Source: a virus
Direction: 5' to 3' (one strand)
Length of the DNA stretch: 64,000 bases
IMG/VR virus record: IMGVR_UViG_3300011398_000004
Location: 9,055-73,054 of that record
Numbering within the stretch: position 1 is the stretch's first letter; each line of letters opens with the position of its first letter. Shown here piece after piece: positions 1-64,000 of this stretch. The notes under the pieces are model-generated. The model saw only the letters and a program-made list of their open reading frames with translations. It searched no databases and had not been told where the DNA came from. The translations under genes were made by a program, and so were the position numbers.

Positions 1-7786: not shown

Positions 7787-9982
7787 ATGGAAGCATTGAA
7801 ATCATACCCGTCCTGGTTAGAGAAATATTATGAGCGAGGATTCCGTTTAATCTATTATCCGACGAAGAAGAAAAATCCTGAAGGCAAAGAAGCTTCGGAA
7901 TGGCCTAATCGCATCTACACAAAAGAAGACTATGTTCCAGGACAAAACATAGGAATCGTATTAGGTAATGAGATTGCACCGGGGCAATTCCTTGCCGATA
8001 TAGATTTCGATTGGATTCCTGGGATTGAATTGTCTGGCGGTATCCTTCCTGCTACGAAATTTGTATACGGCCACCCACCTTCCAAACCGATATCCCATGC
8101 ATTCTATACGACGCATGAACCTGTGATATCTAAAGCATATGAGAACATAGATTATAAAGGTGAAGGATTTGTCCCAGCAAAGAAGACGTTCGTCGAACTT
8201 CGAGGTGTAAAATACGATGGGTCTTATGGGAATCAGTCGATGGTGCCTCCATCTATTTGGACACCAAAAGGTGAGGAATTAACCCATCCTGGTGAAGTTC
8301 TTGAATTTTATAAATCCTCATCTATCAATGCAGAGATATCCTTCGTAGATGATCTACCGAGACGGACATTGCTATACGCTATAGCTTGTATGCTACATGC
8401 GTGGATTGCAAAAGGATCTTTTAAGCATGATATGCGATTAGCGGTTGCCGGGTTCTTACTATCTAATGATTTGACAAAAGAAGAAGCTACCTCTGTAATG
8501 CGTTCCGTTATCGAATATAATGGGCCTCACGATAAAGGTGACGAAGTTCTTGCAATTGAATCTACGTTAAGAGCTATCTCGAATAAGAAAGCATTCACAG
8601 GTAAGAGCAAATTGATTGAATTATTAGGAGAACATGGACATGCGATTGTAAAACAAATTATGAAATGGTTAGGTGGTTCGGAATTCGTTGAATATAAAGG
8701 AAAAGTGCTACCAAATCAAGAAAATATAAGAAGATCAATCGAATTACGGAATATTAATTTGTCGTTCAACGAATTTTCATGTAAGCCGTTGATTGAATAT
8801 CCAGAGATTTATAAAGGGGAATTAGAAGATAATATCGAACTTCATATTTGGTTAGAGACAGAGAGAAAACATCGTTTTCTACCTCCTAAGACCTTATATC
8901 AAGATGTAGTGAGAAATGTAGCATGGGAGAATCGTTTCCATCCCGTCATTGACTATCTTAAGGAACTCGTATGGGATGGTATTCCTCGTATCAATACGTG
9001 GGTGATTCAAACTGCGGGAGCCGATGATACCCCATATATTCAATCTGTTTCCTCGATTATGCTGATGGCGGCTGTTAAGCGAATAACCGATCCAGGATGT
9101 AAATACGATGAGATGGTAGTCTTCGAATCTGGTAAACAAGGATTATTGAAATCCTCCGCATTACGGACACTGTGCCCGAAAGACGAATGGTTTAGCGATA
9201 ATCTGCCGCTGAACTTGAAAGCCCAGGAAATCATGGAATTGACCATGGGAAAATGGATAATCGAAGTCGCGGAACTGAATAAGATAAGAAGCACTCAGAT
9301 GGATCACGTCAAATCCATGTTATCGAGGCAGGATGATACTGCACGGCTGGCTTACGCACACAATCCCAAGACACAACGACGACAATGTATCTTCGTTGGA
9401 ACTACGAACTCATATACTTATTTGACGGATGCAACTGGGAACCGACGATTCTGGCCTATTCGAGTTAATAAATTCGATATTGTATGGATACGTGAGAATA
9501 GAGATCAATTATGGGCAGAAGCTTTCATGCGAGCAGAAAAAGGTGATTCTATTCGTTTACCGGAAGAATTATATAAACCTGCGGAAGATGAACAAGAAAA
9601 TCGACTAGTTGATGATGATTGGAAGGATAAATTAGATCGTTTGTATGATCGTCAATATCAACGGATTTCGAATGAATCAATCTTAATCGAATTAGGAATA
9701 CCTATTGATAGAAGAACTCAAGCAGTATCTACGAGAATAGCTGAGATTATGCAGTCACTAGGATTTACGAGAGCTAGTCAGGTGCGTGATAAGGAAACAG
9801 GAAAACAAGCTCGAGGGTGGAAGAGGGAAGTTGTATATCCTGTGAAGACATGGGTTGAAAAGAGAAGATTATTAGATGAAAATGACACGAATATTGAGAT
9901 GGAGAAGGAAGAGGAACGTATGATGAAAGAAGAGGAAGAACTTTTGGATCGAGAGATGTCATTGAAGAACTTTACGAAGTGA
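7787..9982 (+). CDS. DNA primase/helicase (primase-polymerase N-domain plus VirE/D5-like NTPase)
   Basis: 731 aa; P-loop-like FESGKQGLLKSS and the VirE-family signature TDATGNRRFWPIRV; adjacent to the iteron array. Confidence 0.6.
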   Translation: MEALKSYPSWLEKYYERGFRLIYYPTKKKNPEGKEASEWPNRIYTKEDYVPGQNIGIVLGNEIAPGQFLADIDFDWIPGIELSGGILPATKFVYGHPPSKPISHAFYTTHEPVISKAYENIDYKGEGFVPAKKTFVELRGVKYDGSYGNQSMVPPSIWTPKGEELTHPGEVLEFYKSSSINAEISFVDDLPRRTLLYAIACMLHAWIAKGSFKHDMRLAVAGFLLSNDLTKEEATSVMRSVIEYNGPHDKGDEVLAIESTLRAISNKKAFTGKSKLIELLGEHGHAIVKQIMKWLGGSEFVEYKGKVLPNQENIRRSIELRNINLSFNEFSCKPLIEYPEIYKGELEDNIELHIWLETERKHRFLPPKTLYQDVVRNVAWENRFHPVIDYLKELVWDGIPRINTWVIQTAGADDTPYIQSVSSIMLMAAVKRITDPGCKYDEMVVFESGKQGLLKSSALRTLCPKDEWFSDNLPLNLKAQEIMELTMGKWIIEVAELNKIRSTQMDHVKSMLSRQDDTARLAYAHNPKTQRRQCIFVGTTNSYTYLTDATGNRRFWPIRVNKFDIVWIRENRDQLWAEAFMRAEKGDSIRLPEELYKPAEDEQENRLVDDDWKDKLDRLYDRQYQRISNESILIELGIPIDRRTQAVSTRIAEIMQSLGFTRASQVRDKETGKQARGWKREVVYPVKTWVEKRRLLDENDTNIEMEKEEERMMKEEEELLDREMSLKNFTK

Positions 9983-10013
9983 AGAACTTTACAAATCTCG
10001 AACTTTTAGGATC

Positions 10014-10280
10014 TTGAATTTTACAAAATCAATAACTTTTGGAATCTCAAATATGGTGATAATGTCTCATGTTGAGCTTGTTGGTGGTAAAGTTTATAGA
10101 GGATTAACTAATCTGGATAAGGAGAAAGATGAAAGAATAAAATTTATTGTTATGAAAGAGGGTAGTATAGAGGATTATAGGGAATGTTTATTAGGATTTG
10201 GAATGCGGTCGGAGGAGATCGAAGCAGATATTGTTCATTTTGGTAGTCCTAAGTGGTTCTATTTTGTGAAAACAGACTGA
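10014..10280 (+). CDS. hypothetical protein
   Basis: ORF track. Confidence 0.35.
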   Translation: MNFTKSITFGISNMVIMSHVELVGGKVYRGLTNLDKEKDERIKFIVMKEGSIEDYRECLLGFGMRSEEIEADIVHFGSPKWFYFVKTD

Positions 10281-10329
10281 TTAGAGGAAGGAATTCGGCG
10301 GGAGGCGGGTTTTGGAGCTGTAAAAGGAC

Positions 10330-10654
10330 GTTTACACCGTTTACAGTGTTTACAAATCGAGGGTAAATCACGGTGTTCGTAAACATGGTGTTTACATGTC
10401 CAAAAAGCTGTAAGTTACTGGAAACAAACGAGTTGCGGCGTCACTGTTCTGTAAACGTAAACGGTAAACAACACCTCCTCCAACAGTTGCTTGGCGTTTC
10501 CCGGGACCGGGGCTTTTTGCGTAACTCTTTAAATACCATGTTTACACTGTTTACAGAGTTTACAAACCCTAAATCGGACCTGTAAATACCGGCATTTTTC
10601 TGTAAACTGGATTTGTAAACGGCATTTACCCTCGAACACCACCTGTTTACAGAA
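10330..10654. repeat. iteron array, about 15 copies of GTTTACA/TGTAAAC in both orientations; candidate origin of replication
   Basis: Direct reading shows gtttacaccgtttacagtgtttacaaa..., ...tgtaaacgtaaacggtaaaca..., ...gtttacactgtttacagagtttacaaa..., ...tgtaaactggatttgtaaacgg..., ...cctgtttacag. Non-coding, downstream of the primase/helicase. Confidence 0.5.
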
Positions 10655-11089
10655 AAGCTCTAGTGAACCACCCTCGGCACGACTAAATCCATCCTCGGAA
10701 TGAATTTATGAAGATAAATAGCATCTTTGACACATCGAGCCGGCTCCTCTGACCCTAAACTCGGCCAACAATACAGACTTTCTGAGTAAATTTTCCCGCA
10801 TTTCGGACACTTTCCTCGATTTTCGGAGCTCGGACGACGACTTTTTCCATCGGATGACCTCAGTTACGTCTTTTATCGTCAGTTACAGGTTTGAATAGAT
10901 CGAAATCCCATCATTGATGTGGTCTATCTACGTCTAAGTGCTTCCACCCACAACTTGCCGCAGATTGCAAGCTCTAAATTTCGAATCAACTCATTCCTAA
11001 ATCCACGTTTAGTAATCTAATGTAAGGATTACTGCCCGTGCCGTGCTTAATTATAGCACGGAACAGTTAAATCACCTAGTCTTATTTTT

Positions 11090-11104
11090 ATCAATGAAAA
11101 GATC
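11090..11104 (+). repeat. copy 1 of the 15-mer ATCAATGAAAAGATC
   Basis: Same 15-mer, or its reverse complement, recurs at 14011-14025, 14103-14117 and 14135-14149, on both sides of the high-GC island. Confidence 0.5.
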
Positions 11105-11116
11105 TAATTTAAAGAT

Positions 11117-11145
11117 TTGCAATCTTTATTAAAATGTGGTATAAT
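11117..11145 (+). promoter_or_regulatory. consensus sigma-70/sigma-A promoter TTGCAA-N17-TATAAT
   Basis: TTGCAA at 11117-11122, exactly 17-nt spacer, TATAAT at 11140-11145. Confidence 0.45.
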
Positions 11146-11152
11146 GATAAAT

Positions 11153-11497
11153 ATGCGAGAGAATTTCCCAAATAATGAGAGAAATATCTATTTCTCAGAA
11201 TATGTCGCACGTCGAAATATGATCAACAGATGTATAAATCCTGATTGTAAAGAATGGAAATGGTATGGTGTTAGAGGAATAAAGGTCTGTGATCGTTGGA
11301 TAAATAGTTTCTTAGATTTTCTTAAAGATATTGGTCCGAAACCATCACCAGGATTAACATTAGGAAGAATAGACAACGATGGGGATTATGAACCTGGGAA
11401 TGTTAAATGGTCAACTAGAAAAGAACAAGCAAATAATCGACGTAGACGAGAATACGATCGTTCACCAGATACAAGATTAAGGCGTAGGCGCATATAG
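11153..11497 (+). CDS. HNH homing endonuclease (YGVRGIKVC...RIDNDGDYEPGNVKWSTRKEQANNRRRR)
   Basis: ORF track 11117..11497 begins with TTG, which is the -35 hexamer itself, so the first in-frame ATG after the -10 box (11153) is preferred. Start is uncertain. Confidence 0.55.
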   Translation: MRENFPNNERNIYFSEYVARRNMINRCINPDCKEWKWYGVRGIKVCDRWINSFLDFLKDIGPKPSPGLTLGRIDNDGDYEPGNVKWSTRKEQANNRRRREYDRSPDTRLRRRRI

Positions 11498-11643
11498 TAA
11501 AGTTGTGCAATATTATCACTATAAGATCTTTTCATAGATCGGCTTCTAAAAGAAGAAATAAAAAGATGTAAACGGATATGGCTCACCTGTGCTATGCTTT
11601 TGTTTGCCGCCAATACCAGCGGCACTCACAAGGAGATAACGCG

Positions 11644-12027
11644 ATGAAATTCGATAACAAGATTGAAGCGATCAAGGCTCTCCGCAACATCCCTCGTGGA
11701 ACTGCGGAGATCTCAATTGCTACCGGCAAGCCTACGCTGGTAGTCAGTGGCGGTGGTCTGGGTTTCAAGGAGGCCAAGGATCTCGTCGAAGCCATCTGCG
11801 AGATGGGTGTCCAATATCATCTGTCTCGGCAGCGTAATGACATTCTGCGTGAATTCTTGCAGACCGAGCTCGCCAAGCTCCCCGCTCCGCCGTCCAACAT
11901 CCCCAACTGCAATCGTTGCGGGAATTCTCTCGTGGACCAGTTCTCGGCTCAGCCCTGCCAGACCTGCTGGGACAAGGAGCAGGATCGTCTGCGAGAAGCG
12001 CAACTCGACGATGACATTCACTTCTAA
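11644..12027 (+). CDS. ribosomal protein L7/L12 C-terminal-domain-like protein, first gene of the high-GC island
   Basis: AAGGAGATAACGCG then ATG. [11 protein letters not shown]...[16 protein letters not shown] matches the L7/L12 CTD core ([24 protein letters not shown]). High-GC codon usage unlike the flanking phage genes. Confidence 0.5.
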   Translation: [127 protein letters not shown]

Positions 12028-12314
12028 TGGTGACAGTCATCGTCATCCTAACCGTGTTTTTCGCGATCCTGCTAATGGTGGTAGGAGTTCCTCTTCTTCT
12101 CTTATGGATAGTCCGTAACTCTATCCAAGCGGCCAAGTATCGCGCTCTTGTTCATGCATCCTCGCAAGTAAGAACTGGATACACGATCGTTTACAAGAGC
12201 GGAAGAAAGACAGAGAAGATGGATCTTGATGGGGCCACGGAAGGAGAGGCCATGATGGATCTTGTCAAGAGGAAGGTCTCCTATGACAAAATTATTTCTT
12301 TAACGAAGAAATAA
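12027..12314 (+). CDS. small membrane protein (one TM helix)
   Basis: TAATG overlap with upstream gene; VIVILTVFFAILLMVVGVPLLLLWIV. Confidence 0.45.
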   Translation: MVTVIVILTVFFAILLMVVGVPLLLLWIVRNSIQAAKYRALVHASSQVRTGYTIVYKSGRKTEKMDLDGATEGEAMMDLVKRKVSYDKIISLTKK

Positions 12315-12400
12315 TAAGAACAAATCTGCTGGCTGCGCCGTGCTATATTACTACTGGCGCAGCGCATACCGCGCGAGCCACATAAAGGAGATAGGAAGAT

Positions 12401-12634
12401 ATGGGAGAGCCAATCAAAATGGAGCATATTCTGGCTCCTGCCGCAAAGGTCAAAGTGGCCTACGGCAACTGGCGCGAGACTTCTCTCGCGCTTGCTCCTG
12501 CCGAATTCAAGGCAGGCACTCAAATCGTCGGAACTTGCGGCTCCTGCTTGGAAGTCGTGGCCGCTGTCAAACTCAAACTCGTGCGTCTCCCCTTCGGGCG
12601 TGGGGAAGCGTGGAAATGCGAGAACTGCCGATGA
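12401..12634 (+). CDS. zinc-ribbon protein (CGSC...CENC)
   Basis: AAGGAGATAGGAAG then ATG at 12401. Confidence 0.45.
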   Translation: MGEPIKMEHILAPAAKVKVAYGNWRETSLALAPAEFKAGTQIVGTCGSCLEVVAAVKLKLVRLPFGRGEAWKCENCR

Positions 12635-12903
12635 TATTTCCACGCTGGAAACGTCGTTCCCATACAGCCAACGTCGCTGATCCCACACAGGTCACTGTGT
12701 GGGAGTTCGGCAAGCGTAACTTCCAAATCTCGCTCGTTGCCTCATGGGGCGTCGAGGCGAAGATTTACTTCATGGGCCGGAAGTTCTGGTCCTATGACGC
12801 GTGGTGGGCAATTCGTCTGTATGACTTCCTCGAGAACCAGTGGGAAGCTCAGCAGATGGATTACGAGGAAGACCCGATGGGTCGGTTGTCGGATTACGAA
12901 TAA
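12616..12903 (+). CDS. hypothetical Trp-rich protein
   Basis: Internal Met of ORF 12340..12903 (MRELPMIFPRWKRR...), overlapping the end of the upstream gene. The upstream part of that ORF looks like GC-driven read-through. Confidence 0.35.
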   Translation: MRELPMIFPRWKRRSHTANVADPTQVTVWEFGKRNFQISLVASWGVEAKIYFMGRKFWSYDAWWAIRLYDFLENQWEAQQMDYEEDPMGRLSDYE

Positions 12904-12916
12904 GGAGATAACGAAG

Positions 12917-13165
12917 ATGAGAAAACGCCAACAGGAGCTGTTCTTCGAGGACAGTTCCTGGAAAGGCTCGAATACCGAGCGTGATGTTATGAGATCCTTC
13001 GAAGCTGCTGGTCGGGAGACTGACATCAGTCACAATGAGCCGTTACCAGAGCGTCGGCGGCATCTGATGAAAGTCGTCTGCCTCGAGTGCTCGACGAAGT
13101 TTACGACGAGATCGCACATCCCGTCGTGTCCCGGCTGTGGAGGTTCGGATATCGAACTTCGGTGA
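12917..13165 (+). CDS. zinc-ribbon protein (CLEC...CPGC)
   Basis: TAAGGAGATAACGAAG then ATG; MRKRQQELFFED...VVCLECSTKFTTRSHIPSCPGCGGSDIELR. Confidence 0.45.
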   Translation: MRKRQQELFFEDSSWKGSNTERDVMRSFEAAGRETDISHNEPLPERRRHLMKVVCLECSTKFTTRSHIPSCPGCGGSDIELR

Positions 13166-13346
13166 ATTTCCGTGATCCTCGTTCGTTTGGACTACAGATA
13201 TGATCTCGCGGCGGTGCCCAAGACCCCGGCTGAACATATCAAGTGCCTGAACTTTCGATAACTTCGAGAGCGGGACGTAGGAGAACTTCTTTGAACTTGA
13301 TAGAATTAAGAACCTTTGAGCTTTTGAAAAAGAGCAAAATAAGATA

Positions 13347-13375
13347 TTGCAATCTTGCGGCGAGCGTGCTACGCT
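13347..13375 (+). promoter_or_regulatory. promoter TTGCAA-N17-TACGCT inside the island
   Basis: TTGCAAtcttgcggcgagcgtgcTACGCT. The -10 is the same type as the phage early promoter family. Confidence 0.35.
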
Positions 13376-13452
13376 GCATTACACGGTGCGGGTGCAATTC
13401 AGCACCCCACCACACGTCGTCAATCAGCGGCAGATAGAGAGCAGAGTGTATC

Positions 13453-13905
13453 ATGAGCAGGAATCAGCGCGGTGGTGGAGTTCAGGAGCAGGAGAAGCCG
13501 GAGACGGAAGTCGCGGTCGAGACCACGGCTGTCGCGGAGAAGGCCAATCGCACGGCGTTCTTCCATTCGCCGCATCCGAAGGTCGGGCAGGCGTCGCGGG
13601 TCAGCTACACGATCCCCGGCGTCTCGGGCAATATCGTCATCTTCCTCAGCATGTTCAAGGACGGCGTCGCGCCTCCCACGCTGACGTTCGATGTCGACCT
13701 CGCGGAGCCGAAGGCGGACGGGAAGCAGGCCAAGGCGGAGGCCGCGGCGCTCAAGGCTCAGGAGAAGGCCGAGAAGGCGCAGGCGCGTCTCGTCGCTCAG
13801 CAGGAGAAGGCGGTGGCGATCGCGGCCAAGGCGCAGCAGGCGTTGGACGCGGCCAAGGCTAAGGTCGGGACGGCGGAGCCGAAGACCGAGGAAGTCACGT
13901 CGTAG
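13453..13905 (+). CDS. hypothetical protein with Ala/Lys/Gln-rich C-terminal coiled-coil or histone-H1-like tail
   Basis: ORF track. Overlapping Arg/Leu-rich ORFs on other frames are GC artefacts. Confidence 0.4.
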   Translation: MSRNQRGGGVQEQEKPETEVAVETTAVAEKANRTAFFHSPHPKVGQASRVSYTIPGVSGNIVIFLSMFKDGVAPPTLTFDVDLAEPKADGKQAKAEAAALKAQEKAEKAQARLVAQQEKAVAIAAKAQQALDAAKAKVGTAEPKTEEVTS

Positions 13906-13962
13906 AGCTCGGATTCTGGTTGCAACCGATGGTATGATCGGTTGCAGTCTAGACGCTCGGAG

Positions 13963-14005
13963 ATAGCCGCAGAGCACTCTCCCTCTGCGGCTATTCTTTT
14001 GTTCT
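13963..14005 (+). terminator. rho-independent terminator closing the island operon
   Basis: Perfect 12-bp stem ATAGCCGCAGAG/CTCTGCGGCTAT, 8-nt loop, then TCTTTTGTTCT. It is preceded by a second hairpin at 13919-13947 (TTGCAACCGAT/ATCGGTTGCA). Confidence 0.55.
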
Positions 14006-14102
14006 AATTCATCTTTTCATTGATCGGACGGACTTCATAGGTAATGAATCTCCTCAGTTAGAGATTCATCCTTAAGATTAGATGTGCTATAATCTTCTGC
14101 GT

Positions 14103-14149
14103 ATCAATGAAAAGATCCTTTACTTCTTATCATTGATCTTTTCATTGAT
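14103..14149. promoter_or_regulatory. operator-like inverted repeat ATCAATGAAAAGATC, 17-nt spacer, GATCTTTTCATTGAT
   Basis: Two perfect 15-bp arms; the same 15-mer recurs at 11090 and 14011. Confidence 0.45.
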
Positions 14150-14221
14150 CGCGACGATCGGATGGATCATATCTAAGATCCTCTTTGATCAGTTACAGAT
14201 CGCTCATCGCGGCGCGGCTCC

Positions 14222-14252
14222 AAATGTACGAAACCGTACATTGTACGAAACC
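14222..14252. repeat. direct repeat GTACGAAACCGTACA, two copies
   Basis: gtacgaaaccgtacattgtacgaaaccgtacatgg. Confidence 0.4.
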
Positions 14253-14254
14253 GT

Positions 14255-14432
14255 ACATGGCACGGCATATGCTATAGCATATACCATGCCATGCCATAGT
14301 GTCATATGGCACGGTTTATGCTATAGCATAAACCCTGCCATGTCATAATACCGTATGGCATAGGATATGCTATAGCATATCCCATGCCATACCACGGCAT
14401 AGCATGGCACGAGGTATGCTAATAGCATATAC
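14255..14432. repeat. array of four copies of the 14-bp perfect palindrome TATGCTATAGCATA (one copy has a 1-nt insertion) at roughly 48-bp spacing, interleaved with GGCATGG/CCATGCC motifs
   Basis: Read directly: catatgctatagcatatacc, tttatgctatagcataaacc, atatgctatagcatatccc, gtatgctaatagcatatacc. Non-coding; the overlapping ORF 14082..14348 is spurious. Confidence 0.5.
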
Positions 14433-14769
14433 CATACCACATACACGCATACCAATATGTGCATGTGGCATGGTATATGCCCTTTGTACACCTAAAACCC
14501 TGTAAGTGTAGGTGTCTCAATAATAGGTCAAAACCCGTCTAAGGGGCAAACGAGCACCCTAACGGGTGCTGGCATGGCATGGCGGGTGCTACTCACCACG
14601 GGGCTAGGAATGGCAAATAGGGCATATGTCACTTTGTGTCACAAAGTAGCACCCGACACTATGTATCTACAGATATTTTGCGGCACCCTTACGATTTATG
14701 TTGCATTGACCTATATATATGTGCCATACTACGGGTTACTGCAATACCGCAGTGTATGAGAGTAGGTCA

Positions 14770-15433
14770 TATGACAAGAGCAGAGAAAAGAGCAGCCGCT
14801 AAGGCTGCTACGCTGGACACCGTAGCCAACAGCATGTTGGCTGCCGAAGTGGCACCCGCCGAAGTGACACCCGCCGAAGTGGCACCCGCCGAAGTGGCAC
14901 CCGCCGAAGTGGCACCCGCTACCATCCTGCCATTGTGGCTCAGTGCCATACTGGCGTCATTCGCTGGCAGTATCGGCAGTGCATACGCCGTCATTTGCAC
15001 TGGCTATGCCACGTCACCCGCGCGGGTGAAATACAGCATCACGGGACGTGGTGACGCCATTGTGGCGGTACTCTCCCACTTCGTGACACTGCCCCTGCAA
15101 GGTTCGCTCTTGAACCTGTACCCGACGGACACGGAAGTACCGGGGCATACGCTGCACTACGCTGGCGCTAACAGTGTCGGCCACACGTACCGCCTTAGCG
15201 GACACAAGGGTACATGGGTGTTTCGTGGTACGGCCCTTGCGATGCTCGGCACCGTACCGCCTGCCATGCTGCTTTGTGACGTGCCATTGTTGGGCGATAT
15301 CCGTACCGCCAATCTCACCACACCCGAAGCACTCAAGACACCGCACGGACTCACGGTACACAGTGCCATACTTGAAGTAGTGGCACCCGTCGAAGTGGCA
15401 CCCGTCGCACCCGTGGTGCCCGATGCCACGTAG
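14770..15433 (+). CDS. hypothetical protein with (PAEVA)x5 tandem repeat and hydrophobic segments
   Basis: 15-bp DNA tandem repeat gccgaagtggcaccc x5 at ~14848-14922; partial repeats again at the C-terminus (VAPVEVAPVAPVVP); high GC. Start chosen at ATG 14770, since the upstream part of ORF 14636 lies in lower-GC sequence. Confidence 0.4.
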
Positions 15434-15642
15434 GCGCATCACGCTAACACCCGATGGGGGTTTATCCCTCATGGTGTTAGGTGTGGTGTACGTGCTACTG
15501 CTCTTATACGTGTCACGCTAGGCACGTACCGCGCCACGTCACCCGATGCCACTGTGTACCAGTAGCGGTACACAGTGGCATCATAATGTACAGGCATAAG
15601 CCGTGCCACCCCCCAAAAGTGTAATCACGGCTGGCGCGGACG

Positions 15643-16140
15643 TCACAAAATTTGAGGTTTGATATTCATGGCGGAGTTAAAAACTTTAACACGTTCATGA
15701 GCTCTTTGTGCTAATATTTCTAATCTTTTAATTTCAATTTGGTTGATCATATTCAACATAGATATTCTATGTTCTTCAGCTAAAGCCAAATCCCGCTTAT
15801 ATATTCCTATTTCTCTCTTCTCTTCCATTCGCTTCTTTGTTCTTATACGGTGACAATTCGCGCAAACCAAGTCACATTTCTTAATTTCTTCTAATAGGAT
15901 ATTTAGACCAGTAGCATACAATAAATCTGATATATCTTTAAATTTGTCATCCGGGTCTCGATGATCGAAATCCATACATTCAGGTGGAAAACTATTATGA
16001 CAATCCATACAAGGATTGGTTCTTAAACTTTCGATCATTAGACGTCTTTGTTCTTTCCAACCTTCTCGACCATTTATCCATTTCATTTCACCCTCTCTAA
16101 TTCTTTCATTCCCCAATGGAACGCCCATCTTGCAACCCAT
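15643..16140 (-). CDS. HNH endonuclease
   Basis: CMDCHNSFPPECMDFDHRDP...CANCHRIR HNH/zinc motif; GAGGAG Shine-Dalgarno. Confidence 0.6.
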   Translation of the reverse strand: MGCKMGVPLGNERIREGEMKWINGREGWKEQRRLMIESLRTNPCMDCHNSFPPECMDFDHRDPDDKFKDISDLLYATGLNILLEEIKKCDLVCANCHRIRTKKRMEEKREIGIYKRDLALAEEHRISMLNMINQIEIKRLEILAQRAHERVKVFNSAMNIKPQIL

Positions 16141-16240
16141 CTAATAGTCTCCTCGTCGATTGTCGTATATCTCTTCTTCGGTTCTATATGATCAATCACC
16201 CATTTACCAGATCCTTCAGCATCCTTCCTCCATCCTATAT

Positions 16241-16519
16241 TCATTTTCGTAATCTATCGATTTGCCGAGCCGCCATCCCCGGACCATTATCCCGATCGTA
16301 TAATACTTCATTGAATTCATCTTTTGACAAATTAATTTTCATCACTCTTCCTTTCAAATAATCGAAATATTTACTTTCACTCTTATCCAGAATTTCATTC
16401 GCTTCATCATACGTCATATCTTTCATTTCGTGATTCATCCATCCCATCCCCATCGGCATGGATGCATTGTATAAAACCATAAGAATTTCTATCTTATTCA
16501 GTCCTTTGATATTAATCAT
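16241..16519 (-). CDS. hypothetical protein
   Basis: ORF track; 4-nt overlap with upstream gene. Confidence 0.35.
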   Translation of the reverse strand: MINIKGLNKIEILMVLYNASMPMGMGWMNHEMKDMTYDEANEILDKSESKYFDYLKGRVMKINLSKDEFNEVLYDRDNGPGMAARQIDRLRK

Positions 16520-16989
16520 ACTCTTCCTTTATTAAAAGATTCCCATAGGCATTCATTACATATATAGATACTTTCTAATCCTCTGAATGTAGTCTCCTTT
16601 CTAAATCCACAAGTTTTACATTCTAATATTTTCTTCGGCTTCTGTTGTCTTTCTCTTTCTGGTTCACTCTTTTCCCAAGATGGTTTATATCCATACGGTT
16701 CACGGAAATCTCGTTCCCAAGCAAAAGGTTCATCTCTCCAATGACTTCTAAATCCTCTCTCCCTAAACATATCTTGATATGTCTTTAATAAATCCTCGTA
16801 TACTATTGATGAATTCGATCTATTTGGTTCTGGTTTCTTCGTTTGTCCTGGTTCTTTCTTATTCATCCCAAAATCGAATTTTCCTTCCTCGATTAGATGA
16901 CAAGCCTTCCGCGCAGCAAGATTCGCCTCATGCTCATTCGGATTATTATTCGCTAATTTTATTAATTTCTTGATCAATTCAATATTCAT
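16516..16989 (-). CDS. DUF2786-like phage protein
   Basis: N-terminal LIKKLIKLANNNPNEHEANLAARKA matches the DUF2786 signature. Confidence 0.4.
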   Translation of the reverse strand: MNIELIKKLIKLANNNPNEHEANLAARKACHLIEEGKFDFGMNKKEPGQTKKPEPNRSNSSIVYEDLLKTYQDMFRERGFRSHWRDEPFAWERDFREPYGYKPSWEKSEPERERQQKPKKILECKTCGFRKETTFRGLESIYICNECLWESFNKGRV

Positions 16990-17202
16990 TCATATGTCCA
17001 TTCCACAATGGAGGCACGGTGCGGGAGTTGGTCTTGCTTGATTCGAATGAAGAGGGAATATGGTCACTCCACCGCATGAATAACATCTTACATGAACATA
17101 TTCAATAAGAGTCTTCGTGATGTCACCTCGAGCAAGACGTACTTGTTCCTTCGCAACTTCATCGAGGATATTCCAAGAATATCTCGGGTCTTGATCGCTC
17201 AT
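16990..17202 (-). CDS. zinc-ribbon small protein
   Basis: CYSCGG...CLHCG. Confidence 0.35.
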   Translation of the reverse strand: MSDQDPRYSWNILDEVAKEQVRLARGDITKTLIEYVHVRCYSCGGVTIFPLHSNQARPTPAPCLHCGMDI

Positions 17203-17203
17203 A

Positions 17204-17413
17204 TCATTCTTTCAATTCATCCTCTTTTATTCCTTCAGTTTCTAATGTCGGTGGTTCATCGAGCCAAATTCTTTTTACTCCATTACGATGAACTCTGAAA
17301 CTACCGTCCTTAAGAGGATATACCATATAGGGTTTATGAGCAAAGCAGTAGTCGCCACCACCAGTCCGACAACCGCATTCCTTGCATGTAGATATATTAT
17401 GAGTCAATTCCAT
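17204..17413 (-). CDS. small Cys-rich protein
   Basis: ORF track; CKECGCRTGGGDYCFAH. Confidence 0.35.
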   Translation of the reverse strand: MELTHNISTCKECGCRTGGGDYCFAHKPYMVYPLKDGSFRVHRNGVKRIWLDEPPTLETEGIKEDELKE

Positions 17414-17603
17414 CTACCCACCATGTATGTCCGCAATTAGTGCATTTGTATTGATAATCTTCATATGCACCATCATTCGATTCCCATATTCTATATTGTA
17501 TTAATCCCTCTTTCGGATGAGAACAATTCTTCGGACAATTCGAGTGAGATAAGCAATCCTTCCACTCCTCGAATTTCCCTTCATTATCCTCATAAGTCTT
17601 CAT
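17397..17603 (-). CDS. small Cys/His-rich protein
   Basis: ORF track; CPKNCSH...CTNCGH. Confidence 0.35.
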   Translation of the reverse strand: MKTYEDNEGKFEEWKDCLSHSNCPKNCSHPKEGLIQYRIWESNDGAYEDYQYKCTNCGHTWWVDGIDS

Positions 17604-17761
17604 TTATAATACCAGACGATGATCGATCCATTCGAATTCCATTGCGAATGAGAGATACTTATTACTCTGTTATCTCCTAACTTCGAGGCAAATTCACAGA
17701 CTTCCTTCGCCATCGATTCCCAGCTCTGATATCCGGATTCGAATATCTTGAATGTTATCAT
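17600..17761 (-). CDS. small hypothetical protein (53 aa)
   Basis: Hand-translated MITFKIFESGYQSWESMAKEVCEFASKLGDNRVISISHSQWNSNGSIIVWYYK; ATGA-type overlaps with both neighbours. Confidence 0.3.
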   Translation of the reverse strand: MITFKIFESGYQSWESMAKEVCEFASKLGDNRVISISHSQWNSNGSIIVWYYK

Positions 17762-17982
17762 TTCTTCCTCGAATTCTTCAACATCATCCTCTCGATATTC
17801 ATCAAATGATGATCATAATTCTTCGCTATTGCTCCTAATCCTTCACTAATAAATGGTGCCGTTAATGACATTCGAAAGCTACTAACAGCCACACGAACAA
17901 CCATACATTCAGCGAATGTCAACTCTTTCCCATTGATAACGATATCCGGTTCTACCCATCCACTTTCTTTATCGATTGGCAT
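17758..17982 (-). CDS. hypothetical protein
   Basis: ORF track. Confidence 0.3.
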   Translation of the reverse strand: MPIDKESGWVEPDIVINGKELTFAECMVVRVAVSSFRMSLTAPFISEGLGAIAKNYDHHLMNIERMMLKNSRKK

Positions 17983-18200
17983 TTCTTATCCTTCTTTTCA
18001 ATAAACGGAGGACTAGCAATCCATATCTTCCTCTTCCTCTTAAATTTATTCGTCCCCACATGCCAATACAGACATTTAGGACATACATAAACTCCCATTT
18101 TATTTATTAATTTTTTGTTCTTACGCGAGTATTTTTTTAATTTCTTTAGATGTTCGTTCGCACTTTCCTTCGTTCTGTGTTGGATCTTTCTGCATTCCAT
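17952..18200 (-). CDS. basic zinc-ribbon protein
   Basis: ORF track; CPKCLYWH. Confidence 0.3.
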   Translation of the reverse strand: MECRKIQHRTKESANEHLKKLKKYSRKNKKLINKMGVYVCPKCLYWHVGTNKFKRKRKIWIASPPFIEKKDKKCQSIKKVDG

Positions 18201-18209
18201 TATCCCCTT

Positions 18210-18623
18210 CTATTCTTCATCATCTCCATGAGGTCCCTTATGATCCTTTTCTTTTATACAGATCATTTCATCATTGCCGCACAATTCACCACAAACTTTG
18301 TATTCCGGTGAGAATTCCTCTAATACAGATCTAACGTATTCTACACTCTTTCGTTTTTCATCATCAACTATTCTATTAAGTTTTTCGGCAGTTCTCTCCA
18401 TACGGAGGGTTTTGAAGTTGGTAGCTTCTTGTGGAGAAATAATCTCAATCAAGGCGTAAATAGCTTCCATGACTTCTCTTTTGTTGATCGGTGTTTGTAA
18501 CCAACCATAAGTATCTAGAGCTGTTAGAAACATTTCTTCTGCTTTCTTGATTCTAGCAGAATAATTAGAATCATTCATTTCCATAAAGGCCATTTCCCTT
18601 GGAATGGAATCGTCTTCCCTCAT
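18210..18623 (-). CDS. hypothetical protein
   Basis: ORF track; start may be an internal Met (18593). Confidence 0.4.
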   Translation of the reverse strand: MREDDSIPREMAFMEMNDSNYSARIKKAEEMFLTALDTYGWLQTPINKREVMEAIYALIEIISPQEATNFKTLRMERTAEKLNRIVDDEKRKSVEYVRSVLEEFSPEYKVCGELCGNDEMICIKEKDHKGPHGDDEE

Positions 18624-19029
18624 AGTCTGGGTAGGCTTGTCCAGTCATCGTCTGGTACCAATTACGGAATCTACATCCCCAGCATCTCGAGACCCAGGAA
18701 CCAGCTTCATTGCTTCTTATACGATTGATATCGTATAGTTCTTTCTTGTTCTTATTCAATTGATCAGTTAAAATCCTATTACGATCTATATAGGATTCAA
18801 GCATCCGTAGATTTGACATATGAGCACGATGCAATTGTCGTAATTGAGTCCTCTGATTGGTCTTTTTGATCTGTTTCCGGGGTAATCCAGATTGTTCGTG
18901 CATCTGGACAATATAGGCAGCTTTCATCAAGTCATCTCGTAATTCGGAAGCATTAGTCCCTTCCTTTGTTACGAGATGAGTTGCATGACGTCCTAGGCGT
19001 ACCGAAAGAGGTTCTATGAGAATCTCCAT
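18571..19029 (-). CDS. hypothetical protein
   Basis: ORF track. Confidence 0.4.
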   Translation of the reverse strand: MEILIEPLSVRLGRHATHLVTKEGTNASELRDDLMKAAYIVQMHEQSGLPRKQIKKTNQRTQLRQLHRAHMSNLRMLESYIDRNRILTDQLNKNKKELYDINRIRSNEAGSWVSRCWGCRFRNWYQTMTGQAYPDYEGRRFHSKGNGLYGNE

Positions 19030-19038
19030 CGACCCACC

Positions 19039-19809
19039 CTACTGAGCATCGATGATCGAAGAAGCCGAAGAACTACCCTCCTCGATATAGTCGTCCGCCG
19101 TAGGCAGACGCCATGAGCCATCAGGCAAAATCACGACTTCGTGCTTAACACCGCGCATCACGACGATGTCCGTTTTCAGCCCAGGCTTCAGTTCTCGTTC
19201 GATTTCGAGAGGGACACCGACTCGTTCGGCAAATCCAGGGTTATCTGCTCTGTATTTCTTCAGATAATCCACGATTGCTCGACGAACCAGACGAGTTCGT
19301 GGTCGATCTGTATCTTCCTCAATCATCGTGAGCTCACGAACTTGGTCTGGAGTGAGTGCTACGTGAATCTTTGTCATGACTGCCATTTTGTTTTTCCTAT
19401 TCTGTTTACGACTTTCGTTAAGTAATTCTCTTGTCTGTTTATTTAAATATCTTATCTTTTCTCTTATTTTCTTGTTTACCTCCTCACGTGATAATCTTGC
19501 TATATGGTCAACACGTGGACGTTTATTTTTTACCTGTTCTTCCCATGTTGCCCAACGAACATTTCCTGGCTCATAATTTTTATTGTTGTCAATTCTTTCT
19601 AATGTTAAATTTATAGAAGTTTTTGGGCCAATATCCTTATAGAATGCTGAAAAAGAATGAGACCATTTTTCACAGACCTTAATTCCTCTTCCACCATACC
19701 ATTTGTAGCCTTGATATTCTTCATCTGTGCATCGGCGTATCATTTCTACCCATGCACGATATTCAGATGTACCACTCATTCCGTGGCGTTCATACTGTAA
19801 ATAGCGCAT
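19039..19809 (-). CDS. HNH homing endonuclease with C-terminal ribbon-helix-helix-like extension
   Basis: [34 protein letters not shown]...RIDNNKNYEPGNVRWATWEEQ, and C-terminal TRLVRRAIVDYLKKY. Confidence 0.6.
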   Translation of the reverse strand: MRYLQYERHGMSGTSEYRAWVEMIRRCTDEEYQGYKWYGGRGIKVCEKWSHSFSAFYKDIGPKTSINLTLERIDNNKNYEPGNVRWATWEEQVKNKRPRVDHIARLSREEVNKKIREKIRYLNKQTRELLNESRKQNRKNKMAVMTKIHVALTPDQVRELTMIEEDTDRPRTRLVRRAIVDYLKKYRADNPGFAERVGVPLEIERELKPGLKTDIVVMRGVKHEVVILPDGSWRLPTADDYIEEGSSSASSIIDAQ

Positions 19810-19932
19810 AAGTAAGGTAATAGCCCTATGTGCCGTGCCCTGTTACCTGTATACAGCACTGTATACCCATATGGTAATCGATTGCAAGCCTTATTTTAAA
19901 GTTAAAAACTCAATGTTAGACCAAAATACCCC

Positions 19933-19961
19933 TTTACAATGGACTTTATCTGTGTTATCAT
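19933..19961 (+). promoter_or_regulatory. candidate promoter TTTACA-N17-TATCAT at the head of the long plus-strand morphogenesis block
   Basis: Read in the divergent intergenic region 19810-19984. Confidence 0.35.
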
Positions 19962-19984
19962 ACAAAGCGGAGTAAAGTTACCAT

Positions 19985-20377
19985 ATGGCAAGCATCTTTG
20001 ATCTAGATCCAGATGATCTTCCTCCACGATCCCAAAAGGAGGAGATCACCTTAAAGCGATCTAAGCATAGAGAGTCTATCACCCCTTCTGATTATTCGAA
20101 GGGTAAACGGACTTTGATGTCAATGGTCGAATCGGCATTTGATTGTCTAGAGGATGCCGTTAAGTCCGCGGATTTCCCAACAGCGATTAAAGCAGCTCAA
20201 ATTATTCTCGATAGATCCGGTTTCGGTCCTAAATCTACTGTAGACGTCAATACTACGTCCCTAGACTTATCTACATTAAGTCGAGAGGAACTTGCCGAGC
20301 GTGCTAGTCGCATATCTCATCAACTTCGGAGTAAAGATCAAAAAACGATTGATATTACTCCTTCCTCGATTAATTGA
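19985..20377 (+). CDS. candidate terminase small subunit
   Basis: 130 aa, first gene of the packaging block. AIKAAQIILDRSGFGPK resembles TerS helix motifs. Called mainly from position. Confidence 0.35.
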   Translation: MASIFDLDPDDLPPRSQKEEITLKRSKHRESITPSDYSKGKRTLMSMVESAFDCLEDAVKSADFPTAIKAAQIILDRSGFGPKSTVDVNTTSLDLSTLSREELAERASRISHQLRSKDQKTIDITPSSIN

Positions 20378-20381
20378 TTAT

Positions 20382-20564
20382 ATGTCGAATGAAGATAAAC
20401 GTAAGAAAATGGAATCTGAAACCATAGATATTTCTAATGGTGCTCTATTTCTAATGATTAGAGATTTAGAACGTGAAGTAAAATATCTTAAAAATCAAAT
20501 TGATGAAATTAGACCGATGGCTGAGAATGCTCATATTCATACAATGCGAATTGGTGGATCATAA
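20382..20564 (+). CDS. small coiled-coil protein
   Basis: Internal Met of ORF 20292..20564. Confidence 0.3.
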   Translation: MSNEDKRKKMESETIDISNGALFLMIRDLEREVKYLKNQIDEIRPMAENAHIHTMRIGGS

Positions 20565-20567
20565 GTA

Positions 20568-20750
20568 ATGGATATTCCCGATACTCACGTTGTTCCTATA
20601 AATGATATGAAGGAACATATCGATTCACGTGACTGTTGGTGTAAACCTTCGTTAAAATACGAGGATATTACAAAGATCCAAGATGAATCTAAATCTAAAG
20701 CAGTAATAGTAATACATAATTCGATGGATGGTCGAGAATTGATTGATTGA
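20568..20750 (+). CDS. small hypothetical protein
   Basis: ORF track. Confidence 0.3.
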   Translation: MDIPDTHVVPINDMKEHIDSRDCWCKPSLKYEDITKIQDESKSKAVIVIHNSMDGRELID

Positions 20751-20782
20751 ACGTCACGGTCTTAATTGAATAAAGGAGAAGT

Positions 20783-21001
20783 ATGTCTGTAAGGGCAAAA
20801 GTCACATGCGATCTTTTAGAAGGAAATAAAGTAAGATTCAGCACCGTATACGAGCAAAATGCCGTATTAGATACAGAGAATACGAGATTCACAAAAGCAA
20901 CTCCTTGGGGAACGATAGAAATGGGTATCGATAATCCTCAAGCATTAGCACAATTTGTCGTAGGAAAGCAATACTACGTTGATTTTAACTTAGCAGAGTG
21001 A
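20783..21001 (+). CDS. hypothetical protein
   Basis: ORF track; AAGGAGAAG Shine-Dalgarno. Confidence 0.35.
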   Translation: MSVRAKVTCDLLEGNKVRFSTVYEQNAVLDTENTRFTKATPWGTIEMGIDNPQALAQFVVGKQYYVDFNLAE

Positions 21002-21126
21002 TTGGAGAATATCATGGGAAACACTAAAGCACCGAAACAGGCTCCGAATAAAGTTCAAGTAGCGGTTCCTCTGAACCCTAAGAATCCTACAGGGCATTCG
21101 AAGACGACCCTTACGAAGAAAAATTA

Positions 21127-21438
21127 ATGGATAATCAGGCTTTTTCGATAGGACGAATTGTCCATTATAGGCTAAATGCCGATGATGCTGATCAGATCAA
21201 TCGTCGACGAATTGGGCGACGCCCAACTGCTAATGACGTAGCATGGCCTCAAGGAGCCGTAGCCCATGTAGGAAATATGGTTCACGAAAATGACGTATTT
21301 CCAATGATCATCACTCGCGTATGGGATACTGATCATATCAATGGGCAAGTTTTCCTCGATGGCAATGATCTCTATTGGGCTACATCGAGGAAATTTGGTG
21401 ACCAACCTGGGACATTCTGTTGGCCTACTCGAGTATGA
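21127..21438 (+). CDS. hypothetical protein
   Basis: ORF track. Confidence 0.4.
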   Translation: MDNQAFSIGRIVHYRLNADDADQINRRRIGRRPTANDVAWPQGAVAHVGNMVHENDVFPMIITRVWDTDHINGQVFLDGNDLYWATSRKFGDQPGTFCWPTRV

Positions 21439-22976
21439 TATCTTCTTCTCTTAAGGAAGAAGATATTGGTGATCCAATCGAAGCACTTGCAGCGATTGAA
21501 TTAGAATTACAGAAGAGGAATTGGCAAGATAATCCATCTTTATGGGTTAAAGAAAGACTGAATGAATATTTGTGGTCCTTACAGACTGTAGTATTACAAT
21601 CTGTAAGGGACCATCGTAGAACTCTTGTTCAGTCTTGTCATGCGATGGGTAAGTCGTGGCTCTCAGGAAGAGCCGCTGCATGGTGGATAGATGTATGGCC
21701 TGTAGGAACTGCTTTCGTCGTTACATCGGCTCCTAGCGGACCACAGGTAAAAGCGATTCTTTGGCGCGAAATTGGCCGCGCTTTCATGAAGGGTAAACTC
21801 GATGGAAGAGTTAACCAAACGGAATGGTATCGCTCAGTCGGAGGTAAAGAAGAAATCGTCGCCTTCGGTAGGAAGCCCGACGATCTCGATCCCGCTGCCT
21901 TCCAGGGTATTCACTCTCGTCGCGTCCTTGTTATTCTGGATGAAGCCAACGGTATCCGAGGTCCATTACACGAAGCCGCAGGATCCCTCATAGCTAATGA
22001 TGAATCTAAAATATTAATGATAGGAAATCCAGATGACCCTAATGGCGAATATTTTGAAGCGTCTAAACCGGGCTCTGGATGGAATGTGGTCAAGATCTCG
22101 GCGTTCGATACTCCAAACTTCACCGGAGAAGAACTTCCCCTCGACGTCCGTCAGCAGCTCATTGGAAAAACGTATGTTGAGGAGAAAAGAAGAAAGTGGG
22201 CACCTCTCTGGAGATGGAACGAAGAAGGAACAGCATGTATACCACCGGAAGGAGTAGATCCAGAGACTGACCCTAATTCGAATCCGATGTGGAAGTCGAA
22301 GATTTTGGGGGTTTTTCCTGAGAAGACTGAAGCAGGTGGGCTTATTCCTATTTCTTGGGTTAAAGCGGCACAATTACGAGATCTTTCCAAAACTACAATC
22401 GAGAAGAACGCTATTAACGAATTAGGTGCAGATATAGGTGGCGGCGGAGATGACTCAGCAACATGTCAGCGTAAAGGTGATGTTTATCGTATATTACGTT
22501 CTTATACAGAACCTGATACAATGATTCAATGTGGGATTATCATAGATGATTTGAATAACACAGGAGCATCGTGTGTTAAAGTTGATAAGATTGGTATTGG
22601 TTGGGGAGTTGTTAATCGTGGTCAGGAATTGAAGAGACCATTTATCGGTATTAATGTCGGTGAAGGGGCTACTGAAGACGATACTGCTTCGGATGAAAGA
22701 TTTGCGAATTTAAAAGCAGAATTATGGTGGAATGTTCGTAATATTTTCGAACGAGGACTTATCGACATTGATGCAGAGGATGAAGATCTCGCTGCTGAGT
22801 TATGTTCCATTCGTTATATAAGATTATCAAGTGGAAAGATTAAAATTGAGGATAAAAGACGAGATTCGAAAGGGAAGGTAATAGCATCACCTAATAGAGC
22901 GGAAGCATTGATGCTTGCGGCGACTCCTAAACGATTACACCGCGGTGTGATAGAATTAGAAGTATCATGGGGATGA
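21420..22976 (+). CDS. terminase large subunit
   Basis: 518 aa; Walker A-like SCHAMGKSWLSG and Walker B VLVILDEANGI, with a C-terminal nuclease-like region; immediately upstream of portal. Confidence 0.7.
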   Translation: MAYSSMISSSLKEEDIGDPIEALAAIELELQKRNWQDNPSLWVKERLNEYLWSLQTVVLQSVRDHRRTLVQSCHAMGKSWLSGRAAAWWIDVWPVGTAFVVTSAPSGPQVKAILWREIGRAFMKGKLDGRVNQTEWYRSVGGKEEIVAFGRKPDDLDPAAFQGIHSRRVLVILDEANGIRGPLHEAAGSLIANDESKILMIGNPDDPNGEYFEASKPGSGWNVVKISAFDTPNFTGEELPLDVRQQLIGKTYVEEKRRKWAPLWRWNEEGTACIPPEGVDPETDPNSNPMWKSKILGVFPEKTEAGGLIPISWVKAAQLRDLSKTTIEKNAINELGADIGGGGDDSATCQRKGDVYRILRSYTEPDTMIQCGIIIDDLNNTGASCVKVDKIGIGWGVVNRGQELKRPFIGINVGEGATEDDTASDERFANLKAELWWNVRNIFERGLIDIDAEDEDLAAELCSIRYIRLSSGKIKIEDKRRDSKGKVIASPNRAEALMLAATPKRLHRGVIELEVSWG

Positions 22977-23143
22977 TTTATGATAAGAATTAATCGTTAT
23001 GATGTTCGTGGTCGTTGGTATTGGAGAATATGGAGAGGGAGTAAGCTGATTGCTAGATGTGCTTATTCATATGATTCTTCAGAAAAAGGGTCTATAAAGA
23101 TGGAAAAAGATTTACACCTTTTATTCCCTCAATGGTTTAAATA

Positions 23144-24634
23144 ATGTCAGTCGATACTAAACACGTCTCTTACGAAGCATTAGAAGATCAATGGAGTCGT
23201 TGTAGAGACTGTGCGTCTGGAGAAGATGCTATTAAATCGAAGAAGACTAAATATTTACCTGCATTAGATAGCCATATTAAAGATAATATGCTAACGAATA
23301 AATATGGCGATTATCTAATGCGAGCGATGTTTTACAATGCCGTAGGAAGAACAATAACAGGATTATCAGGAGCTATATTCCAAAAAGCACCTTCCGTAGA
23401 CGTATCTGAAGGAATTATAAAAGAACAAATTAAAGATGTTACAATCACAGGACAGCCAATAGATTTATTCGCATTAAATGTTACGAGGGAATATCTTACT
23501 ACCGGGCGCGTAGGCATTTTAGTGGACATGTCGACTGAATTAGCGACTAGTCCACGTCCATATTGGGTCTTATACGAAGCAGAAAACATTATCAATTGGC
23601 GTTTCAAGAATCTTGGTGGTGATAAGGAATTGAATTTAGTAGTACTCAGAGAGACAGTCGATAAATTAGATCTAGATGATGAGTTTTGTATCGAGCCTGT
23701 TGTTCAATATCGTGTTTTACGTTTATCAGATCCTGGCATTTATACTCAGCAAGTCTTTGTAGAAGTTGAAAACAATTACGGAACTATTCCTGGAGTTAAA
23801 CCTGGAGAAAAAGTGTATGAAGGTGGTCCTATAATTATTCCTACAAGAAGAGGGCAACCTTTGAATTTTATACCGTTTTCACTTCCATGGGCTATAAATG
23901 CACCGCCTTTATTAGACCTCGTCTCAGTAAATTTAAGTCATTATCGTGGAACTGCTGATTTGAAACACGGACTTCATTTTACAGCACTTCCTACACCGTG
24001 GGTAGCAGGAGATGGGACTGATACTAATAAACCTCTTTCTATAGGTTCAGGAACAGCTTGGTCGTTGGGTAAAGACGGTAAAGCTGGGATGCTCGAATTT
24101 ACCGGTCGCGGATTAGGTGCTATAAAAACTGATCTATTAGATATGCAAAGACAGATGGCAACACTCGGCGCACGTCTATTAGAGGAAGCTCCTCGATATG
24201 CCGAGACTGCAATGGGCGTCTCGATGCGTCATGGTAGTGACTACGCTACTTTACGTATGGTAGCACAGATAGTCGAACAACAGATTTCATTTGCTCTAAA
24301 AATTCATTCATGGTGGCTTTCGACTGAGGAATTAGTCGAAAAGATGAAGGCAAATGTTGAATTAAATAAAGTCTTCTTCGATCAATCTGTTACAGCCGAT
24401 GAATTACGTGCGCTTCTTCTCGCATTACAGGCTTCGACTATCTCATTTAAAACATTTTATGAGAGACTATCCAATACAGGATGGACACGGGAAGGGATTG
24501 ATTCCGAGGAAGAGCTTGAGGAAATTAAGAAGGATGGGGATCAATTCAAGCCACCTGAGAAACCAGGATTGCAGCAACCTGATCCTAAATCGACAGCACC
24601 GGGGAGTAAACCTCCACCGAAACCAGTGAGCTAA
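23144..24634 (+). CDS. portal protein
   Basis: 496 aa, directly after TerL; acidic Pro-rich C-terminus; call is from position and size. Confidence 0.55.
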   Translation: MSVDTKHVSYEALEDQWSRCRDCASGEDAIKSKKTKYLPALDSHIKDNMLTNKYGDYLMRAMFYNAVGRTITGLSGAIFQKAPSVDVSEGIIKEQIKDVTITGQPIDLFALNVTREYLTTGRVGILVDMSTELATSPRPYWVLYEAENIINWRFKNLGGDKELNLVVLRETVDKLDLDDEFCIEPVVQYRVLRLSDPGIYTQQVFVEVENNYGTIPGVKPGEKVYEGGPIIIPTRRGQPLNFIPFSLPWAINAPPLLDLVSVNLSHYRGTADLKHGLHFTALPTPWVAGDGTDTNKPLSIGSGTAWSLGKDGKAGMLEFTGRGLGAIKTDLLDMQRQMATLGARLLEEAPRYAETAMGVSMRHGSDYATLRMVAQIVEQQISFALKIHSWWLSTEELVEKMKANVELNKVFFDQSVTADELRALLLALQASTISFKTFYERLSNTGWTREGIDSEEELEEIKKDGDQFKPPEKPGLQQPDPKSTAPGSKPPPKPVS

Positions 24635-24635
24635 T

Positions 24636-24869
24636 ATGGAAGACGATTTTAAAATTAGTATAGGAAGAATGGGAAGAGAATGCACTATTTCTTTGAATGA
24701 TAAAGATATATCTAAATATGTTCAGAGAATTATTGTAGATGCAAAACCTATGGAATTAACTAAAATTTGGATTCAAATATCCCCGATGGGGACTAAATTT
24801 GAAGTAACAGGAATAGAAAACCCTAATTTCTATATACCAGAGGATATTCCTAAGATTCCTGAGGATTAA
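24636..24869 (+). CDS. hypothetical protein
   Basis: ORF track. Confidence 0.4.
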   Translation: MEDDFKISIGRMGRECTISLNDKDISKYVQRIIVDAKPMELTKIWIQISPMGTKFEVTGIENPNFYIPEDIPKIPED

Positions 24870-25109
24870 ATGTTTAAGTCATTAAAATCGGAACCTAAAT
24901 CTTCATTGGAATTACAAGCGCAGGCGCTTAAAGTTCTTCAGGGATTGCCTGTAGAAGATGCTATAGGTGCAGCTTGCTCTTTTTTGCTCTATTCCTCTTA
25001 TAACCATAGAATCCAATTTAGACGTGTAATGAATGAAAAAGTAATTCGAGAAGGTTTTTCTGGTATTTCACTGTTAGAACAATTCAATCGTGTTAGTAAG
25101 GAGCTATAA
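24870..25109 (+). CDS. hypothetical protein
   Basis: ORF track. Confidence 0.4.
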   Translation: MFKSLKSEPKSSLELQAQALKVLQGLPVEDAIGAACSFLLYSSYNHRIQFRRVMNEKVIREGFSGISLLEQFNRVSKEL

Positions 25110-25537
25110 TGGCAAAAAGTGCATCGTTCGCGAATTCATTGCTTCTATTGATTTTTAATGCTACTCTTTTCGCTAACGTAGCAATCAATGCGACTTCGTC
25201 ACCGATTACGAATGTCCATGCAAGTCTACATACAGCAGATCCAGGAACTGCTGGTGATCAATCTACGAGTGAGATTACTTATACGAGCTATGCAAGAGTT
25301 GCAGTTCTTCGCACATCTGGTGGATGGACTGTAACTGCGAATTCTTGTAGCCCATTAGCTGCAATCACATTTCCTGCTGGAACTGGTGGTTCTGGTACGG
25401 CAACTCATTTCGGCTTAGGAACTCTTCTTTCTGGTGCAGGTGTTCGCATCTATTCCGGCACTGTAACTCCTAATATCGTCTGCGGAAATGGTGTTACTCC
25501 TTCCCTCTCGACAGCTTCAACTATTGTGGAGACCTAA
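25109..25537 (+). CDS. hypothetical structural protein
   Basis: ORF track. Confidence 0.45.
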   Translation: MAKSASFANSLLLLIFNATLFANVAINATSSPITNVHASLHTADPGTAGDQSTSEITYTSYARVAVLRTSGGWTVTANSCSPLAAITFPAGTGGSGTATHFGLGTLLSGAGVRIYSGTVTPNIVCGNGVTPSLSTASTIVET

Positions 25538-25538
25538 T

Positions 25539-25772
25539 ATGGAATCGAAGATCGTGACGGCAATAGGTGTTTCAGTAAACACCGTTCATGGTGCAGATGC
25601 AAATCGACGTATTGAAAAAGCTGTGAACGAGGAAATTTTAAAATGTAATGAAGAAGGAATAAGTACGGAAGAAAAGAATTCTTCTATTATTCGAGAACGG
25701 ATGGCTAAAGCACATCAACGTGTATTAGCAGAAATTGAAGAAGAATTACGAAAATCTAATGAGGAATCGTAA
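25539..25772 (+). CDS. hypothetical protein
   Basis: Internal Met of ORF 25488..25772. Confidence 0.4.
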   Translation: MESKIVTAIGVSVNTVHGADANRRIEKAVNEEILKCNEEGISTEEKNSSIIRERMAKAHQRVLAEIEEELRKSNEES

Positions 25773-26215
25773 TGGCAACTATTAAATGGACTACACTGAG
25801 TAGTGTAGTCGCAGCATTAGCGAATGCAGATATTGCTTCTATTGTGAATAACGCATACTCTGCACTTGGTACTGCGATTAATAATTCAAGTGCCCTTGAT
25901 AGATGGGGTTGGCTTGAATTGAACCTTGGTTCTATTGATCCAGTTGATGGCGCATGTATTTTCGTATATCTATTACCATCATTTGATGGTGGAACAGATT
26001 ATGATGATGGTCCTAGTGCGAATAATCCTTGTTCGCATAATATCGTTGCAGTAATGTCAGTTAATATCGCTAGTAGTGCAAAAAAGATCACATATGGTCC
26101 AATTCCATTACCAGCAGGACATTTTAAATTTGCACTTCGTAATTGTACTGGAGTCACGTTAGCTGCAACTGCTAACACTCTTGATTTATATACAAATAAT
26201 GAAGCAGTAGCATAA
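25772..26215 (+). CDS. hypothetical structural protein
   Basis: ORF track. Confidence 0.45.
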   Translation: MATIKWTTLSSVVAALANADIASIVNNAYSALGTAINNSSALDRWGWLELNLGSIDPVDGACIFVYLLPSFDGGTDYDDGPSANNPCSHNIVAVMSVNIASSAKKITYGPIPLPAGHFKFALRNCTGVTLAATANTLDLYTNNEAVA

Positions 26216-27103
26216 ATGGCTCTCTCACAACCAACAGCAAGAGGAGCGGCAGCAGACCCAGCTCCTAAATTAAAACTGGATCAATCAACTGGTTCAGTTC
26301 TTAATTCCGATTGCTATACAATGATGGTCTGGGCTTATAATTCCACAGCGGCTATTGGAGATGGAGCTTATTCGGATATTATGTGTGTACGTGATTCCAC
26401 TATAGGTGGTGATCCTAGTGATGATAAGGTAGTTGCTATCTACCATAAAGATGTCTCAACTAATTGGATTCTTTCCATGGGTGATGATATCGAGGATATT
26501 GATGCCGGCGTTCGTATTCCAGCACTCCAGTGGCGGCATTACACTCTAACTTCACAAGATATGCCTGGACAAGAGGTTAATATTACTTCTTATTTAGATG
26601 GAGCACAGCAGAAACGAGCATTGGATGGTACAACAGATGTAACACCTCCTATATTTCCAAATAATGACTGTTTCATTCAATTATTCAATAGTCGATCATC
26701 AGCTGCAGATTCATCTAGTATCTGGGTTGGTCATATGGCCGCATTTAAATGCTGGAATAATGTGGCATTGACACCTGAAGAAATTAAACGTGAAATGTGG
26801 ACTTATGTTCCAATTCGTAAAGCAGGTTTATATTCTGCTTTGCCAATGATTAATAAGGCACATTCTGTATTCGATTTAACTGGTAAAACATGGACGGTAA
26901 CAGGCGCAGATTTTGTAGATAGTAATATTAATCCACCAGGAGTTTCTTGGCAGAATCGATGGTTAAGTCGTAGTATCGTAAATTCTCCAGCTAGTGCTGC
27001 TCTTACAGGAACAGTCACAGCCGCTATTACAGAAGCTGATATCGTTACTGGTGGTAAGACTATTATCTTGACCGTAACCGGCGATACGTTCATTCCAAAT
27101 TGA
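26216..27103 (+). CDS. hypothetical structural protein
   Basis: ORF track. Confidence 0.45.
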   Translation: MALSQPTARGAAADPAPKLKLDQSTGSVLNSDCYTMMVWAYNSTAAIGDGAYSDIMCVRDSTIGGDPSDDKVVAIYHKDVSTNWILSMGDDIEDIDAGVRIPALQWRHYTLTSQDMPGQEVNITSYLDGAQQKRALDGTTDVTPPIFPNNDCFIQLFNSRSSAADSSSIWVGHMAAFKCWNNVALTPEEIKREMWTYVPIRKAGLYSALPMINKAHSVFDLTGKTWTVTGADFVDSNINPPGVSWQNRWLSRSIVNSPASAALTGTVTAAITEADIVTGGKTIILTVTGDTFIPN

Positions 27104-27110
27104 GAATTTA

Positions 27111-27887
27111 ATGGCTGACACAAAAATATCCGCTTTAACGGGAGCATCTGCTGTTGTTGCGGCAAATGAGTTTGCTATCAACGAAGCAGGTACGTCTAAA
27201 AAGGTTACAGGTACACAGATCAAAGACTTCGTGAATGACGCACCTGTATTCGCCGCAGGAAGTGACTCAGCAAACACGAAGCCGAAACTCACTGTTGGCA
27301 CATTGTTGACAACACCAGAAGCAGGCGCATTAGAATTAGATGCTAATTGCTTATATGGAACAACAGATGCTGGTAATCGTGGGGTTATACCAATTCGTCA
27401 TTTCATTAGATGTAATGCGACGAGAACACTACCTAATGACACCGCAGAGAATGCTATATTCGCTTCACCCGCAAATGGACGATTAACCCTAGAGATTGGC
27501 ACTTATCTATTCGATATGGTCATCGGCATTACGGCTATGAGTGCTACATCAGGTAATGCACTGTTAGATATTCTTGGTGCAGGAACTGCGACATGTAACG
27601 ATTGGCTATATGCCGTTCTCGGTAAGGATGCAACACTTATCAGTGTCGCTGCCGTTCTTGGTGTCATGCCAGTTATCCAGAGCACTCCGGCATCTATGTT
27701 CACAGCAGGCACAGGAGCCGAGATGTGGTGGATCGCGAAGGGATCGTTTACAGTCACTGTAGCAGGAACGTTGATTCCCTCGATTGACCAAGTCACTGCC
27801 GCTGCCGCCGTCGTAGCCATTGGTTCATATTTTTCATGCGAACGAATTGGTGATGCGGCTGTCGTCAGTGTTGGTCAGTGGGATTAA
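27111..27887 (+). CDS. fibre-like protein with conserved tail-fibre N-terminal motif
   Basis: MADTKISALTGASAVVAANEFAINEAGTSKKVTGTQI matches the widespread tail-fibre/tailspike N-terminal anchor motif (KISxLxxA...TKKvT..Ql). Confidence 0.5.
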   Translation: MADTKISALTGASAVVAANEFAINEAGTSKKVTGTQIKDFVNDAPVFAAGSDSANTKPKLTVGTLLTTPEAGALELDANCLYGTTDAGNRGVIPIRHFIRCNATRTLPNDTAENAIFASPANGRLTLEIGTYLFDMVIGITAMSATSGNALLDILGAGTATCNDWLYAVLGKDATLISVAAVLGVMPVIQSTPASMFTAGTGAEMWWIAKGSFTVTVAGTLIPSIDQVTAAAAVVAIGSYFSCERIGDAAVVSVGQWD

Positions 27888-27892
27888 TTTAA

Positions 27893-29794
27893 ATGGCTGC
27901 CCGCATTCTGCTGGAAACTGGTGATGCACTCTTAGCAGAGAATGCGGATACTCTACGTCGAGAAGAAGTATTTTTCGATGATACACGTCAAGATATTATT
28001 AATGGTTTAGATTCTGATCAAGCTGAAGCTGGCGGTTGGGATGCGAAAGTTAAACCGAATATTCCAATTGCTAATGTTATACGAACATCTGATAATGTAG
28101 CTACAATCACTTTACAAGCACAAAGTGATCATGATATAACAGTTCAAGAAATAATTACAGATATAATTCCTGGGTCTGCTCTTGTAGGTGGTAGTTCTAT
28201 TGTAGTGATACCATCATTTACAATTGATCCAGTAATTGTGAATAATATAGGAGCTTCAACTGGTTTAGCAACTGCGTTAGGTATAGGTCTTGCATTAGCT
28301 CTTAGTACAGCATCTGCAATAGGAGCATCTTCAGTCACCGCTGTTGGATCGAGTATTGTCTCCGCCGTAGGTTCTATATCAGGTTCTTCTTCCGTAGCAG
28401 GAACTGGTAAATCAGATTTTATAGCAGTTGCGTCAGCGACAGGCTCCAGTAGTGTAGCTGCAACTGGATCAAGTATTGCTTCAAGTTCTGGTGCTTCAAC
28501 AGGATCTTCTAATATAACTGTTGTAGGTTCATCATTAGCAGTTTCAGTAGGTTCTGCTTTCGGCGTAGCATCCGTATTAGGAACAGGGGCTTCTCGATTT
28601 GATGCTATAGGTTCGTCCGTTGGTGCCGCTACTGTACTAAGTACGGGTGCAGGCTTAGCCAGTTCTCTAGGTGCTTCAACAGGCGCGGCAACAGTAGAAG
28701 GGATAACTTCTTCAGCAGACCCTATCGGTTCGATAGTAGGATCTTCATCCGTAACAGCAATAGGTTCTTCATTAGCTACTTCAATTGGACTTGTTTCAGG
28801 TTCTTCATCTGTTATAGCGATAGGGACATCGGATGTTTCTGCTGTTGGTGCAGCTATTGGATCATGTTCAGTAGCGGCAACTGGGAATTCGTTAATTACA
28901 TCCATCGGTTCTGCAGTAGGAGCTTCATCTGTTGTAGCTACTGGTCAATCTTTATTTACCGCAGTAGCTTCCTCGATTGGATCATGCACAGTAGTCTCTA
29001 CTGGTAGTTCATTATTTACAGCAATAGCTTCTTCAATAGGATCTTCATCTGTTTCAGCTACGGGTCAATCTACTTCTACATCTATAGCCTCCTCGATTGG
29101 ATCATCTGTTGTAATATCAACTGGTGCTTCACTATTTACAGGAATAGGATCTGTAACTGGTTCTGCATCTATTACAGGAATAAATGGCGAACAGATTATT
29201 GGAGTTATTTCTGGTTCTAGTTCTGTTCTTGGTATAGGATCTTCTCTTGCAACATCTATTGGTAGTGTCACTGGATCTAGTTCTATTTTAGGTATAGGTC
29301 AAAGCCAAGTAAGTAGTATTGGATCATCTATAGGTTCATGTTCAGTTTCATCTGTAGGAGCGAGTAATTTCCGAGGAATAGCGGTTTCATCTGGCAGTTC
29401 AATCGTTACATCTACTGGAACTGGAATAAAGATAGCAGTTGGGTCTTCTATTGGTTCTTGTTCAGTCAGTTCAACTGGTTTATCTTTATTCACAGGAATT
29501 GGTGTATCTTCTGGTAATGCGAATATTTTAGGAACTGGTAATAGTCAATCTATAAGTATAGCATCTTCGATAGGATCTTCCTCGATTATAGCTGTTGGCG
29601 TTGGTGGGTCAATTAGTATCGGGACAGTAATAGGATCATCTGATGTTTTATCTATAGGATCTGCTTTAGGTGTTTTCCCATATATTAATATCACTTCACA
29701 AACAGTTTTTGATCCAGGATTACCTGTAGTAATACATGAAATACGGACTATTTCTGTAACTGAGAGAACTCTTAGGGTGACTTTAGATGTCTAA
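27893..29794 (+). CDS. Ser/Gly/Ala-rich repetitive fibre-like protein, about 35 imperfect 12-aa repeats (xIGSSSVxAxGxS)
   Basis: 633 aa, e.g. SAVGSSIVSAVGSISGSSSVAGTG...; 36-bp DNA periodicity. The antisense ORFs 28144..28905, 29065..29271 and 29299..29493 are repeat artefacts. Confidence 0.55.
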   Translation: MAARILLETGDALLAENADTLRREEVFFDDTRQDIINGLDSDQAEAGGWDAKVKPNIPIANVIRTSDNVATITLQAQSDHDITVQEIITDIIPGSALVGGSSIVVIPSFTIDPVIVNNIGASTGLATALGIGLALALSTASAIGASSVTAVGSSIVSAVGSISGSSSVAGTGKSDFIAVASATGSSSVAATGSSIASSSGASTGSSNITVVGSSLAVSVGSAFGVASVLGTGASRFDAIGSSVGAATVLSTGAGLASSLGASTGAATVEGITSSADPIGSIVGSSSVTAIGSSLATSIGLVSGSSSVIAIGTSDVSAVGAAIGSCSVAATGNSLITSIGSAVGASSVVATGQSLFTAVASSIGSCTVVSTGSSLFTAIASSIGSSSVSATGQSTSTSIASSIGSSVVISTGASLFTGIGSVTGSASITGINGEQIIGVISGSSSVLGIGSSLATSIGSVTGSSSILGIGQSQVSSIGSSIGSCSVSSVGASNFRGIAVSSGSSIVTSTGTGIKIAVGSSIGSCSVSSTGLSLFTGIGVSSGNANILGTGNSQSISIASSIGSSSIIAVGVGGSISIGTVIGSSDVLSIGSALGVFPYINITSQTVFDPGLPVVIHEIRTISVTERTLRVTLDV

Positions 29795-30134
29795 CATATT
29801 ATCAGTCGTAGCTGGATGGACTGCATTATTAGGCCCATTTACACTCCGTGCAGATGGTGTTCCTTTAGATCTATCAGGATTTATTGTAGAATTAGTTCTA
29901 AAGGATTCTTTTGGAAATCTCGTAGTTCATGGTGGGACAGTTACAGTATTAAATCAAATTACAAATCCTGGTCAAGTTACTTATGAACCTGTATCTGCAG
30001 ATTTCGTATTTTCTCCTTATGGTAATACTGGACGACAACCGTATACAATTCGTTGGAAGGTAACTGATGGTGCTGGGGATATAATCTATTTCCCTAATAC
30101 TGTCGCAGATGAAATTGGTGTGTATCGACTTTAG
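29787..30134 (+). CDS. hypothetical protein
   Basis: ORF track. Confidence 0.4.
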   Translation: MSNILSVVAGWTALLGPFTLRADGVPLDLSGFIVELVLKDSFGNLVVHGGTVTVLNQITNPGQVTYEPVSADFVFSPYGNTGRQPYTIRWKVTDGAGDIIYFPNTVADEIGVYRL

Positions 30135-30142
30135 GAGGAATT

Positions 30143-30334
30143 ATGGTAGAACTTAAAATAATGATGGATGACCATGGAAATTGCAGAGTAGAAGGACCCA
30201 TTGATAATAAAATGGTCTGTTATGGAATGTTAGAACTCGCAAAGGAAGCAATACATATTCATCATCTTAAGCAAGCTGAACGACTTATACAGCCAGCTTC
30301 AACTATACCGTTTACGCCGAAAGGTGTAAATTAG
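30143..30334 (+). CDS. small hypothetical protein
   Basis: ORF track; AGGAGG Shine-Dalgarno. Confidence 0.35.
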   Translation: MVELKIMMDDHGNCRVEGPIDNKMVCYGMLELAKEAIHIHHLKQAERLIQPASTIPFTPKGVN

Positions 30335-30369
30335 TATCTAAAATAATGTGTTTTCGTGTAAAATAGCTG

Positions 30370-30398
30370 TTGCTTTTGGCTTTTAGCTATGGTATCAT
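30370..30398 (+). promoter_or_regulatory. promoter TTGCTT-N17-TATCAT, with TGG extended -10, driving the GIY-YIG gene
   Basis: Read directly; the track start 30389 lies inside the -10 box, so the real start is probably ATG 30416. Confidence 0.4.
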
Positions 30399-30415
30399 AC
30401 AACTGTAGATTGTTT

Positions 30416-30916
30416 ATGAGCTTTAAGCCTTGTATCTATGCTTTAATTGACCCTCTATACCCTAATCAAATTAGGTATATTGGAAAGACGATTAAAAAAG
30501 GAAGATTGAGGGCTCATGAAAAAGAAGCAAAACTTTGCATAGAAAGACATAGTCATAAACTTAATTGGATTCGTAGTTTATTAAGACAAAATAGAACTTA
30601 TATAATTCAGATTTTACAGGAATTTCCGTTAGATATCTCTAAGGAAGATTTATTTAATGCAGAAATTTATCATATAGCTAAAGTAAAATTAGAAGGCCAT
30701 AATTTAACTAATTCAACTTCTGGTGGAGAAGGTGGATTTGTTGGACCTTTTTCTGAAATTATATTGAATAAAATACGAGAAAAAGCAAAAGAATCTTGGA
30801 AAAATCCAAAGAGACTAGAAATAAAAAGACAAATAGAGAATAAACATCGTTCTTGTAGAGCTGCGATAACAAGAAGAAATTCATTATCTACAGAATCATT
30901 AGGTTCATTTTTATGA
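30416..30916 (+). CDS. GIY-YIG homing endonuclease
   Basis: CIYALIDPLYPNQIRYIGKT is the GIY...YIG motif; sits with its own promoter between fibre and scaffold genes. Confidence 0.65.
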   Translation: MSFKPCIYALIDPLYPNQIRYIGKTIKKGRLRAHEKEAKLCIERHSHKLNWIRSLLRQNRTYIIQILQEFPLDISKEDLFNAEIYHIAKVKLEGHNLTNSTSGGEGGFVGPFSEIILNKIREKAKESWKNPKRLEIKRQIENKHRSCRAAITRRNSLSTESLGSFL

Positions 30917-31722
30917 AAGCAGTCATTAACGCTTTAACAGAAGTTGAAGAGCCTCTTCGTAATGAATACGAAGAGCGCGAAGGAAAATTCTATTTAAAAT
31001 TAGATGGGCAACTCCCAGGATTTGTTGACGCTAAAGAACTCTTAGCGGCAAATGTAAAGGTTGTTGAATTTCGAGATCGTAATATAGCTTTATTAAAAGA
31101 GAATGACGAACTCCGTCCCTTAAAACTCAAATATGAGGGGATTGACCCTGTCGAAGCCAAAGATGCTATCGAGAAAGTTAAAGCTCTTGGCAAGAAGGGG
31201 ATTAAGGACGTCGAGGATTTTAATAGTCAAGTAAAGATGGTTGCAGAGGATTTAATTAAGCCTCTTCGTGAGCAACTTGCTACGTCAGCAGCAGAAACAG
31301 CAGCTGAACGTAAACGTGCAGATGAATCTCTTCTCCATTCCAAAATCACAGACCATTTCGTTAAAATGGGTGGACGTTCTACTGCAACTGACTTTGTAGT
31401 GAATCTTGCCAAAGAAACATTTGAAGTAAAGGAACGTAACGTCACTGCAAAACCTGGAAAATTCAGCGTGAAGAAGCCGGGTGATCCTATTACTCCAGAG
31501 GAATGGTTAGCTGAAGTTGTTCAGAAAGATCATGACTATGTCTTCACTCCTTCGAATGGTGGAGGGGCTCCACCTGTAAAAGGAACGAATACACCAGTTC
31601 CATCGAAGACAAAACCGGGGCAGACAATTCTCAAGAATCCAACTCCGCAGGAATTGGGGCAATTCTCTACGGATATCGCAGCGGGTAAAATAAAAGTAGA
31701 ATTTGATACGACAACCGCGTAG
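30913..31722 (+). CDS. head scaffolding protein (candidate)
   Basis: 269 aa, Glu/Lys-rich helical, immediately upstream of the major capsid gene. Confidence 0.5.
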   Translation: MKAVINALTEVEEPLRNEYEEREGKFYLKLDGQLPGFVDAKELLAANVKVVEFRDRNIALLKENDELRPLKLKYEGIDPVEAKDAIEKVKALGKKGIKDVEDFNSQVKMVAEDLIKPLREQLATSAAETAAERKRADESLLHSKITDHFVKMGGRSTATDFVVNLAKETFEVKERNVTAKPGKFSVKKPGDPITPEEWLAEVVQKDHDYVFTPSNGGGAPPVKGTNTPVPSKTKPGQTILKNPTPQELGQFSTDIAAGKIKVEFDTTTA

Positions 31723-31814
31723 TTCACAAATTTAGTTAGAGACCATCTCGGGGAGATGGTCTCCGGCCTCGGTGAGACCGCTTTGGTATTAATTTTCCAG
31801 GGAGGTTTACATAG

Positions 31815-32963
31815 ATGGCCGGAGCACTTGTTACAACTAATATTCTTTCAACCCTCGTTGCGATGGGTCTTGCTACCCTTCGTGAACGTCTTGCCCTTGT
31901 TTTCATTGCAAATCGTGAATATGAGAGATTGATCTCTGGTGCGACTAAATTCGCAACAGTCAATGTAGCTGTTCCTGCGACTGTGGCAGTTCGCACAGTT
32001 GCACCGAATGTCGTTCCTCCTGCCGTAACTGCCGTTACCCCGACTTCCATCCCCATTACTCTCGATCAGTGGCAAGAAGCTCCTTTTGCAATGGATGATA
32101 AAGGACTTGTCCAGGTTGATAATGGGATTATCCCCATGCAGGCTAAGGAAGCTGTTAAGTCTTTAGCTAATGGTATTGAAGACTATCTCTGGTCTCTTCT
32201 TGCTGCAAAAGTCGCGAATTATGCTGGAACCGCAGGATCAACTCCTTTCGGTACTGGTCTTGATGATTTCTTGGCAGCGGATAAAATCCTCAATGATAAT
32301 TTAGCTGATCCTGAAGATCGCTTCATGGTCATCAATACTGCTGCGAAGGCGAGCGCAATGGGTCTTCGTGCAATTCAGGACGCTTCCTTCCGTGGCGGAG
32401 CTGGACCGAATTCATTAATCAGTGGTGAGATCGGTAATATCCTCGGCGCTCGTTGGGTTATGTCCCAGCGAGTTCCTAATCACGTTTCCGGAACTCTTTC
32501 GGGAGTAGGAACGACCGTTACTGGCGTGAATGCAATCGGCGCTACTGTTCTTGCATTATCAGGCGGCGCTTCAGGAACCATCCTTGCTGGCGACATCCTC
32601 ACTATTGCAGGACGTCAGTATAACGTAGTGAGTTCAGTTGGTGGTTCTACTCCTTCGTCAGTCACCATTGCAGCTCCTGGTCTTACTCTCGCAACTGCCG
32701 GTGGCGAAGTTCTTTCTATCGCTGCTTCGTTTGCTGCAAACATTCTCATTCAGAAGCATTGTCTCGCGTTTGCAATGGCTCCTCTGATTGATACTGTTGA
32801 AGTTCCTGGTGCAACTCTTCAGTCGGTAGCTATCGACGAAGGTTCTGGTCTTTCACTTCGCTTAGAAGTATCACGGCAGCATCGTCAGGTTCAGTGGTCA
32901 TTTGATGCTCTATATGGTGGAACTGTTGTTCGTCCTCAGCTCGCATCGTGGCTTGCTGGTTAA
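31815..32963 (+). CDS. major capsid protein
   Basis: 382 aa, after scaffold and followed by a strong terminator; AGGGAGG Shine-Dalgarno. Call is from position, size and composition. Confidence 0.55.
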   Translation: MAGALVTTNILSTLVAMGLATLRERLALVFIANREYERLISGATKFATVNVAVPATVAVRTVAPNVVPPAVTAVTPTSIPITLDQWQEAPFAMDDKGLVQVDNGIIPMQAKEAVKSLANGIEDYLWSLLAAKVANYAGTAGSTPFGTGLDDFLAADKILNDNLADPEDRFMVINTAAKASAMGLRAIQDASFRGGAGPNSLISGEIGNILGARWVMSQRVPNHVSGTLSGVGTTVTGVNAIGATVLALSGGASGTILAGDILTIAGRQYNVVSSVGGSTPSSVTIAAPGLTLATAGGEVLSIAASFAANILIQKHCLAFAMAPLIDTVEVPGATLQSVAIDEGSGLSLRLEVSRQHRQVQWSFDALYGGTVVRPQLASWLAG

Positions 32964-32977
32964 TAATCTGTAACACC

Positions 32978-33014
32978 GTGGGAGTTGGCTCAGACTGACT
33001 CCCACGTTTTCGTT
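32978..33014 (+). terminator. rho-independent terminator after the capsid gene
   Basis: GTGGGAGT/ACTCCCAC 8-bp perfect stem, 12-nt loop, then GTTTTCGTT. Confidence 0.55.
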
Positions 33015-33030
33015 CTATTAGGAGAGATCA

Positions 33031-33411
33031 ATGATTATTGTATCAGTCGAACCAAAAGCGGGTAAAGTTGGAGACGAGATTCTTATTTCAGGTTCAGCTC
33101 TTAATGTTGGCCCTGCAAAGAGCGCCGGTGTTGGATCTGTCACCTTTAACGGAGTAAAAGCTGATGTAGTTGAATGGTTACACGATAAAGTTCGTGTGAC
33201 TATTCCTAAGGATGCGGTTTCTGGTCCTCTTTGTGTTGCATTTAGTGGGGATGCAGTAGAGGTTCCCTTCGAAGTATATGCTGAGTCGGGTGAAGAGCGA
33301 AATGAACGACTCGCAAAAGCTGATGAAGAGGCAAAAGCTGCTGAAACTAAGAAAGCTGCGGATGATAAGAAAGCTGCCGCAGATTTGAAGAAAGCTGAAG
33401 AAAAGAAGTAA
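33031..33411 (+). CDS. Ig-like (IPT/TIG-type) domain protein with Lys/Ala/Glu-rich tail; candidate capsid decoration protein
   Basis: Beta-rich N-domain (VEPKAGKVGDEILISG...VTFNGVKADVV...VTIPKDAVSGPLCVAF), then AKADEEAKAAETKKAADDKKAAADLKKAEEKK. Confidence 0.45.
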   Translation: MIIVSVEPKAGKVGDEILISGSALNVGPAKSAGVGSVTFNGVKADVVEWLHDKVRVTIPKDAVSGPLCVAFSGDAVEVPFEVYAESGEERNERLAKADEEAKAAETKKAADDKKAAADLKKAEEKK

Positions 33412-33513
33412 TGGCGAAATCTAGTCCTAGGCCAAGTTCACGTAAAAGTGGACCATTGCCTGGACCAAGCCATCCGTCGAAGAAAAGTAAGTAAATCGTC
33501 AGTTTACTGACTG

Positions 33514-33545
33514 GAAGACGGGGCGCAACGTTCCGTCTTTCAAAA
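33514..33545 (+). terminator. weak hairpin terminator
   Basis: GAAGACGG/CCGTCTT stem followed by TTTC. Confidence 0.3.
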
Positions 33546-33557
33546 GAAGGAGACAGT

Positions 33558-34043
33558 ATGGCAGATACTAGAATGTATCCTATCGGCAAGGATACCGCAA
33601 AAGGATTTTCTCGTTCCGGTTTATCAATAGACATTGGTATCGCTAAGAATCAGCGAACTCGTGTGACTATTGCACAAATTAATGCAGGATTCACTCTTCT
33701 TCCAGCAGTTCCTGGTGTTAAATGGAGAATGATAGATCTTGTTTTAATTGCTGTCGGTGGGGCTGTCACTGGTGCTACTGATGTTCGTGTCTTAGCTACT
33801 CAGGCTGCTGCCGGTGTCGCTCTTGCAATTGCCGCAGTAGCTGGAATGACCCAGAGCACAGTTCTTAGGGCTGGATCTCCATTTGCGACTGCTGGTACTG
33901 CCTCAATCGTTGTATTAGCAAATGGTGCATCTTTTATGCCTAATGATGCTAATACCGCAGTCACTATTGGAAAGACTGGCGGCACCGGAGCAACTGCTAC
34001 CCACGTAGATGCGATTTTGACATACGTTGCTGATGCTGCGTAA
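33558..34043 (+). CDS. hypothetical head protein
   Basis: ORF track; GAAGGAGACAG Shine-Dalgarno; Ala/Gly/Thr-rich. Confidence 0.45.
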   Translation: MADTRMYPIGKDTAKGFSRSGLSIDIGIAKNQRTRVTIAQINAGFTLLPAVPGVKWRMIDLVLIAVGGAVTGATDVRVLATQAAAGVALAIAAVAGMTQSTVLRAGSPFATAGTASIVVLANGASFMPNDANTAVTIGKTGGTGATATHVDAILTYVADAA

Positions 34044-34045
34044 TT

Positions 34046-34591
34046 ATGGCTGTATCTGCTCTTGTTACAACGCCCGGTTCTGCGACTGCTAATGCTTACG
34101 TTAGCAGGACAGTCGCAGATCAATTCCATTTGGATCATCCTCCATTTGGGACAAGTGCTCTGACAGGATTATGGGCCGCTGCAACGAATGACGAGAAAGA
34201 CGCTTCTATTTTATGGGCTACTAAACTCCTTGATCGTATGTTCTTATGGAATGGTTGGGTAGTAACTGAAACTCAGTCTCTTTTATGGCCGAGACAAGGA
34301 TTATATAGACCAAGTAGCTTATATGCTTTATCTTCTACTACTATACCAGATCAAATTCAATGGGCAACTGCTGAATTAGCTCGTCAACTCTTAATGTCTA
34401 ATCGTACAGCAGATTCTGATATCGAAGCACAAGGAATTAAACTCATAAAAGCTGGTTCAGTTCGAATAGACTTTAAAGACGCTGTTTATGCAAAGCCTAT
34501 TCCTGATGCTGTGATAAATTTAATCCCAATGGAATGGGGTTATGTTATCAGCAATGATAAGATTAATATAAGGGAGTTACTCCGCTCATGA
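34046..34591 (+). CDS. head-tail connector/adaptor (candidate)
   Basis: Called from position only. Confidence 0.35.
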   Translation: MAVSALVTTPGSATANAYVSRTVADQFHLDHPPFGTSALTGLWAAATNDEKDASILWATKLLDRMFLWNGWVVTETQSLLWPRQGLYRPSSLYALSSTTIPDQIQWATAELARQLLMSNRTADSDIEAQGIKLIKAGSVRIDFKDAVYAKPIPDAVINLIPMEWGYVISNDKINIRELLRS

Positions 34592-35022
34592 GTTTATATT
34601 CTCGATCTATTCGAACAAGTGCAACAGGATCTGGTGTGGCTGCTGTAGAATTATTTACAGGAGCCTATAAACAAGCGAAAGTTGTAGAAATTGGTATCGC
34701 TATCGTTAATGCTACTGCGAGCGCATTTGCTTTAGGACGTCCTGCTGCTTTAGGTATAACTCCGACAACTCCCGTATCTTTATTATCACCATTAAATTCG
34801 ACTGCTCCTACCGGATCTAAATTAGCAGTAGCTTGGGGGACTGGTCCAACTATTCCTGGGGCTTTCTATCGTCAATGTTCTTTACCCGCTGTTGCAGGAG
34901 CTGAACGTATTTGGTTATTTCCTTCTGGTATGGGTATTGTTATCCCTATAGGTGGTAGTCTTATTCTATGGACTCTCACAACTGTTTCTATTGCTGACAT
35001 ATATTTTAATATCGAGGAATAA
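34588..35022 (+). CDS. head-tail joining protein (candidate)
   Basis: Called from position only. Confidence 0.35.
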   Translation: MSLYSRSIRTSATGSGVAAVELFTGAYKQAKVVEIGIAIVNATASAFALGRPAALGITPTTPVSLLSPLNSTAPTGSKLAVAWGTGPTIPGAFYRQCSLPAVAGAERIWLFPSGMGIVIPIGGSLILWTLTTVSIADIYFNIEE

Positions 35023-35408
35023 TGGCATTAGACGATATTATTAGGAGTAGTGTTGCAATAGCAGATAATGTAACGAAATCGTTACAGGTAAATGTATCTC
35101 ATTTTGCTTGGATTGCTGATAATGATTTTAGTCAACCTGACTATTCTCCAGAAATTATTCGTAAAGCAATTGTAGAATATGCTCAGAGATTAAGAAAAAC
35201 TGGTGACGGCCAAGAAATTATGCAACAGGCTTCTATTCTTTTTGTAGGACCAATTAGAGCAGATGGGGCTGTAGATCGTCGAGAACCTATTGATCCTCGT
35301 GATAAAATTATATTGCCTAATGGGTATACTGGTCCGATACTTTCAGTAGAAGGTGTAGTTGATCCTGATACTAATTCTTTATATACAGTAGAAGTAATAT
35401 TAGGATAA
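35022..35408 (+). CDS. hypothetical morphogenesis protein
   Basis: ORF track. Confidence 0.4.
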   Translation: MALDDIIRSSVAIADNVTKSLQVNVSHFAWIADNDFSQPDYSPEIIRKAIVEYAQRLRKTGDGQEIMQQASILFVGPIRADGAVDRREPIDPRDKIILPNGYTGPILSVEGVVDPDTNSLYTVEVILG

Positions 35409-36130
35409 TGGCTAATTTAAATCCAGGAATTGGTATAGATTCAAAAGTTAGACCGGTTGTTGACCCAACAGCTAATGTTATTGCTTTAGTTGAGGCTAAT
35501 GTTAAATCTGCTTCTATGCTACGAGAAGCAGATATTAAATTTAATGATAAAGTAGCTGAACATATGAGAGAACTCGGGGCTCTTCGCTCCGAACACGCTA
35601 ATGAAACACGCGCTTATGATAGTGACCGTTATGATAAAATTCGCTCCGTTGATATGGCTAATGCAGCAGCGACGGCACAACAAATTCTTCAAGCAGTAAA
35701 TACGAATGCTAATAATCAAGAACGTACAGCACAGACACTTCGTGATCAAGTTGCATCTACAGCCGCTGCCGCAGAGAATCGACAAGCATCATTCGCGTCT
35801 GAAATTATGAAACGATTATCAGCCGTAGAATTATCTATGTCGGAAGGTAAAGGAAAACAAACAGTAGTTGATCCACAGATGGAACGATTATCAAATTTGG
35901 TTGAGAGTTTAGCTAGAAGTAGATCTACCGATACAGGTAATAGCCAAGGTGCTGGTGATACTATTAAATGGATTGCATTAGCTATCACAATGATTGTTGG
36001 GCTAATTGCAATTAATTCATATATGTCGAGACAACAGAACATTGCTGCACTTGCACCTCAGGTGATTTATGTACCTGCTCCTCCAAATACTATGTTACCA
36101 TCAACACCGCCCGGGACAATTCCGAGATAG
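35408..36130 (+). CDS. coiled-coil protein with C-terminal TM helix
   Basis: C-terminal hydrophobic ALAITMIVGLIAINSY. Confidence 0.4.
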   Translation: MANLNPGIGIDSKVRPVVDPTANVIALVEANVKSASMLREADIKFNDKVAEHMRELGALRSEHANETRAYDSDRYDKIRSVDMANAAATAQQILQAVNTNANNQERTAQTLRDQVASTAAAAENRQASFASEIMKRLSAVELSMSEGKGKQTVVDPQMERLSNLVESLARSRSTDTGNSQGAGDTIKWIALAITMIVGLIAINSYMSRQQNIAALAPQVIYVPAPPNTMLPSTPPGTIPR

Positions 36131-36132
36131 AT

Positions 36133-36423
36133 ATGATGAAAGAATTCGCATTTCTTAAAGCTACTCGATTTTGGGCACTCGTAATTGGAGCTGTATCTGC
36201 TTATCTTAAAATAAAAGGATATATTGGTGAAGCAGAATTAACATTAATCGGGATTATTACTGGAGGATTTATTACAGTTCGCACAGTAGATCGTGCTACA
36301 GAACAGAAAATTTTAGCAGAAGGTGTAGCTGCTGGACAAGTTAATGTTTCAACTCTTCTAGAAGTTCCACCTTCTAAAGTAGATAATTTAGGTGGTGGGC
36401 CAATAGAAGAAAAGAAGAAATAA
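36133..36423 (+). CDS. small membrane protein
   Basis: Two hydrophobic segments. Confidence 0.4.
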   Translation: MMKEFAFLKATRFWALVIGAVSAYLKIKGYIGEAELTLIGIITGGFITVRTVDRATEQKILAEGVAAGQVNVSTLLEVPPSKVDNLGGGPIEEKKK

Positions 36424-36424
36424 T

Positions 36425-36706
36425 ATGTTGAGAATATTAATTCTATTCATTTTCATATTAGTTAGCATTGCTACACCGACAGGACAATTTTCAACTCCTC
36501 CGGGACAGAGAATTCTTGCAAAAACTGGTCTAAGTGAATTTATTATAATTGAATATAACGCATTCGAAAATAAAATTAGACTTAGTTCTAAAGTAGATTT
36601 TGCCGATGTAAAGATTACATTTGAGGATATATCAGATCAAACTGTGACGGTTAAAGAATTGAGACAGTGGGTAAAAGCTCAGTATAAACCAGGACCAATA
36701 AAATGA
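36425..36706 (+). CDS. hypothetical protein with N-terminal TM or signal segment
   Basis: ORF track. Confidence 0.4.
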   Translation: MLRILILFIFILVSIATPTGQFSTPPGQRILAKTGLSEFIIIEYNAFENKIRLSSKVDFADVKITFEDISDQTVTVKELRQWVKAQYKPGPIK

Positions 36707-36846
36707 GTCTATTACTTATCATCCTTATTCTTCTCCTATTATTCGGTGGCGGAGGATTCTATCTACAAGGACCTGCTGTCGGTGGTGGAATAGTAGGAGT
36801 TATCCTTGTAATTCTTGTAGTTCTTCTCCTATTAGGAAAGTTATGA
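36703..36846 (+). CDS. 47-aa double-TM hydrophobic peptide (holin-like or small membrane protein)
   Basis: Hand-translated MSLLLIILILLLLFGGGGFYLQGPAVGGGIVGVILVILVVLLLLGKL; ATGA overlaps on both sides. Confidence 0.3.
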   Translation: MSLLLIILILLLLFGGGGFYLQGPAVGGGIVGVILVILVVLLLLGKL

Positions 36847-37244
36847 TATTCGAGGTTCGAGGCGCAGCAGAAATTAATCGTCGTTTATTAAATCTCATTA
36901 GAGCATTACCACATGAGATTAATACAGCTATGATTGAAGAAGCTGACGAAATTCTAGAAGAGGCTAAAGCTGATTGTCCATGGAAAACAACTGATTTAAG
37001 AGATTCAGGGAAAAGACATGATCCAGAAAATGAAGGATTCAGTACAGCCGTAAAAATTACATTTGGAACTCCTGATCCATATTATGCGATATATGTTCAT
37101 GAAGATTTAAATGCACGACATGAGCCTCCTTATGGTAATGGAGGACATGCTAAATTCTTAGAAACAGCCGTTAATAATGCTAAACCAGGATTATCTATTA
37201 GGATAGGAAAAAGAATTCAAATAAATAGAATAATGATGTCATGA
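36843..37244 (+). CDS. tail/neck morphogenesis protein (candidate)
   Basis: Called from position only. Confidence 0.4.
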   Translation: MIFEVRGAAEINRRLLNLIRALPHEINTAMIEEADEILEEAKADCPWKTTDLRDSGKRHDPENEGFSTAVKITFGTPDPYYAIYVHEDLNARHEPPYGNGGHAKFLETAVNNAKPGLSIRIGKRIQINRIMMS

Positions 37245-37642
37245 GTGTTTTAACTGATCTAAAGACTAAATTAGATGCATTGGGTTCTTTAGGAACTATA
37301 AAAATTGCTTTTATGGGAGCTAGCCCTGATGTATTAGGTGTTCTTCAGGAATACGGTGGTCAAAAACCAGAACGTCGTTTTGGAGTTGTAGGTATAGGAT
37401 ATTATAGACCAGCAATACAATTGAGTTTTCGAGGAGCTCCTTATGACTTTAATGGACCATATGCTAAGGCTGGATTAGCTTTACAGTATCTAGCATCTGT
37501 TCCACCGGGACCTCTAGGTGATGGAGTTGATACAGTTTATTTACAAATTGATCCACAACAAAGTCCACATCCTGTAGCGTCGATAGATGCGAATAATCGT
37601 CATTACATAGGTGTAAATTTTTACATTTTTAAAGAGCCATAA
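37241..37642 (+). CDS. tail completion protein (candidate)
   Basis: Called from position only. Confidence 0.4.
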   Translation: MSVLTDLKTKLDALGSLGTIKIAFMGASPDVLGVLQEYGGQKPERRFGVVGIGYYRPAIQLSFRGAPYDFNGPYAKAGLALQYLASVPPGPLGDGVDTVYLQIDPQQSPHPVASIDANNRHYIGVNFYIFKEP

Positions 37643-37833
37643 TGAATACTATAGAGATTTTAGACTCAAATGGAAATCCTGTTAGGTCACAAAGATTTGA
37701 GCCGTGTCCTAAATGTGGGCGTTTACCAAAGGATCGTGTTCCTTCAGCAGGATTTGGTTCTGATATTTATATGATTTGCCCATGTGGAAATGAATTCAAT
37801 AAGGAAATCAAATGGGAAAAACCTACACAGTAG
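37642..37833 (+). CDS. small zinc-ribbon protein
   Basis: CPKCG...CPCG. Confidence 0.35.
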   Translation: MNTIEILDSNGNPVRSQRFEPCPKCGRLPKDRVPSAGFGSDIYMICPCGNEFNKEIKWEKPTQ

Positions 37834-38099
37834 CTCCAGGTTGTGAATTTGATTATCCTGTTGATCCTGAAAGTCTTAGGATAATTACTACGGCTGGTGG
37901 TCGTTCTAAGTTAACGGATGATCAGAAAGAGATAGTAAAATACAAAACTGTCAAAGAAGGTGAAGATTGTAGTGATATGCCTTCATCTTCCCTCGAACTA
38001 TATTTAAGTCGAGGATGGATAATTGATCCTGATGCTCCTGTCGAGGGGACTAAGGGAGAAGACGATATCGATGAGGTTCAATTTGAGAAGGATATCTAA
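37812..38099 (+). CDS. small acidic protein
   Basis: ORF track. Confidence 0.35.
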   Translation: MGKTYTVAPGCEFDYPVDPESLRIITTAGGRSKLTDDQKEIVKYKTVKEGEDCSDMPSSSLELYLSRGWIIDPDAPVEGTKGEDDIDEVQFEKDI

Positions 38100-39064
38100 T
38101 GGCTAAATATGGCGGCGGAAGTTTCGCTCTTTTCTTAGTTGATGGATATAATCTTCTTGCGTCTTTATCCGAATCAGCTACGATTAGCAAAGAATCTATT
38201 ACTCAACAGACTAATCCATTTAGAGCTTCTTCAGAGGAACATACCCCTGTTGGATTGACTAAGGGGATGTTATCTGTTGGTAGTGGATTTTTCGATACTG
38301 TTACTGATCCGTTACATTCTGCTCTTGCATCTATTTCTCATGTTTCACGAATTGTAGTTGCTGGTATTGAAGGTAACATTATCGGTAAACATTATGTAGG
38401 ATTTGAAGGTGTATACGATCAGAAATACGAAGTTCAGGATGTTCGAGATGGATTAACTAAAGCTAATGTCACTTATCAGGTAACTGGTGACGCTGATGAT
38501 GGTGTGATAGTTCAAAATCTTGCACCATTTACGGCAGACCTAGTTCCACCTACTGGAGATACTCCTGTAGACTATACTCTAGATGTGGATAATACATCTA
38601 TTGTTATTGTCTCGAATACATTAGCTAATCCATCTGTTGTAACTACGGCTACACCACATAGATTAGTAACTGGACAAACAGTTTTCATCGCAGGAGTTAT
38701 TACATCAAATCCGACGATTAATGGTGAGAGAGTTGTTACAGTTATCTCACCGACTACATTTTCAGTCCCAGTTAATGTAACTACGGCAGGAACTGGAGGA
38801 ACAATTGTAAGATCTAATTCCAGTAATGGTGGAGTTGGTTATCTTCAGGTTACTGCCTTCTCTGGTTTTACTGGAGTTATCCATAAGATAATGCATAGTC
38901 CTGATGATGTTACCTATGCTGCTTTGGTCATCTTTACAAATGTGACTGCAATCGGTCGACAACGTATTGAAGTTGCTGGAAATGTAGATCGTTATCTTTC
39001 TTCAAGTATTGACGTCACTGGAGCTGGCAGCATAACTCCATTCATGGGATTTTCTCGTTACTAA
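38099..39064 (+). CDS. major tail (tube) protein with C-terminal Ig-like domain
   Basis: 321 aa, upstream of the chaperone and tape-measure genes. Its C-terminal ~65-aa domain (NPSVVTTATPHRLVTGQTVFIAGVITSNPTINGERVVTVISPTTFSVPVNVTTAGTGG) is shared with 47772..49820. Confidence 0.5.
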   Translation: MAKYGGGSFALFLVDGYNLLASLSESATISKESITQQTNPFRASSEEHTPVGLTKGMLSVGSGFFDTVTDPLHSALASISHVSRIVVAGIEGNIIGKHYVGFEGVYDQKYEVQDVRDGLTKANVTYQVTGDADDGVIVQNLAPFTADLVPPTGDTPVDYTLDVDNTSIVIVSNTLANPSVVTTATPHRLVTGQTVFIAGVITSNPTINGERVVTVISPTTFSVPVNVTTAGTGGTIVRSNSSNGGVGYLQVTAFSGFTGVIHKIMHSPDDVTYAALVIFTNVTAIGRQRIEVAGNVDRYLSSSIDVTGAGSITPFMGFSRY

Positions 39065-39077
39065 TTAGGGAGACACA

Positions 39078-39518
39078 ATGGCTAAGCATGGACAAAATGA
39101 AGTTCAAATCACAATCGATGATGCTCCAGGTGGAACTCCTCGAATTATCACACCTTATGTTTCGACAATTGGTGGGGTAGGACTTGAGTCTATTACTCAA
39201 CAGACTAATCCATTCGGGGCCTCCTCGGAAGAGCATACTCCTGTTGGATTGGATAAGACTCCAGATATCGCCATTGGCGGCTTCCTCGATGACACGGCTC
39301 TTGTCGGTCCTAAGGTTGTTTTCTTTACTGCGGCTACTTGGGTTCTCGATAAAGCATCAGGCAGCGTTGGTCGTGTTCTTGTTATTTTAGCTGCAACTGG
39401 CATGACTTTTACCGTTACTGTTCATCTCATCAAAGCCGAACTTGGACTTAAGCGAGATGGAATGACTGAATATACGGCAACTGTCAGGCAAAAAACTGCT
39501 GGAGTCTGGTCGTTCTAA
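39078..39518 (+). CDS. tail tube paralog or minor tail protein
   Basis: Shares the 22-aa motif ESITQQTNPFxASSEEHTPVGL with 38099..39064, reflecting a ~65-nt duplicated DNA segment at 38197 and 39190. Confidence 0.4.
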   Translation: MAKHGQNEVQITIDDAPGGTPRIITPYVSTIGGVGLESITQQTNPFGASSEEHTPVGLDKTPDIAIGGFLDDTALVGPKVVFFTAATWVLDKASGSVGRVLVILAATGMTFTVTVHLIKAELGLKRDGMTEYTATVRQKTAGVWSF

Positions 39519-39732
39519 TAGTATGTCCTACCGCGCACGGCTATGTTATAGCGTGGCGGTAGGATGCCATTTAGATGGCCTTTTTAGCCTGCTGGTAAGG
39601 TTTTGATAGCTATGGGCGGCGTAGGTAAGGGTAAGTAAATAGAAGCCTTAAAACGGCTTATACGGGGTTTAGAATAGTCAAGATAGGAGTAGATAGGATC
39701 AACCTATCACTCTTCGGTTAGAGGTTACGTAA

Positions 39733-40167
39733 ATGGCTCAAGTTACTAATATCACTAAAACTATTGATATTCCAGGAGAAACAGAGAAAGTAGTCATTCG
39801 AAAATTAAATCATACACAGCTCAAACAGGCTGCAAAGGCCAAACAGAGTGAAGGTGTAGGATTTATGCGTGAGATGGGTGGGGAACTTCTTAAGGCATTA
39901 CGAGATGCCTCTTCTGCTGAAGATACCGCCGAAAAGATTAAGAAATTACAGGCTGCTCAAGAAGCAGAAGTAAGTAATTACGATCGTGATACTCTCCTTC
40001 GTTGTGGTGTAGTCTCTTGGACTTATCCTATTCCTCCTATTAGTATCGAAAAAAGTGGAGTTAGCAATGGTCTCGATGAACTCGATGAACCTACTGCTAA
40101 ATTCATTGCCGAAGAAATATTTAAATACAGTCGTCCTGAAACTAAGGAAGAAGCAAAAAACGTCTAA
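39733..40167 (+). CDS. tail assembly chaperone (candidate)
   Basis: Position upstream of tape measure; acidic. Confidence 0.4.
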   Translation: MAQVTNITKTIDIPGETEKVVIRKLNHTQLKQAAKAKQSEGVGFMREMGGELLKALRDASSAEDTAEKIKKLQAAQEAEVSNYDRDTLLRCGVVSWTYPIPPISIEKSGVSNGLDELDEPTAKFIAEEIFKYSRPETKEEAKNV

Positions 40168-40235
40168 GGCGCTATCATCTTTTTCTAGATGATCCAGAAA
40201 ATGAGGAAGCGCCTGATGAATGGATTATCAGCCGG

Positions 40236-40472
40236 GTGTGCGAAGAATTTCATTGCCTCCCGGCTGAGGCCATTGAAGCTATTGAAAATGATATAGATGG
40301 GATGTTATTCAAAATATTAGATGTTAGAATATATTCACAAGCGAAACACATTTATGATACAACTCCAATGGATAAACGTCCTAAGACAACGGCTATAAAT
40401 AAAGTTAGTGAAATCACAATGGGATTAGCAAGAGAGAGAATAGAAAAATTTAAGAAGAACAATAATGTTTAG
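40236..40472 (+). CDS. tail assembly chaperone, second component (candidate)
   Basis: Position; overlaps the tape-measure start. Confidence 0.35.
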   Translation: MCEEFHCLPAEAIEAIENDIDGMLFKILDVRIYSQAKHIYDTTPMDKRPKTTAINKVSEITMGLARERIEKFKKNNNV

Positions 40473-43400
40473 TCTTGGAGATCTTTTAATATTTTTGAGG
40501 CTAGAGGATCTAGCTAGTCCTGCTTTAAGAACAGTAGGATACGAAGCTACTTTGCTCGGACGTGGTATGCGCGAAGCCGGCGCGATTATGACTGCCGGGC
40601 TTACTCTTCCTATTGTTGGATTAGCTGGTGCTTCTATAAAAGCAGCAGCAGATTTTGAATCTTCATTTGCAGGTGTTCGTAAGACAGTAGAAGCTACAGA
40701 ACCAGAATTTTTACAACTCTCTGAAGCATTTCGTCAATTAGCTTTAGAGATTCCTGTAAGTGTAAATGAAATTAATAGAGTTGCGGAAGCTGGAGGTCAA
40801 TTAGGTGTTGCTAAACAAGATTTATTAGAATTCACGAAGACGATGGTTGCTATGGGAGTAACCACTAATCTTTCATCTGATGAAGCTGCTACAGGATTAG
40901 CGAAATTTGCGAATATCATTAAGAATGAAGCAGGTCCACAATTTGATCGATTAGGTGCTACTGTTGTAGAATTAGGTAATAAATCAGCAGCAACAGAATC
41001 TGAGATTTTAAATTTCGGTTTACGTCTTGCCGGTGCTGGTAAATTAGTAGGAATGACCGAAGGAGAAATTTTAGGTTTAGGAACAGCATTAGCATCTTTA
41101 GGTCTTCGTTCTGAATCTGGAGGAACAGCCTTCTCTAAAGTTATGATGAATATGTCAAAAGCTGTTTCTATGGGAGGGAAAGAATTAGAAGAATTTGCTA
41201 AAGTTTCTGGGATGTCGGTAGAACAATTTAAGAAAGCATTTCAAACTGATGCTGCTGGAGCTATAGCTTCATTCGTAGAAGGTTTAGGACAAGTTAAAGC
41301 GGCTGGTGGAAATCTATTTATAACTCTTGAAGATCTTAATGTGAATGAAGTTCGTTTAAGGGATAATCTTTTACGAACTGCTGGCGCGGGTAATATGGTT
41401 CGGGATATGATGAATTTGGGTAATAAGGCCCATGAAGAAAATATTGCATTAATAAATGAAGCACAAAAAAGATATGCTACATATGATTCTCAGATGAAGA
41501 TATTTAGTAATACTATAGAAGATGTTAAGATTACATTAGGAAATGCCTTATTACCGATGATCTTATCTGTGATAAATACTTTCTCTGGGCCTTTTATTGG
41601 AACTATAAGATTTCTAGCTCAAGCATTCTTAGATTCTAATATTGTCATTAAAACTTTTATCGTGACTGTATTAGGTGTCATTGCCATCGCTGGTCCAGTA
41701 TTGATATTTTTTGGTCAGTTATTGATGTCTATCGGTAATATATCTAGAGCATGGCCGTTATTAACGGGGAATTTGTTAGCAGGCTCTGCGGCTATGGCCG
41801 CGAATACTGCTGCTGTCACAGCGAATACTGCTGCACTCGCAGCTCAAAGTGCAGCATGGGGAACTCTTGCAACGACAGCAACTGTTGCAACTCCTCCAGT
41901 CGTAACATTTGGAGCAGCTTTATGGGCTGCTGCTGGACCGATTGCATTAGTTCTTGGATTACTCGCTGCTATAACTCTTGCTGTAAGGGCTATGGGATTT
42001 GAATGGTCAACAGCTCTTACACTGACTTTCCCTCCTCTCGGAATGGCGATGAAAGCATGGGATAATGTAAAAGATGCTCTTGAACGTATTAAGCCATATT
42101 GGGATTCTACATACCAAGTATTACAGCAGTTATCAGAACTTCTTAATAATACTGTCGTAGTCTCTGTAAATTTTCTTAAGGATGCTTTCTTATATTTAAC
42201 TAATGAAGTTATAAAATTCTATCCTCCTTTTTCCGCTGCTAAACTGATATTTATGGCTATGAATACAGTCTGGGATGATATGAATGGTAGATTAACAACT
42301 TTAAAATCTAAATGGAAAGAAGTATCTGAAGCGATTCTTAATTCTATCCCGATGTATAGAGATTTTGTATTCATATCTCTTATTGCTCAATATGGTTTGA
42401 AAGAAGCTAAAAATAGATTAGATGAATTATCTAGTTCGATGAAAGAAAATGCTGATCGAGTGAGAGGACAAATATCTGGAACTACGCAGTTAAGTTCAGG
42501 ATGGGAAGCTTATCGAAAGAGTATAAATGATACGAATATTGGTGTAATGGAAGCTGCTGTGTTAAGTCGTAATTTACAAGATAGAATAGATGGTATGACT
42601 AGGGCACAGAAGGATGCCATTGAAGCTGGAAAAGGAAGACAATATAACGATAAACAAATTCTTACAGGATTAGAAGAATTAAATTTAGCTGAAGGCGTTA
42701 CTGTAGAAATGATTAATTTGTATCTGAAGCAGACCAACGCTGCTACCAAAGAAACAAAAGATCATGAAACTGCACTTCAAAAAGCTCATAAGATTTTAAC
42801 TGAATGGAATTTGATGATCGATAAAACTAATTTCAATTTACAGAAAGGAGGAAATAATCTTAGTGATTTTACTGCGGCTATCAAGAAATTTACTGATGTA
42901 GCGGATGCAGCGATTATTAAGAATGCTCTAATAATAAAGAGTATTCAATTAGATATAGATAAAACAGTACGTGAACGGACAATGACTACTTATGAACTTA
43001 GAATTGATGCTGCTAAAAGATTAGCTGCAGAAGAAAGACGTGGTATTGACTTCTCTAAAGATAGTGCTATGCAAGCCGGTATACTCGCTGATAAAAGATT
43101 AAACGATACAATAAGAGTAATATTAGCTGAAGAAAAATTAAATGATACTGTAGAAAATGCTCAAAGGATTTACGATAATGCAATAGAAAAAGCAAAAAGA
43201 TTAGCTGCAGAAAGAGAAGCATTTGCCGGGAGTTTAGGATCACTTAGTAATGCATTCACACAACTCTCACAAATCGTGGGAGAAAATGCTAATGGATTTT
43301 TTAAATGGGGAGCAACAGCCGCAGGAGCAGCGAATTTAGGCGCTAACGCAGGTATTCAGATGGCAGTAGGTTTTGATTTAGTAGCAAAAGGTGGAAAAAA

Positions 43401-45051
43401 TGCTGCTGCTGGAATGATTTCCTTAGCTGCTGGAGCTATGGCTGCTGCCTCTGCATTGATGGCAGCTACTCAATCTGCTAATGCTGCTGAAAATGCTATT
43501 AGTGGAGCGATGACTGGCGCTGCAATAGGTCAATCGATTTTTCCAGGATATGGAGCTGCTGTAGGTGCTGTAGTCGGTGCTATTGTAGGATGGGCAAGAG
43601 CTGCTGGAAATGCTCGTAGAGAAGCTGAAGCATGGACTAAAGAAGTTGAGAAGAATAAAGTAGCACTCGATAAAGAATGGGGTGGTCTCGATAATCTTCA
43701 AAAGAAGATTGATGCGATAATCCCCGGTTTTATATTATTCATGGATGTAACTAAAAAAGGAATGGAAACACAAGGAAAGTTCATAGAATATGTAGTAGAA
43801 CAATATAAGAAGATACAAGCAGCAGCTGATGATATGACTAATGGATTTAAAGCTGTTATGGATTTCTTTTCAATTGGATGGGCTAAAATCGGAAAAGATG
43901 TAGAAGACGCAACAAAAGCAGTTAATGATGCGAAGATAGAATATTATAATCTAGGACTTACTGGTAAAGCTACAACTAGTCAACTAGAAGAAGCTGCGAA
44001 GAAGCTTAAGGAAGCTCAAGATAAATTAACTCTAGCTTTACAATATCAATTTAGTGCCGGTGAAAAAGCTAAACAAAAATTAGCAGATTTAGGATATCAG
44101 GCTATTATCACATTCGAAGCTGCTATGGTCGCAACTGGTAATTACAGTAAAGCATTAGCAGCCGCCGCTCCTGGTCTAGCCCTCCTTGAAAAAGCATATC
44201 GAGATCTTGGTTTAGAAGTAGAGAATGTAGCTCTCAAACATTTACTCATTGCAGGAGCAATATTAGAAAAGAATCCAGAATTAATGGCTGCAATTGATGG
44301 ACATGCAGCTTCATTAAGAGCTATGGGTAGATTGGGTCTTGGTAATGCTGAATCATTCGCAGCGATGCAGCGAACAGGAACCGAGATGTATGTAAGATTA
44401 CAAAGAGAAGTAGAAATTTTAGGAGGAGATACTCGTGATGCTCTTCTGCCAATGCAAGGATATTTACATGCTGCTGAGGCAGAAGCCAGACGTCTCGGTA
44501 TTCCATTAGATGCAAATACTCAAAGTATGATAGATCAAAGTGTACAATTAGGGATATGGGAAGTAGATGGGATGTCAGCAACTGATAAACTCATTGCTGG
44601 AATAGAATCTCTTGTAGGGAAAATGGATATTCTTATATCAAGGATATTAGGAATTCCTGATGGAGAGTATAATATATTTGAATATTTTCAAAGAGTGAAT
44701 TTACCACCTGTAGGTCCTGGCGGCGGAGGCGGTGGAGGTGGAGGCGGCGGAGGTGATAATGGAGGCGGAGGCGGAGATGGGAGTGGTGGTGGGGATGGAA
44801 ACGGAGATGCTGCTCGTTTTGGAGGAGATGTTGCTCGAGGATCATTTTTCCGTAATTTTGGTAGTGGATTAACATCTTCTCTTCAAACTACTGAAGTAAA
44901 TTTTCAAAGTAATAGAAATAGTTCATCGACTCAACTTGGGTCTAGTAATAATGATGGTGATATATTAAAACGTCTTATTAAGGATCTTCCTAGAGCAATG
45001 AAGATTGCGGTATCAGATGCGATGGTATTACGTGGAGTTAATAAAAAATAA
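40465..45051 (+). CDS. tail tape measure protein
   Basis: 1528 aa, with an N-terminal phage tail tape-measure domain signature (AGGQLGVAKQDLLEFTKTMVAMGV), TM helices, long coiled coils, and a poly-Gly tract GGGGGGGGGGGGDNGGGGGDGSGGGDGNGD. Confidence 0.8.
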   Translation: MFSLGDLLIFLRLEDLASPALRTVGYEATLLGRGMREAGAIMTAGLTLPIVGLAGASIKAAADFESSFAGVRKTVEATEPEFLQLSEAFRQLALEIPVSVNEINRVAEAGGQLGVAKQDLLEFTKTMVAMGVTTNLSSDEAATGLAKFANIIKNEAGPQFDRLGATVVELGNKSAATESEILNFGLRLAGAGKLVGMTEGEILGLGTALASLGLRSESGGTAFSKVMMNMSKAVSMGGKELEEFAKVSGMSVEQFKKAFQTDAAGAIASFVEGLGQVKAAGGNLFITLEDLNVNEVRLRDNLLRTAGAGNMVRDMMNLGNKAHEENIALINEAQKRYATYDSQMKIFSNTIEDVKITLGNALLPMILSVINTFSGPFIGTIRFLAQAFLDSNIVIKTFIVTVLGVIAIAGPVLIFFGQLLMSIGNISRAWPLLTGNLLAGSAAMAANTAAVTANTAALAAQSAAWGTLATTATVATPPVVTFGAALWAAAGPIALVLGLLAAITLAVRAMGFEWSTALTLTFPPLGMAMKAWDNVKDALERIKPYWDSTYQVLQQLSELLNNTVVVSVNFLKDAFLYLTNEVIKFYPPFSAAKLIFMAMNTVWDDMNGRLTTLKSKWKEVSEAILNSIPMYRDFVFISLIAQYGLKEAKNRLDELSSSMKENADRVRGQISGTTQLSSGWEAYRKSINDTNIGVMEAAVLSRNLQDRIDGMTRAQKDAIEAGKGRQYNDKQILTGLEELNLAEGVTVEMINLYLKQTNAATKETKDHETALQKAHKILTEWNLMIDKTNFNLQKGGNNLSDFTAAIKKFTDVADAAIIKNALIIKSIQLDIDKTVRERTMTTYELRIDAAKRLAAEERRGIDFSKDSAMQAGILADKRLNDTIRVILAEEKLNDTVENAQRIYDNAIEKAKRLAAEREAFAGSLGSLSNAFTQLSQIVGENANGFFKWGATAAGAANLGANAGIQMAVGFDLVAKGGKNAAAGMISLAAGAMAAASALMAATQSANAAENAISGAMTGAAIGQSIFPGYGAAVGAVVGAIVGWARAAGNARREAEAWTKEVEKNKVALDKEWGGLDNLQKKIDAIIPGFILFMDVTKKGMETQGKFIEYVVEQYKKIQAAADDMTNGFKAVMDFFSIGWAKIGKDVEDATKAVNDAKIEYYNLGLTGKATTSQLEEAAKKLKEAQDKLTLALQYQFSAGEKAKQKLADLGYQAIITFEAAMVATGNYSKALAAAAPGLALLEKAYRDLGLEVENVALKHLLIAGAILEKNPELMAAIDGHAASLRAMGRLGLGNAESFAAMQRTGTEMYVRLQREVEILGGDTRDALLPMQGYLHAAEAEARRLGIPLDANTQSMIDQSVQLGIWEVDGMSATDKLIAGIESLVGKMDILISRILGIPDGEYNIFEYFQRVNLPPVGPGGGGGGGGGGGGDNGGGGGDGSGGGDGNGDAARFGGDVARGSFFRNFGSGLTSSLQTTEVNFQSNRNSSSTQLGSSNNDGDILKRLIKDLPRAMKIAVSDAMVLRGVNKK

Positions 45052-47084
45052 TGGGTCTTACACATTCTTATGTATCAACTAAGATAGATCCTATTGATAC
45101 TACTCTTATAGGTAAAACTAAATGGAATGATAATCATATTTATGTAGGAAGTAATTTAGGCGCTATCCTTCATCAGGGTGTTGCTGGTGTTATTGATGCA
45201 ATTGCTTCTGTTCCTACTGGATATGTCCTAGTTTCTTCTGGGGCAGGAGTTGTTCCTGCATGGTCTAGTACTCTTTCTATTGGTTTACTTACTGTTACCA
45301 GTGGTTCTGCTACTATTGGGATCTCTGGCACATCAGCAACCCCAAAATTAATATTAGATGGATCTGCTTCAGCTGTCCCTGAAATTGATTGGCGACAAAA
45401 TGGTGTGAATAAATTTAGTATTACTTATAATCACGGTAGTTTAAGAACTGAATTTACGTCTCCTGATTCTTCTTTAACTTTTTATATTGATAATAGTGGC
45501 ATATTTTCTAATGATAGTATACAATTCAATGGTACTGGCTCTTCACGACCGGGTCCTTCTATAGGAGGTGTAAGTAGCACTCTTCGTTTAACAGGTGATA
45601 CTAGCGGAATTCGATTCTATGATCAGGGTGGAACTTCCGTTATGGGGAGTATGACCAATGCCGGTGTTTGGGTATTTCCAACTGTCACTATAAATGATAT
45701 TCTTACTGTTTTTGGTCTTGGTAGTCATATATTTAATGCTGGTGGAGTTGGATCTAATATTTTATCAATTAGAAATACCGCTGCTGGAACAGGAAATATA
45801 GCGAGTATTGATGCTCAGAGTGATGCTGCTACATTATCTATGACTTCAACTTCATCTACATTTACTACATCTGGTTTTAGAATTGCAAATTCTTCCGATA
45901 TAGTAGCTAGTGGAACTTCCGGGCTTTCTATAATAGCAAATGCAGCAGGAGGTGATGTTCGAATTTATTCACGTAATGCTTTAGCAGTCACATTTGGTGC
46001 ATCACAACTTGCAACATTCTCTGGTATAATTTCGTCAACATCTGTAATCAAAGCTAATACAGCGGGGACAGTTACATCTGGTTTTGGTGATGCTTTCAAC
46101 GTTGGTAGTTGGGATTCAATTGGTTATAATTCTGCTGGGACGACTCTCGTAGTCGGCGGCTATCGTGCTGCTCAATGGAGCCAGGTTGGATTCTATACTT
46201 CCGGCGTAGAACGTGTAAATATCAGCACTATAGGGCTAGTTACAATCCAGACAGCAAACAGTTCTGTCGACCAACTAGAGTTTGGTATTACAGGACAAGG
46301 TAAGGGAGGTCTATATAGGGATGATACTAATGGTTTAAGTATCTATTCTGCAGTCACCTCAGCCGCCAATAAAGCTATGTCGTTTTACACTGGTGGCTCT
46401 GGATCTGATTTACGAATGACAATTTCAGGGATCGGTGTCGTGACGATTAGCGCTCAGGCAACACAGTTCCCGATAAACCTGTCTATTCTTCCTAGCACTC
46501 ACGCTACCTCGCGACGAGCTTACGCCGGAATTGGTGACTGGGGTATATTCCAAGATACTTCCGGTGACGGCACATTGAATTTTAACATCCTTAATAGCAG
46601 TAGCAAGGGAATGACATTCTCTGCATCAGCCGGTTTGATAACACTTAATGGGGCAGGCACTCATCTCATCTCTGCTACTGTTAATGGAGATCAGGCTTTA
46701 CGTGTTGTCAATGGCTCAAACGCTGCGAATGCCCGTGCAGTCATTCAACTATCCAATGACGTTGGTAACTGCTATCTTATGTTCTACGGTAGCGGCAATA
46801 CTGCTGGTGCTAGTGGAATTGCTCAGGAATTACTTCTATTACAGCAAGCAGCGGCACCACTCGTGCTTAGTGCATCGAATGCGGCTGGCACTATTAGATT
46901 TATTTCAGGCGGCACTACGGAATGGGCACGTTTTACTGCTGATGGTGGCTTTGGTCTCAAGGATGGCATTACTGCACCTGCTACACTAGCGGGATTCGCA
47001 TTAATCTATATTGATACTGCTGATGGCGACTTAAAAATAAAATTTGGCGACGGCACTGTAAAAACAATTGTCGTAGATACGTAA
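45051..47084 (+). CDS. distal tail/baseplate protein with Thr/Ser/Gly-rich beta-structure (fibre-like)
   Basis: 677 aa, ATGA-coupled to the tape measure. Confidence 0.45.
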   Translation: MGLTHSYVSTKIDPIDTTLIGKTKWNDNHIYVGSNLGAILHQGVAGVIDAIASVPTGYVLVSSGAGVVPAWSSTLSIGLLTVTSGSATIGISGTSATPKLILDGSASAVPEIDWRQNGVNKFSITYNHGSLRTEFTSPDSSLTFYIDNSGIFSNDSIQFNGTGSSRPGPSIGGVSSTLRLTGDTSGIRFYDQGGTSVMGSMTNAGVWVFPTVTINDILTVFGLGSHIFNAGGVGSNILSIRNTAAGTGNIASIDAQSDAATLSMTSTSSTFTTSGFRIANSSDIVASGTSGLSIIANAAGGDVRIYSRNALAVTFGASQLATFSGIISSTSVIKANTAGTVTSGFGDAFNVGSWDSIGYNSAGTTLVVGGYRAAQWSQVGFYTSGVERVNISTIGLVTIQTANSSVDQLEFGITGQGKGGLYRDDTNGLSIYSAVTSAANKAMSFYTGGSGSDLRMTISGIGVVTISAQATQFPINLSILPSTHATSRRAYAGIGDWGIFQDTSGDGTLNFNILNSSSKGMTFSASAGLITLNGAGTHLISATVNGDQALRVVNGSNAANARAVIQLSNDVGNCYLMFYGSGNTAGASGIAQELLLLQQAAAPLVLSASNAAGTIRFISGGTTEWARFTADGGFGLKDGITAPATLAGFALIYIDTADGDLKIKFGDGTVKTIVVDT

Positions 47085-47107
47085 TAAATTTTTAAATCGG
47101 AGTAACA

Positions 47108-47371
47108 ATGGCAACAGTTATTAAGAAACCAGATGACACTTTTATTGTTACACTTGATCTAAAGGAACAGAAAACATTAAATCGGATGGGTAGTGAACGA
47201 CCTGCTCCACAATTTAATAAAGCTGAACAATTACAAGAAGAGATTACAAATCTTCTATTATTAAGGGCTCAAACATACAGAGCAATTGATGGTCCTTCAT
47301 TTCGTGATAAATATGAAGCATTATCACCTACGAAACAGGCAGAAATTGATGTGATTCTTAATTCGGTGTAA
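47108..47371 (+). CDS. hypothetical protein
   Basis: ORF track. Confidence 0.35.
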   Translation: MATVIKKPDDTFIVTLDLKEQKTLNRMGSERPAPQFNKAEQLQEEITNLLLLRAQTYRAIDGPSFRDKYEALSPTKQAEIDVILNSV

Positions 47372-47373
47372 AT

Positions 47374-47772
47374 ATGGAAATTAAATTAGGACAATTAGTC
47401 CAAGCTGAAGAAGTTCTAAATACGATTGGTAAGCAATCTGTATCTATTAAGACTGCTTATCATCTAGCTAAATTAATGAAACTTGTAAAAGAAGAAACTT
47501 CTATTTATCATCTTAAGAGAGAAGAATTTATAAAAGAATTAGGTGAAAAAAGAGAACCTACAAAAGAAGAATTAGCAAAAGGTGTAAATGGTGAAATATT
47601 CGAAGTTGCTAAAGATAAAATACCAGAATTCGTTAAACAAATAAATGAATTGTCAGAAATTTCAGTCACAATTGATAAATGGTTATTATTAACATTAGAA
47701 TTATTAGAAAATATCGATATATCTGCGCAAGATGTCTTATTCCTCGATAGTTTAATTATCGAAAAAGAATAA
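47374..47772 (+). CDS. hypothetical protein
   Basis: ORF track. Confidence 0.4.
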   Translation: MEIKLGQLVQAEEVLNTIGKQSVSIKTAYHLAKLMKLVKEETSIYHLKREEFIKELGEKREPTKEELAKGVNGEIFEVAKDKIPEFVKQINELSEISVTIDKWLLLTLELLENIDISAQDVLFLDSLIIEKE

Positions 47773-49820
47773 TGGCTCCGTATTACTCAATCGCAATCGA
47801 AGCTGCACTCGATACTGATGAAGGATCCTTTAATATTCGTTCATTCGATTCTGATACTTTCGATGTCGTAGAAAATGCTCTTGATTTAAATGCAATGGCT
47901 TCTCAAGGACTAAGTTTAAAATATGGAATAGAAGGAAATGGTCCTTTAGATCGTGTTGCGTCTACAGGAACACTTTCATTCACATTAAGAAACGATGCTC
48001 TTGCTACAGAAGGTCAAGGATGTTTCTCTCCAGGACATCCTAATGTATGTGAAGGATGGACATTTGGAATTAGAACTCAAGTTATATTTACTTTCCTTGG
48101 GATAAATTATATTAAATTCTTTGGCAAGATAGACACAATAGATCCTGATGCTGGAATGTATTCCTCGAAGAAGGTTCATGTAGTAGCTTACGATTATATT
48201 AAAGATTTAGTAGAATCTGATGTTCGAGAGATAGCTACTCAAATAGATAAAACGGAAGCTGAATTAATTGACTTAATTCTAGATAGTTTACCAGATGAGA
48301 GTCAACCATCAATACGTGATATTGATACTGGTATAGATACATTTCCTATCGCATTAGATAATTTAGGTGAAGGTGTTCCTGCGCTTACTGTTATTCAAGA
48401 TCTTGCAGTCAGCTCTCTTGGTTATGTATTTATAAAAGGTGATGGAACATTTTGTTATCGAACTCGTCACAGTAATACAATTGGAGTCAGTCAATTCTCA
48501 TTTGATAATAATATGCACGAATTAGTAGTACCATCGTCTTTAGAGAATACATTCAATTTAGTAAGAATAGATATTCATCCAAGATCAGTATCTGCTAGTC
48601 CAATAGAAGAATTATATAGTCTTCCATTCGAGAGTTCTATTACACTAGAATCTCTTGAAGTACGTGAACTTGAAGTACAGTATACAGATCCAAATGATCG
48701 AGAAACTTCAGTTGGAGGATTGGAGATTGTTACGCAATTAGTTCCTGGAGTTCATTATAAAGCAAGTACCGTAAAAGATGGGCATTCCTTTGGAACGAAT
48801 AATAGTACAGGAACAACTGTTATCGGAGTCAATCCAATAGGTACAACGGTAATCGCCGTTACTTCTGTAGCTCCTGTCTCTACTGATATTGTTTCAAATT
48901 CTATAGCTAATCCTTCAATTGTAACAACTACTGGAGCTCATGGGTTAACAACCGGGCAAAGTGTCACAATTTCTTCTGTAGTAGGATCTAGTCCTACAAT
49001 AAATGGTCAGAGAATTATTACCGTTCTTTCACCTACTACGTTTTCCATTCCTGTATCGGTAACTGTAGCTGGAACGGGTGGAAGAGTCACAAAATCTACT
49101 GGATCATTTCTTTCTCGTGATATTATTTCCATCGGTGGTAATACCTATACTGTAGTAAGTACAGTCGGTGGGCAGACTCCTACTTCTATTACGATTGAAG
49201 AACCAGGATTAATCGCTGCAACAACAGTCGGACAACTTGTTACTCTTTCTGCTGTAGGAGTTGACATTACAGATGATATAACTGCTGTATTGACTCCATA
49301 TAGTTCTAATGCTAAATTTCTATTGACTAATACAGGAGGATCTACAGCTTATATTATTCTTCTTAAAGTTATAGGAAAAGCTATAAGAGACCCAGGACCA
49401 CAAACTGTTATATCAGCAGATATACATCCTCCTGGTACTGATACGAGAAGAGTTAGACCATTAGATATAGATTTACCTTATCAAGATGATATTAATGTTG
49501 CACAATCAGCAGCAGATACAATCTGTCAGATATATGAACTTACTGAAGGACAAGTATCATCTATTTCATTTTTAGCCATAACTAATGATTTAATGATTCA
49601 AGCTCTAGAACGTGAACCCGGTGATAAAATTACTATCACGGAAGAAATGACTGGATTAATTTCTGTTATAGGTCTAATTCAATCTGTATCACTAGATATA
49701 CAGTCAAATAATGTTCTTGTATGTACATGGGGATTATCTCCTACAAGTTCTTCTGAAGTTTGGTTATGGGGAATTGCTGGTCAATCTGAGTGGGGAGAGA
49801 CTACTTACTACGGATTTTGA
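47772..49820 (+). CDS. tail-associated/baseplate protein with an Ig-like domain shared with the tail tube protein
   Basis: 682 aa; the segment NPSIVTTTGAHGLTTGQSVTISSVVGSSPTINGQRIITVLSPTTFSIPVSVTVAGTGG is paralogous to the C-terminus of 38099..39064. Confidence 0.45.
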   Translation: MAPYYSIAIEAALDTDEGSFNIRSFDSDTFDVVENALDLNAMASQGLSLKYGIEGNGPLDRVASTGTLSFTLRNDALATEGQGCFSPGHPNVCEGWTFGIRTQVIFTFLGINYIKFFGKIDTIDPDAGMYSSKKVHVVAYDYIKDLVESDVREIATQIDKTEAELIDLILDSLPDESQPSIRDIDTGIDTFPIALDNLGEGVPALTVIQDLAVSSLGYVFIKGDGTFCYRTRHSNTIGVSQFSFDNNMHELVVPSSLENTFNLVRIDIHPRSVSASPIEELYSLPFESSITLESLEVRELEVQYTDPNDRETSVGGLEIVTQLVPGVHYKASTVKDGHSFGTNNSTGTTVIGVNPIGTTVIAVTSVAPVSTDIVSNSIANPSIVTTTGAHGLTTGQSVTISSVVGSSPTINGQRIITVLSPTTFSIPVSVTVAGTGGRVTKSTGSFLSRDIISIGGNTYTVVSTVGGQTPTSITIEEPGLIAATTVGQLVTLSAVGVDITDDITAVLTPYSSNAKFLLTNTGGSTAYIILLKVIGKAIRDPGPQTVISADIHPPGTDTRRVRPLDIDLPYQDDINVAQSAADTICQIYELTEGQVSSISFLAITNDLMIQALEREPGDKITITEEMTGLISVIGLIQSVSLDIQSNNVLVCTWGLSPTSSSEVWLWGIAGQSEWGETTYYGF

Positions 49821-49840
49821 TTAAAAGCAAGAGAAATTAA

Positions 49841-50236
49841 ATGTCATATACACCTCCTCCCGCAGTAACGACAGGACAATTGGCTACAGCTAGTGATTAT
49901 AATACTTATGTCAAAGACAATATTATAGCATTACATAGATTCTGGACTATTCTGGATAAATCTGGTACGTATGCAGTAACTCCTGCTGACGTGAATCTTC
50001 GGACCATTATTCAATGTACTGGTACATTCGTTTTATCTTTACCCGCTGCGAATAATGCTTCTATAGAAGTTCCTGTGAATGGACTTCGTATAGTTAATAT
50101 TGGAACAGGTGTTATCACGTTAACACCGACTTCACCTAGTACAATTATAGGAGCTGCTACATTCACAGTAACTATTCAATATCAATCATTAGAAATTATA
50201 CCTGATTCAGCTACTAATGATTGGAGAATCTTCTAA
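49841..50236 (+). CDS. hypothetical tail protein
   Basis: ORF track. Confidence 0.4.
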   Translation: MSYTPPPAVTTGQLATASDYNTYVKDNIIALHRFWTILDKSGTYAVTPADVNLRTIIQCTGTFVLSLPAANNASIEVPVNGLRIVNIGTGVITLTPTSPSTIIGAATFTVTIQYQSLEIIPDSATNDWRIF

Positions 50237-50766
50237 TGTTTCTTCCATCGTTATATAAATCATTACAGAAAATTGTTGTTACAAATACAACAACTCTTCC
50301 TCTAGATGTTACCATAGCATCAGTAGACACTAACTATACAAGAATTTCTACGCAAGGAGCAGAATTATATCATTTTTATAGATTTAGAATAAATCTAACA
50401 TCTGCCACAAATGTGAGATTTCATGATTTTCATAATTCTTCAGGAAATCCTGGTCTAGCTGCACGTACGACACTCGTAGTTGAAGAATTTGTAGGACTCT
50501 TCTTTCATCAACCATTTTATTATGGTTCTATCACATTAGCAGAAACAGTGGTAACTAATAATGTAAACACAGGATTAACTCTCCATTCAAAAGCATTTCT
50601 AGTATCATTAGGATTTGAAGTCACATTTAATCAGGCACTAGCAGCACCGTTTGAAACAACAGCAGATCTTGCTTTAAGTGGATCTACTGTAACTGCAACA
50701 AGAACACATGCTAATAGCAATGTAGGTAATTTAATCTGTGGATTCATTCTTATAGATCCAAAATGA
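50221..50766 (+). CDS. hypothetical tail protein
   Basis: ORF track. Confidence 0.4.
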   Translation: MENLLMFLPSLYKSLQKIVVTNTTTLPLDVTIASVDTNYTRISTQGAELYHFYRFRINLTSATNVRFHDFHNSSGNPGLAARTTLVVEEFVGLFFHQPFYYGSITLAETVVTNNVNTGLTLHSKAFLVSLGFEVTFNQALAAPFETTADLALSGSTVTATRTHANSNVGNLICGFILIDPK

Positions 50767-51278
50767 CTAGTCCTATTTGGCTTAACGTCATGCGATTCGC
50801 AGAAGGTCTCCAAGAAATTCCTGGGCCTAAAAGTAATCCTGTCATCTTAAATTGGAATAAGATGATAAATGGCCCTAAGTGGTATGATAATGATGATAAA
50901 CCGTGGTGTGCTCTTGCTCTTAACGCTGTTCTTTCTGTTTGTGGTCTCCCACTAGCTGTAGGGAATTCCATCCCTCTCGATAAATATGATTTATTAAGAG
51001 CGAAATCATTCGAGACATGGGGACATGCCATTGCTATCCCCACCCTCGGATGCATCATGACTTTCAGTCGTCCTGAAGGTCATCATGTAGGATTATATCG
51101 AGGGGAACGTAAAGACGCTTATTATATTCTTGGCGCTAATCAGTCGAATACAATAGGGTCTGTATGGATTTTAAAGAAGCGTCTTACATCAATACGTTGG
51201 CCTGTTAATGTTGAGATGGTTAGTACAGGACGAATTTGGCTTACAGATAGTGGTGAAGTATCTACTAATGAAGGATAA
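50763..51278 (+). CDS. NlpC/P60-CHAP-like cysteine peptidase (TIGR02594-type)
   Basis: KPWCALALNAVL for the candidate catalytic Cys and GHHVGLY for His, as in the phage TIGR02594 peptidase family. Confidence 0.5.
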   Translation: MTSPIWLNVMRFAEGLQEIPGPKSNPVILNWNKMINGPKWYDNDDKPWCALALNAVLSVCGLPLAVGNSIPLDKYDLLRAKSFETWGHAIAIPTLGCIMTFSRPEGHHVGLYRGERKDAYYILGANQSNTIGSVWILKKRLTSIRWPVNVEMVSTGRIWLTDSGEVSTNEG

Positions 51279-51280
51279 TT

Positions 51281-52108
51281 ATGAGTTGGTTTAGTAGTCT
51301 ATTTCGTTGGACTAGGAGAAAAATAATGCCGTCACCTACATTTATTAAAGCAGCAGCAGGACTTCAATGTGGGTTCGGTGATTTTCTTGGTCCTGAATTA
51401 TTGAATGATATAAAAAATCAGGGATTTACCATTTTACGATTAGATATACAAGAAGTATCACCGCAGAAAGGGGATGCTCTAGCTCAAGAAGTTATAGATG
51501 CAGGGATGCAGCCATTATGTATCGTTCGTTATGCTGAACAATTGAAACATCTACCTAAAGGAACTTTAGCCGAACTCGGTAATGAGCCAGATATATCATC
51601 CAATAAATGGATTGTGGAATCGTATACAAGAGAAGCTTATCGTTGTGTCGAAGAAGCACTTAAATTAGATATGCGTCTATATCTAGGTGCAGTAAGTAAT
51701 CTACATAAACGTGGTTTTGACTTCTTACAGAAATTACCATGGAATTCATGGCCGTCTGCTTGCTGTAGTGTTCATCGATATCCAGATGGGAATTCACCTT
51801 TAAATGCCCATAAAGGAAGCTCTTCACGAGAGGAAGAAATTAAACGTCTTCGTGATATTATTGGGTATAGTCGTCCTATCGCGATTACTGAAGTAGGATA
51901 TCACGATACACAAAATGGTTGGTCGCCAGAAGCAGTTGCAAATCATATGGAATGGGAACGAAAATTTTTCAGTAACCAAGGAATAGAGATTGTAGTTGCC
52001 TATCAGTTGAATGATGGAAATGATAGTTCAATTGACGCACATTTTGGTTTTCGCAATTCTTCATATGAATGGAAGCCAGTTGCAAAATCATTTACTGAAG
52101 CAGTCTAA
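51281..52108 (+). CDS. clan GH-A (GH5-like) glycoside hydrolase
   Basis: LGNEPD (acid/base NEP motif) and IAITEVGYHD (nucleophile TE motif) at the spacing expected for a TIM-barrel glycosidase. Confidence 0.45.
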   Translation: MSWFSSLFRWTRRKIMPSPTFIKAAAGLQCGFGDFLGPELLNDIKNQGFTILRLDIQEVSPQKGDALAQEVIDAGMQPLCIVRYAEQLKHLPKGTLAELGNEPDISSNKWIVESYTREAYRCVEEALKLDMRLYLGAVSNLHKRGFDFLQKLPWNSWPSACCSVHRYPDGNSPLNAHKGSSSREEEIKRLRDIIGYSRPIAITEVGYHDTQNGWSPEAVANHMEWERKFFSNQGIEIVVAYQLNDGNDSSIDAHFGFRNSSYEWKPVAKSFTEAV

Positions 52109-52116
52109 AGGACATT

Positions 52117-53802
52117 ATGCCTAATACCAATCCACCGTGGCCTCCTGAAAGAGATGAACAGTCAATTAGATTCTGGGAGAAATTACAGACAAGATATGAT
52201 AGAGGAAATATAGATTTCATAGGGGCAGTCCGATGGCCTTCCGAATTTCGTATGCACATGGCGAATGGAATATCTGAAGATAATACATGGATTACAATTT
52301 CGAATGCGATTGATGCAATACGCTCAGGAAGACAACCAGACCCAACATTACCAGGTCCATATGATCTTCCATGGGCACCTGAGATGGACAGAGATTGTGA
52401 ACCATTTATTAACGCACTTCGAGGAACTTATCAGAACGAACATCCTAATAAACCACAATCTGTAGATGCAATTGGTTATGTTCGTTGGGGCAGTGAATTC
52501 CGTATGCATCGCGCTAATGGAATGAATCTTGATGAAGCATGGGAAGCTGTTCTACAAGAAATTCGTAAAATATGGCGTAGTCAGATGCCAGTTCCTGTAA
52601 CGGATAATCGTCCTTTTATAGGATCACTCCGTATAGAAAACAAACTATTCCGAGATGATGCAGGATATCGTCGTGTCTTTTTTACATCCTGGTTCCCAGC
52701 TCTTCGTATACTTCGGGACGATCCGAATGAATTCTATCGTCAGTTGGATGAGATTGTAAAAGCAGGATATCAAGGGATTAGGATTTTCCTCGCTGTAGGT
52801 GGTTGGTCTGATTTCTGGGACGGACGTGAAGTAGTTCCTATTACATTCCAGAAATGGTGGTATACTGGTAATATGCTTCGTAGTGATCGTTACGGAGATA
52901 TTCTTCAATCATGGCCAAATTACGATGTTCTACTCAGTGAATTATTAGATGCTTGCATTGCTAGGAATATACGTCTCCATATCACTGTAGGTGACTTTCA
53001 AATAATCTGTAAAGATCCTACAATAGAATTAGAATTCCATCGTAAAGTCTCTTCTATCTGTAAACAAAAAGGTGGAACGACTGTAATAGCCTTTGTCGAA
53101 GCTACGAATGAATTCCCCATTAATAGACATGGAAGTGATAGTCCTTCGTCTATCGAACAGATGGGACGTGTATTAAAAATATGGTCTGATGCAATTCCAG
53201 GGATATTAACGGGGCAAGGTGCAATCCCTCAAAATGAGGAACCAGCTTCTCTTCGTTTAGCATCTACTCATGGAAATGTATGTGTAGTGCATACGACTAG
53301 ATCACCTTTCCAAATGAATCTTAAACGAACTTTTGGATTAGTTTATTGGGAAGGAGATTATCGAGGATTTCCTAAACCATTCTGGCAGGGTGAACCTGCT
53401 GGTCCAGGATATGATTCATTTGACCCAATGAATGATCCTGCTGCTCTTACAGCACTCTACGCTATGCACGCTCTCACTGGACAGGCAAGCAATCAATTTG
53501 CTGGTCCTTCAGTTCGATCCCTCGAACCATTAGAATCTGTATGGGGATTCCGTGAACTTCCTAGATTATTTGCCAAGCATCTACCAGAAGATGTAGCTAC
53601 ATGGGAACATGGTAACAATCGCTACGGTGGAATTGAATATTGGTGGAAGAATAATATCTTTGTGACATCTACTTGCAAAGATTGGGATCCTTCTCCTCCA
53701 CGCAATATTGCTGAATGGACATTATATTCAGGAGATAATGTCTCAAATGGAGCAGGGACACCTCCTCGTGGTACTGGATTATTAACCGGTCGTTTCTTTT
53801 AA
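52117..53802 (+). CDS. two N-terminal ~70-aa tandem repeats plus a GH-A-like catalytic domain
   Basis: Repeats IDFIGAVRWPSEFRMHMANG...AIRSG and VDAIGYVRWGSEFRMHRANG...IRKIW; catalytic region FVEATNEFP. Confidence 0.45.
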   Translation: MPNTNPPWPPERDEQSIRFWEKLQTRYDRGNIDFIGAVRWPSEFRMHMANGISEDNTWITISNAIDAIRSGRQPDPTLPGPYDLPWAPEMDRDCEPFINALRGTYQNEHPNKPQSVDAIGYVRWGSEFRMHRANGMNLDEAWEAVLQEIRKIWRSQMPVPVTDNRPFIGSLRIENKLFRDDAGYRRVFFTSWFPALRILRDDPNEFYRQLDEIVKAGYQGIRIFLAVGGWSDFWDGREVVPITFQKWWYTGNMLRSDRYGDILQSWPNYDVLLSELLDACIARNIRLHITVGDFQIICKDPTIELEFHRKVSSICKQKGGTTVIAFVEATNEFPINRHGSDSPSSIEQMGRVLKIWSDAIPGILTGQGAIPQNEEPASLRLASTHGNVCVVHTTRSPFQMNLKRTFGLVYWEGDYRGFPKPFWQGEPAGPGYDSFDPMNDPAALTALYAMHALTGQASNQFAGPSVRSLEPLESVWGFRELPRLFAKHLPEDVATWEHGNNRYGGIEYWWKNNIFVTSTCKDWDPSPPRNIAEWTLYSGDNVSNGAGTPPRGTGLLTGRFF

Positions 53803-53805
53803 AGG

Positions 53806-54270
53806 ATGATTATGTTGAAACTATTTTTATTCTTCTTGATCTCTATATTCATTGCATGTGGACCAAAACTCCCACCGGACATCTCCTTCGAGGGGAAGAT
53901 GGCTGTTCGTGGAACTCAGGTCATTGCAGCTCTCCGAACAACTCTACCTGCTCTTAAACAGGCTACGTGTCAACCAGGAGTTGTTCAACCATGTTTAGCT
54001 CCTGCGGATACTGATAAGGTCGTAGCCCATATTCAGGAAGCTAGTAAACTCTCTCAAGAGCTGGCATTAGTATTAGTAGCAATCGATGAAGCTCAAACAG
54101 CCGCATTACAAGAATCTGGTTTTACCAAAGCTAAATTGATATTAACTTCAATTCAAAATTCTTTAATGCAAGCTTCTATAGCACCTAGTGAAGAAAATGG
54201 ACGACAAAAGGTCGTTGAGATTCTAGGAACAGTTATCAATCTTCTTGTCGCCGTTCTTTCATTCCAATAG
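53806..54270 (+). CDS. lipoprotein (lipobox LISIFIAC)
   Basis: MIMLKLFLFFLISIFIACG signal peptide with lipobox. Confidence 0.5.
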   Translation: MIMLKLFLFFLISIFIACGPKLPPDISFEGKMAVRGTQVIAALRTTLPALKQATCQPGVVQPCLAPADTDKVVAHIQEASKLSQELALVLVAIDEAQTAALQESGFTKAKLILTSIQNSLMQASIAPSEENGRQKVVEILGTVINLLVAVLSFQ

Positions 54271-54278
54271 GAAATCAA

Positions 54279-54503
54279 ATGGATTATCTAACAACAATTA
54301 ATTCACTTGTCACTTTAGCAGTTCAGTCTATTAATGCTGCTCGCGCAGTACGAGATGCTTCTCGTAATGCAAACCCTACTGTAGCAGAATCAGAATTTCC
54401 ATCTGATTTTGATCTGATCAAGAAATTTTTAACGGAAGCTCAGTTGCTAGATAAAGAGTCTTCAGAACTCCGGGAATGGCTCAAGACATTACAGGAGACG
54501 TAA
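54279..54503 (+). CDS. hypothetical protein
   Basis: ORF track. Confidence 0.35.
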   Translation: MDYLTTINSLVTLAVQSINAARAVRDASRNANPTVAESEFPSDFDLIKKFLTEAQLLDKESSELREWLKTLQET

Positions 54504-54573
54504 CTTATTGATGGGACGGGAGTTTCTCATAGGGGGAATATGAGGATCCCCATTGATAAGACGTAACAAGGGC

Positions 54574-54605
54574 GGATAGGGTGTGGCTTCCCTATCCGTT
54601 CCTAG
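54574..54605. terminator. bidirectional hairpin terminator between the convergent gene blocks
   Basis: GGATAGGG/CCCTATCC 8-bp perfect stem, 8-nt loop. Confidence 0.45.
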
Positions 54606-54612
54606 TTCTTAT

Positions 54613-54879
54613 TCATCTTCGATCTATGACAATACCTAGACCTAAGATTCTAGCTTCGAGGATGGAACGGTCTAACTTAGCCTGTAGTAAGCGAGCACTA
54701 CATTCTGTAGCTAATTCTTCCACAGATTTCAATTGACACGATAGAATGTCTCGATATCGAGTGATGTCCTTTGTACTCTGATTACTATAATCTTGAATCG
54801 ATTGTTGAGTAATCATCTCGAATTTTGTCATTCGACGTTCTTTAACCTTCGGTTTACGTGACGCAGTTTTCTTTTTCAT
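54613..54879 (-). CDS. hypothetical protein
   Basis: ORF track. Confidence 0.35.
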   Translation of the reverse strand: MKKKTASRKPKVKERRMTKFEMITQQSIQDYSNQSTKDITRYRDILSCQLKSVEELATECSARLLQAKLDRSILEARILGLGIVIDRR

Positions 54880-55376
54880 TTATCTTCCTCATTAAATTTT
54901 CCGTCTTTTCCTCTTGGTTGTAATATGTGACTATCTTTATAAGCACCTCTTTCTATTCTTTTATGATGATGTTCTTTTACGTGTTCAGTTTCATCTTTAG
55001 GCTCAAGATTATCTGGATGATCATTTAATCTATTTTCATCTATATGATGAGCGATTTCATTTGGTAAAAGTAATCTTCCAAGTTTTTCTTCTAAATTAAT
55101 ATCAGCACGTTTAGCGTATGGAAACCATGACTTACGATGATAATCAGGCTTATAGATTAAGAAATATCCATTTCTAATTATTTCTCCTCCTTTCCAATTA
55201 GGATTATCAATTCCAAATTTATCTTTTCTTGTTAGTTTTTCTCTTTGAAGAATTAGACCAATAATTCCTTTTCCTACATGAAGTTGTTTGGCAATGTCAG
55301 AAATCTTTTGACCAGATGTATATAGACTTATTACCTCCTTCTTTAAAATATCGTAATCTTGGCGACTTCTAGTCAT
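54876..55376 (-). CDS. HNH endonuclease
   Basis: EIAHHIDENRLNDHPDNLEPKDETEHVKEHHH. Confidence 0.6.
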   Translation of the reverse strand: MTRSRQDYDILKKEVISLYTSGQKISDIAKQLHVGKGIIGLILQREKLTRKDKFGIDNPNWKGGEIIRNGYFLIYKPDYHRKSWFPYAKRADINLEEKLGRLLLPNEIAHHIDENRLNDHPDNLEPKDETEHVKEHHHKRIERGAYKDSHILQPRGKDGKFNEEDK

Positions 55377-56227
55377 TCATCCTCCCAATGGTCGAATCGA
55401 GGATGACGAAAATTCATATCTGGCGTTTTCTCTTGAAATTCAATTCGGAGTTTTCTACCGATAGCTGGATGTATTTTATCTGGGATAGCTTCTTTCTCAA
55501 GTTTACGGCATTCCTCGTCATTACGAGTTTTTACTGTAGTTACGACTCCGTTACTATCATCCCGTAGGATGATTGTAGCATATGGCCCTCTGTCATTGAT
55601 TAATCCTCGACTAGGCTGAAAACCAATTACAGTTAGAACGGCAGATTGAAGCTTTTTGATTTTTATCCAATCCTTTGAACGTTTGTGTTGGTAGACAGCA
55701 TTACGTCTCTTTAGAATAAGCCCTTCTCCGTCTCGAGCCCAAACTGCATCTCTAAGAGCATAAACTTCGTCCATTGTATTGACGTTAGTCGAGGGATTTA
55801 ATACGACGGAAGACGTTTTAACCGACTTAAATAGTTCCTCTAGGATCATTCGACGTTCAAATTGCTTCAAGTGAGTAGTCGGTTGATTTGCTATGCTAAT
55901 TACATCGAAAACACAAAAGACGAGATCGGGAAGATTGGTGAGCTCAACTGCACCATAACTACGTTTCCCCTCGACATAGATCTCTCCATCTAAAACGGAC
56001 TCAGGAAATTCGCTTAGATCCTCCATGATATGGGTAGGGAGAGGATGAATTTTCTGTAATCGAGACCACGGTGTAATCTTACGTTTGGTGAAGAGATTCG
56101 AGGAACCAGTCTCGATCTCGCATTCGATACGGATTCCATCTACTTTTTCCTCTGCACTGTATTCACCAGGATTCAGGATAAATCCTGGTTTCATCGGATG
56201 AGCAAGCATTACCTTTTGAAATGCCAT
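55373..56227 (-). CDS. ATP-dependent DNA ligase (minimal, 284 aa)
   Basis: Motif I EEKVDGIRIE (KxDGxR), motif IV DGEGLILK, motif V DWIKIKK. Confidence 0.6.
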   Translation of the reverse strand: MAFQKVMLAHPMKPGFILNPGEYSAEEKVDGIRIECEIETGSSNLFTKRKITPWSRLQKIHPLPTHIMEDLSEFPESVLDGEIYVEGKRSYGAVELTNLPDLVFCVFDVISIANQPTTHLKQFERRMILEELFKSVKTSSVVLNPSTNVNTMDEVYALRDAVWARDGEGLILKRRNAVYQHKRSKDWIKIKKLQSAVLTVIGFQPSRGLINDRGPYATIILRDDSNGVVTTVKTRNDEECRKLEKEAIPDKIHPAIGRKLRIEFQEKTPDMNFRHPRFDHWEDE

Positions 56228-56235
56228 ATAAATTT

Positions 56236-56264
56236 AGTGTAGCACAGTTTGTTAACGATTACAA
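56236..56264 (-). promoter_or_regulatory. conserved early promoter element TTGTAATCGTTAACAAACTGTGCTACACT (family A)
   Basis: -35 TTGTAA, 17-nt spacer, -10 TACACT, upstream of the ligase gene. Confidence 0.4.
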
Positions 56265-56436
56265 CTTCTTAATTTTCTTTTTCTTACGAGGAGCAATATC
56301 AACGCTGAAAGCTATTTCCATCCTAGTCTGATACATAACTGATGCACATGAAGGATGCCTAATATCATCTTTACATCTAGGCCATTGACATTTAAGATAA
56401 GGACAATCAAATCTAACTATCCGTTTTGTCATATAA

Positions 56437-56697
56437 TCATTTATCCATTGATCTTTCTAATTTTCTTCTTTCATAATGAAAATTCAATCTACAACTATCA
56501 TTACAGAATACTTTTGTAGGATCTGTAGTCCAAAACTTCTTTTCACATCTAATACGAACCTTATATATTTTTCCTTCATATAGAACTTCTCGTAAAGGAA
56601 GATACCCAATACATATCTTCATACGATTTCTATACTTATATTTAAATTCTTCTCGCTGTATCTGACCTTTCCCGTGGTATCCCTTTTTCAAGAACAC
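56437..56697 (-). CDS. small basic zinc-ribbon protein
   Basis: ORF track. Confidence 0.35.
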   Translation of the reverse strand: MFLKKGYHGKGQIQREEFKYKYRNRMKICIGYLPLREVLYEGKIYKVRIRCEKKFWTTDPTKVFCNDSCRLNFHYERRKLERSMDK

Positions 56698-56888
56698 GCT
56701 AACCCCCTTTGTTTACAATAGGTTACAGGCGGAGCTTTAAATTTGCCTTATAGGGCCGTAACACGGCAATAGCATAGTATGGGGCTATTGCCGTGTTATA
56801 ACTACCATTTGAATGGCCCTAGAGGGCTGTAAATGCGGTCTAATATGCCCTGTAAAGCGCGGTATGGGCCGCGCTATACCGGCATAAA

Positions 56889-57587
56889 TTACGTGATTTT
56901 CCATACCCTGTCCGTAATTTTCTGGTAAGTTCCTAAGAGCTCCTGATATATCCTCTTGACTAAACGCTTAAGAGGATCATTAATCATCGTCCAGATAAGA
57001 CTCCACGGCCAATACGTAATCCATGATAAGAATCTTGTTTTATGCCTACTGGGATCAGTCTTAGCATGTGTCATATAGACATCCCATCTATCCATATATT
57101 CTGGAGGAATGTTTGTTCCTTTAATACTGTGATGTTCTATAAATCTTTCCTTCGTTAATTGGAATCTATTCGTCTCAGAAAACCACCATTTAACTATAGA
57201 CCAGATAGCACCAATTACAAAATATCCTAAGAAGATTTCAATAGCAATCCATGGATGATCCCATAGATAAGTAAATGGTTTATTTTCACTAAAGAATTCA
57301 AATGATAATAAGATAGCGATTAATAAAATTGTGGAAATACCAAAACCAAAATCATCATCTTCATGATCTAAAGTCCAACATAAAACGCAAGAATATAAGA
57401 ATAAAAGAATCCAGAAAGGGGTAGTCCCTATGACTAATACAGTAGCTAGAATAGCGAATAGAGGAGCACCCCAAGTAATTAATCCTCCGATTATCAAAGC
57501 TAGAACGATTAAAACTAGCATTATTTCTATCATAGTTTCCTTCATATGAAAATAGCCGTGGAACCTACTGCAAGTTCCACGGCTCAA
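56889..57587 (-). CDS. polytopic membrane protein (at least 4 TM), downstream partner of the vault-protein homologue
   Basis: 10-nt gap after the MVP-like gene; multiple hydrophobic helices. Confidence 0.5.
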   Translation of the reverse strand: MSRGTCSRFHGYFHMKETMIEIMLVLIVLALIIGGLITWGAPLFAILATVLVIGTTPFWILLFLYSCVLCWTLDHEDDDFGFGISTILLIAILLSFEFFSENKPFTYLWDHPWIAIEIFLGYFVIGAIWSIVKWWFSETNRFQLTKERFIEHHSIKGTNIPPEYMDRWDVYMTHAKTDPSRHKTRFLSWITYWPWSLIWTMINDPLKRLVKRIYQELLGTYQKITDRVWKIT

Positions 57588-57597
57588 CCGCCCATCT

Positions 57598-60078
57598 TTA
57601 CTGACTAGTGCCAGTAGGCATTCTTGAACGAGTGCCTAACGTCTTCATCACACCCTCGAATGGCGTTCCTCGAAACAATTGTGACAGAACGTCCGCTGTA
57701 CTGACTCCACTCATCGCAGCCATAGGAGCCAGTGCTACTGTCATCTTACCAATCAATTCTTGATCAGCAAATGCAGTAAGAGCAACTGCCAACTTATCAT
57801 CAACTGCCGCAGCTCTCTTGACGATTTCCTCGGTCTCACCGATGATTCGTTTGAGTTCGACATCGACGAGTCGCTGTTTTGCATCGGCTTGTTGCTTCGC
57901 TATCGCTTCTTCTCTAGCGATAGTTTGTGTATTGATCTCATTGAGAACTAACTGCTCAGCTTTTTGCACTTCTAATTTCTGAGAAGTTATTTCTCCATAC
58001 GACTCAACTTCAGCTAACGATGAAGCTGTAACCGCTGCTGTCTTTCTTAATGCTAGTTCACTGGCCTTCTCAAGTGTCTCAGTGATAGCAGTAGCCGATT
58101 CACGTTTGAGCCTCTCGCTTTCCTTCGTGAATTCTAAGTCCCTCTGCTCCTTCGATAATTTCAATGCAGAGGTAAGAGCATCCGTTTGAGCACTCCCCAA
58201 CAATCCGGCTACAGCAGGATTCTTAATAGAAACATCGAGGATTTCGATGTCGTATACGTGCATTCCGTTTTCATCAAATGTTCGACCGGGGCGTTTTCCA
58301 TCGACTGCTATACCTAATGTAGCATCGCGGATGATATCGATGGTATTACCGTAGAAGTCGGTGATGTTCTTCCTCTTTGCGGCATTGCGGATGATCGACC
58401 GCATATGGTCGCATAGGAGTCGAACATAATTCTCGACAGAGAACCACTTTTGATCATCACCTTCGAAGTTCATTCTGTAGGAAGTAGTCAATGTAACTTG
58501 AACTAAATCCTGTGTTTCAACTGTCATCTGATCGGATACCTTGTTGTTACGCACACGTAGGTATACAGTCGGATACAATTTAACATCAGTCTTCGGCGTT
58601 CCTGTTGACAATTCAATAGGAGCTAACGTCTCATCGTATTCGAGGAGGACATTCTCAGGGCCGATGACTACACGACGCTTCCCTGTCTTGTTCACAATTA
58701 GAACAGCGTAGCCTGCCCAAACTGCGATTGAGACGGCACCCTCATATTTGGTATCGAGAGTGATAGTACGTGGTGGTGTAAATTGAGTTCCACGTGCGAA
58801 AGTATCACCAGCGATACTCTTACTCGTAGACTTCATCAGTTTTTGAGCATCCTCCTGCACCATGAAATTGGAATACATGGATGCTGTAATAGGACGCCCA
58901 ACTTCATAGGCGGATGATCCATCACCTTTATTCAGTTCCTCGAGTTCCTTGTTGACTGCAACAACTTTTTCGTTGTTAGGATACCACAAACGAACAGTCT
59001 TCTCAGAAAGAACACGACGAATGATGACTTCCTTGCGTGGGTCGCATAAGAGCATACGTGGCCCACGGACGAGATTCACTTCGCCAGTGTTACGGTCGAG
59101 GACGTAACGACCTTCCCCCGGTGGGATCGCCACAGCGTAATGCTTTGTTTGATCTCCGTAGCGAATGATGCTATGTTCTTCGCGTTGGAAATAGATGGCC
59201 TGTTCAGCTCCAGTGATAAAGAGTTCATCACCGACTTTGTATTGTTTATCACCATCTTTGTAATCCGCAATTACCTTGATGTATAAGCCGCTATTCGCAT
59301 TGAGTTCAATAGCCCTGAACTTTCGGCTACCATCCTTCAATACGAAAGTCTCAGTGGGTTCCGGGAATACGACTGCCGGCCCTTGAACGAATCTCTTGTT
59401 GCCATTCTCGCCGAGGAGAATACAATATTCGAGACGTTCGAGAGTAACAGCTTCACGTACGTAGTTCTTATTCTCATCGGGGACAACTTTAACTCCCGTA
59501 GGAGGAATGAAGAAGGCAACTTCCGTTCCTTTGATAATAATCAATTGCCCGGGAACGAACTTCTTCATCTCGGATAAAGCTACCGGAGTTGGGGTACCGT
59601 CACCATCTTGTGGTTTTACTACGGCTTTCTTCCAGTTTTCACTTGCTTCAGTATCATTATAGACCTGAGCAAGTAAATATTGATTCGAGCGCAAGTGATG
59701 ACCCTGAATGACATTCGCCATCTGACCAGGCCATAATGAGAAATGGATTGGTCCAGGAAGGTTGACCCTATGACCTACCTTCAATGGTATAGAGACGGAC
59801 GAAGCTCCATCCCGTGGGTAACTGTCCGCAGGATTATACAGTGCGATGTAAAATCCTTCAGGAGCGATTGGATTCGTCTGAATTGCTTTATCGGCATCCG
59901 TTCGTGTAAAACGTCTTTCTTTCTTATTCCATACAACTGGTTGATCAGTATTCGACATACTGATCTTGTTAGGTCCAACTATTGTATTCACAAGCCCCTT
60001 CGTTGTGTCTAACACGAAGGCGAACTCACCAGGAGCTAGTACTAAATCTCGATCTCTACCCAAACTATTTTGATCCAT
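57598..60078 (-). CDS. major vault protein (MVP) homologue
   Basis: 826 aa. N-terminal repeat elements FAFVLDTTKGLVNTIVGPN and YCILLGENGNKRFVQGP resemble MVP repeats (YIHVLDQNSNVSRVEVGPK). The segment ETQDLVQVTLTTSYRMNFEGDDQKWFSVENYVRLLCDHMRSIIRNAAKRKNITDFYGNTIDIIRDATLG aligns residue-for-residue in pattern with the MVP shoulder region [25 protein letters not shown]...[47 protein letters not shown]. A C-terminal Ala/Glu/Lys-rich coiled coil resembles the cap-helix. Confidence 0.55.
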   Translation of the reverse strand: MDQNSLGRDRDLVLAPGEFAFVLDTTKGLVNTIVGPNKISMSNTDQPVVWNKKERRFTRTDADKAIQTNPIAPEGFYIALYNPADSYPRDGASSVSIPLKVGHRVNLPGPIHFSLWPGQMANVIQGHHLRSNQYLLAQVYNDTEASENWKKAVVKPQDGDGTPTPVALSEMKKFVPGQLIIIKGTEVAFFIPPTGVKVVPDENKNYVREAVTLERLEYCILLGENGNKRFVQGPAVVFPEPTETFVLKDGSRKFRAIELNANSGLYIKVIADYKDGDKQYKVGDELFITGAEQAIYFQREEHSIIRYGDQTKHYAVAIPPGEGRYVLDRNTGEVNLVRGPRMLLCDPRKEVIIRRVLSEKTVRLWYPNNEKVVAVNKELEELNKGDGSSAYEVGRPITASMYSNFMVQEDAQKLMKSTSKSIAGDTFARGTQFTPPRTITLDTKYEGAVSIAVWAGYAVLIVNKTGKRRVVIGPENVLLEYDETLAPIELSTGTPKTDVKLYPTVYLRVRNNKVSDQMTVETQDLVQVTLTTSYRMNFEGDDQKWFSVENYVRLLCDHMRSIIRNAAKRKNITDFYGNTIDIIRDATLGIAVDGKRPGRTFDENGMHVYDIEILDVSIKNPAVAGLLGSAQTDALTSALKLSKEQRDLEFTKESERLKRESATAITETLEKASELALRKTAAVTASSLAEVESYGEITSQKLEVQKAEQLVLNEINTQTIAREEAIAKQQADAKQRLVDVELKRIIGETEEIVKRAAAVDDKLAVALTAFADQELIGKMTVALAPMAAMSGVSTADVLSQLFRGTPFEGVMKTLGTRSRMPTGTSQ

Positions 60079-60106
60079 TTTATCCTTTCCGTCATTAACG
60101 AAGAAG

Positions 60107-60190
60107 TGCGAAGGGAGGGACTCGAACCCTCATGATCTTACGATCGGGAGATTTTAAGTCTCCTGTGAATGCCAATTCCACCACCTTCGC
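60107..60190 (-). tRNA. tRNA-Leu (anticodon UAA), type II with long variable arm
   Basis: Reverse complement GCGAAGGTGGTGGAATTGGCATTCACAGGAGACTTAAAATCTCCCGATCGTAAGATCATGAGGGTTCGAGTCCCTCCCTTCGCA. 7-bp acceptor stem, 3-bp D-stem, anticodon stem GGAGA/TCTCC with loop CTTAAAA, T-arm GAGGG-TTCGAGT-CCCTC. Confidence 0.8.
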
Positions 60191-60607
60191 TCAATGATTG
60201 ACTTTACCATTACAGCTACGAGAACAAAATATTCCTATCCAAGGTTTACATTTCTTATTTCTAACTTGATGAATAGTTGGATTAAATTCTTTTCTACAAA
60301 ACTCACAAATCCAAATTATCTTAGAAATATCTTCTGTATGATGTTTTCTATGTTCAGGCCTTTTTAAAACTTCAAAATTATTATCTTCATTATTAGCATG
60401 GTTTAAATCTTTATGATGAACTTGTTCATCTATTTCTAAATATCTATTTAATATACATTCCATTCTATATTTAGGATAAGAAACAGTCATCCTTTCAATT
60501 ATCGTACTGTTAATATCTCGCTTAACTAAACAGACATGGAGTCTTCCATCAGGTCTTGAATATGGTCCGTAAACCTCATATTCTTCATACACGATGTTTG
60601 ACTCCAT
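60191..60607 (-). CDS. HNH endonuclease inserted between two tRNA genes
   Basis: HHKDLNHANNEDNNFEVLKRPEHRKHH, plus C-terminal CEFC...CSRSC zinc knuckles. Confidence 0.6.
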   Translation of the reverse strand: MESNIVYEEYEVYGPYSRPDGRLHVCLVKRDINSTIIERMTVSYPKYRMECILNRYLEIDEQVHHKDLNHANNEDNNFEVLKRPEHRKHHTEDISKIIWICEFCRKEFNPTIHQVRNKKCKPWIGIFCSRSCNGKVNH

Positions 60608-60619
60608 GTCTATTCAAAG

Positions 60620-60692
60620 TGGGCCATCTTGGACTTGAACCAAGAACCACTCGATTATGAGCCGAGTGCTCTGACCATTGAGCTAACGGCCC
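60620..60692 (-). tRNA. tRNA-Met/Ile2 (anticodon CAU), elongator type
   Basis: Reverse complement GGGCCGTTAGCTCAATGGTCAGAGCACTCGGCTCATAATCGAGTGGTTCTTGGTTCAAGTCCAAGATGGCCCA; anticodon loop CTCATAA; the anticodon stem lacks the three G-C pairs typical of initiator tRNA. Confidence 0.8.
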
Positions 60693-60694
60693 TT

Positions 60695-60772
60695 GTCGCA
60701 GGTCACTGTTATCGGCATAGTCTCTCTTTGGGGAAAGAGTTTAACCGCCCAACCACGCCAGTGACCTGCGAC
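60695..60772 (-). ncRNA. 78-nt structured element: 14-bp perfect stem enclosing an internal 6-bp/4-nt hairpin
   Basis: GTCGCAGGTCACTG...CAGTGACCTGCGAC, with inner CTCTTT-GGGG-AAAGAG; abuts tRNA-Met. Not foldable as a canonical tRNA. Confidence 0.3.
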
Positions 60773-60778
60773 AAATCA

Positions 60779-61525
60779 TTAGAACGGAACGTCCTCTTCT
60801 TCACCAGCAGTTTCAGGATGACCACGGTCGATCTTGACATCAAGATCCTTCATGGCATCCCACATTTCCTCACCGAGTTTGTAGTCTTCCTCGGTGACCC
60901 AATCCGCATTATCGACGAGATAGACCTTATGCGGCTTGGGCTTCAGTTCGAGACCTGAAGTGATTTGGTATCTGCCAGCGAAGATGGGTTTGTTACGCGT
61001 CGCGATTAACCCATTCAGTGCCTTCGCGACTTTGATACCACTCGACTTGAAGCTGAGTGCAATCATCTCACGACGTGGATGACCTTCCCCAGGAAGAATC
61101 ACTGCGAGGAAATCACGGAAGAGAGTAGCCTTCGGCTTCTCACCATTATCCCCCCACTTGAGACGAGGATCACCCATTGGCACGTTAGGATCACGGACAC
61201 CACCGCTGGCGTTCTCAGTGAGAGGGATGAATTCCATTGCACGAAGGGAATCCTTCCTCAGGATTTGAACATAGACTGGCTGAGGGTAGATCTGCTTTGT
61301 TAACGAGTTGAAGAGATCCCCCGGTTTCATACCGGGGACCATTTTAGGGTCACCCTCGGTCACCTCAGGACTGAGAGCCTGAGCAAGGCCCAAGCGAGGA
61401 ATAAGCATATCCTCCTTGGTAATTGTCTCGAGACCACGACGATCACCTTTCTCCATAAACGATGGAGCAGGTGCTAGTCCTCGTTCCTTTTCGACTTTTG
61501 CGACTTCAGTTTTCTCATTTGCCAT
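60779..61525 (-). CDS. candidate T7 gp2.5-like ssDNA-binding/annealing protein
   Basis: 248 aa in a replication/repair neighbourhood; acidic C-terminal tail ending in Phe (ETAGEEEDVPF), as in the gp2.5 family. Weak inference. Confidence 0.3.
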   Translation of the reverse strand: MANEKTEVAKVEKERGLAPAPSFMEKGDRRGLETITKEDMLIPRLGLAQALSPEVTEGDPKMVPGMKPGDLFNSLTKQIYPQPVYVQILRKDSLRAMEFIPLTENASGGVRDPNVPMGDPRLKWGDNGEKPKATLFRDFLAVILPGEGHPRREMIALSFKSSGIKVAKALNGLIATRNKPIFAGRYQITSGLELKPKPHKVYLVDNADWVTEEDYKLGEEMWDAMKDLDVKIDRGHPETAGEEEDVPF

Positions 61526-61595
61526 CTTCGTTTTCCTTCATTCGATTTACCGGATGAATTGCTGACTTAACCGCCGTTACAGTTAAATCGCTCGA

Positions 61596-61889
61596 CTATT
61601 CGTCTTCTTCCTTATCCTCTTCATCTTCTTCATCCTCTTCATCTTCTTCAAAGATATCTTCCTCTTCATCCTCAACTTCAACTTCAATTTGAGTAACAGT
61701 TACTTTGTCAAGGGTTCTAGGAAGTTCATTAGGACGTAATGTACTGTTATAGAATGTAACCATATCCTCTGCAACTGCCTGAGGATTTTCATGATCCTTA
61801 GTAAACATAGTAGATTCATCTTCTATATAGGTTTCATCCCAAGAACCACTTTCATCATGAACAGTTAATGTGAGTTTGCGTTTTATCAT
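61596..61889 (-). CDS. highly acidic protein (E/D-rich tail)
   Basis: C-terminal EVEVEDEEEDIFEEDEEDEEDEEDKEEDE. Confidence 0.35.
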   Translation of the reverse strand: MIKRKLTLTVHDESGSWDETYIEDESTMFTKDHENPQAVAEDMVTFYNSTLRPNELPRTLDKVTVTQIEVEVEDEEEDIFEEDEEDEEDEEDKEEDE

Positions 61890-62128
61890 AATATCTCCTT
61901 TAAAGAATTCTCACTAGGCCATCTCCCTCGAATATAGCCGCAAGAAAGACAAGTCATGGTCATTCGAGGGTCTGGGTCATTCGGCCATTTCGTGATAGTT
62001 GGCCGCATACGTCTGTGTTCACACAATTTAGGATCTTCATTCCGTTCGATAATATCGAATAATGTTAGTTCATTATTCTGAAGACTTGTTTTCTTCATTG
62101 ATTGTTTCAGTTGTCTCAATAACTTCAA
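61886..62128 (-). CDS. small zinc-ribbon protein
   Basis: CEHRR...CLSCG. Confidence 0.3.
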   Translation of the reverse strand: MKLLRQLKQSMKKTSLQNNELTLFDIIERNEDPKLCEHRRMRPTITKWPNDPDPRMTMTCLSCGYIRGRWPSENSLKEIL

Positions 62129-62285
62129 TCAATTTACGACCTAGTCCAGCGCAAGATCTACAAGTTTGAAGCATAGCCGCAGTCAAATTTCCTTGATTAC
62201 CGTATGCAGATTCTTGTCCTCTACCACCGCATAAAGTACAAATTTCGTAGCGTTCCGTTTTTGTTATTTTAATCATTGTTTCCAT
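62073..62285 (-). CDS. small zinc-ribbon protein
   Basis: CTLCGG...CRSCAG. Confidence 0.3.
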   Translation of the reverse strand: METMIKITKTERYEICTLCGGRGQESAYGNQGNLTAAMLQTCRSCAGLGRKLIEVIETTETINEENKSSE

Positions 62286-62805
62286 ACCATTTAATTTTCG
62301 GTTGGAAATAGACCTTCACTCCATCCGGTGCAGGCTGACCTTTCTCAGCTCTTTCCTTCGCAATGGAATTCATAGTAGAAGGCCATAGCTGTAGTGAAGA
62401 TTCAAGACCATCTTTGATACACCAGAGACGGAATGCTTCCTTATCCTGAACCTTACCTACAGGTTCGAGGAGGACTTGAAGTTTCCGACCATCTGTCAGG
62501 AGTATAGTATTATCAGAAGCTCCATGAGTTCCCCAACCGAATTCGTCATGATCATAGGACTCGTATAGAAGTTGCTCGATTGCTGTGAGTTTCTCTTGAA
62601 TGATCGATAATTCATCTTTCAAGTCCTCCTTTACGCTTCGAACAACAGCATATTCCTTAACTAATGATTCAGGAGTATGCACCGTCTCTGCTTTGATTTT
62701 CTCTTTGATGAGATTAATCTTATCTTGGTATTTAGGATCCTCTGGTGGTAGTTGATCCAATCCACCAATGATATGGTCATATTTGCCGGGTTTCTTCTTA
62801 GCCAA
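62269..62805 (-). CDS. hypothetical protein (TTG start)
   Basis: ORF track; GAGGAG Shine-Dalgarno 8 nt upstream of the TTG start codon. Confidence 0.4.
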   Translation of the reverse strand: MAKKKPGKYDHIIGGLDQLPPEDPKYQDKINLIKEKIKAETVHTPESLVKEYAVVRSVKEDLKDELSIIQEKLTAIEQLLYESYDHDEFGWGTHGASDNTILLTDGRKLQVLLEPVGKVQDKEAFRLWCIKDGLESSLQLWPSTMNSIAKERAEKGQPAPDGVKVYFQPKIKWYGNND

Positions 62806-62952
62806 TCAATGGCTCCTCTCGACGATAAACGATCTGTGTAAAGTTGCCAGAGAATTGCATTGCGATTACATCCCAGTCAGGATGATGTTCGTTGATAAAT
62901 GCAACCGCAGCATGGAAATTACCCTGAAAATTCTCACAGAAATATACATATT

Positions 62953-64000
62953 TCATGAATCCATCCTTATGTTATCGGAGACCATGACCAATGTTTCCTT
63001 GGCTCGAGTGATAGCCACGTAGCGGATGTTATCTTCCTCGATATTATGGTAGCGCAGCGTATCCTTGAGAACAAATACCTTATTCGTTTCGAGACCCTTT
63101 GCCTTATGAACAGAGGAACAAACGATTAACCCTTTATCACCCTGTCCATCATCGGTGAATAACGACTCGATACGAGTAGTTATTTCATCGATATTCTTTG
63201 AGCCTTCGGACAACGAAATAAGCATATCGGTCTTGTCCCGAACTTCCTCAATTTTCGATTCAATAGTTGCTGTGCGTCCGTTAGTAGCCGCAGCAAGCAG
63301 AACCTTCAATCGAGAAACTTCCTTGGTTTCCCAGGATTCGACCTTACGTAGGAAATCGGGGACGGAAGTTGCCTTGAACTTACGAATAAGAGTAACTAAC
63401 CCCTTACCGATGTCCTTGCCGGCGACTTTCGCACGTTTACCGGAACGAAGCAATTTAATTGCGATGCTCACTAATGGGGCGTTTACCCTAGAGAGGATAA
63501 AGTCACCAGGACCAGCGTGTCCTACAAGATGAGTTGTATGTAAATTAAGAACTTCACCTTCAGGATTATTTGGACCAGCCTCAAAATCAGGAACAATTTC
63601 CTGTGCAAGTCGAACTATGGATTGTGGGCACCTGTAAGTAGTATTCAGCCCCAATTCCGAAGCAGACAATTCCGACTTCAAACGGTCAATCGAATTGGCG
63701 TCTGCACCGCGGAAGGCATATAGGGCTTGCCGGTCATCTCCGACAATTGCAATCCTTCCTCGACATACGCCTTGTGCAATTTCGAGTTGAGAATTTGACA
63801 TATCCTGGGCTTCGTCGATAACGACCATGTCAAATTCTTTTTGCAGCCAGTGATTACGCACTGGTAAAAAAATCATGTCACTACCATCGATTGTCTCACC
63901 GGACTTGATTTGTGAAGCAAGTTCCATCGCTTGGAGTGCAAATTCCTCGATGCGTTCGAGAGGGAACCCACTGGCGGCCCAGGATTCATCGGGTTCGCAT
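62953..64000 (-). CDS. UvrD/PcrA-family DNA helicase, C-terminal part (N-terminus beyond window end)
   Basis: Motif II VIDEAQD and motif III GDDRQALYAFRGA. The reading frame stays open upstream of the track start (63927) to the window edge. Confidence 0.6.
   Translation of the reverse strand, partial: CEPDESWAASGFPLERIEEFALQAMELASQIKSGETIDGSDMIFLPVRNHWLQKEFDMVVIDEAQDMSNSQLEIAQGVCRGRIAIVGDDRQALYAFRGADANSIDRLKSELSASELGLNTTYRCPQSIVRLAQEIVPDFEAGPNNPEGEVLNLHTTHLVGHAGPGDFILSRVNAPLVSIAIKLLRSGKRAKVAGKDIGKGLVTLIRKFKATSVPDFLRKVESWETKEVSRLKVLLAAATNGRTATIESKIEEVRDKTDMLISLSEGSKNIDEITTRIESLFTDDGQGDKGLIVCSSVHKAKGLETNKVFVLKDTLRYHNIEEDNIRYVAITRAKETLVMVSDNIRMDS

Follow-up and report, generated by a model that had tools for sequence, protein, structure and literature searches.

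Within the window, by which we mean the whole 64-kb stretch of phage DNA analysed here, a free-standing GIY-YIG endonuclease gene lies directly in front of the genes for the head scaffolding protein and the major capsid protein. The features of this locus are listed below, where L029 denotes a related metagenomic contig.

30149..30334, plus strand: small conserved ORF preceding the insertion site, with homologues in L029 and about ten more distant relatives
30370..30398, plus strand: promoter-like motif TTGCTT-N17-(TGG)TATCAT, with a positional counterpart in L029
30416..30916, plus strand: free-standing GIY-YIG endonuclease gene encoding 166 aa, assigned by PHROG, family profile, motifs and AlphaFold model
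30913..31722, plus strand: head scaffolding protein gene (PHROG 206, E=2.5e-18; 87% amino acid identity to L029)
31815..32963, plus strand: major capsid protein gene, closely followed by a strong hairpin resembling an intrinsic terminator (32977-33006)

The initial annotation had placed the endonuclease gene between fibre and scaffold genes; the 'fibre' label, which would apply to 27893-29794, has no backing from PHROGs, none of which matches this region.

Identity, fold and catalytic residues of the GIY-YIG protein

The ORF at 30416-30916 encodes a GIY-YIG nuclease of the I-TevI/Seg type, as had been read from its motifs. The protein matches PHROG 314 'homing endonuclease' (E=7.5e-9), and a profile built from it and nine homologues matches the catalytic domain of I-TevI (1mk0/1ln0; E=3e-4). 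The N-terminal segment IYALIDP...IRYIGKT comprises the GIY and YIG motifs, ~10-11 residues apart. In the alignment of the 10 homologues, Y8, Y21-I22-G23, R30, H34, E83 and N99 are invariant, and R30, H34, E83 and N99 align with the catalytic domain of I-TevI. The full set of six catalytic-motif residues is retained in an uninterrupted ORF. The gathering threshold of Pfam PF01541 is missed by this protein (14.5 bits versus 22.6) and passed by homologues at 30-46% identity. An upstream ATG at 30389 was considered as the start codon and discarded, given that it falls within the -10 element and that the homologues begin at the methionine encoded at 30416.

Residues 1-100 are modelled by AlphaFold with a pLDDT of ~85-95 and adopt the GIY-YIG fold, a three-stranded sheet (residues 6-11, 19-25 and 63-69) flanked by helices (residues 29-40, 47-57 and 76-92). 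The best Foldseek matches in the PDB are all GIY-YIG proteins, at E-values of only 1e-3 to 0.5, and include PD-T4-3, the UvrC N-terminal domain and T4 EndoII; direct sequence searches of the PDB with individual proteins yielded no useful match. It is improbable that the protein is an accessory nuclease rather than a homing element, degrading host DNA like T4 endonuclease II or attacking competing phages or satellites, with its patchy occurrence reflecting ordinary gene turnover. Like EndoII, it is small and lacks a specificity domain, EndoII is among the weaker matches (profile E=0.12; Foldseek rank 11), and the top Foldseek match, PD-T4-3, is a defence nuclease; however, the best sequence affinity is to I-TevI, to NUMOD-bearing homing-type proteins and to PHROG 314, and a host-DNA degrader would be expected among the early genes, not first in the scaffold/capsid operon.

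The catalytic domain spans approximately residues 1-105 and is followed by a 60-aa helical, basic tail that is modelled with low confidence (pLDDT 44-69). No NUMOD, HTH or zinc finger was matched by Pfam in the protein, even at E<=10. Of the aligned sequences it is the shortest, stopping at the point where the NUMOD3/HTH regions of its homologues start; those of 193-272 aa carry PF01541 together with NUMOD/HTH modules. Site-specific homing enzymes normally need a separate DNA-binding domain. The gene may be an inactive remnant that came by homing, lost its C-terminal DNA-binding domain, and was kept because precise removal would disturb scaffold translation, a reading that we consider unlikely. 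The reduced length and the poorly modelled tail are in its favour, as are the visible decay of another endonuclease gene in the same genome (2068-2579) and the view, taken from a review of T4, that embedded host regulatory signals favour the retention of such genes (PMC2988022). The uninterrupted frame and the intact set of catalytic residues stand against it, and the tail, being basic and helical in the model, could still bind DNA.

The nearest outside homologue is 36% identical, and no closely related copy was found elsewhere; the gene for this homologue sits amid structural genes of an unrelated phage contig. One member of the homologue set is labelled 'group I intron endonuclease' by its source.

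Insertion junction and putative head-operon promoter

A megablast of the 28-34 kb region against 50,697 phage records gave no match, capsid proteins in GenBank reach no more than 35% identity, and a scan of a genome collection with the capsid protein gave no match. Scans of IMG/VR with the scaffold protein, an 826-aa protein, the primase and the ligase recovered no relatives, and exact-sequence look-ups of window proteins returned no record, including for the 100%-identical P0001. Only L029 is related closely enough to represent an empty allele at the GIY-YIG locus; it has the same gene order, including the small ORF, without the 497-bp GIY-YIG insert. In addition to the scaffold protein, amino acid identity to L029 amounts to 85% for the product of g29787 and 95% over the first 46 residues of the capsid protein, and the flanking DNA is 76-79% identical.

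Comparison of the two alleles resolves the insert to the base, with the boundary at ...TTT|ATGA on both sides. The insert consists of the ORF alone, beginning with the GIY-YIG ATG and ending at the base that precedes the scaffold ATG, and the right-hand junction is located where the scaffold ATG overlaps the GIY-YIG stop codon (ATGA). Since these codons overlap, scaffold translation is probably coupled to the GIY-YIG gene. The repeat shared by the junctions is TTTATGA. The 17 nt before both junction ATGs resemble the L029 leader, and a target-site duplication was considered on this basis, but the resemblance is too short and AT-rich to establish one.

The initial annotation had assigned the GIY-YIG gene its own, near-consensus promoter, and neither attribute was borne out. 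The motif TTGCTT-N17-TATCAT agrees with the consensus at 8/12 positions, its -35 element at 3/6, below the scan threshold, and promoter-like sites in the 24-34 kb region number 26, compared to 23+/-4.9 in shuffled sequences. Its counterpart in the endonuclease-free L029, TTGTAA-N17-TATACT, lies directly upstream of the scaffold ATG, and sigma-70-like motifs immediately before the scaffold ATG also occur in the relatives L004, L021/22 and L054. Judged from these sequence comparisons, positions 30370-30398 are a putative promoter region of the ancestral head operon and not specific to the endonuclease. Because the L029 motif directly precedes the scaffold ATG, the GIY-YIG gene reads as a promoterless cassette that forms the first cistron of the scaffold/capsid operon.

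Ancestral presence of the GIY-YIG gene by vertical inheritance, with precise deletion in the lineage of L029 and in the other relatives, is highly improbable. There is only one close comparator, and precise loss could have occurred between the TTTATGA repeats at both junctions. Against this, no relative at any distance has a GIY-YIG or other endonuclease gene at the junction: the other related loci, retrieved by way of the capsid gene, contain no GIY-YIG homologue, and in none of the 17 further relatives examined does an endonuclease gene precede the scaffold gene. The base composition of the ORF is atypical (GC 0.29, compared to 0.37-0.49 in the neighbouring genes), and the layout from promoter to ATG in L029 agrees with that of distant relatives. 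More generally, homologues of any of the window endonucleases were absent from the corresponding places in more distant relatives.

The initial annotation had proposed mobile genes and alignment with related phages as the check. Such alignment did find endonuclease-free alleles, L029 being empty for the GIY-YIG gene and a second contig, L066, lacking a tRNA-flanked HNH gene described below. Close relatives with all endonuclease genes at identical positions and no empty sites are not what is seen, which supports mobility. The AT-richness of the endonuclease ORFs and the decay of one of them by frameshift point the same way. The claim that homing is still ongoing is not supported: the protein has no recognisable DNA-binding domain, and the insertion need not be recent because the sole empty-site relative is ~77% identical in DNA.

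The explanation that we favour, and regard as probable, is that the window phage has gathered free-standing genes of the homing-endonuclease type, and that the GIY-YIG gene arrived as a promoterless cassette between the head-operon promoter and leader on one side and the scaffold ATG on the other. The 497-bp cassette would have entered between the existing promoter and leader and the scaffold start codon, and would thereby have become the first cistron of the scaffold/capsid operon. By analogy with the T4 seg/mob paradigm, it would spread by intron-less homing. During co-infection, the enzyme would cut the relative's endonuclease-free allele at a position close to the insertion site, and repair of the double-strand break would carry the gene and flanking markers across. 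The remaining seven endonuclease-type genes of the window fit this picture of homing cassettes to varying degrees.

HNH-type genes of the window

Eight HNH-type genes had been counted besides the GIY-YIG gene; the latter stands, whereas seven coordinates were listed for the former and seven such genes exist, three with canonical HNH motifs and four belonging to a family named here after its YGGRGI motif. They are listed below.

2068..2579, minus strand: YGGRGI-family gene with a frameshift; the N-terminus is HNH_3-like and degenerate (PHROG, six-frame HMM scan)
6183..6776, minus strand: YGGRGI-family gene whose product has zinc ribbons at the N-terminus and a CCHC knuckle at the C-terminus (PHROG 3377, E=6.7e-39)
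11117..11497, plus strand: YGGRGI-family gene Y11117, limited to the core domain, on the left border of the GC-rich island
15643..16140, minus strand: zinc-type HNH gene H15643 (CxxC...DFDH...CANCH; PHROG 3106, E=2.7e-24; motif read)
19039..19809, minus strand: Y19039, YGGRGI domain fused to a ribbon-helix-helix (RHH) domain (PF12651, E=6e-6)
54876..55376, minus strand: HTH and HNH_3-type endonuclease gene H54876, directly downstream of the DNA ligase gene
60106..60692, minus strand: tRNA-Met (60619-60692), HNH gene H60191 (60191-60607) and tRNA-Leu (60106-60190)

The eight endonuclease-type genes occupy ~6.5% of the 64 kb. The density that had been called unusual is indeed high, but below that of T4, in which 15 endonuclease genes make up 11% of the coding potential (PMC2988022). 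All eight fall short of the Pfam gathering thresholds and lack an NCBIfam match; their assignment rests on PHROGs, motifs and structure. Rfam at gathering thresholds found no introns, only the two tRNAs; the endonuclease genes are thus free-standing, in agreement with the intron-less setting already proposed, and the possibility that they are intron-encoded was rejected. Their ORFs are AT-rich, with a GC content of 0.29-0.35 versus 0.41 for the window, except for Y19039 (0.42).

The three canonical genes have PHROG 'HNH endonuclease' matches with E-values of 5.8e-12 to 2.7e-24, and the histidine general base, the asparagine and the His/Asn metal ligand of the HNH motif are present in each, within HHIDENRLNDHPDN...H in H54876, HHKDLNHANNEDNN...H in H60191 and DFDH...CANCH in H15643. 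Pfam gathering thresholds were missed by H54876 (HNH_3, 18.1 versus 24.8) and H15643 (PF01844, 9.2 versus 21.4), and H60191 has no Pfam HNH or HNH_3 match. As previously noted, one HNH gene adjoins the ligase gene (54876-55376), with ATGA start/stop overlaps at both ends, and another is placed exactly between two tRNAs, its ORF beginning 11 nt after tRNA-Met and its stop codon abutting tRNA-Leu so that the spacer is filled. The contig L066, with 86% amino acid identity in the neighbouring gene, is collinear to the 3' end of tRNA-Met, where homology ends at 60616, and no HNH gene follows; this contig stops 750 bp past the breakpoint, and tRNA-Met directly followed by tRNA-Leu is not seen on it. 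The tRNA-Met/HNH arrangement is absent from L083-L085 and L068-L082, relatives too diverged to define empty sites, and no homologue of H54876 follows the ligase gene in L073, L078, L079 or L080. Both H60191 and H54876 look like typical cassettes.

The remaining canonical gene, H15643, lies at the right edge of a ~4-kb island (11.6-15.5 kb) with a GC content of 0.54, compared to 0.41 for the window, and Y11117 lies at the left edge, so that two HNH-type genes bracket the island as had been described. Inverted copies of ATCAATGAAAAGATC flank 11117-11497. A blastn search of the island against the 50,697 phage records gave no match, IMG/VR yielded no relative through the adjacent primase gene, and none of the relatives obtained spans 1-20 kb, the region holding the island and four HNH-type genes.

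In a six-frame HMM scan of the window, the YGGRGI family is represented by exactly four loci and GIY-YIG by one. The four YGGRGI cores share only 57-61% identity among themselves, a level similar to that seen with outside homologues, which speaks for separate acquisitions or old duplications. The gene at 2068-2579 is probably a decaying endonuclease gene, and its frameshift, first reported for 2065-2579, was confirmed. The names HNH and AP2-like, under which the family was introduced, are loose labels. In an alignment of 32 sequences no histidine is invariant anywhere, and an invariant arginine (R72) occupies the position of the HNH catalytic histidine at the end of the first β-strand; a tyrosine (Y79) and two asparagines are also invariant. 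No AP2 match was obtained in the core, either with Pfam or in the precomputed domains of the 120 listed of 147 homologues found; AP2-like segments are extra C-terminal domains of some outside homologues and occur in no window copy. The best structural match of the family is PacI, an HNH enzyme that starts cleavage with a tyrosine, not a histidine.

It is possible, though in our view doubtful, that a number of the HNH-type genes do not encode mobile endonucleases at all, with the YGGRGI domain acting as a nuclease-dead DNA-binding module, Y19039 as a transcription regulator and others as DNA-binding accessory proteins. This would agree with the arginine in place of the general base, with the lack of any precomputed Pfam domain in the 120 listed homologues, and, for Y19039, with the RHH domain, the genome-like GC content and the location as first gene of a leftward operon at a divergent intergenic region; Y19039 may encode a regulator instead of a mobile endonuclease. 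On the other hand, PHROGs call the family HNH endonuclease (E down to 7e-39), the structural match to PacI and the invariant Y79 and two asparagines speak for a nuclease, and four diverged copies within 20 kb, one of them frameshifted, are typical of homing endonuclease genes. A more specific proposal, which we put forward as speculative and rather unlikely, is that the YGGRGIKVC domain is a distinct offshoot of the HNH fold with arginine for the catalytic histidine, either a non-His nuclease or a nuclease-dead DNA-binding module reused in regulators. The domain is widespread among phages, yet neither Pfam nor NCBIfam has a model for it. If the proposal is true, many phage 'HNH endonuclease' annotations would be wrong on mechanism with either outcome. 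The RHH fusion at 19039-19809 is suggestive of regulator use of the module.

Comparison with known systems

The closest parallels to the GIY-YIG gene are the T4 seg genes (SegA-G, with segC, segF and segG promoterless), with which it shares the catalytic domain, an intergenic site, absence from a related phage, an upstream host promoter in a polycistronic message, start/stop overlaps and adjacency to essential head genes. It differs in having no detectable sequence relationship beyond the catalytic core, in its length of only 166 aa without a recognisable DNA-binding domain, in its place as the first scaffold/capsid cistron and in that its homing role is predicted. Seg proteins are ~200-220 aa long and have a DNA-binding domain. 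The best solved-structure match of the family profile, I-TevI, has the Tyr, Tyr, Arg, His, Glu and Asn positions in common with the GIY-YIG protein; in contrast, the window gene is not intron-encoded, its product lacks the linker, zinc finger and HTH region, and its Pfam score is below threshold. Precedents in T4 comprise seven cassettes that have no promoter and rely on those upstream, overlaps of start and stop codons, and the placement of segB between tRNA genes and of segD between the capsid genes 23 and 24 (PMC2988022).

Like T4 SegB (PMC2330249), H60191 is an endonuclease encoded in a tRNA spacer, and L066 keeps the upstream tRNA with homology breaking at its 3' end, but H60191 is an HNH and not a GIY-YIG enzyme. 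H54876 resembles T4 MobE and the other mob genes, free-standing HNH genes that are promoterless and overlap the upstream stop codon (PMC2988022, PMC2790892), in lying in an operon with an AUGA overlap beside a DNA-metabolism gene, and in combining an HNH_3-type motif with a separate HTH DNA-binding domain. It differs from them in domain order, with the HTH N-terminal and the HNH C-terminal, and its activity is predicted.

The suggestion of the initial annotation that the endonucleases may mobilise the GC-rich island, that is, the DNA between them, is a hypothesis of a kind already published as 'HEG islands', regions of >10 kb that are flanked by endonuclease genes and show high nucleotide identity between otherwise dissimilar phages (PMC10448857). 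Only the flanking positions fit here, as the window island is GC-rich and ~4 kb long and no second copy was found. The ICP1-like and other phages in which HEG islands and IPA-HNH genes were described (Barth, Dunham and Seed 2023, PMC10448857) share with the window many endonuclease genes that vary between relatives, frameshifted copies, sites near capsid or essential genes, and HNH-like domains too divergent for Pfam HNH_3, some with AP2 fusions.

With the filled and empty alleles both in hand and resolved to the base, the GIY-YIG locus provides a clear sequence-level case of intron-less insertion in an uncultured phage lineage of soil or sediment type, in which a selfish gene would have taken over both promoter and leader of an operon that ranks among the most strongly expressed in phages, with the scaffold start codon preserved. 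The 166-aa protein and the L029 allele constitute a candidate enzyme/target pair for small GIY-YIG nucleases. For annotation, the value lies in attributing the putative promoter to the head operon and in recognising that half of the genes called 'HNH' lack the HNH histidine. All behaviours described here have T4 precedents (segB, segD and the promoterless seg/mob cassettes) and novelty is low; the current view is unchanged, T4 and ICP1 having already established such behaviours.

Genome context and identity of the GIY-YIG gene

The ORF map of the window describes a tailed-phage genome with the following layout:

1-20 kb, leftward and rightward: early and replication genes
21420-22976: terminase
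23144-24634: portal
30416-30916, plus strand: GIY-YIG gene
30913-31722: scaffold (PHROG 206)
31815-32963: major capsid protein
after the capsid gene to ~54 kb: tail genes
54-64 kb, leftward block: ligase, two tRNAs, UvrD-type helicase

Megablast finds no close GenBank phage; the top GenBank matches of the capsid protein are Vibrio siphophages (35% identical), and a 100%-identical copy of the GIY-YIG protein lies on a 73-kb JGI/ENA metagenome contig. Positions 24636-30134, from the portal gene to a small ORF at 30149-30334, hold 5.5 kb of genes that are rich in Ser, Gly and Ala and match no family. In the metagenomic relatives L004, L014, L017 and others, a homologue of the small ORF stands almost directly after the portal gene, and the scaffold gene has a MuF-like head-morphogenesis gene in front of it; tblastn detects no MuF-like gene in the whole window.

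The GIY-YIG assignment made in the initial annotation is borne out, and we accept the ORF as a GIY-YIG nuclease on family, alignment, profile and fold evidence. Its 166-aa product, which starts MSFKPCIYALIDPLYPNQIRYIGKT, scores 14.5 bits against the Pfam GIY-YIG model (cut-off 22.6) and has no NCBIfam match, while the match to PHROG 314 ('homing endonuclease') has an E-value of 7.5e-9. Nine outside homologues (30-46% identity) carry PF01541, NUMOD3, NUMOD1 or an I-TevI-type DNA-binding domain, one of them being labelled 'group I intron endonuclease' at source. Residues Y8, Y21-I22-G23, R30, H34, E83 and N99 are invariant in the alignment of these ten sequences, and the profile built from it matches the I-TevI catalytic domain (1mk0/1ln0, 3e-4). 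The AlphaFold model has a pLDDT of ~85-95 over the first 100 residues, and its top Foldseek PDB matches are GIY-YIG proteins throughout (PD-T4-3, the UvrC N-terminal domain and T4 EndoII). The protein is the shortest of its family, and its last 60 residues are modelled as two low-confidence helices in which Pfam, the alignment and the model reveal no recognisable NUMOD, HTH or zinc-finger module; this is a caveat, as homing enzymes of the GIY-YIG class normally depend on a DNA-binding module. The gene has a GC content of 0.29, compared with 0.37-0.49 in its neighbours, and the nearest homologue (36%) is located among structural genes on a contig of an unrelated phage.

Empty site and putative promoter region ahead of the scaffold gene

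A capsid-protein scan of metagenome and IMG/VR contigs yielded 62 loci, the closest being L029 (Ga0137459_1022297, 1776 bp). L029 and the window share the same gene order: the gene left of the small ORF (85% identity), the small ORF (62%), scaffold (87%) and capsid (96% over the first 46 residues). DNA identity next to the insertion site is 76% on its left side and 79% on its right. In L029, the region downstream of the small ORF continues straight to the scaffold ATG, whereas the window contains an additional 497 bp between ...GATTGTTT and ATGAAAGCA. This insert corresponds exactly to the endonuclease ORF, with TTTATGA at both junctions and the TGA of the ORF overlapping the scaffold ATG. The pattern held to contradict mobility, namely all endonucleases at identical positions in close relatives with no empty sites, is thus not what is found, L029 being without the GIY-YIG gene. 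The other related loci from the capsid scan contain no GIY-YIG homologue, and in 17 distinct relatives no endonuclease was seen by eye among the ORFs of at least 60 aa that lie up to 1.5 kb ahead of the scaffold gene; these ORFs include MuF-like head-morphogenesis genes, small RHH-like genes and a methyltransferase. Given the empty site, the lack of a homologue at this junction in relatives and the low GC content, insertion into the window lineage is a much more parsimonious explanation than repeated precise loss.

The gene had also been credited with its own, near-consensus promoter, TTGCTT-N17-TGGTATCAT at 30370-30398. This motif matches 8 of 12 consensus positions, the -35 element contributing 3 of its 6, and falls below the promoter-scan threshold, and the 26 promoter-like sites at 24-34 kb represent no excess over the 23+/-4.9 in shuffles. 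Its L029 counterpart, TTGTAA-N17-TATACT, is equally far from an ATG, which in L029 is that of the scaffold gene, and in more distant relatives the motifs directly before the scaffold ATG are more clearly sigma-70-like (TTGACT-N17-GATACT in L004, TTGACA-N17-TATCCT in L021/22 and TTGACA-N17-TATAAT in L054). A terminator-like hairpin with a 12-bp stem follows the capsid gene at 32977-33006. In view of these relatives, the motif is best read as a putative ancestral promoter region of the scaffold/capsid operon, and a promoterless endonuclease cassette would have landed between the short leader of this promoter and the scaffold start codon.

HNH-type genes and their mobility

In a six-frame HMM scan of the window, the YGGRGIKVC family is hit at exactly four loci and GIY-YIG at one; adding the three canonical HNH genes brings the HNH-type genes to seven, the number of coordinates listed in the initial annotation, which counted eight:

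2068-2579: YGGRGIKVC, frameshifted, also with a degenerate HNH_3-like N-terminus
6183-6776: YGGRGIKVC with zinc ribbons
11117-11497: YGGRGIKVC core domain alone
from 15643 (H15643): canonical, zinc-type HNH, CxxC...DFDH...CANCH
19039-19809: YGGRGIKVC fused to an RHH domain (PF12651, E=6e-6)
from 54876 (H54876): canonical, N-terminal HTH and C-terminal HHIDENRLNDHPDN...H
from 60191 (H60191): canonical HNH

The frameshift reported at ~2065-2579 is confirmed. Rfam detects no introns in the window, so all endonuclease-type genes are free-standing; the eight genes in 64 kb occupy ~6.5% of the sequence, one per 8 kb.

The YGGRGIKVC family is labelled 'HNH endonuclease' in PHROGs (E down to 7e-39), and a precomputed Pfam domain is present in none of the 120 homologues listed of 147 found. 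In a 32-sequence alignment, R26, C27, R41, G42, I43, V45, W49, F56, R72, Y79, P81, N83 and N95 are invariant; no His is among them, and Arg72 occupies the general-base position of HNH enzymes. An HNH fold is plausible. An AP2 core is rejected, AP2-like segments being confined to additional C-terminal domains of some outside homologues; the earlier 'AP2-like HNH' label is therefore corrected, as is the claim of an own, near-consensus promoter for the GIY-YIG gene. The four cores are 57-61% identical to one another, no closer than to outside homologues (120 listed of 147), and are old duplicates or separate arrivals. The RHH fusion at 19039-19809, which has genome-like GC (0.42) and heads a leftward operon opposite the rightward late genes, may be an endonuclease-derived transcription regulator.

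All three canonical genes have readable HNH motifs and PHROG support, and none passes Pfam thresholds. H54876 has ATGA overlaps with the upstream ligase gene and with the next gene downstream; no homologue follows the ligase homologues of L073, L078, L079 and L080. H60191 does lie exactly between the tRNA genes, as first described, starting 11 nt past tRNA-Met with its stop codon abutting the first base of tRNA-Leu. The contig L066 (Logan SRR13614409), whose Pam3_Gp34-like protein is 86% identical to 60779-61525, remains collinear with the window over positions 60616-64000, tRNA-Met included. Homology breaks within a few bases of the tRNA-Met 3' end (window 60616-60619, L066 10905-10908), and from there to the contig end L066 carries three small, unrelated ORFs and lacks both an HNH and tRNA-Leu. 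H60191 is thus missing at its position in L066, at a mosaic breakpoint, a clean tRNA-to-tRNA empty site not being seen; this location fits a tRNA gene serving as a recombination or cleavage boundary. Neither tRNA-Met nor an H60191 homologue occurs in 18 more distant relatives, whose only tRNA is a tRNA-His (L085). L066 carries two HNH_3+AP2 genes of its own (229-651 and 2559-2969), flanking the thymidylate synthase gene (648-1670) on either side and sharing ~36% identity with the degenerate N-terminus encoded by the frameshifted gene; the endonuclease load is thus a lineage trait, with different genes at different places.

GC-rich island and comparison with known systems

The island at 11.6-15.5 kb (GC 0.54 versus 0.41) is bracketed by HNH-type genes, as initially proposed: the YGGRGIKVC gene 11117-11497 and H15643. 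Its ORFs have no convincing family match, phage records contain no match, and the search for relatives recovered none that spans it. Five copies of a 15-bp motif, ATCAATGAAAAGATC, are present with at most one mismatch (11090-11104, 11525-11539, 14010-14024, 14103-14117 and 14135-14149), all within 11-14.2 kb, against a chance expectation of 0.61; two of them, in inverted orientation, bracket the gene 11117-11497, another inverted pair forms a palindrome with 17-nt spacing, and the motif may be an operator or other regulatory site. Non-coding positions 14225-14500 contain an exact tandem 17-mer, TGTACGAAACCGTACAT, in two copies, then three to four 49-bp units, each palindromic (ATGGCAcGG..TATGCTATAGCATA..CCATGCCAT), with a terminator-like hairpin just upstream (~13966-13990); this arrangement is reminiscent of iterons or a replication origin. 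In the GC-rich ORF 14636-15433, which has no family match, five to six tandem 15-bp repeats (14843-14934) encode (P)AEVA repeats.

The endonuclease finding is real and the insertion well resolved, and the kind of system is already known. Lineages rich in endonuclease genes have been described, as has the clustering of such genes near capsid, terminase and replication genes, and the general idea that flanking endonucleases may mobilise the DNA between them, which the initial annotation put forward for the island, has been published under the name 'HEG islands', these being defined as regions >10 kb common to dissimilar phages (PMC10448857); the island described here falls outside that definition. 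[quoted passage not shown] Each placement in the window has a precedent there: segB lies between tRNA genes, segD between capsid genes 23 and 24, and mobE overlaps the nrdA stop codon (PMC2988022, PMC2330249). Seven of the 12 free-standing endonuclease genes of T4 are promoterless cassettes, start/stop overlaps included, and the GIY-YIG gene, putatively promoterless and with such an overlap, resembles them (PMC2988022).

Follow-up and report, generated by a model that had tools for sequence, protein, structure and literature searches.

Two predicted clan GH-A glycosidases beside a probable endolysin at the end of a phage late operon as candidate accessory lysis enzymes

Organization of the gene cluster

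The window, by which we mean the whole 64,000-nucleotide stretch of viral DNA analyzed here (GC content, 40%), comes from a siphovirus-like phage whose tail-gene operon runs directly on into five tightly packed plus-strand genes, g1 to g5 (50763 to 54503), that close the late operon. An earlier note had listed the first four of these as a hydrolase cluster of a peptidase, two GH-A-like glycosidases, and a lipoprotein; we recovered all four open reading frames on the plus strand at the coordinates below, and the description was confirmed, with the glycosidase fold being a prediction.

50763..51278, plus strand: g1, 171 aa, TIGR02594-family Cys/His peptidase (NlpC/P60- or CHAP-like)
50907-50909 and 51084-51086, plus strand: candidate catalytic Cys49 and His108 of g1, from invariance in homologues
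51281..52108, plus strand: g2, 275 aa as called, predicted single-domain clan GH-A-like (β/α)8 glycosidase of an unclassified family
51584-51586, plus strand: predicted acid/base Glu102 of g2 (conserved β4 Asn-Glu)
51890-51892, plus strand: predicted nucleophile Glu204 of g2 (conserved β7 Glu)
52117..53802, plus strand: g3, 561 aa, predicted modular glycosidase with two N-terminal three-helix modules, a clan GH-A-like barrel, and a C-terminal β-sandwich
52138..52365, plus strand: g3 repeat 1 (residues 8-83), unclassified module
52372..52599, plus strand: g3 repeat 2 (residues 86-161), second copy of the same module
52609..53592, plus strand: predicted catalytic (β/α)8 barrel of g3 (about residues 165-492)
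53110-53112, plus strand: predicted acid/base Glu332 of g3 (conserved β4 Asn-Glu)
53392-53394, plus strand: predicted nucleophile Glu426 of g3 (conserved β7 Glu)
53605..53796, plus strand: predicted C-terminal β-sandwich of g3 (about residues 497-560)
53806..54270, plus strand: g4, 154 aa, conserved lipoprotein
53857-53859, plus strand: lipobox Cys18 of g4, conserved in homologues
54279..54503, plus strand: g5, 74 aa, small helical protein
54570..54601, plus strand: terminator-like hairpin, 12 pairs (7 G-C), separating the late operon from convergent minus-strand genes

The T tract of the hairpin is weak (CTAGTTCTTA), and it is a terminator by consensus match only.

The probable endolysin g1

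The first gene product scores 74.6 bits against the full length of the NCBIfam model TIGR02594 (curated cutoff, 70.55), and its C-terminal domain matches PHROG 1259 (E = 5e-20). The WCALAL Cys and GHHVGLY His motifs from which its family had been proposed are both present, and W48-C49 (PWCALAL) and H108 (GHHVGLY) are invariant in one metagenomic and two cultured-phage homologues. Homologues of g1 are present in 544 GenBank phage records, and the hosts tallied among records with g1/TIGR02594 homologues are Gram-negative genera throughout. In the epsilon15-like (Uetakevirus) Klebsiella phage vB_KpnP_BUCT711, a protein of the TIGR02594 family with 36% identity to g1 is encoded between two holin genes and the gene for a DUF2514 protein, which we take to be Rz-like; this gene slot (holin-holin-X-DUF2514) therefore supports the view that g1 is an endolysin, which we regard as probable and which would cut peptidoglycan peptides. 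The two cassettes differ in that the one from BUCT711 has recognizable holins and no glycosidases, whereas the reverse holds in the window, with two glycosidases and no recognizable holin.

Two unrelated glycosidases with a predicted clan GH-A fold

Met16 (51326), with its strong AGGAGA Shine-Dalgarno site, is where other gene callers place the start of g2 and is likely the true start; the protein is a single domain of about 260 aa. AlphaFold models predict a clan GH-A TIM barrel in both g2 (pLDDT 94) and g3 (pLDDT 92). The LGNEPD (E98, N101, E102) and ITEVG (E204) motifs of g2 are invariant in all 39 homologues, and the NEF-type catalytic region of g3 is centered on TNEF (N331, E332), invariant in 61 of 61 sequences, with E426 present in 60, the sole exception being a truncated fragment. 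In both models, the glutamates that had been singled out as catalytic lie after β4 and on or just after β7. The earlier note had let its reading stand or fall with curated profile matches as well as conserved catalytic residues, and only the latter were found for g2 and g3: neither protein matched any Pfam, PHROG, NCBIfam, or PDB sequence, no member of either family reached a Pfam glycosidase threshold, and profile searches against PDB sequences were subthreshold or empty. Because curated glycosidase profiles gave no match, the predicted placement of both proteins in clan GH-A rests on the modeled fold and the conserved catalytic residues. The two have no detectable relationship to each other (hhalign probability, 0.8%). 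Their nearest structural relatives within the clan are GH39/PslG for g2 and GH140 apiosidase/DUF4038 and GH5 mannanases for g3, at 7 to 18% sequence identity, and the specificities of these neighbors are too varied to be transferred. Neither g2 nor g3 of the window has a signal peptide.

The tandem repeat reported at the N terminus of g3 is real: the alignment of residues 8-83 to residues 86-161 scores 122, versus 26.8 ± 5.2 (maximum, 60) for 500 shuffles. The module, of about 75 aa with the motif IGxVRWxSEFRMHxANG, has three helices in the model of the first copy (14-26, 34-49, and 54-69), and a profile of 17 such units retrieved no match from PDB or Pfam. It is present in one or two copies in g3 homologues, and others have in its place a β-trefoil, a B_lectin module resembling that of the putidacin L1 family of lectin-like bacteriocins, or a lipoprotein signal with a CarboxypepD_reg module. 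Since lectin-type modules take their place, it is plausible from these sequence comparisons that the repeats are binding modules, and they may constitute the targeting part of g3. The barrel, delimited by the order of secondary structure elements in the model, is what the family conserves as its core (in most homologues, the alignment spans about 71% of the query), and the predicted β-sandwich that follows (strands within 497-560; pLDDT about 98) has conserved W523, G545, G547, and P550.

The lipoprotein g4, its partner g5, and the holin question

The gene at 53806, previously described as coding for a lipoprotein, does specify a signal peptide, and its lipobox, FIAC (Cys18), is kept in homologues as MLAC, FTAC, or LAGC; an alternative start lies at 53812. 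The g4 family is small (15 clusters); Cys55 and Cys63 are invariant, the C-terminal part is a hydrophobic helix (134-154), and g4 retrieved no match from Pfam or PHROG, including their spanin families. Its outer-membrane-type lipoprotein signal, hydrophobic C terminus, and position at the end of the cluster recall the spanins (lambda Rz/Rz1 and the u-spanin T1 gp11), and u-spanins are defined by just this topology of lipoprotein signal and hydrophobic C terminus (PMC6139136). By hydropathy and topology, from which this label derives, g4 may thus be spanin-like; it differs in its two invariant cysteines, given that a periplasmic cysteine is found in 0 of 58 cataloged u-spanins (PMC6139136), in its short, partly polar C-terminal segment, and in the constant company of g5. 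The latter, always directly 3′ of g4, has a weakly hydrophobic N-terminal helix, which exceeds the hydropathy threshold in two of four homologues examined (L015 and L016), and, at the C terminus, a conserved ELREWLKT helix; an i-spanin-like or holin-like role is possible.

No small hydrophobic open reading frame lies within or adjoins the cluster, in keeping with the prior remark that a holin is not evident nearby, and the 47-aa frame with two hydrophobic segments to which that remark pointed does exist (36703-36846). The two-segment proteins of related phages have no homologue in the window, and their holin-like label comes from hydropathy and topology only, with a single weak PHROG holin match (E = 0.004).

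Gene order in related phages

Phage contigs with g3-family genes range in GC content from 40 to 66%. In 10 of the 15 that have enough upstream sequence, all of them metagenomic and partly nonindependent, the g3-family gene follows a small peptidoglycan hydrolase, often with g2 before g3, and these hydrolases come from four different families. The gene orders include the following.

Window: TIGR02594, g2, g3, g4, g5
L024: TIGR02594, g3, two-hydrophobic-segment protein, g4, g5
L015, L018, and L029: GH108, g3 (in L029, a weak GH108-like match only)
L013 and L035: Hydrolase_2, g2, g3
L004 and L014: Peptidase_M15_4, (g2), g3

The other five have no recognizable endolysin just 5′ of the g3-family gene: none lies there in L005, L007, L017, or L021, and the 164-aa neighbor in L016 matched no peptidoglycan hydrolase profile. 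Small hydrophobic-segment proteins or lipoproteins flank g3 in L004, L005, L014, L016, L017, L024, and L035, and membrane proteins, g4, and g5 are often found 3′ of it, with g4 homologues coming after a g3-family or analogous glycosidase in L015, L016, L024, L035, and L036. In L036 (TIGR02594, X, holin-like::g4, g5), the slot is held by a different NEP-motif enzyme, with a B_lectin module of the kind seen in some g3 homologues. At least eight protein clusters (P0041, P0044, P0095, P0100, P0105, P0181, P0237, and P0250) contain fusions of the form g2::β-trefoil::g3, and at least two of these are phage encoded (L016 and L017). A PROSITE-type lipoprotein signal is present in P0070, the g3 homologue of temperate-phage contig L018 (P0070 was seen on 20 contigs), and the related P0060, P0074, and P0082 have canonical lipoboxes; such signals are at odds with virion assembly and put the substrate outside the cytoplasm. 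As cellular homologues also occur outside phages (L001 and L019), the more distant ones being enzymes secreted via signal peptides, the g3 family is not intrinsically a lysis function.

Predicted role in lysis

Two alternatives had been offered for the cluster, an elaborate lysis cassette or virion-associated depolymerases. In unrelated phage contigs, the position of g3-family genes directly 3′ of small peptidoglycan hydrolases of four families, flanked by membrane protein and lipoprotein genes, favors the former. We hold with moderate confidence that g1 to g5 are a lysis module ending the late operon, in which g2 and g3 are accessory lysis glycanases acting on a non-peptidoglycan glycan of a diderm host. 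Such a host is suggested by the Gram-negative hosts of the TIGR02594 records, the g4 lipoprotein, and the best portal matches, which are from phages of Gram-negative bacteria and cyanobacteria. The two enzymes, apparently unclassified retaining glycosidases working as a pair, would hold a conserved accessory slot between the endolysin and the membrane/lipoprotein lysis genes. Without signal peptides, those of the window would gain access to the envelope only once the cytoplasmic membrane is permeabilized; they would then hydrolyze an envelope or surface glycan composed of sugars with a free 2-OH, completing envelope breakdown and freeing the progeny, with g4 and g5 as conserved membrane-proximal partners and possible spanin equivalents.

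A less likely, though credible, reading is that g2 and g3 are soluble enzymes that, after lysis, degrade capsule, exopolysaccharide (EPS), biofilm matrix, or receptor glycans on debris, aiding spread or destroying receptors, and are not needed for rupture. It shares the evidence for soluble, nonvirion, late-expressed glycanases encoded beside lysis genes; the β-trefoil and B_lectin modules suggest surface polysaccharides, and the exopolysaccharide hydrolase PslG is among the best structural neighbors of g2. However, homologues with lipoprotein signals (L018 and its relatives) would be anchored to the envelope ahead of lysis, which better fits an internal envelope target, and the strict placement of these genes between the endolysin and g4/g5 has the look of a functional unit.

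The conserved gene order, the g2::g3 fusions, and the lipoprotein signals lead us to prefer accessory lysis glycanases over tail-attached depolymerases that cut capsule, EPS, or O-antigen at adsorption with the repeats as binding parts, and the latter we consider improbable. Like tailspike and tail-fiber depolymerases, g2 and g3 would be phage glycan-cleaving enzymes encoded where the tail module ends, in the same operon as the tail genes; in L035, the module sits between large tail-like proteins, one with a β-helix, and the fold recurs in a few phage proteins annotated as glycosyl hydrolases. Tailspike depolymerases are typically trimeric β-helix virion components with an N-terminal particle-binding domain, whereas g2 and g3 are modeled as TIM barrels with no trimeric β-helix or recognizable tail-adaptor N terminus, g2 being a bare 260-aa barrel with no attachment part. 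Moreover, homologues exchange the N-terminal region for lectins, lipoprotein signals, or plain signal peptides, and the constant neighbors are endolysins and membrane/lipoprotein genes rather than tail fibers.

Still more doubtful is that g2 and g3 are extra peptidoglycan glycosidases, forming a multibond endolysin set with g1, as their adjacency to the endolysin might suggest; the three-helix modules recall, by resemblance only, the helical domains with which modular Gram-negative endolysins bind peptidoglycan. These glycosidases are also found alongside GH108 and SleB-type Hydrolase_2, enzymes that already target the glycan, and because the partner endolysin is a peptidase or of the muramidase type, g3 complements no single peptidoglycan bond. 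The Asn that precedes the acid/base Glu in clan GH-A enzymes hydrogen bonds the 2-OH of the −1 sugar, so that the invariant Asn-Glu implies a hydroxyl that GlcNAc and MurNAc lack, and we know of no clan GH-A enzyme that is a muramidase. Profile searches retrieved no PG_binding domain or lysozyme family. The modules swapped into g3 homologues are of lectin types, which we also count against peptidoglycan, and putidacin L1-type lectin-like bacteriocins bind rhamnose-containing lipopolysaccharide. Finally, a role as auxiliary metabolic genes that reprogram host carbohydrates or scavenge environmental polysaccharides, apart from lysis or entry, as has been discussed for viral GH5-type enzymes (10.1101/2024.12.20.629349), is very improbable: distant signal-peptide-bearing cellular homologues do lie near carbohydrate-degrading genes (e.g., GH20 and Apiosidase in L019), but the window enzymes have no export signal, and a fixed place in lysis modules and coinheritance with g4 and g5 are unexpected for metabolic genes.

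As accessory lysis glycanases, g2 and g3 would follow the logic of mycobacteriophage LysB, transferred to a polysaccharide. LysB is a cutinase-like α/β-hydrolase esterase that acts on the mycolyl-arabinogalactan of Mycobacteriales. It is an accessory lysis enzyme encoded beside the endolysin LysA that strips an extra envelope layer holding the cell together (10.1101/2025.06.24.661397). The likeness lies in the pairing of the endolysin with a further hydrolase, encoded beside it, for a target other than peptidoglycan; there is no homology, since g2 and g3 are predicted clan GH-A TIM barrels of probable diderm hosts, known from sequence. LysZ of corynephages and mycobacteriophages, a lysis cassette factor required for overcoming a glycopolymer (LM/LAM) barrier (10.1101/2025.06.24.661397), is a helical membrane protein and not a glycosidase, from phages of Mycobacteriales, with no sequence or structural relation to g2 or g3, but it provides a precedent for glycans of the envelope acting as load-bearing barriers to phage lysis. 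If our reading is true, the lysis cassette would include glycosidases of undescribed families directed against a non-peptidoglycan sugar layer.

Layout of the cluster and its genomic setting

The five plus-strand genes that close the late operon of the window, g1 to g5, are part of a phage genome, as the large terminase, portal, major head protein and 1528-aa tape-measure protein encoded in the window attest. The contig came out of two independent assemblies, one an ENA metagenome assembly and the other from Logan, and a JGI source is also listed in the database. The genes are arranged as follows.

The g1-g5 cluster and the element that follows it (window positions)
50763-51278, plus strand: g1, ORF for a TIGR02594 Cys/His peptidase
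51281-52108, plus strand: g2, ORF for a predicted clan GH-A-like glycosidase
52117-53802, plus strand: g3, ORF for a second predicted clan GH-A-like glycosidase
53806-54270, plus strand: g4, ORF for a predicted lipoprotein
54279-54503, plus strand: g5, ORF for a 74-aa protein
54570-54601: terminator-like hairpin that divides the late operon from convergent minus-strand genes

The spacing between these genes is -4 to +8 nt, and g2, g3, g4 and g5 are each preceded by a Shine-Dalgarno-like sequence. The true start of g2 is more likely to be Met16 (51326) than 51281, given an AGGAGA site there and agreement with the N termini of homologues. No DNA match to positions 50000-55000 was found among GenBank phages. 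An Rfam search of the window recovered genes for tRNA-Leu(TAA) (60106-60190, minus strand) and tRNA-Met(CAT) (60619-60692, minus strand) and no other matches.

Two further regions of the window deserve mention in their own right. The convergent segment downstream of the cluster (54876-56227, minus strand) codes for a 166-aa protein that is HNH endonuclease-like by motif (HHIDENRLNDHPDNL) and a 284-aa protein with a KVDGIR motif resembling ATP-dependent DNA ligases. The region at ~12000-15500 has a GC content of 0.49-0.55, against about 0.40 elsewhere, with long ORFs overlapping on both strands and several tandem repeats (49 bp x 3.7 at 14257-14439, 15 bp x 5.1 at 14843-14919, 17 bp x 2 at 14225-14258 and 15 bp x 1.9 at 15379-15407); it could represent a foreign insert, or else be non-coding or of iteron type.

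Two putative glycosidase families with a predicted clan GH-A fold

AlphaFold2 models of g2 and g3, generated with homologue alignments as input, are confident, and the structural neighbors of both belong without exception to clan GH-A. The predicted (β/α)8 barrel of g2 is the fold of this clan, with N101-E102-P103 directly after β4 (strand 96-99) and E204 in β7 (strand 200-205). These residues, along with Arg53 (β2) and His165-x-Tyr167 (β6), are invariant in 39 of 39 sequences, in keeping with the earlier note's reading of the LGNEPD and ITEVG motifs as carriers of the catalytic glutamates. In a profile search of PDB sequences, the NEP of g2 aligned with that of a GH39 xylosidase and a GH5 cellulase at sub-threshold E values (0.1-0.17); the glutamate of this motif is the acid/base of both enzymes. 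The model of g3 is likewise a (β/α)8 barrel, and its signature consists of Arg222 on β2, Asn331-Glu332 after β4 (the NEF-type catalytic region that the same note had pointed out), His392 after β6 and Glu426 after β7, the last present in 60 of 61 sequences and missing solely from a truncated fragment.

A word-seeded search retrieved 40 clusters of metagenomic homologues for g2 and 127 for g3, and an exhaustive profile search (E <= 1e-3) brought the g3 family to 792 clusters at 50% identity. The IMG/VR scan gave no match with the g3 sequence alone and worked when seeded with a tighter alignment (A3). Searches of g2, g3, g4 and g5 against Pfam, PHROG and NCBIfam returned nothing significant; phmmer and profile searches against PDB sequences returned nothing for g3 and, for g2, the sub-threshold GH39/GH5 matches only. 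Scans of all g2 and g3 homologues detected accessory domains alone. Named glycoside hydrolase profiles (GH5 PF00150, GH39 PF01229, GH128 PF11790 and others) gave no Pfam match to g2 and single stray matches among its 39 homologues (E = 0.04-0.15). The GH140/DUF4038 profile (PF13204, Apiosidase) was matched by neither g3 nor any of its 61 homologues even at E <= 1, and the best structural match of g3 has 7% identity. Neither protein has a match among GenBank phages, and the BFVD predicted viral structures closest in fold to g3 are uncharacterized proteins of uncultured phages and a few annotated as "cellulase" or "glycosyl hydrolase." An hhalign comparison of the g2 and g3 families found no relation, which speaks against paralogy at any depth that can be detected.

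By predicted structure and catalytic residues, then, g2 and g3 are GH-A-like, and by profile comparison they fall outside every profile-defined family tested. The profile support and residue conservation on which the earlier note had staked its three hydrolases came only in part: the peptidase is matched and the catalytic residues are conserved, whereas g2 and g3 have no glycosidase match among the Pfam, PHROG and NCBIfam profiles.

The g1 peptidase as the probable endolysin

The g1 protein matches NCBIfam TIGR02594, a family of NlpC/P60- or CHAP-like Cys/His hydrolases, with 74.6 bits, against a curated cutoff of 70.55, over model positions 2-132 of 132, as had been proposed from its sequence; a second match is to PHROG 1259 ("baseplate hub subunit and tail lysozyme"), in the C-terminal domain. 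The cysteine of WCALAL and the histidine of GHHVGLY, read earlier as its active site, are C49 and H108; together with W48 they are invariant in an alignment with the protein of contig L024 (L numbers denote retrieved homologue neighborhoods), the "lysin A" of Brevundimonas phage Delta and a protein of Klebsiella phage BUCT711. Homologues occur in 544 GenBank phage records, in which all tallied genera or hosts are Gram-negative. The gene order in BUCT711 is holin, holin, TIGR02594, DUF2514; as DUF2514 is Rz-like, the TIGR02594 gene would there occupy the canonical slot for an endolysin. Support for peptidoglycan cleavage and an endolysin role is positional only, from the BUCT711 order and the PHROG 1259 match; with the profile score, the invariant Cys and His and the Gram-negative phage homologues, g1 is most likely the endolysin.

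Beyond the end of the TIGR02594 model, the extreme C terminus of g1, VSTNEG (51260-51278), is kept as VS[TV]NE[AGS] in three aligned homologues, two of them from cultured phages. Matches of residues 141-165 to designed "Pizza" propellers in the PDB, in which no stretch passes alone, were regarded as spurious.

A conserved slot for putative glycanases behind varied peptidoglycan hydrolases

We compared neighborhoods drawn from several collections, classifying the neighboring genes by precomputed Pfam hits, our own profile searches and NCBIfam. Directly behind a small peptidoglycan hydrolase, these contigs have a g3-family gene, in many cases with one of the g2 family in front of it, and the hydrolase family varies by contig.

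Gene orders around g3-family genes
Window: TIGR02594, g2, g3, g4, g5
L024: TIGR02594, g3, protein with two hydrophobic segments, g4, g5
L015, L018 and L029: GH108, g3 (in L029 a weak GH108-like match only)
L013 and L035: Hydrolase_2, g2, g3
L004 and L014: Peptidase_M15_4, g2 (not always present), g3

Among the phage loci with enough upstream sequence, which come from metagenomic contigs, some related to one another, a recognizable peptidoglycan hydrolase lies at most two genes upstream in 10 of 15, counting the window, with L029 the weakest case; for a random gene in a ~60-gene genome we roughly estimate the chance expectation at a few percent. A 164-aa protein upstream of the g2-g3 fusion in L016, considered as a lytic transglycosylase for its "QES" motif, had no supporting profile match and was therefore left out of the endolysin count. 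The loci range from 40 to 66% GC and include both temperate phages with integrases (L004, L018) and non-integrating contigs. The window phage has a relative in L015, of the same ENA series, with a GH108 enzyme in place of TIGR02594 plus g2; their relatedness is supported by a DNA ligase (PF01068) at the position equivalent to that of the 284-aa ligase-like protein. Next to g3 in L004, L005, L014, L016, L017, L024 and L035 are lipoproteins or small proteins that contain hydrophobic segments.

In at least eight protein clusters (P0041, P0044, P0095, P0100, P0105, P0181, P0237 and P0250), a g2 domain, a β-trefoil and a g3 catalytic domain are fused in one polypeptide, and the two fusions checked for context (L016 6193-8667 and L017 7229-9670) are both on phage contigs. 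Such fusions indicate that g2 and g3 would act together.

As a separate observation, the 682-aa tail protein of the window (47772-49820, plus strand) is 51-53% identical to the product of L016 1620-3224 despite GC contents of 40% and 62%, respectively, so that related structural and lysis modules are common to genomes of very different base composition. The same tail protein contains a sub-threshold E1_FCCH-like stretch (E = 4.6e-6).

Interchangeable N-terminal modules of the g3 family

The tandem repeats of about 70 aa noted earlier at the N terminus of g3 are genuine: an alignment of residues 8-83 with residues 86-161 scores 122, whereas shuffled sequences score 26.8 +/- 5.2. Each is predicted to form a three-helix bundle, homologues have one or two copies, and a profile of the repeat had no match in the PDB or Pfam, which leaves a likeness to PG_binding domains conjectural. 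Other members of the family have at this position two other small modules of ~80 aa, β-trefoil domains (DUF7910, Fascin, FRG1), B_lectin domains, a lipoprotein signal followed by CarboxypepD_reg or a plain signal peptide. This N-terminal shuffling is what would be expected of a targeting module. The reciprocal case is seen in L036, a relative of the P0079 phage, where the slot between the TIGR02594 gene and a holin-like::g4 ORF plus g5 is occupied by a different 550-aa enzyme (5335-6987), which matches GH5 weakly and contains an ANEPE motif. At its N terminus is a B_lectin (putidacin-like) module that is by eye nearly identical to that of the g3-family cluster P0019; as judged from sequence, the binding module has been retained and the catalytic domain exchanged.

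A PROSITE-type lipoprotein signal is present in the g3 homologue of L018 (P0070, found on 20 contigs), and canonical lipoboxes occur in the related P0060, P0074 and P0082; homologues with these predicted signals would be unable to enter virions and would have to act outside the cytoplasm. Cellular homologues at a greater distance carry plain signal peptides, and the genes around them are not of phage type (L019). On a 549-kb bacterial contig of 66% GC (L001), a close g3 homologue (10001-11443; 56% identity) has a PYPDE-type N-terminal module and no signal peptide; no phage genes were found within 10 kb of it, and its chromosomal neighbors include a TonB-dependent receptor, TctABC and MacB. It may be a domesticated or remnant copy.

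The lipoprotein g4, its partner g5 and the holin question

The lipoprotein call made earlier for g4 holds, with an N-terminal signal (MIMLKLFLFFLISIFIAC) and a lipobox Cys18 that is kept in four homologues. Alignment reveals two further invariant cysteines, C55 and C63, which the predicted topology places in the periplasm. Residues 134-154, with a conserved NVTALLFAV motif and a peak 19-residue hydropathy of 1.97, contain Glu and Asn, have no flanking charges and end at the C terminus, making this segment marginal as a transmembrane domain. The family comprises 15 clusters, and every g4 homologue with an examined neighborhood has a g3-family or analogous enzyme before it and a g5 homologue after it. 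The g5 homologues combine an N-terminal hydrophobic helix with a conserved C-terminal helix; the former is weak in the window (~1.0 by hand calculation, below the scan threshold of 1.5). With its lipobox and hydrophobic C terminus, g4 has a topology similar to that of unimolecular spanins of the T1 gp11 type, but it differs from them in C55 and C63, since the 58 catalogued u-spanins lack periplasmic cysteines and have a β-rich periplasmic domain (PMC6139136). From their topology, g4 and g5 are candidates for spanin-like proteins.

The absence of a classical holin nearby, remarked on in the earlier note, was upheld by a hydropathy scan that found, at 49.8-54.6 kb, no protein with a transmembrane segment and no ORF of the holin type, which is small with one to three transmembrane domains and a charged C terminus; tblastn searches of the window with the two-segment proteins of relatives found no homologue. 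PHROG scans of the small membrane proteins beside g3 homologues gave one weak holin match, and we therefore term these proteins holin-like by topology only. Elsewhere in the window, the following candidates were found, the 47-aa ORF being the one named in the earlier note.

Hydrophobic ORFs outside the cluster (window positions)
36425-36706, plus strand: 93-aa ORF with an N-terminal hydrophobic segment
36703-36846, plus strand: 47-aa ORF with two very hydrophobic segments and a Gly-rich turn between them
56889-57587, minus strand: 232-aa multi-pass protein, by hydropathy

The first two overlap midway through the head-tail module and could be the source of the holin or antiholin absent from the lysis cluster, though nothing links them to lysis. 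In L013 (9859-10551) and L036 (7001-7759), one ORF joins a holin-like two-segment N-terminal part, a complete internal lipoprotein signal and a g4 domain; in L016 and L024 the holin-like part and g4 are separate adjacent genes. The joined ORFs are either true fusions or contain unrecognized internal starts.

Proposed mechanism and substrate

The best-supported interpretation of the cluster is an extended lysis module. Once the membrane is permeabilized, g1 would cleave the peptides of peptidoglycan, and g2 and g3, the latter guided by its N-terminal modules, would hydrolyze another envelope or surface glycan. Their action might contribute to rupture itself, as do LysB, LysZ and spanins, or merely aid the escape of progeny. 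We regard this reading as a whole, with g2 and g3 as soluble, lysis-associated glycanases, as reasonably probable.

Peptidoglycan itself is an improbable substrate for g2 and g3. In clan GH-A, the Asn that precedes the acid/base Glu makes contact with the 2-OH of the -1 sugar; the invariant Asn-Glu of these enzymes implies a sugar with a 2-OH, which GlcNAc and MurNAc lack. Further, the partner endolysin can be of the peptidase or the muramidase type, and the swappable modules are of lectin types, among them a B_lectin module similar to the one in lectin-like bacteriocins of the putidacin L1 family, which bind LPS. The alternative raised in the earlier note, that the glycosidases are virion-associated depolymerases, is equally improbable, as the models are TIM barrels rather than trimeric β-helices and the N-terminal region of g3 is interchangeable with lectins and export signals and has no recognizable particle-binding domain.

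A stronger form of the extended lysis module can be conceived, in which g2 and g3, with g4 and g5, constitute a fourth functional lysis step in some diderm bacteria besides holin, endolysin and spanin. The glycanases would then cut a load-bearing non-peptidoglycan envelope glycan, and infected cells would stall unlysed without them. We put this forward tentatively and think it rather doubtful.

Hosts and implications

The portal homologues of the window phage, ~33% identical, belong to phages of Alphaproteobacteria, Xanthomonas and cyanobacteria, and a genome scan added one small contig labeled as a Proteobacteria MAG that is phage-like in appearance. Lysis by phages of Gram-negative bacteria is usually described in three steps (holin, endolysin and spanin), and accessory envelope-degrading lysis factors are known mainly for Mycobacteriales, namely, LysB and recently LysZ. 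Our literature search turned up no account of GH-A-type glycosidases in lysis cassettes. Closest in concept are mycobacteriophage LysB and LysZ, the latter from a recent preprint on glycopolymer barriers to lysis (10.1101/2025.06.24.661397); both are unrelated proteins of Mycobacteriales systems. The function proposed here is thus of a known kind, an accessory lysis enzyme; what appears new, on sequence and model grounds, is two, possibly three, unclassified GH-A families.

Their slot between the endolysin and membrane-protein genes, often holding the fused pair, recurs in many uncultured soil and freshwater phages. If the proposal is correct, clan GH-A gains two new families whose targeting modules can be exchanged, and a third that shares their slot; these might serve as envelope-glycan probes, enzybiotic adjuncts or biofilm-degrading enzymes, and the labeling of viral "cellulase-like" genes as auxiliary metabolic genes calls for caution. 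The conservation of the slot suggests a polysaccharide barrier in some diderm hosts that hinders lysis or progeny release; were the glycanases indeed to perform a fourth lysis step, this would imply a layer of structural polysaccharide in hosts not now considered to have a mechanically important one.

What the first reader, a model, noticed from the sequence alone, without database searches (positions are those of the whole stretch)
56889..60078. Phage-encoded major vault protein homologue in an operon with a polytopic membrane protein
The 826-aa minus-strand protein carries the hallmarks of eukaryotic major vault protein (MVP):
- N-terminal repeat elements of the form hydrophobic-x-VLD...V-x-GP
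- a shoulder-like segment that matches the MVP [19 protein letters not shown]...FSVPDFVGD...VTFDDFH region in pattern: ETQDLVQVTLTTSYRMNFEGDDQKWFSVENYVRLLCDH...ITDFY
- a long C-terminal Ala/Glu/Lys-rich coiled coil like the MVP cap-helix

It is immediately followed, with a 10-nt gap, by a gene for a multi-TM membrane protein. Vault particles are large eukaryotic ribonucleoprotein shells; MVP homologues are rare in bacteria, and to my knowledge are not an established phage function.

A phage-borne copy next to a membrane partner could build a shell or compartment. It could instead be a membrane-remodelling scaffold, since the MVP shoulder has an SPFH-like fold and a separate SPFH/flotillin-like gene sits at 1..846. 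A role in superinfection exclusion is also possible.
Basis: partly seen in the sequence, partly recalled or inferred. Interest (0 to 1): 0.85.

Follow-up and report, generated by a model that had tools for sequence, protein, structure and literature searches.

The report
Phage-borne bacterial-type major vault protein
A tailed phage carries a genuine, full-length relative of the protein that builds eukaryotic "vault" cages, but such genes are already known in bacteria and phages, and the proposed partnership with the neighbouring membrane protein does not hold up.

Summary

MVP homologues are not rare: 617 clusters at 50% identity (E<=1e-30), at least 427 bacterial species and at least 239 IMG/VR contigs. 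Phage MVPs were reported in a 2023 preprint.

The "operon with a membrane protein" is not supported. A 14-bp terminator-like hairpin lies between the genes, inside the proposed TTG-started N-terminus. The membrane protein has only 4 relatives, and the two whose loci I read lie away from any MVP gene. None of 80 viral MVP loci has it. Most MVP genes end in such a hairpin.

The protein has no membrane anchor, no defence-system match, no vault RNA or TEP1/PARP partner, and lacks the human NAD+ pocket. Most likely it is a stand-alone accessory gene whose product self-assembles into a soluble vault-like cage. Its nearest cellular relatives are CPR bacteria. It is a new member of a known kind, and its function is still unknown.

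The parts
57598..60078 (-). Gene for the 826-aa bacterial-type major vault protein (MVP) homologue, stop codon included
   Evidence: ORF. Pfam MVP_shoulder 92.2 bits, Vault_3 41.3 bits, Band_7 25.6 bits. PDB phmmer and profile searches hit only MVP, E=1.8e-13 and 4e-28. Foldseek full-length MVP matches E=1e-20 to 1e-26.
60083..60090 (-). Shine-Dalgarno-like GGAAAGGA, 4 nt upstream of the ATG
   Evidence: Read directly from the sequence.
59008..60054 (-). Residues 9-357: stack of about six five-stranded beta repeat domains (R1-like 9-54, then about 55-112, 113-200, 201-258, 259-308, 309-357)
58747..59007 (-). Residues 358-444: two helices (359-385) plus a variable, low-confidence linker, in the position of the R8 insertion of eukaryotic MVP
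   Evidence: pLDDT below 50 for 386-443 in both models. Poorly conserved (0.50).
58549..58746 (-). Residues 445-510: R9-like repeat (Vault_3), including the conserved LSTGxPKT loop that corresponds to the human 'keyhole loop'
   Evidence: Pfam Vault_3 at 464-499. Alignment to human MVP 462-520. L490, S491, G493, P495 and K496 are invariant in A1.
58219..58548 (-). Residues 511-620: MVP shoulder (SPFH-fold) domain
   Evidence: PF11978 at 511-618, E=3e-26. pLDDT 81-92. SPFH cage proteins are the next-best fold matches after MVP.
57808..58218 (-). Residues 621-757: a single ~137-residue cap-helix-like alpha helix
   Evidence: DSSP helix 621-757 with pLDDT about 80-88. Aligned to MVP cap-helix residues ~647-800. 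This is the least conserved region (0.45), and its amphipathic periodicity is only weak.
57601..57807 (-). Residues 758-826: C-terminal short helices with a conserved ...APxxxxxGxS...LFxGTP... motif, in the cap-ring position
   Evidence: Helices 761-817. P785 and G791 are invariant in A1.
57554..57584 (-). Terminator-like hairpin (14-bp stem, 3-nt loop) followed by ATTTTCATAT, starting 14 nt after the MVP stop codon
   Evidence: Top terminator-like site in 54-64 kb. MFE -23.8 kcal/mol, z=-3.6, and 0 of 200 shuffles fold as well. A comparable hairpin follows the MVP stop in 79% of 82 viral and 51% of 78 bacterial loci.
56889..57533 (-). Neighbouring gene for a 214-aa polytopic membrane protein (an alternative ATG at 57545 gives 218 aa). 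It is adjacent to the MVP gene but not a conserved partner of it.
   Evidence: ENA gene call of 214 aa. Only 4 homologues. Relatives P0122 and P0123 sit in phage early-gene clusters without an MVP gene. Absent from 80 viral MVP loci. GC3 0.307 against 0.424 for the MVP gene.
60106..60190 (-). tRNA-Leu(taa) directly upstream of the MVP gene, marking the upstream boundary of the MVP unit
   Evidence: ARAGORN and Rfam tRNA at 54.7 bits.

Best explanation
The gene encodes a bona fide member of the bacterial-type branch of the major vault protein family. From N- to C-terminus it has a stack of beta repeat domains, an R9-like repeat, an SPFH-fold shoulder, a ~137-residue cap helix and a small conserved C-terminal helical region.

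It is a stand-alone accessory gene in the leftward replication/early arm of a roughly 73-kb tailed phage. A tRNA-Leu and an HNH homing-endonuclease gene lie upstream, and a terminator-like hairpin lies downstream. It belongs to a small clade of phage-borne copies whose nearest cellular relatives are in CPR bacteria (Parcubacteria, Saccharibacteria).

I infer the following, none of which is shown. During infection the soluble protein is made in quantity. Like eukaryotic MVP and other SPFH-fold proteins, it self-assembles laterally through its repeat, shoulder and cap-helix regions. The product is a large hollow homo-oligomeric cage (a vault or half-vault) in the host cytoplasm, built without a dedicated partner. 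That cage sequesters or shelters some component during infection.

The downstream membrane protein is an unrelated neighbour.
For: Shown, identity and fold:
- Pfam MVP_shoulder 92 bits and Vault_3 41 bits.
- Only MVP chains are hit in the PDB by sequence.
- Foldseek's top 12 matches are all full-length vault chains.
- A continuous helix spans 621-757.

Shown, phage context:
- Terminase, portal, major head, tape-measure and primase-helicase proteins.
- DNA ligase, UvrD-like, Pam3 gp33/gp34-like and HNH genes lie around the MVP gene.

Shown, soluble and partner-free:
- Maximum 19-residue hydropathy is 1.31, so there is no TM segment.
- No neighbour is conserved across 80 viral loci or across 69 bacterial loci.
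- A strong hairpin follows the stop codon here and in 79% of viral and 51% of bacterial loci.

Shown, lineage: the clade {window, L002, L003, L004, L166, L167} is sister to the CPR copies. The Parcubacteria copy sits among housekeeping genes.

Support for self-assembly (inference):
- The repeat and shoulder regions that form lateral contacts in vaults are the most conserved parts (0.72-0.82).
- All solved relatives of this fold are closed cage or ring formers.
- Eukaryotic MVP alone assembles into vault-like particles in E. coli (PMC9778704, abstract seen).
- Borg elements carry vault proteins predicted to assemble (PMC12660748).
Against: - The paper library held no report that any prokaryotic or phage MVP homologue forms particles.
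- Only monomer models were possible here.
- The cap helix, which drives assembly in eukaryotic MVP, is the least conserved region (0.45). It is about 137 residues against about 155 in rat MVP, and its amphipathic periodicity is only weakly significant (17 of 500 shuffles).
- I count about seven beta domains plus an insert, not nine. Any particle would therefore differ from the eukaryotic one.
- The cargo and the benefit to the phage are entirely inferred.
- The viral status of most IMG/VR contigs was not checked individually.
Confidence: 0.6

Rival explanations
1. The MVP-like protein and the downstream polytopic membrane protein form an operon-encoded pair. Together they build a membrane-attached dome or membrane-remodelling scaffold, in the manner of HflK/C, flotillin or stomatin.
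For: The two genes are adjacent on the same strand. The shoulder has an SPFH fold and scores just above the Band_7 threshold (25.6 against 23.6 bits). SPFH membrane cages are the next-best structural matches after MVP. The hairpin's T-tract is imperfect (ATTTTCATAT), so some read-through is possible.
Against: - A 14-bp hairpin (z=-3.6) separates the genes and overlaps the proposed TTG start.
- The membrane protein has 4 relatives in 5.8 billion proteins, against thousands for MVP.
- Its relatives at 48% and 41% identity lie in loci without an MVP gene.
- None of 80 viral MVP loci contains it.
- Close same-strand downstream genes with two or more TM segments: 2 of 53, against a 4.2% background.
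- The MVP-like protein has no hydrophobic anchor, whereas the phage's own Band_7 protein has one.
- GC3 differs between the two genes (0.424 against 0.307).
Confidence: 0.06
2. A host-derived 'moron' that benefits the infected or lysogenised cell. It would act in superinfection exclusion or anti-phage defence, for example by caging incoming phage components.
For: The gene is a self-contained unit with its own ribosome-binding site and a terminator-like hairpin. Its genomic context differs between phages. It has close cellular homologues. Eukaryotic MVP is linked to antiviral responses (introduction of 10.1101/2023.11.10.566534).
Against: There is no meaningful PADLOC match (best hit is LmuA at E=0.0066 on the coiled coil). 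Bacterial copies sit next to unrelated housekeeping or signalling genes, with no recurring neighbour. None of the window ORFs I scanned matched an integrase or repressor family. The gene lies within the replication/early arm and not at a prophage end.
Confidence: 0.12
3. A nucleotide sponge. The assembled shell would bind NAD+, ADP-ribose or related immune signalling nucleotides through the shoulder / keyhole-loop pocket described for human MVP, and so blunt NAD+-based host defences.
For: Human MVP binds NAD+, ADP and ADP-ribose at a pocket between adjacent shoulder domains (PMC12280208; 10.64898/2026.05.01.722283). The corresponding loop (LSTGxPKT) is nearly invariant in the bacterial/phage family, which suggests a conserved functional site.
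Against: Only P505 and K506 of the 13 mapped human loop and pocket positions are retained. The basic residues R504, R507, R511 and K573 map to T, T, a hydrophobic residue and D, and P565 maps to E. The human pocket chemistry is therefore absent, and any ligand would have to be different.
Confidence: 0.05
4. A virion-associated or morphogenetic protein (scaffold, decoration or internal protein) and not a separate cytoplasmic cage.
For: It is a large, probably abundant, self-associating protein encoded by a phage. 42 of the 80 IMG/VR contigs examined that carry it are 100 kb or larger.
Against: It lies on the opposite strand and outside the 20-54 kb structural module, among replication genes. 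There is no PHROG family match and no BFVD structural match. Chromosomal orthologues about 50-60% identical exist in non-phage contexts.
Confidence: 0.05

Closest known systems
Bacterial major vault protein homologues, the 'chemotrophic' clade of Myxococcota, Cytophagales and others (Daly et al. 2013, PMC3762200; Sokolskyi 2019, bioRxiv 10.1101/872010)
   Same: Same length class (about 810-870 aa) and the same Pfam pair, PF17795 + PF11978, with a marginal Band_7 signal. Identity is 49-59% over 97-100% of the length to chromosomal proteins of Nannocystis, Polyangiales, Cytophagales, Sericytochromatia and Parcubacteria. It is also a stand-alone gene with no conserved neighbour.
   Different: This copy is encoded by a tailed phage. 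It belongs to a phage-only sub-clade (63-68% identity) that is sister to CPR copies.
Phage MVPs of Caudoviricetes sp. ctOa11 and ct2Ri15 (Santos et al. 2023, bioRxiv 10.1101/2023.11.10.566534)
   Same: A full-length bacterial-type MVP homologue in a tailed-phage genome. No TEP1 or PARP homologues accompany it, flanking genes are not conserved, and the function is unknown.
   Different: Those two come from human-gut metagenomes and are linked to Bacillota (Clostridium, Lachnospiraceae). This one belongs to a different phage lineage whose closest cellular relatives are CPR bacteria. I could not compare the sequences directly, because those records were not among the hits in the phage collection.
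Eukaryotic major vault protein and the vault particle (PDB 4V60, 4HL8, 7PKZ, 9BW5, 9Z4W)
   Different: - Identity is only about 17-18%.
- About seven beta domains plus a helical/disordered insert, not nine repeats.
- The cap helix is shorter.
- The NAD+/ADPr pocket residues are not conserved.
- There is no vault RNA, and none of the ORFs I scanned matched a TEP1- or PARP4-like family.
- Particle formation is untested.
Membrane-anchored SPFH cage formers (HflK/C, prohibitin, flotillin, stomatin, QmcA)
   Same: The shoulder shares the SPFH fold and is followed by a long helix, the architecture these proteins use to build closed domes (Foldseek E=1e-6 to 1e-3).
   Different: There is no N-terminal membrane anchor. 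An additional ~510-residue N-terminal repeat stack is present, which SPFH proteins lack. MVP matches are about 20 orders of magnitude stronger.
Predicted vault proteins of Borg extrachromosomal elements (PMC12660748)
   Same: An MVP-like gene carried by a large mobile genetic element of a prokaryote. The authors predict that the subunits assemble into vault-like arrangements.
   Different: Borgs are archaeal elements, and there the gene sometimes co-occurs with histone genes. No sequence comparison was made here.

Membership tests
Major vault protein family (Pfam MVP_shoulder + Vault repeats) | MVP shoulder domain (PF11978) above the gathering threshold | tested here: met
   92.2 bits against a cut-off of 25, E=3e-26, residues 511-618 covering profile positions 2-116 of 118.
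Major vault protein family (Pfam MVP_shoulder + Vault repeats) | Vault repeat domain models | tested here: met
   Vault_3 (PF17795) scores 41.3 bits against 28.8 (residues 464-499). The classic Vault model PF01505 is sub-threshold (12.4 against 27).
Major vault protein family (Pfam MVP_shoulder + Vault repeats) | N-terminal stack of five-stranded beta repeat domains in an extended arrangement | tested here: met
Major vault protein family (Pfam MVP_shoulder + Vault repeats) | Nine repeats (R1-R9) | tested here: inconclusive
   DSSP on model 2 gives about six beta domains in 9-357, then a helical/disordered insert (358-444), then an R9-like domain. Sequence self-similarity between units is weak (hhalign E=1e-3 to 1e-2). 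No residue-level structural alignment was available to map the repeats one to one.
Major vault protein family (Pfam MVP_shoulder + Vault repeats) | Long cap helix directly after the shoulder, then a C-terminal cap region, collinear with MVP | tested here: met
   Helix 621-757 and helices 761-817. phmmer aligns residues 449-785 to rat MVP 458-804. Foldseek full-length alignments have E=1e-20 to 1e-26.
Major vault protein family (Pfam MVP_shoulder + Vault repeats) | Self-assembly into a closed, 39-fold, two-halved cage | not testable with these tools
   Only monomer prediction is offered. The literature search found no experimental structure of any prokaryotic homologue.
Complete vault ribonucleoprotein (MVP + vault RNA + TEP1 + PARP4) | Vault RNA gene | tested here: not met
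   At gathering thresholds Rfam finds only two tRNAs in the window.
Complete vault ribonucleoprotein (MVP + vault RNA + TEP1 + PARP4) | TEP1-like (TROVE/NACHT/WD40) or PARP4-like minor vault proteins | tested here: not met
   No such Pfam or PHROG families appeared among the 50 or so window ORFs I scanned. About 9 kb of the source contig lies outside the window and was not seen.
Human-type MVP NAD+/ADP-ribose pocket | Conservation of R504, K506, R507, P508, H509, R511, L517, D521, F522, W545, P565 and K573 | tested here: not met
   These map to T494, K496, T497, D498, V499, Y502, R508, N512, K513, M536, E549 and D557. Only K506 is kept, plus the neighbouring loop residue P505, which I also mapped.
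Canonical membrane-anchored SPFH / Band 7 proteins | Band_7 domain plus an N-terminal membrane anchor | tested here: not met
   Band_7 is marginal (25.6 against 23.6 bits). There is no hydrophobic segment (maximum KD19 1.31). The phage's separate Band_7 protein at 1..846 has one (3.05).
   Hairpin between the genes. The partner is absent from 80 viral loci. The partner's relatives are found without an MVP gene. No enrichment of downstream TM proteins.
Known anti-phage defence systems (PADLOC-DB 2.0) | Match to a defence-protein model | tested here: not met
   Only a non-significant hit on the coiled coil (LmuA, E=0.0066, no stretch passing).

The most novel reading that the evidence does not exclude
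Phages, including this roughly 73-kb siphovirus-like phage that may infect ultra-small CPR bacteria and many 100-500 kb phages, build their own vault-like protein cages inside the infected cell. The cages would serve as an infection-specific compartment or sequestration device, for example to trap host defence factors or signalling molecules, or to shelter phage components. That would give vaults a concrete function in a tractable prokaryotic setting.
Probability: 0.15. Interest if true: 0.85.

Novelty: new member of a known kind. Interest (0 to 1): 0.4.

Why it matters
The function of vaults is a decades-old open question, and a prokaryotic or phage system could make it testable. This locus adds a clean example: a complete tailed-phage context and a full-length, well-modelled MVP homologue.

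My survey goes beyond the two gut phages reported in 2023 in four ways:
- At least 239 IMG/VR contigs carry such genes. Of the 80 I examined, 20 are 200 kb or larger.
- The viral copies fall into a few largely virus-only clades.
- The gene is typically a terminator-bounded, partner-free unit.
- This clade's nearest cellular relatives are CPR bacteria.

None of this establishes a function. The striking part of the original claim, a new phage function operating with a membrane partner, does not survive. The value here lies in a good candidate for expression and EM and in a corrected picture of how common these genes are.

Tried and rejected
- PHROGs on the MVP-like protein: no family.
- NCBIfam: no model.
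- PADLOC: nothing meaningful.
- BFVD viral structures: no match at E<=1e-3.
- Membrane partner as a family-wide companion: rejected.
- Any other conserved neighbour:
  - Viral loci: the largest true neighbour clusters cover 8 or fewer of 82 loci. The top apparent clusters were antisense shadow ORFs inside the MVP gene.
  - Bacterial loci: the maximum is 8 of 69, a generic histidine kinase.
- Band_7 co-occurrence. It is seen in the window, L050, L166 and L167. The proteins are not orthologous to each other and no such gene was found within the flanks read at the other loci, so I did not pursue it as a system.
- The NAD+/ADPr pocket hypothesis: residues are not conserved.
- First AF2 run with 40 close homologues: only pLDDT 65.6 with a poor middle region. 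I replaced it for residues 1-520 with a 147-sequence alignment.
- Sequence-level repeat counting by hhalign: too weak to delimit repeats.
- Cap-helix periodicity: weak and ambiguous, with top periods of 2.25, 3.8 and 6.95 residues.
- Host or taxonomic placement through portal and capsid: at most 35% identity to cultured phages of unrelated hosts, so uninformative.
- Synteny between this phage and other MVP-carrying viral contigs around the gene: essentially none.
- GC and GC3 as a sign of recent transfer: the phage is compositionally mosaic, so this is not decisive.


Full report
**1. The observation**

The window carries an 826-codon ATG-started ORF at 57598..60078 on the minus strand, followed by a hydrophobic ORF at 56889..57587. 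A Shine-Dalgarno-like GGAAAGGA lies 4 nt upstream of the ATG.

- Repeat motifs ending in GP occur, with GP turns at residues 35, 109, 233, 339 and 473. My regex found 3 matches against 0.41 expected in shuffles; 16 of 2000 shuffles reached 3.
- There is a shoulder-like segment.
- A long A/E/L/K-rich helix spans residues 621-757.
- The separate SPFH gene at 1..846(-) is also real (Band_7, 60.2 bits).

**2. Is it an MVP homologue? Yes.**

- Pfam gives MVP_shoulder at E=3e-26 (92.2 bits, cut-off 25), Vault_3 at 41.3 bits (cut-off 28.8) and Band_7 at 25.6 bits (cut-off 23.6). The classic Vault repeat model is sub-threshold.
- In a phmmer search of all PDB chains, every significant hit is an MVP chain (E=1.8e-13 to 3.9e-12); one SelR-domain protein appears at E=0.33. 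Residues 449-785 align to rat MVP 458-804, and weaker stretches fall in the repeat region.
- A 40-sequence profile raises this to E=4e-28, and again only MVP is hit.
- A first AF2 model was mediocre overall (pLDDT 65.6) but confident for the shoulder and a single 137-residue helix. Its top 12 Foldseek matches were all full-length vault chains (E=1e-20 to 1e-26). The R1-R7 crystal structures followed (about 5e-9), then SPFH cage proteins (1e-6 and weaker).
- A second model of residues 1-520, from a 147-sequence alignment, reached pLDDT 82.5 and pTM 0.68.

It is clearly not met.

**3. Anatomy**

- Residues 9-357 form about six five-stranded beta domains.
- Residues 358-444 are two helices plus a variable, low-confidence linker.
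- Residues 445-510 are the R9-like (Vault_3) domain.
- Residues 511-620 are the shoulder.
- Residues 621-757 are the cap helix.
- Residues 758-826 are short conserved helices.

I count about seven beta domains plus an insert, against nine repeats in eukaryotic MVP. The tools gave no residue-level structural alignment, so this count is tentative. Sequence similarity between units is weak.

Within the family the repeats and shoulder are the most conserved parts (majority fraction 0.72-0.82) and the cap helix the least (0.45). The protein has no TM-grade hydrophobic segment (maximum 1.31). The phage's other SPFH protein has a classic N-terminal anchor (3.05).

**4. Context**

The window is a tailed phage:
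- Large terminase, portal (PHROG E=3e-116), major head protein, a 1528-aa tape-measure protein and a primase-helicase.
- An ATP-dependent DNA ligase, a UvrD-like helicase, Pam3 gp33/gp34-like proteins and two HNH endonucleases surround the MVP gene on the minus strand.
- The source contig is 73,054 bp.

The MVP gene therefore lies in the replication/early arm, outside and opposite to the 20-54 kb structural module. tRNA-Leu(taa) abuts it upstream, and tRNA-Met lies beyond an HNH gene. No cultured phage is close: portal and capsid are at most 35% identical to any.

**5. The membrane 'partner'**

Fourteen nucleotides after the MVP stop codon there is a 14-bp stem with a 3-nt loop, followed by ATTTTCATAT. 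It is the strongest terminator-like site in 54-64 kb. Its fold energy is -23.8 kcal/mol (z=-3.6), and none of 200 shuffles folds as well. It lies inside the first 14 codons of the TTG-started ORF. The real start is therefore almost certainly ATG 57545 or 57533; the ENA gene call uses 57533, giving 214 aa. The '10-nt gap' is an artefact of the mechanical ORF definition.

Further evidence against a partnership:
- The membrane protein has only four relatives among 5.8 billion proteins.
- The two relatives with readable context (48% and 41% identity) sit in phage early-gene clusters with no MVP gene.
- None of 80 IMG/VR loci carrying an MVP homologue has a relative of it within 6 kb.
- Close same-strand downstream genes with two or more TM segments occur in 2 of 53 loci, one being this window. 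The background rate is 4.2%.
- No other neighbour recurs. The best true clusters cover 8 or fewer of 82 viral loci and 8 of 69 bacterial loci.
- A strong hairpin within 90 nt of the MVP stop codon is itself a recurring feature: z<=-2 in 79% of 82 viral loci and 51% of 78 bacterial loci. One caveat is that the background there was random windows, mostly coding, and was not matched to intergenic sequence.

The MVP gene is therefore typically a self-contained unit that ends a transcript.

**6. How common, and what is already known**

- The word-index search returned 6,979 hits among a capped 8,000 candidates. All listed hits are about 800-870 aa and most carry PF17795 + PF11978. Many are already named 'major vault protein' by JGI.
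- An exhaustive phmmer search against 1.84 billion representatives found 617 clusters at E<=1e-30 and 1,219 at E<=1e-3.
- At least 427 of the GTDB species genomes encode a relative, across Myxococcota, Cytophagales, Sericytochromatia, Vulcanimicrobiota, Riflebacteria, Planctomycetota and CPR.
- At least 239 IMG/VR contigs do so too. Of the 80 I examined, 42 are 100 kb or larger and 20 are 200 kb or larger.
- Three uncultured huge-phage records in GenBank also match.
- By contrast, PHROGs v4 and BFVD contain nothing similar.

In the literature, bacterial MVP homologues were described by Daly et al. 2013 (PMC3762200) and Sokolskyi 2019 (10.1101/872010). 'The first viral MVPs' were reported in two gut Caudoviricetes by Santos et al. 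2023 (10.1101/2023.11.10.566534). Predicted vault proteins are also noted in Borgs (PMC12660748). I found no experimental demonstration of a native prokaryotic vault.

**7. Lineage**

I built a neighbour-joining tree of 84 viral and 81 bacterial copies. The window protein falls in a six-member viral clade (63-68% identity). One member sits beside a terminase and portal. Others sit beside ThyX, PolA, DUF3310 and Pam3 gp33/gp34-like genes.

That clade is sister to CPR copies. The 59%-identical Parcubacteria copy lies among G6PD, PGI, DnaB, RecR, CysRS and HrcA-GrpE-DnaK, which is a genuine cellular context. The window clade is closer to bacterial copies (51%) than to the other viral clades (45%), so phages have acquired the gene more than once.

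Most other viral copies form large virus-only clades, with only 3 virus/bacterium switches on the tree. Caveats: both sets are the top 80 by similarity to the query, the tree is a simple NJ tree, and I did not verify the viral status of individual IMG/VR contigs.

**8. Mechanism**

Shown:
- Family membership and fold.
- Solubility (no membrane anchor).
- Independence from any conserved partner.
- Location in the early/replication arm.
- No vault RNA.
- No TEP1- or PARP-like family among the ORFs scanned.
- No defence-model match.

The human NAD+/ADP-ribose pocket (PMC12280208) is not conserved. Only K506, together with the neighbouring loop residue P505, survives among 13 mapped positions, and several basic residues are replaced by T, D, E or hydrophobic residues. 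The loop itself (LSTGxPKT) is nearly invariant within the family.

Inferred: every solved relative of this architecture forms closed oligomeric cages. The lateral-contact regions are the most conserved. Eukaryotic MVP self-assembles in E. coli without partners (PMC9778704). From these I judge it most likely (about 0.55-0.6) that the protein self-assembles into a soluble vault-like or half-vault cage during infection. What it encloses, and why that helps the phage, is unknown. Sequestration or counter-defence is the most attractive idea but is speculative.

**9. Verdict**

The homology call is correct and robust. The operon/membrane-partner idea and the claims of rarity and novelty are not. This is a new member of a known but functionally uncharacterised kind. 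It is a good candidate for expression and EM, but not a categorically new finding.

Noticed in passing
window 1..846 (-); also L050:8740-10662, L166:7642-8733, L167:828-2744: The phage carries a second SPFH gene. It is flotillin/FloT-like: Band_7 60 bits, an N-terminal TM anchor and a coiled-coil tail, and it is cut off by the window start. Separate Band_7 genes also lie within 0.1-7 kb of the MVP gene in three other viral loci, but they are not orthologous to each other and no such gene was found within the flanks read at the other loci.
   Followed up: partly
window 60106-60692 (-): tRNA-Leu(taa) and tRNA-Met(cat) bracket an HNH homing-endonuclease gene (60191-60607, PHROG E=2e-19, GC3 only 0.17) directly upstream of the MVP gene. 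A second HNH endonuclease gene is at 54876-55376.
   Followed up: partly
window about 12000-15500: A compositionally anomalous stretch: GC 0.55-0.65 against a window mean of 0.41. It contains only short, mutually overlapping ORFs on both strands with no Pfam hits. It also has tandem repeats (49 nt x 3.7 at 14257-14439, 15 nt x 5.1 at 14843-14919, and a 17-nt repeat at 14225-14258). Unexplained.
   Followed up: partly
L165 (Parcubacteria contig, MVP at 10001-12538); L085, L086, L141: The nearest cellular relatives of this phage's MVP (56-59% identity) are in CPR bacteria. The Parcubacteria copy sits among housekeeping genes. This may hint that the phage infects a CPR/Patescibacteria host, but I did not test it with spacers or other host markers.
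   Followed up: partly
82 viral and 78 bacterial MVP loci (L002-L167), the 90 nt after the MVP stop codon: A strong RNA hairpin immediately after the MVP stop codon recurs across the family (z<=-2 in 79% of viral and 51% of bacterial loci). This suggests these genes generally end their transcription unit or carry a stabilising 3' structure.
   Followed up: yes
IMG/VR loci L003-L082; LR756500.1, LR756501.1, LR756503.1: MVP homologues are over-represented on very large viral contigs: 20 of 80 are 200 kb or larger, up to 501 kb, and three curated huge uncultured phages match. They form a few large virus-only clades of 29, 28 and 14 members. The papers I read do not report this distribution.
   Followed up: partly
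window 58591-58611 (residues 490-496 of the MVP homologue): The loop LSTGTPK, equivalent to the human MVP 'keyhole loop', is nearly invariant across bacterial and phage homologues (L490, S491, G493, P495 and K496 invariant). The basic residues that bind NAD+ in human MVP are replaced, however. This suggests a conserved site with a different ligand or role.
   Followed up: partly
window 54570-54601 (+) and 54613 (-): A 12-bp terminator-like hairpin on the plus strand sits at the point where the rightward structural module (ending about 54503) meets the leftward replication arm (ending at 54613). This looks like a convergent transcription boundary.
   Followed up: no
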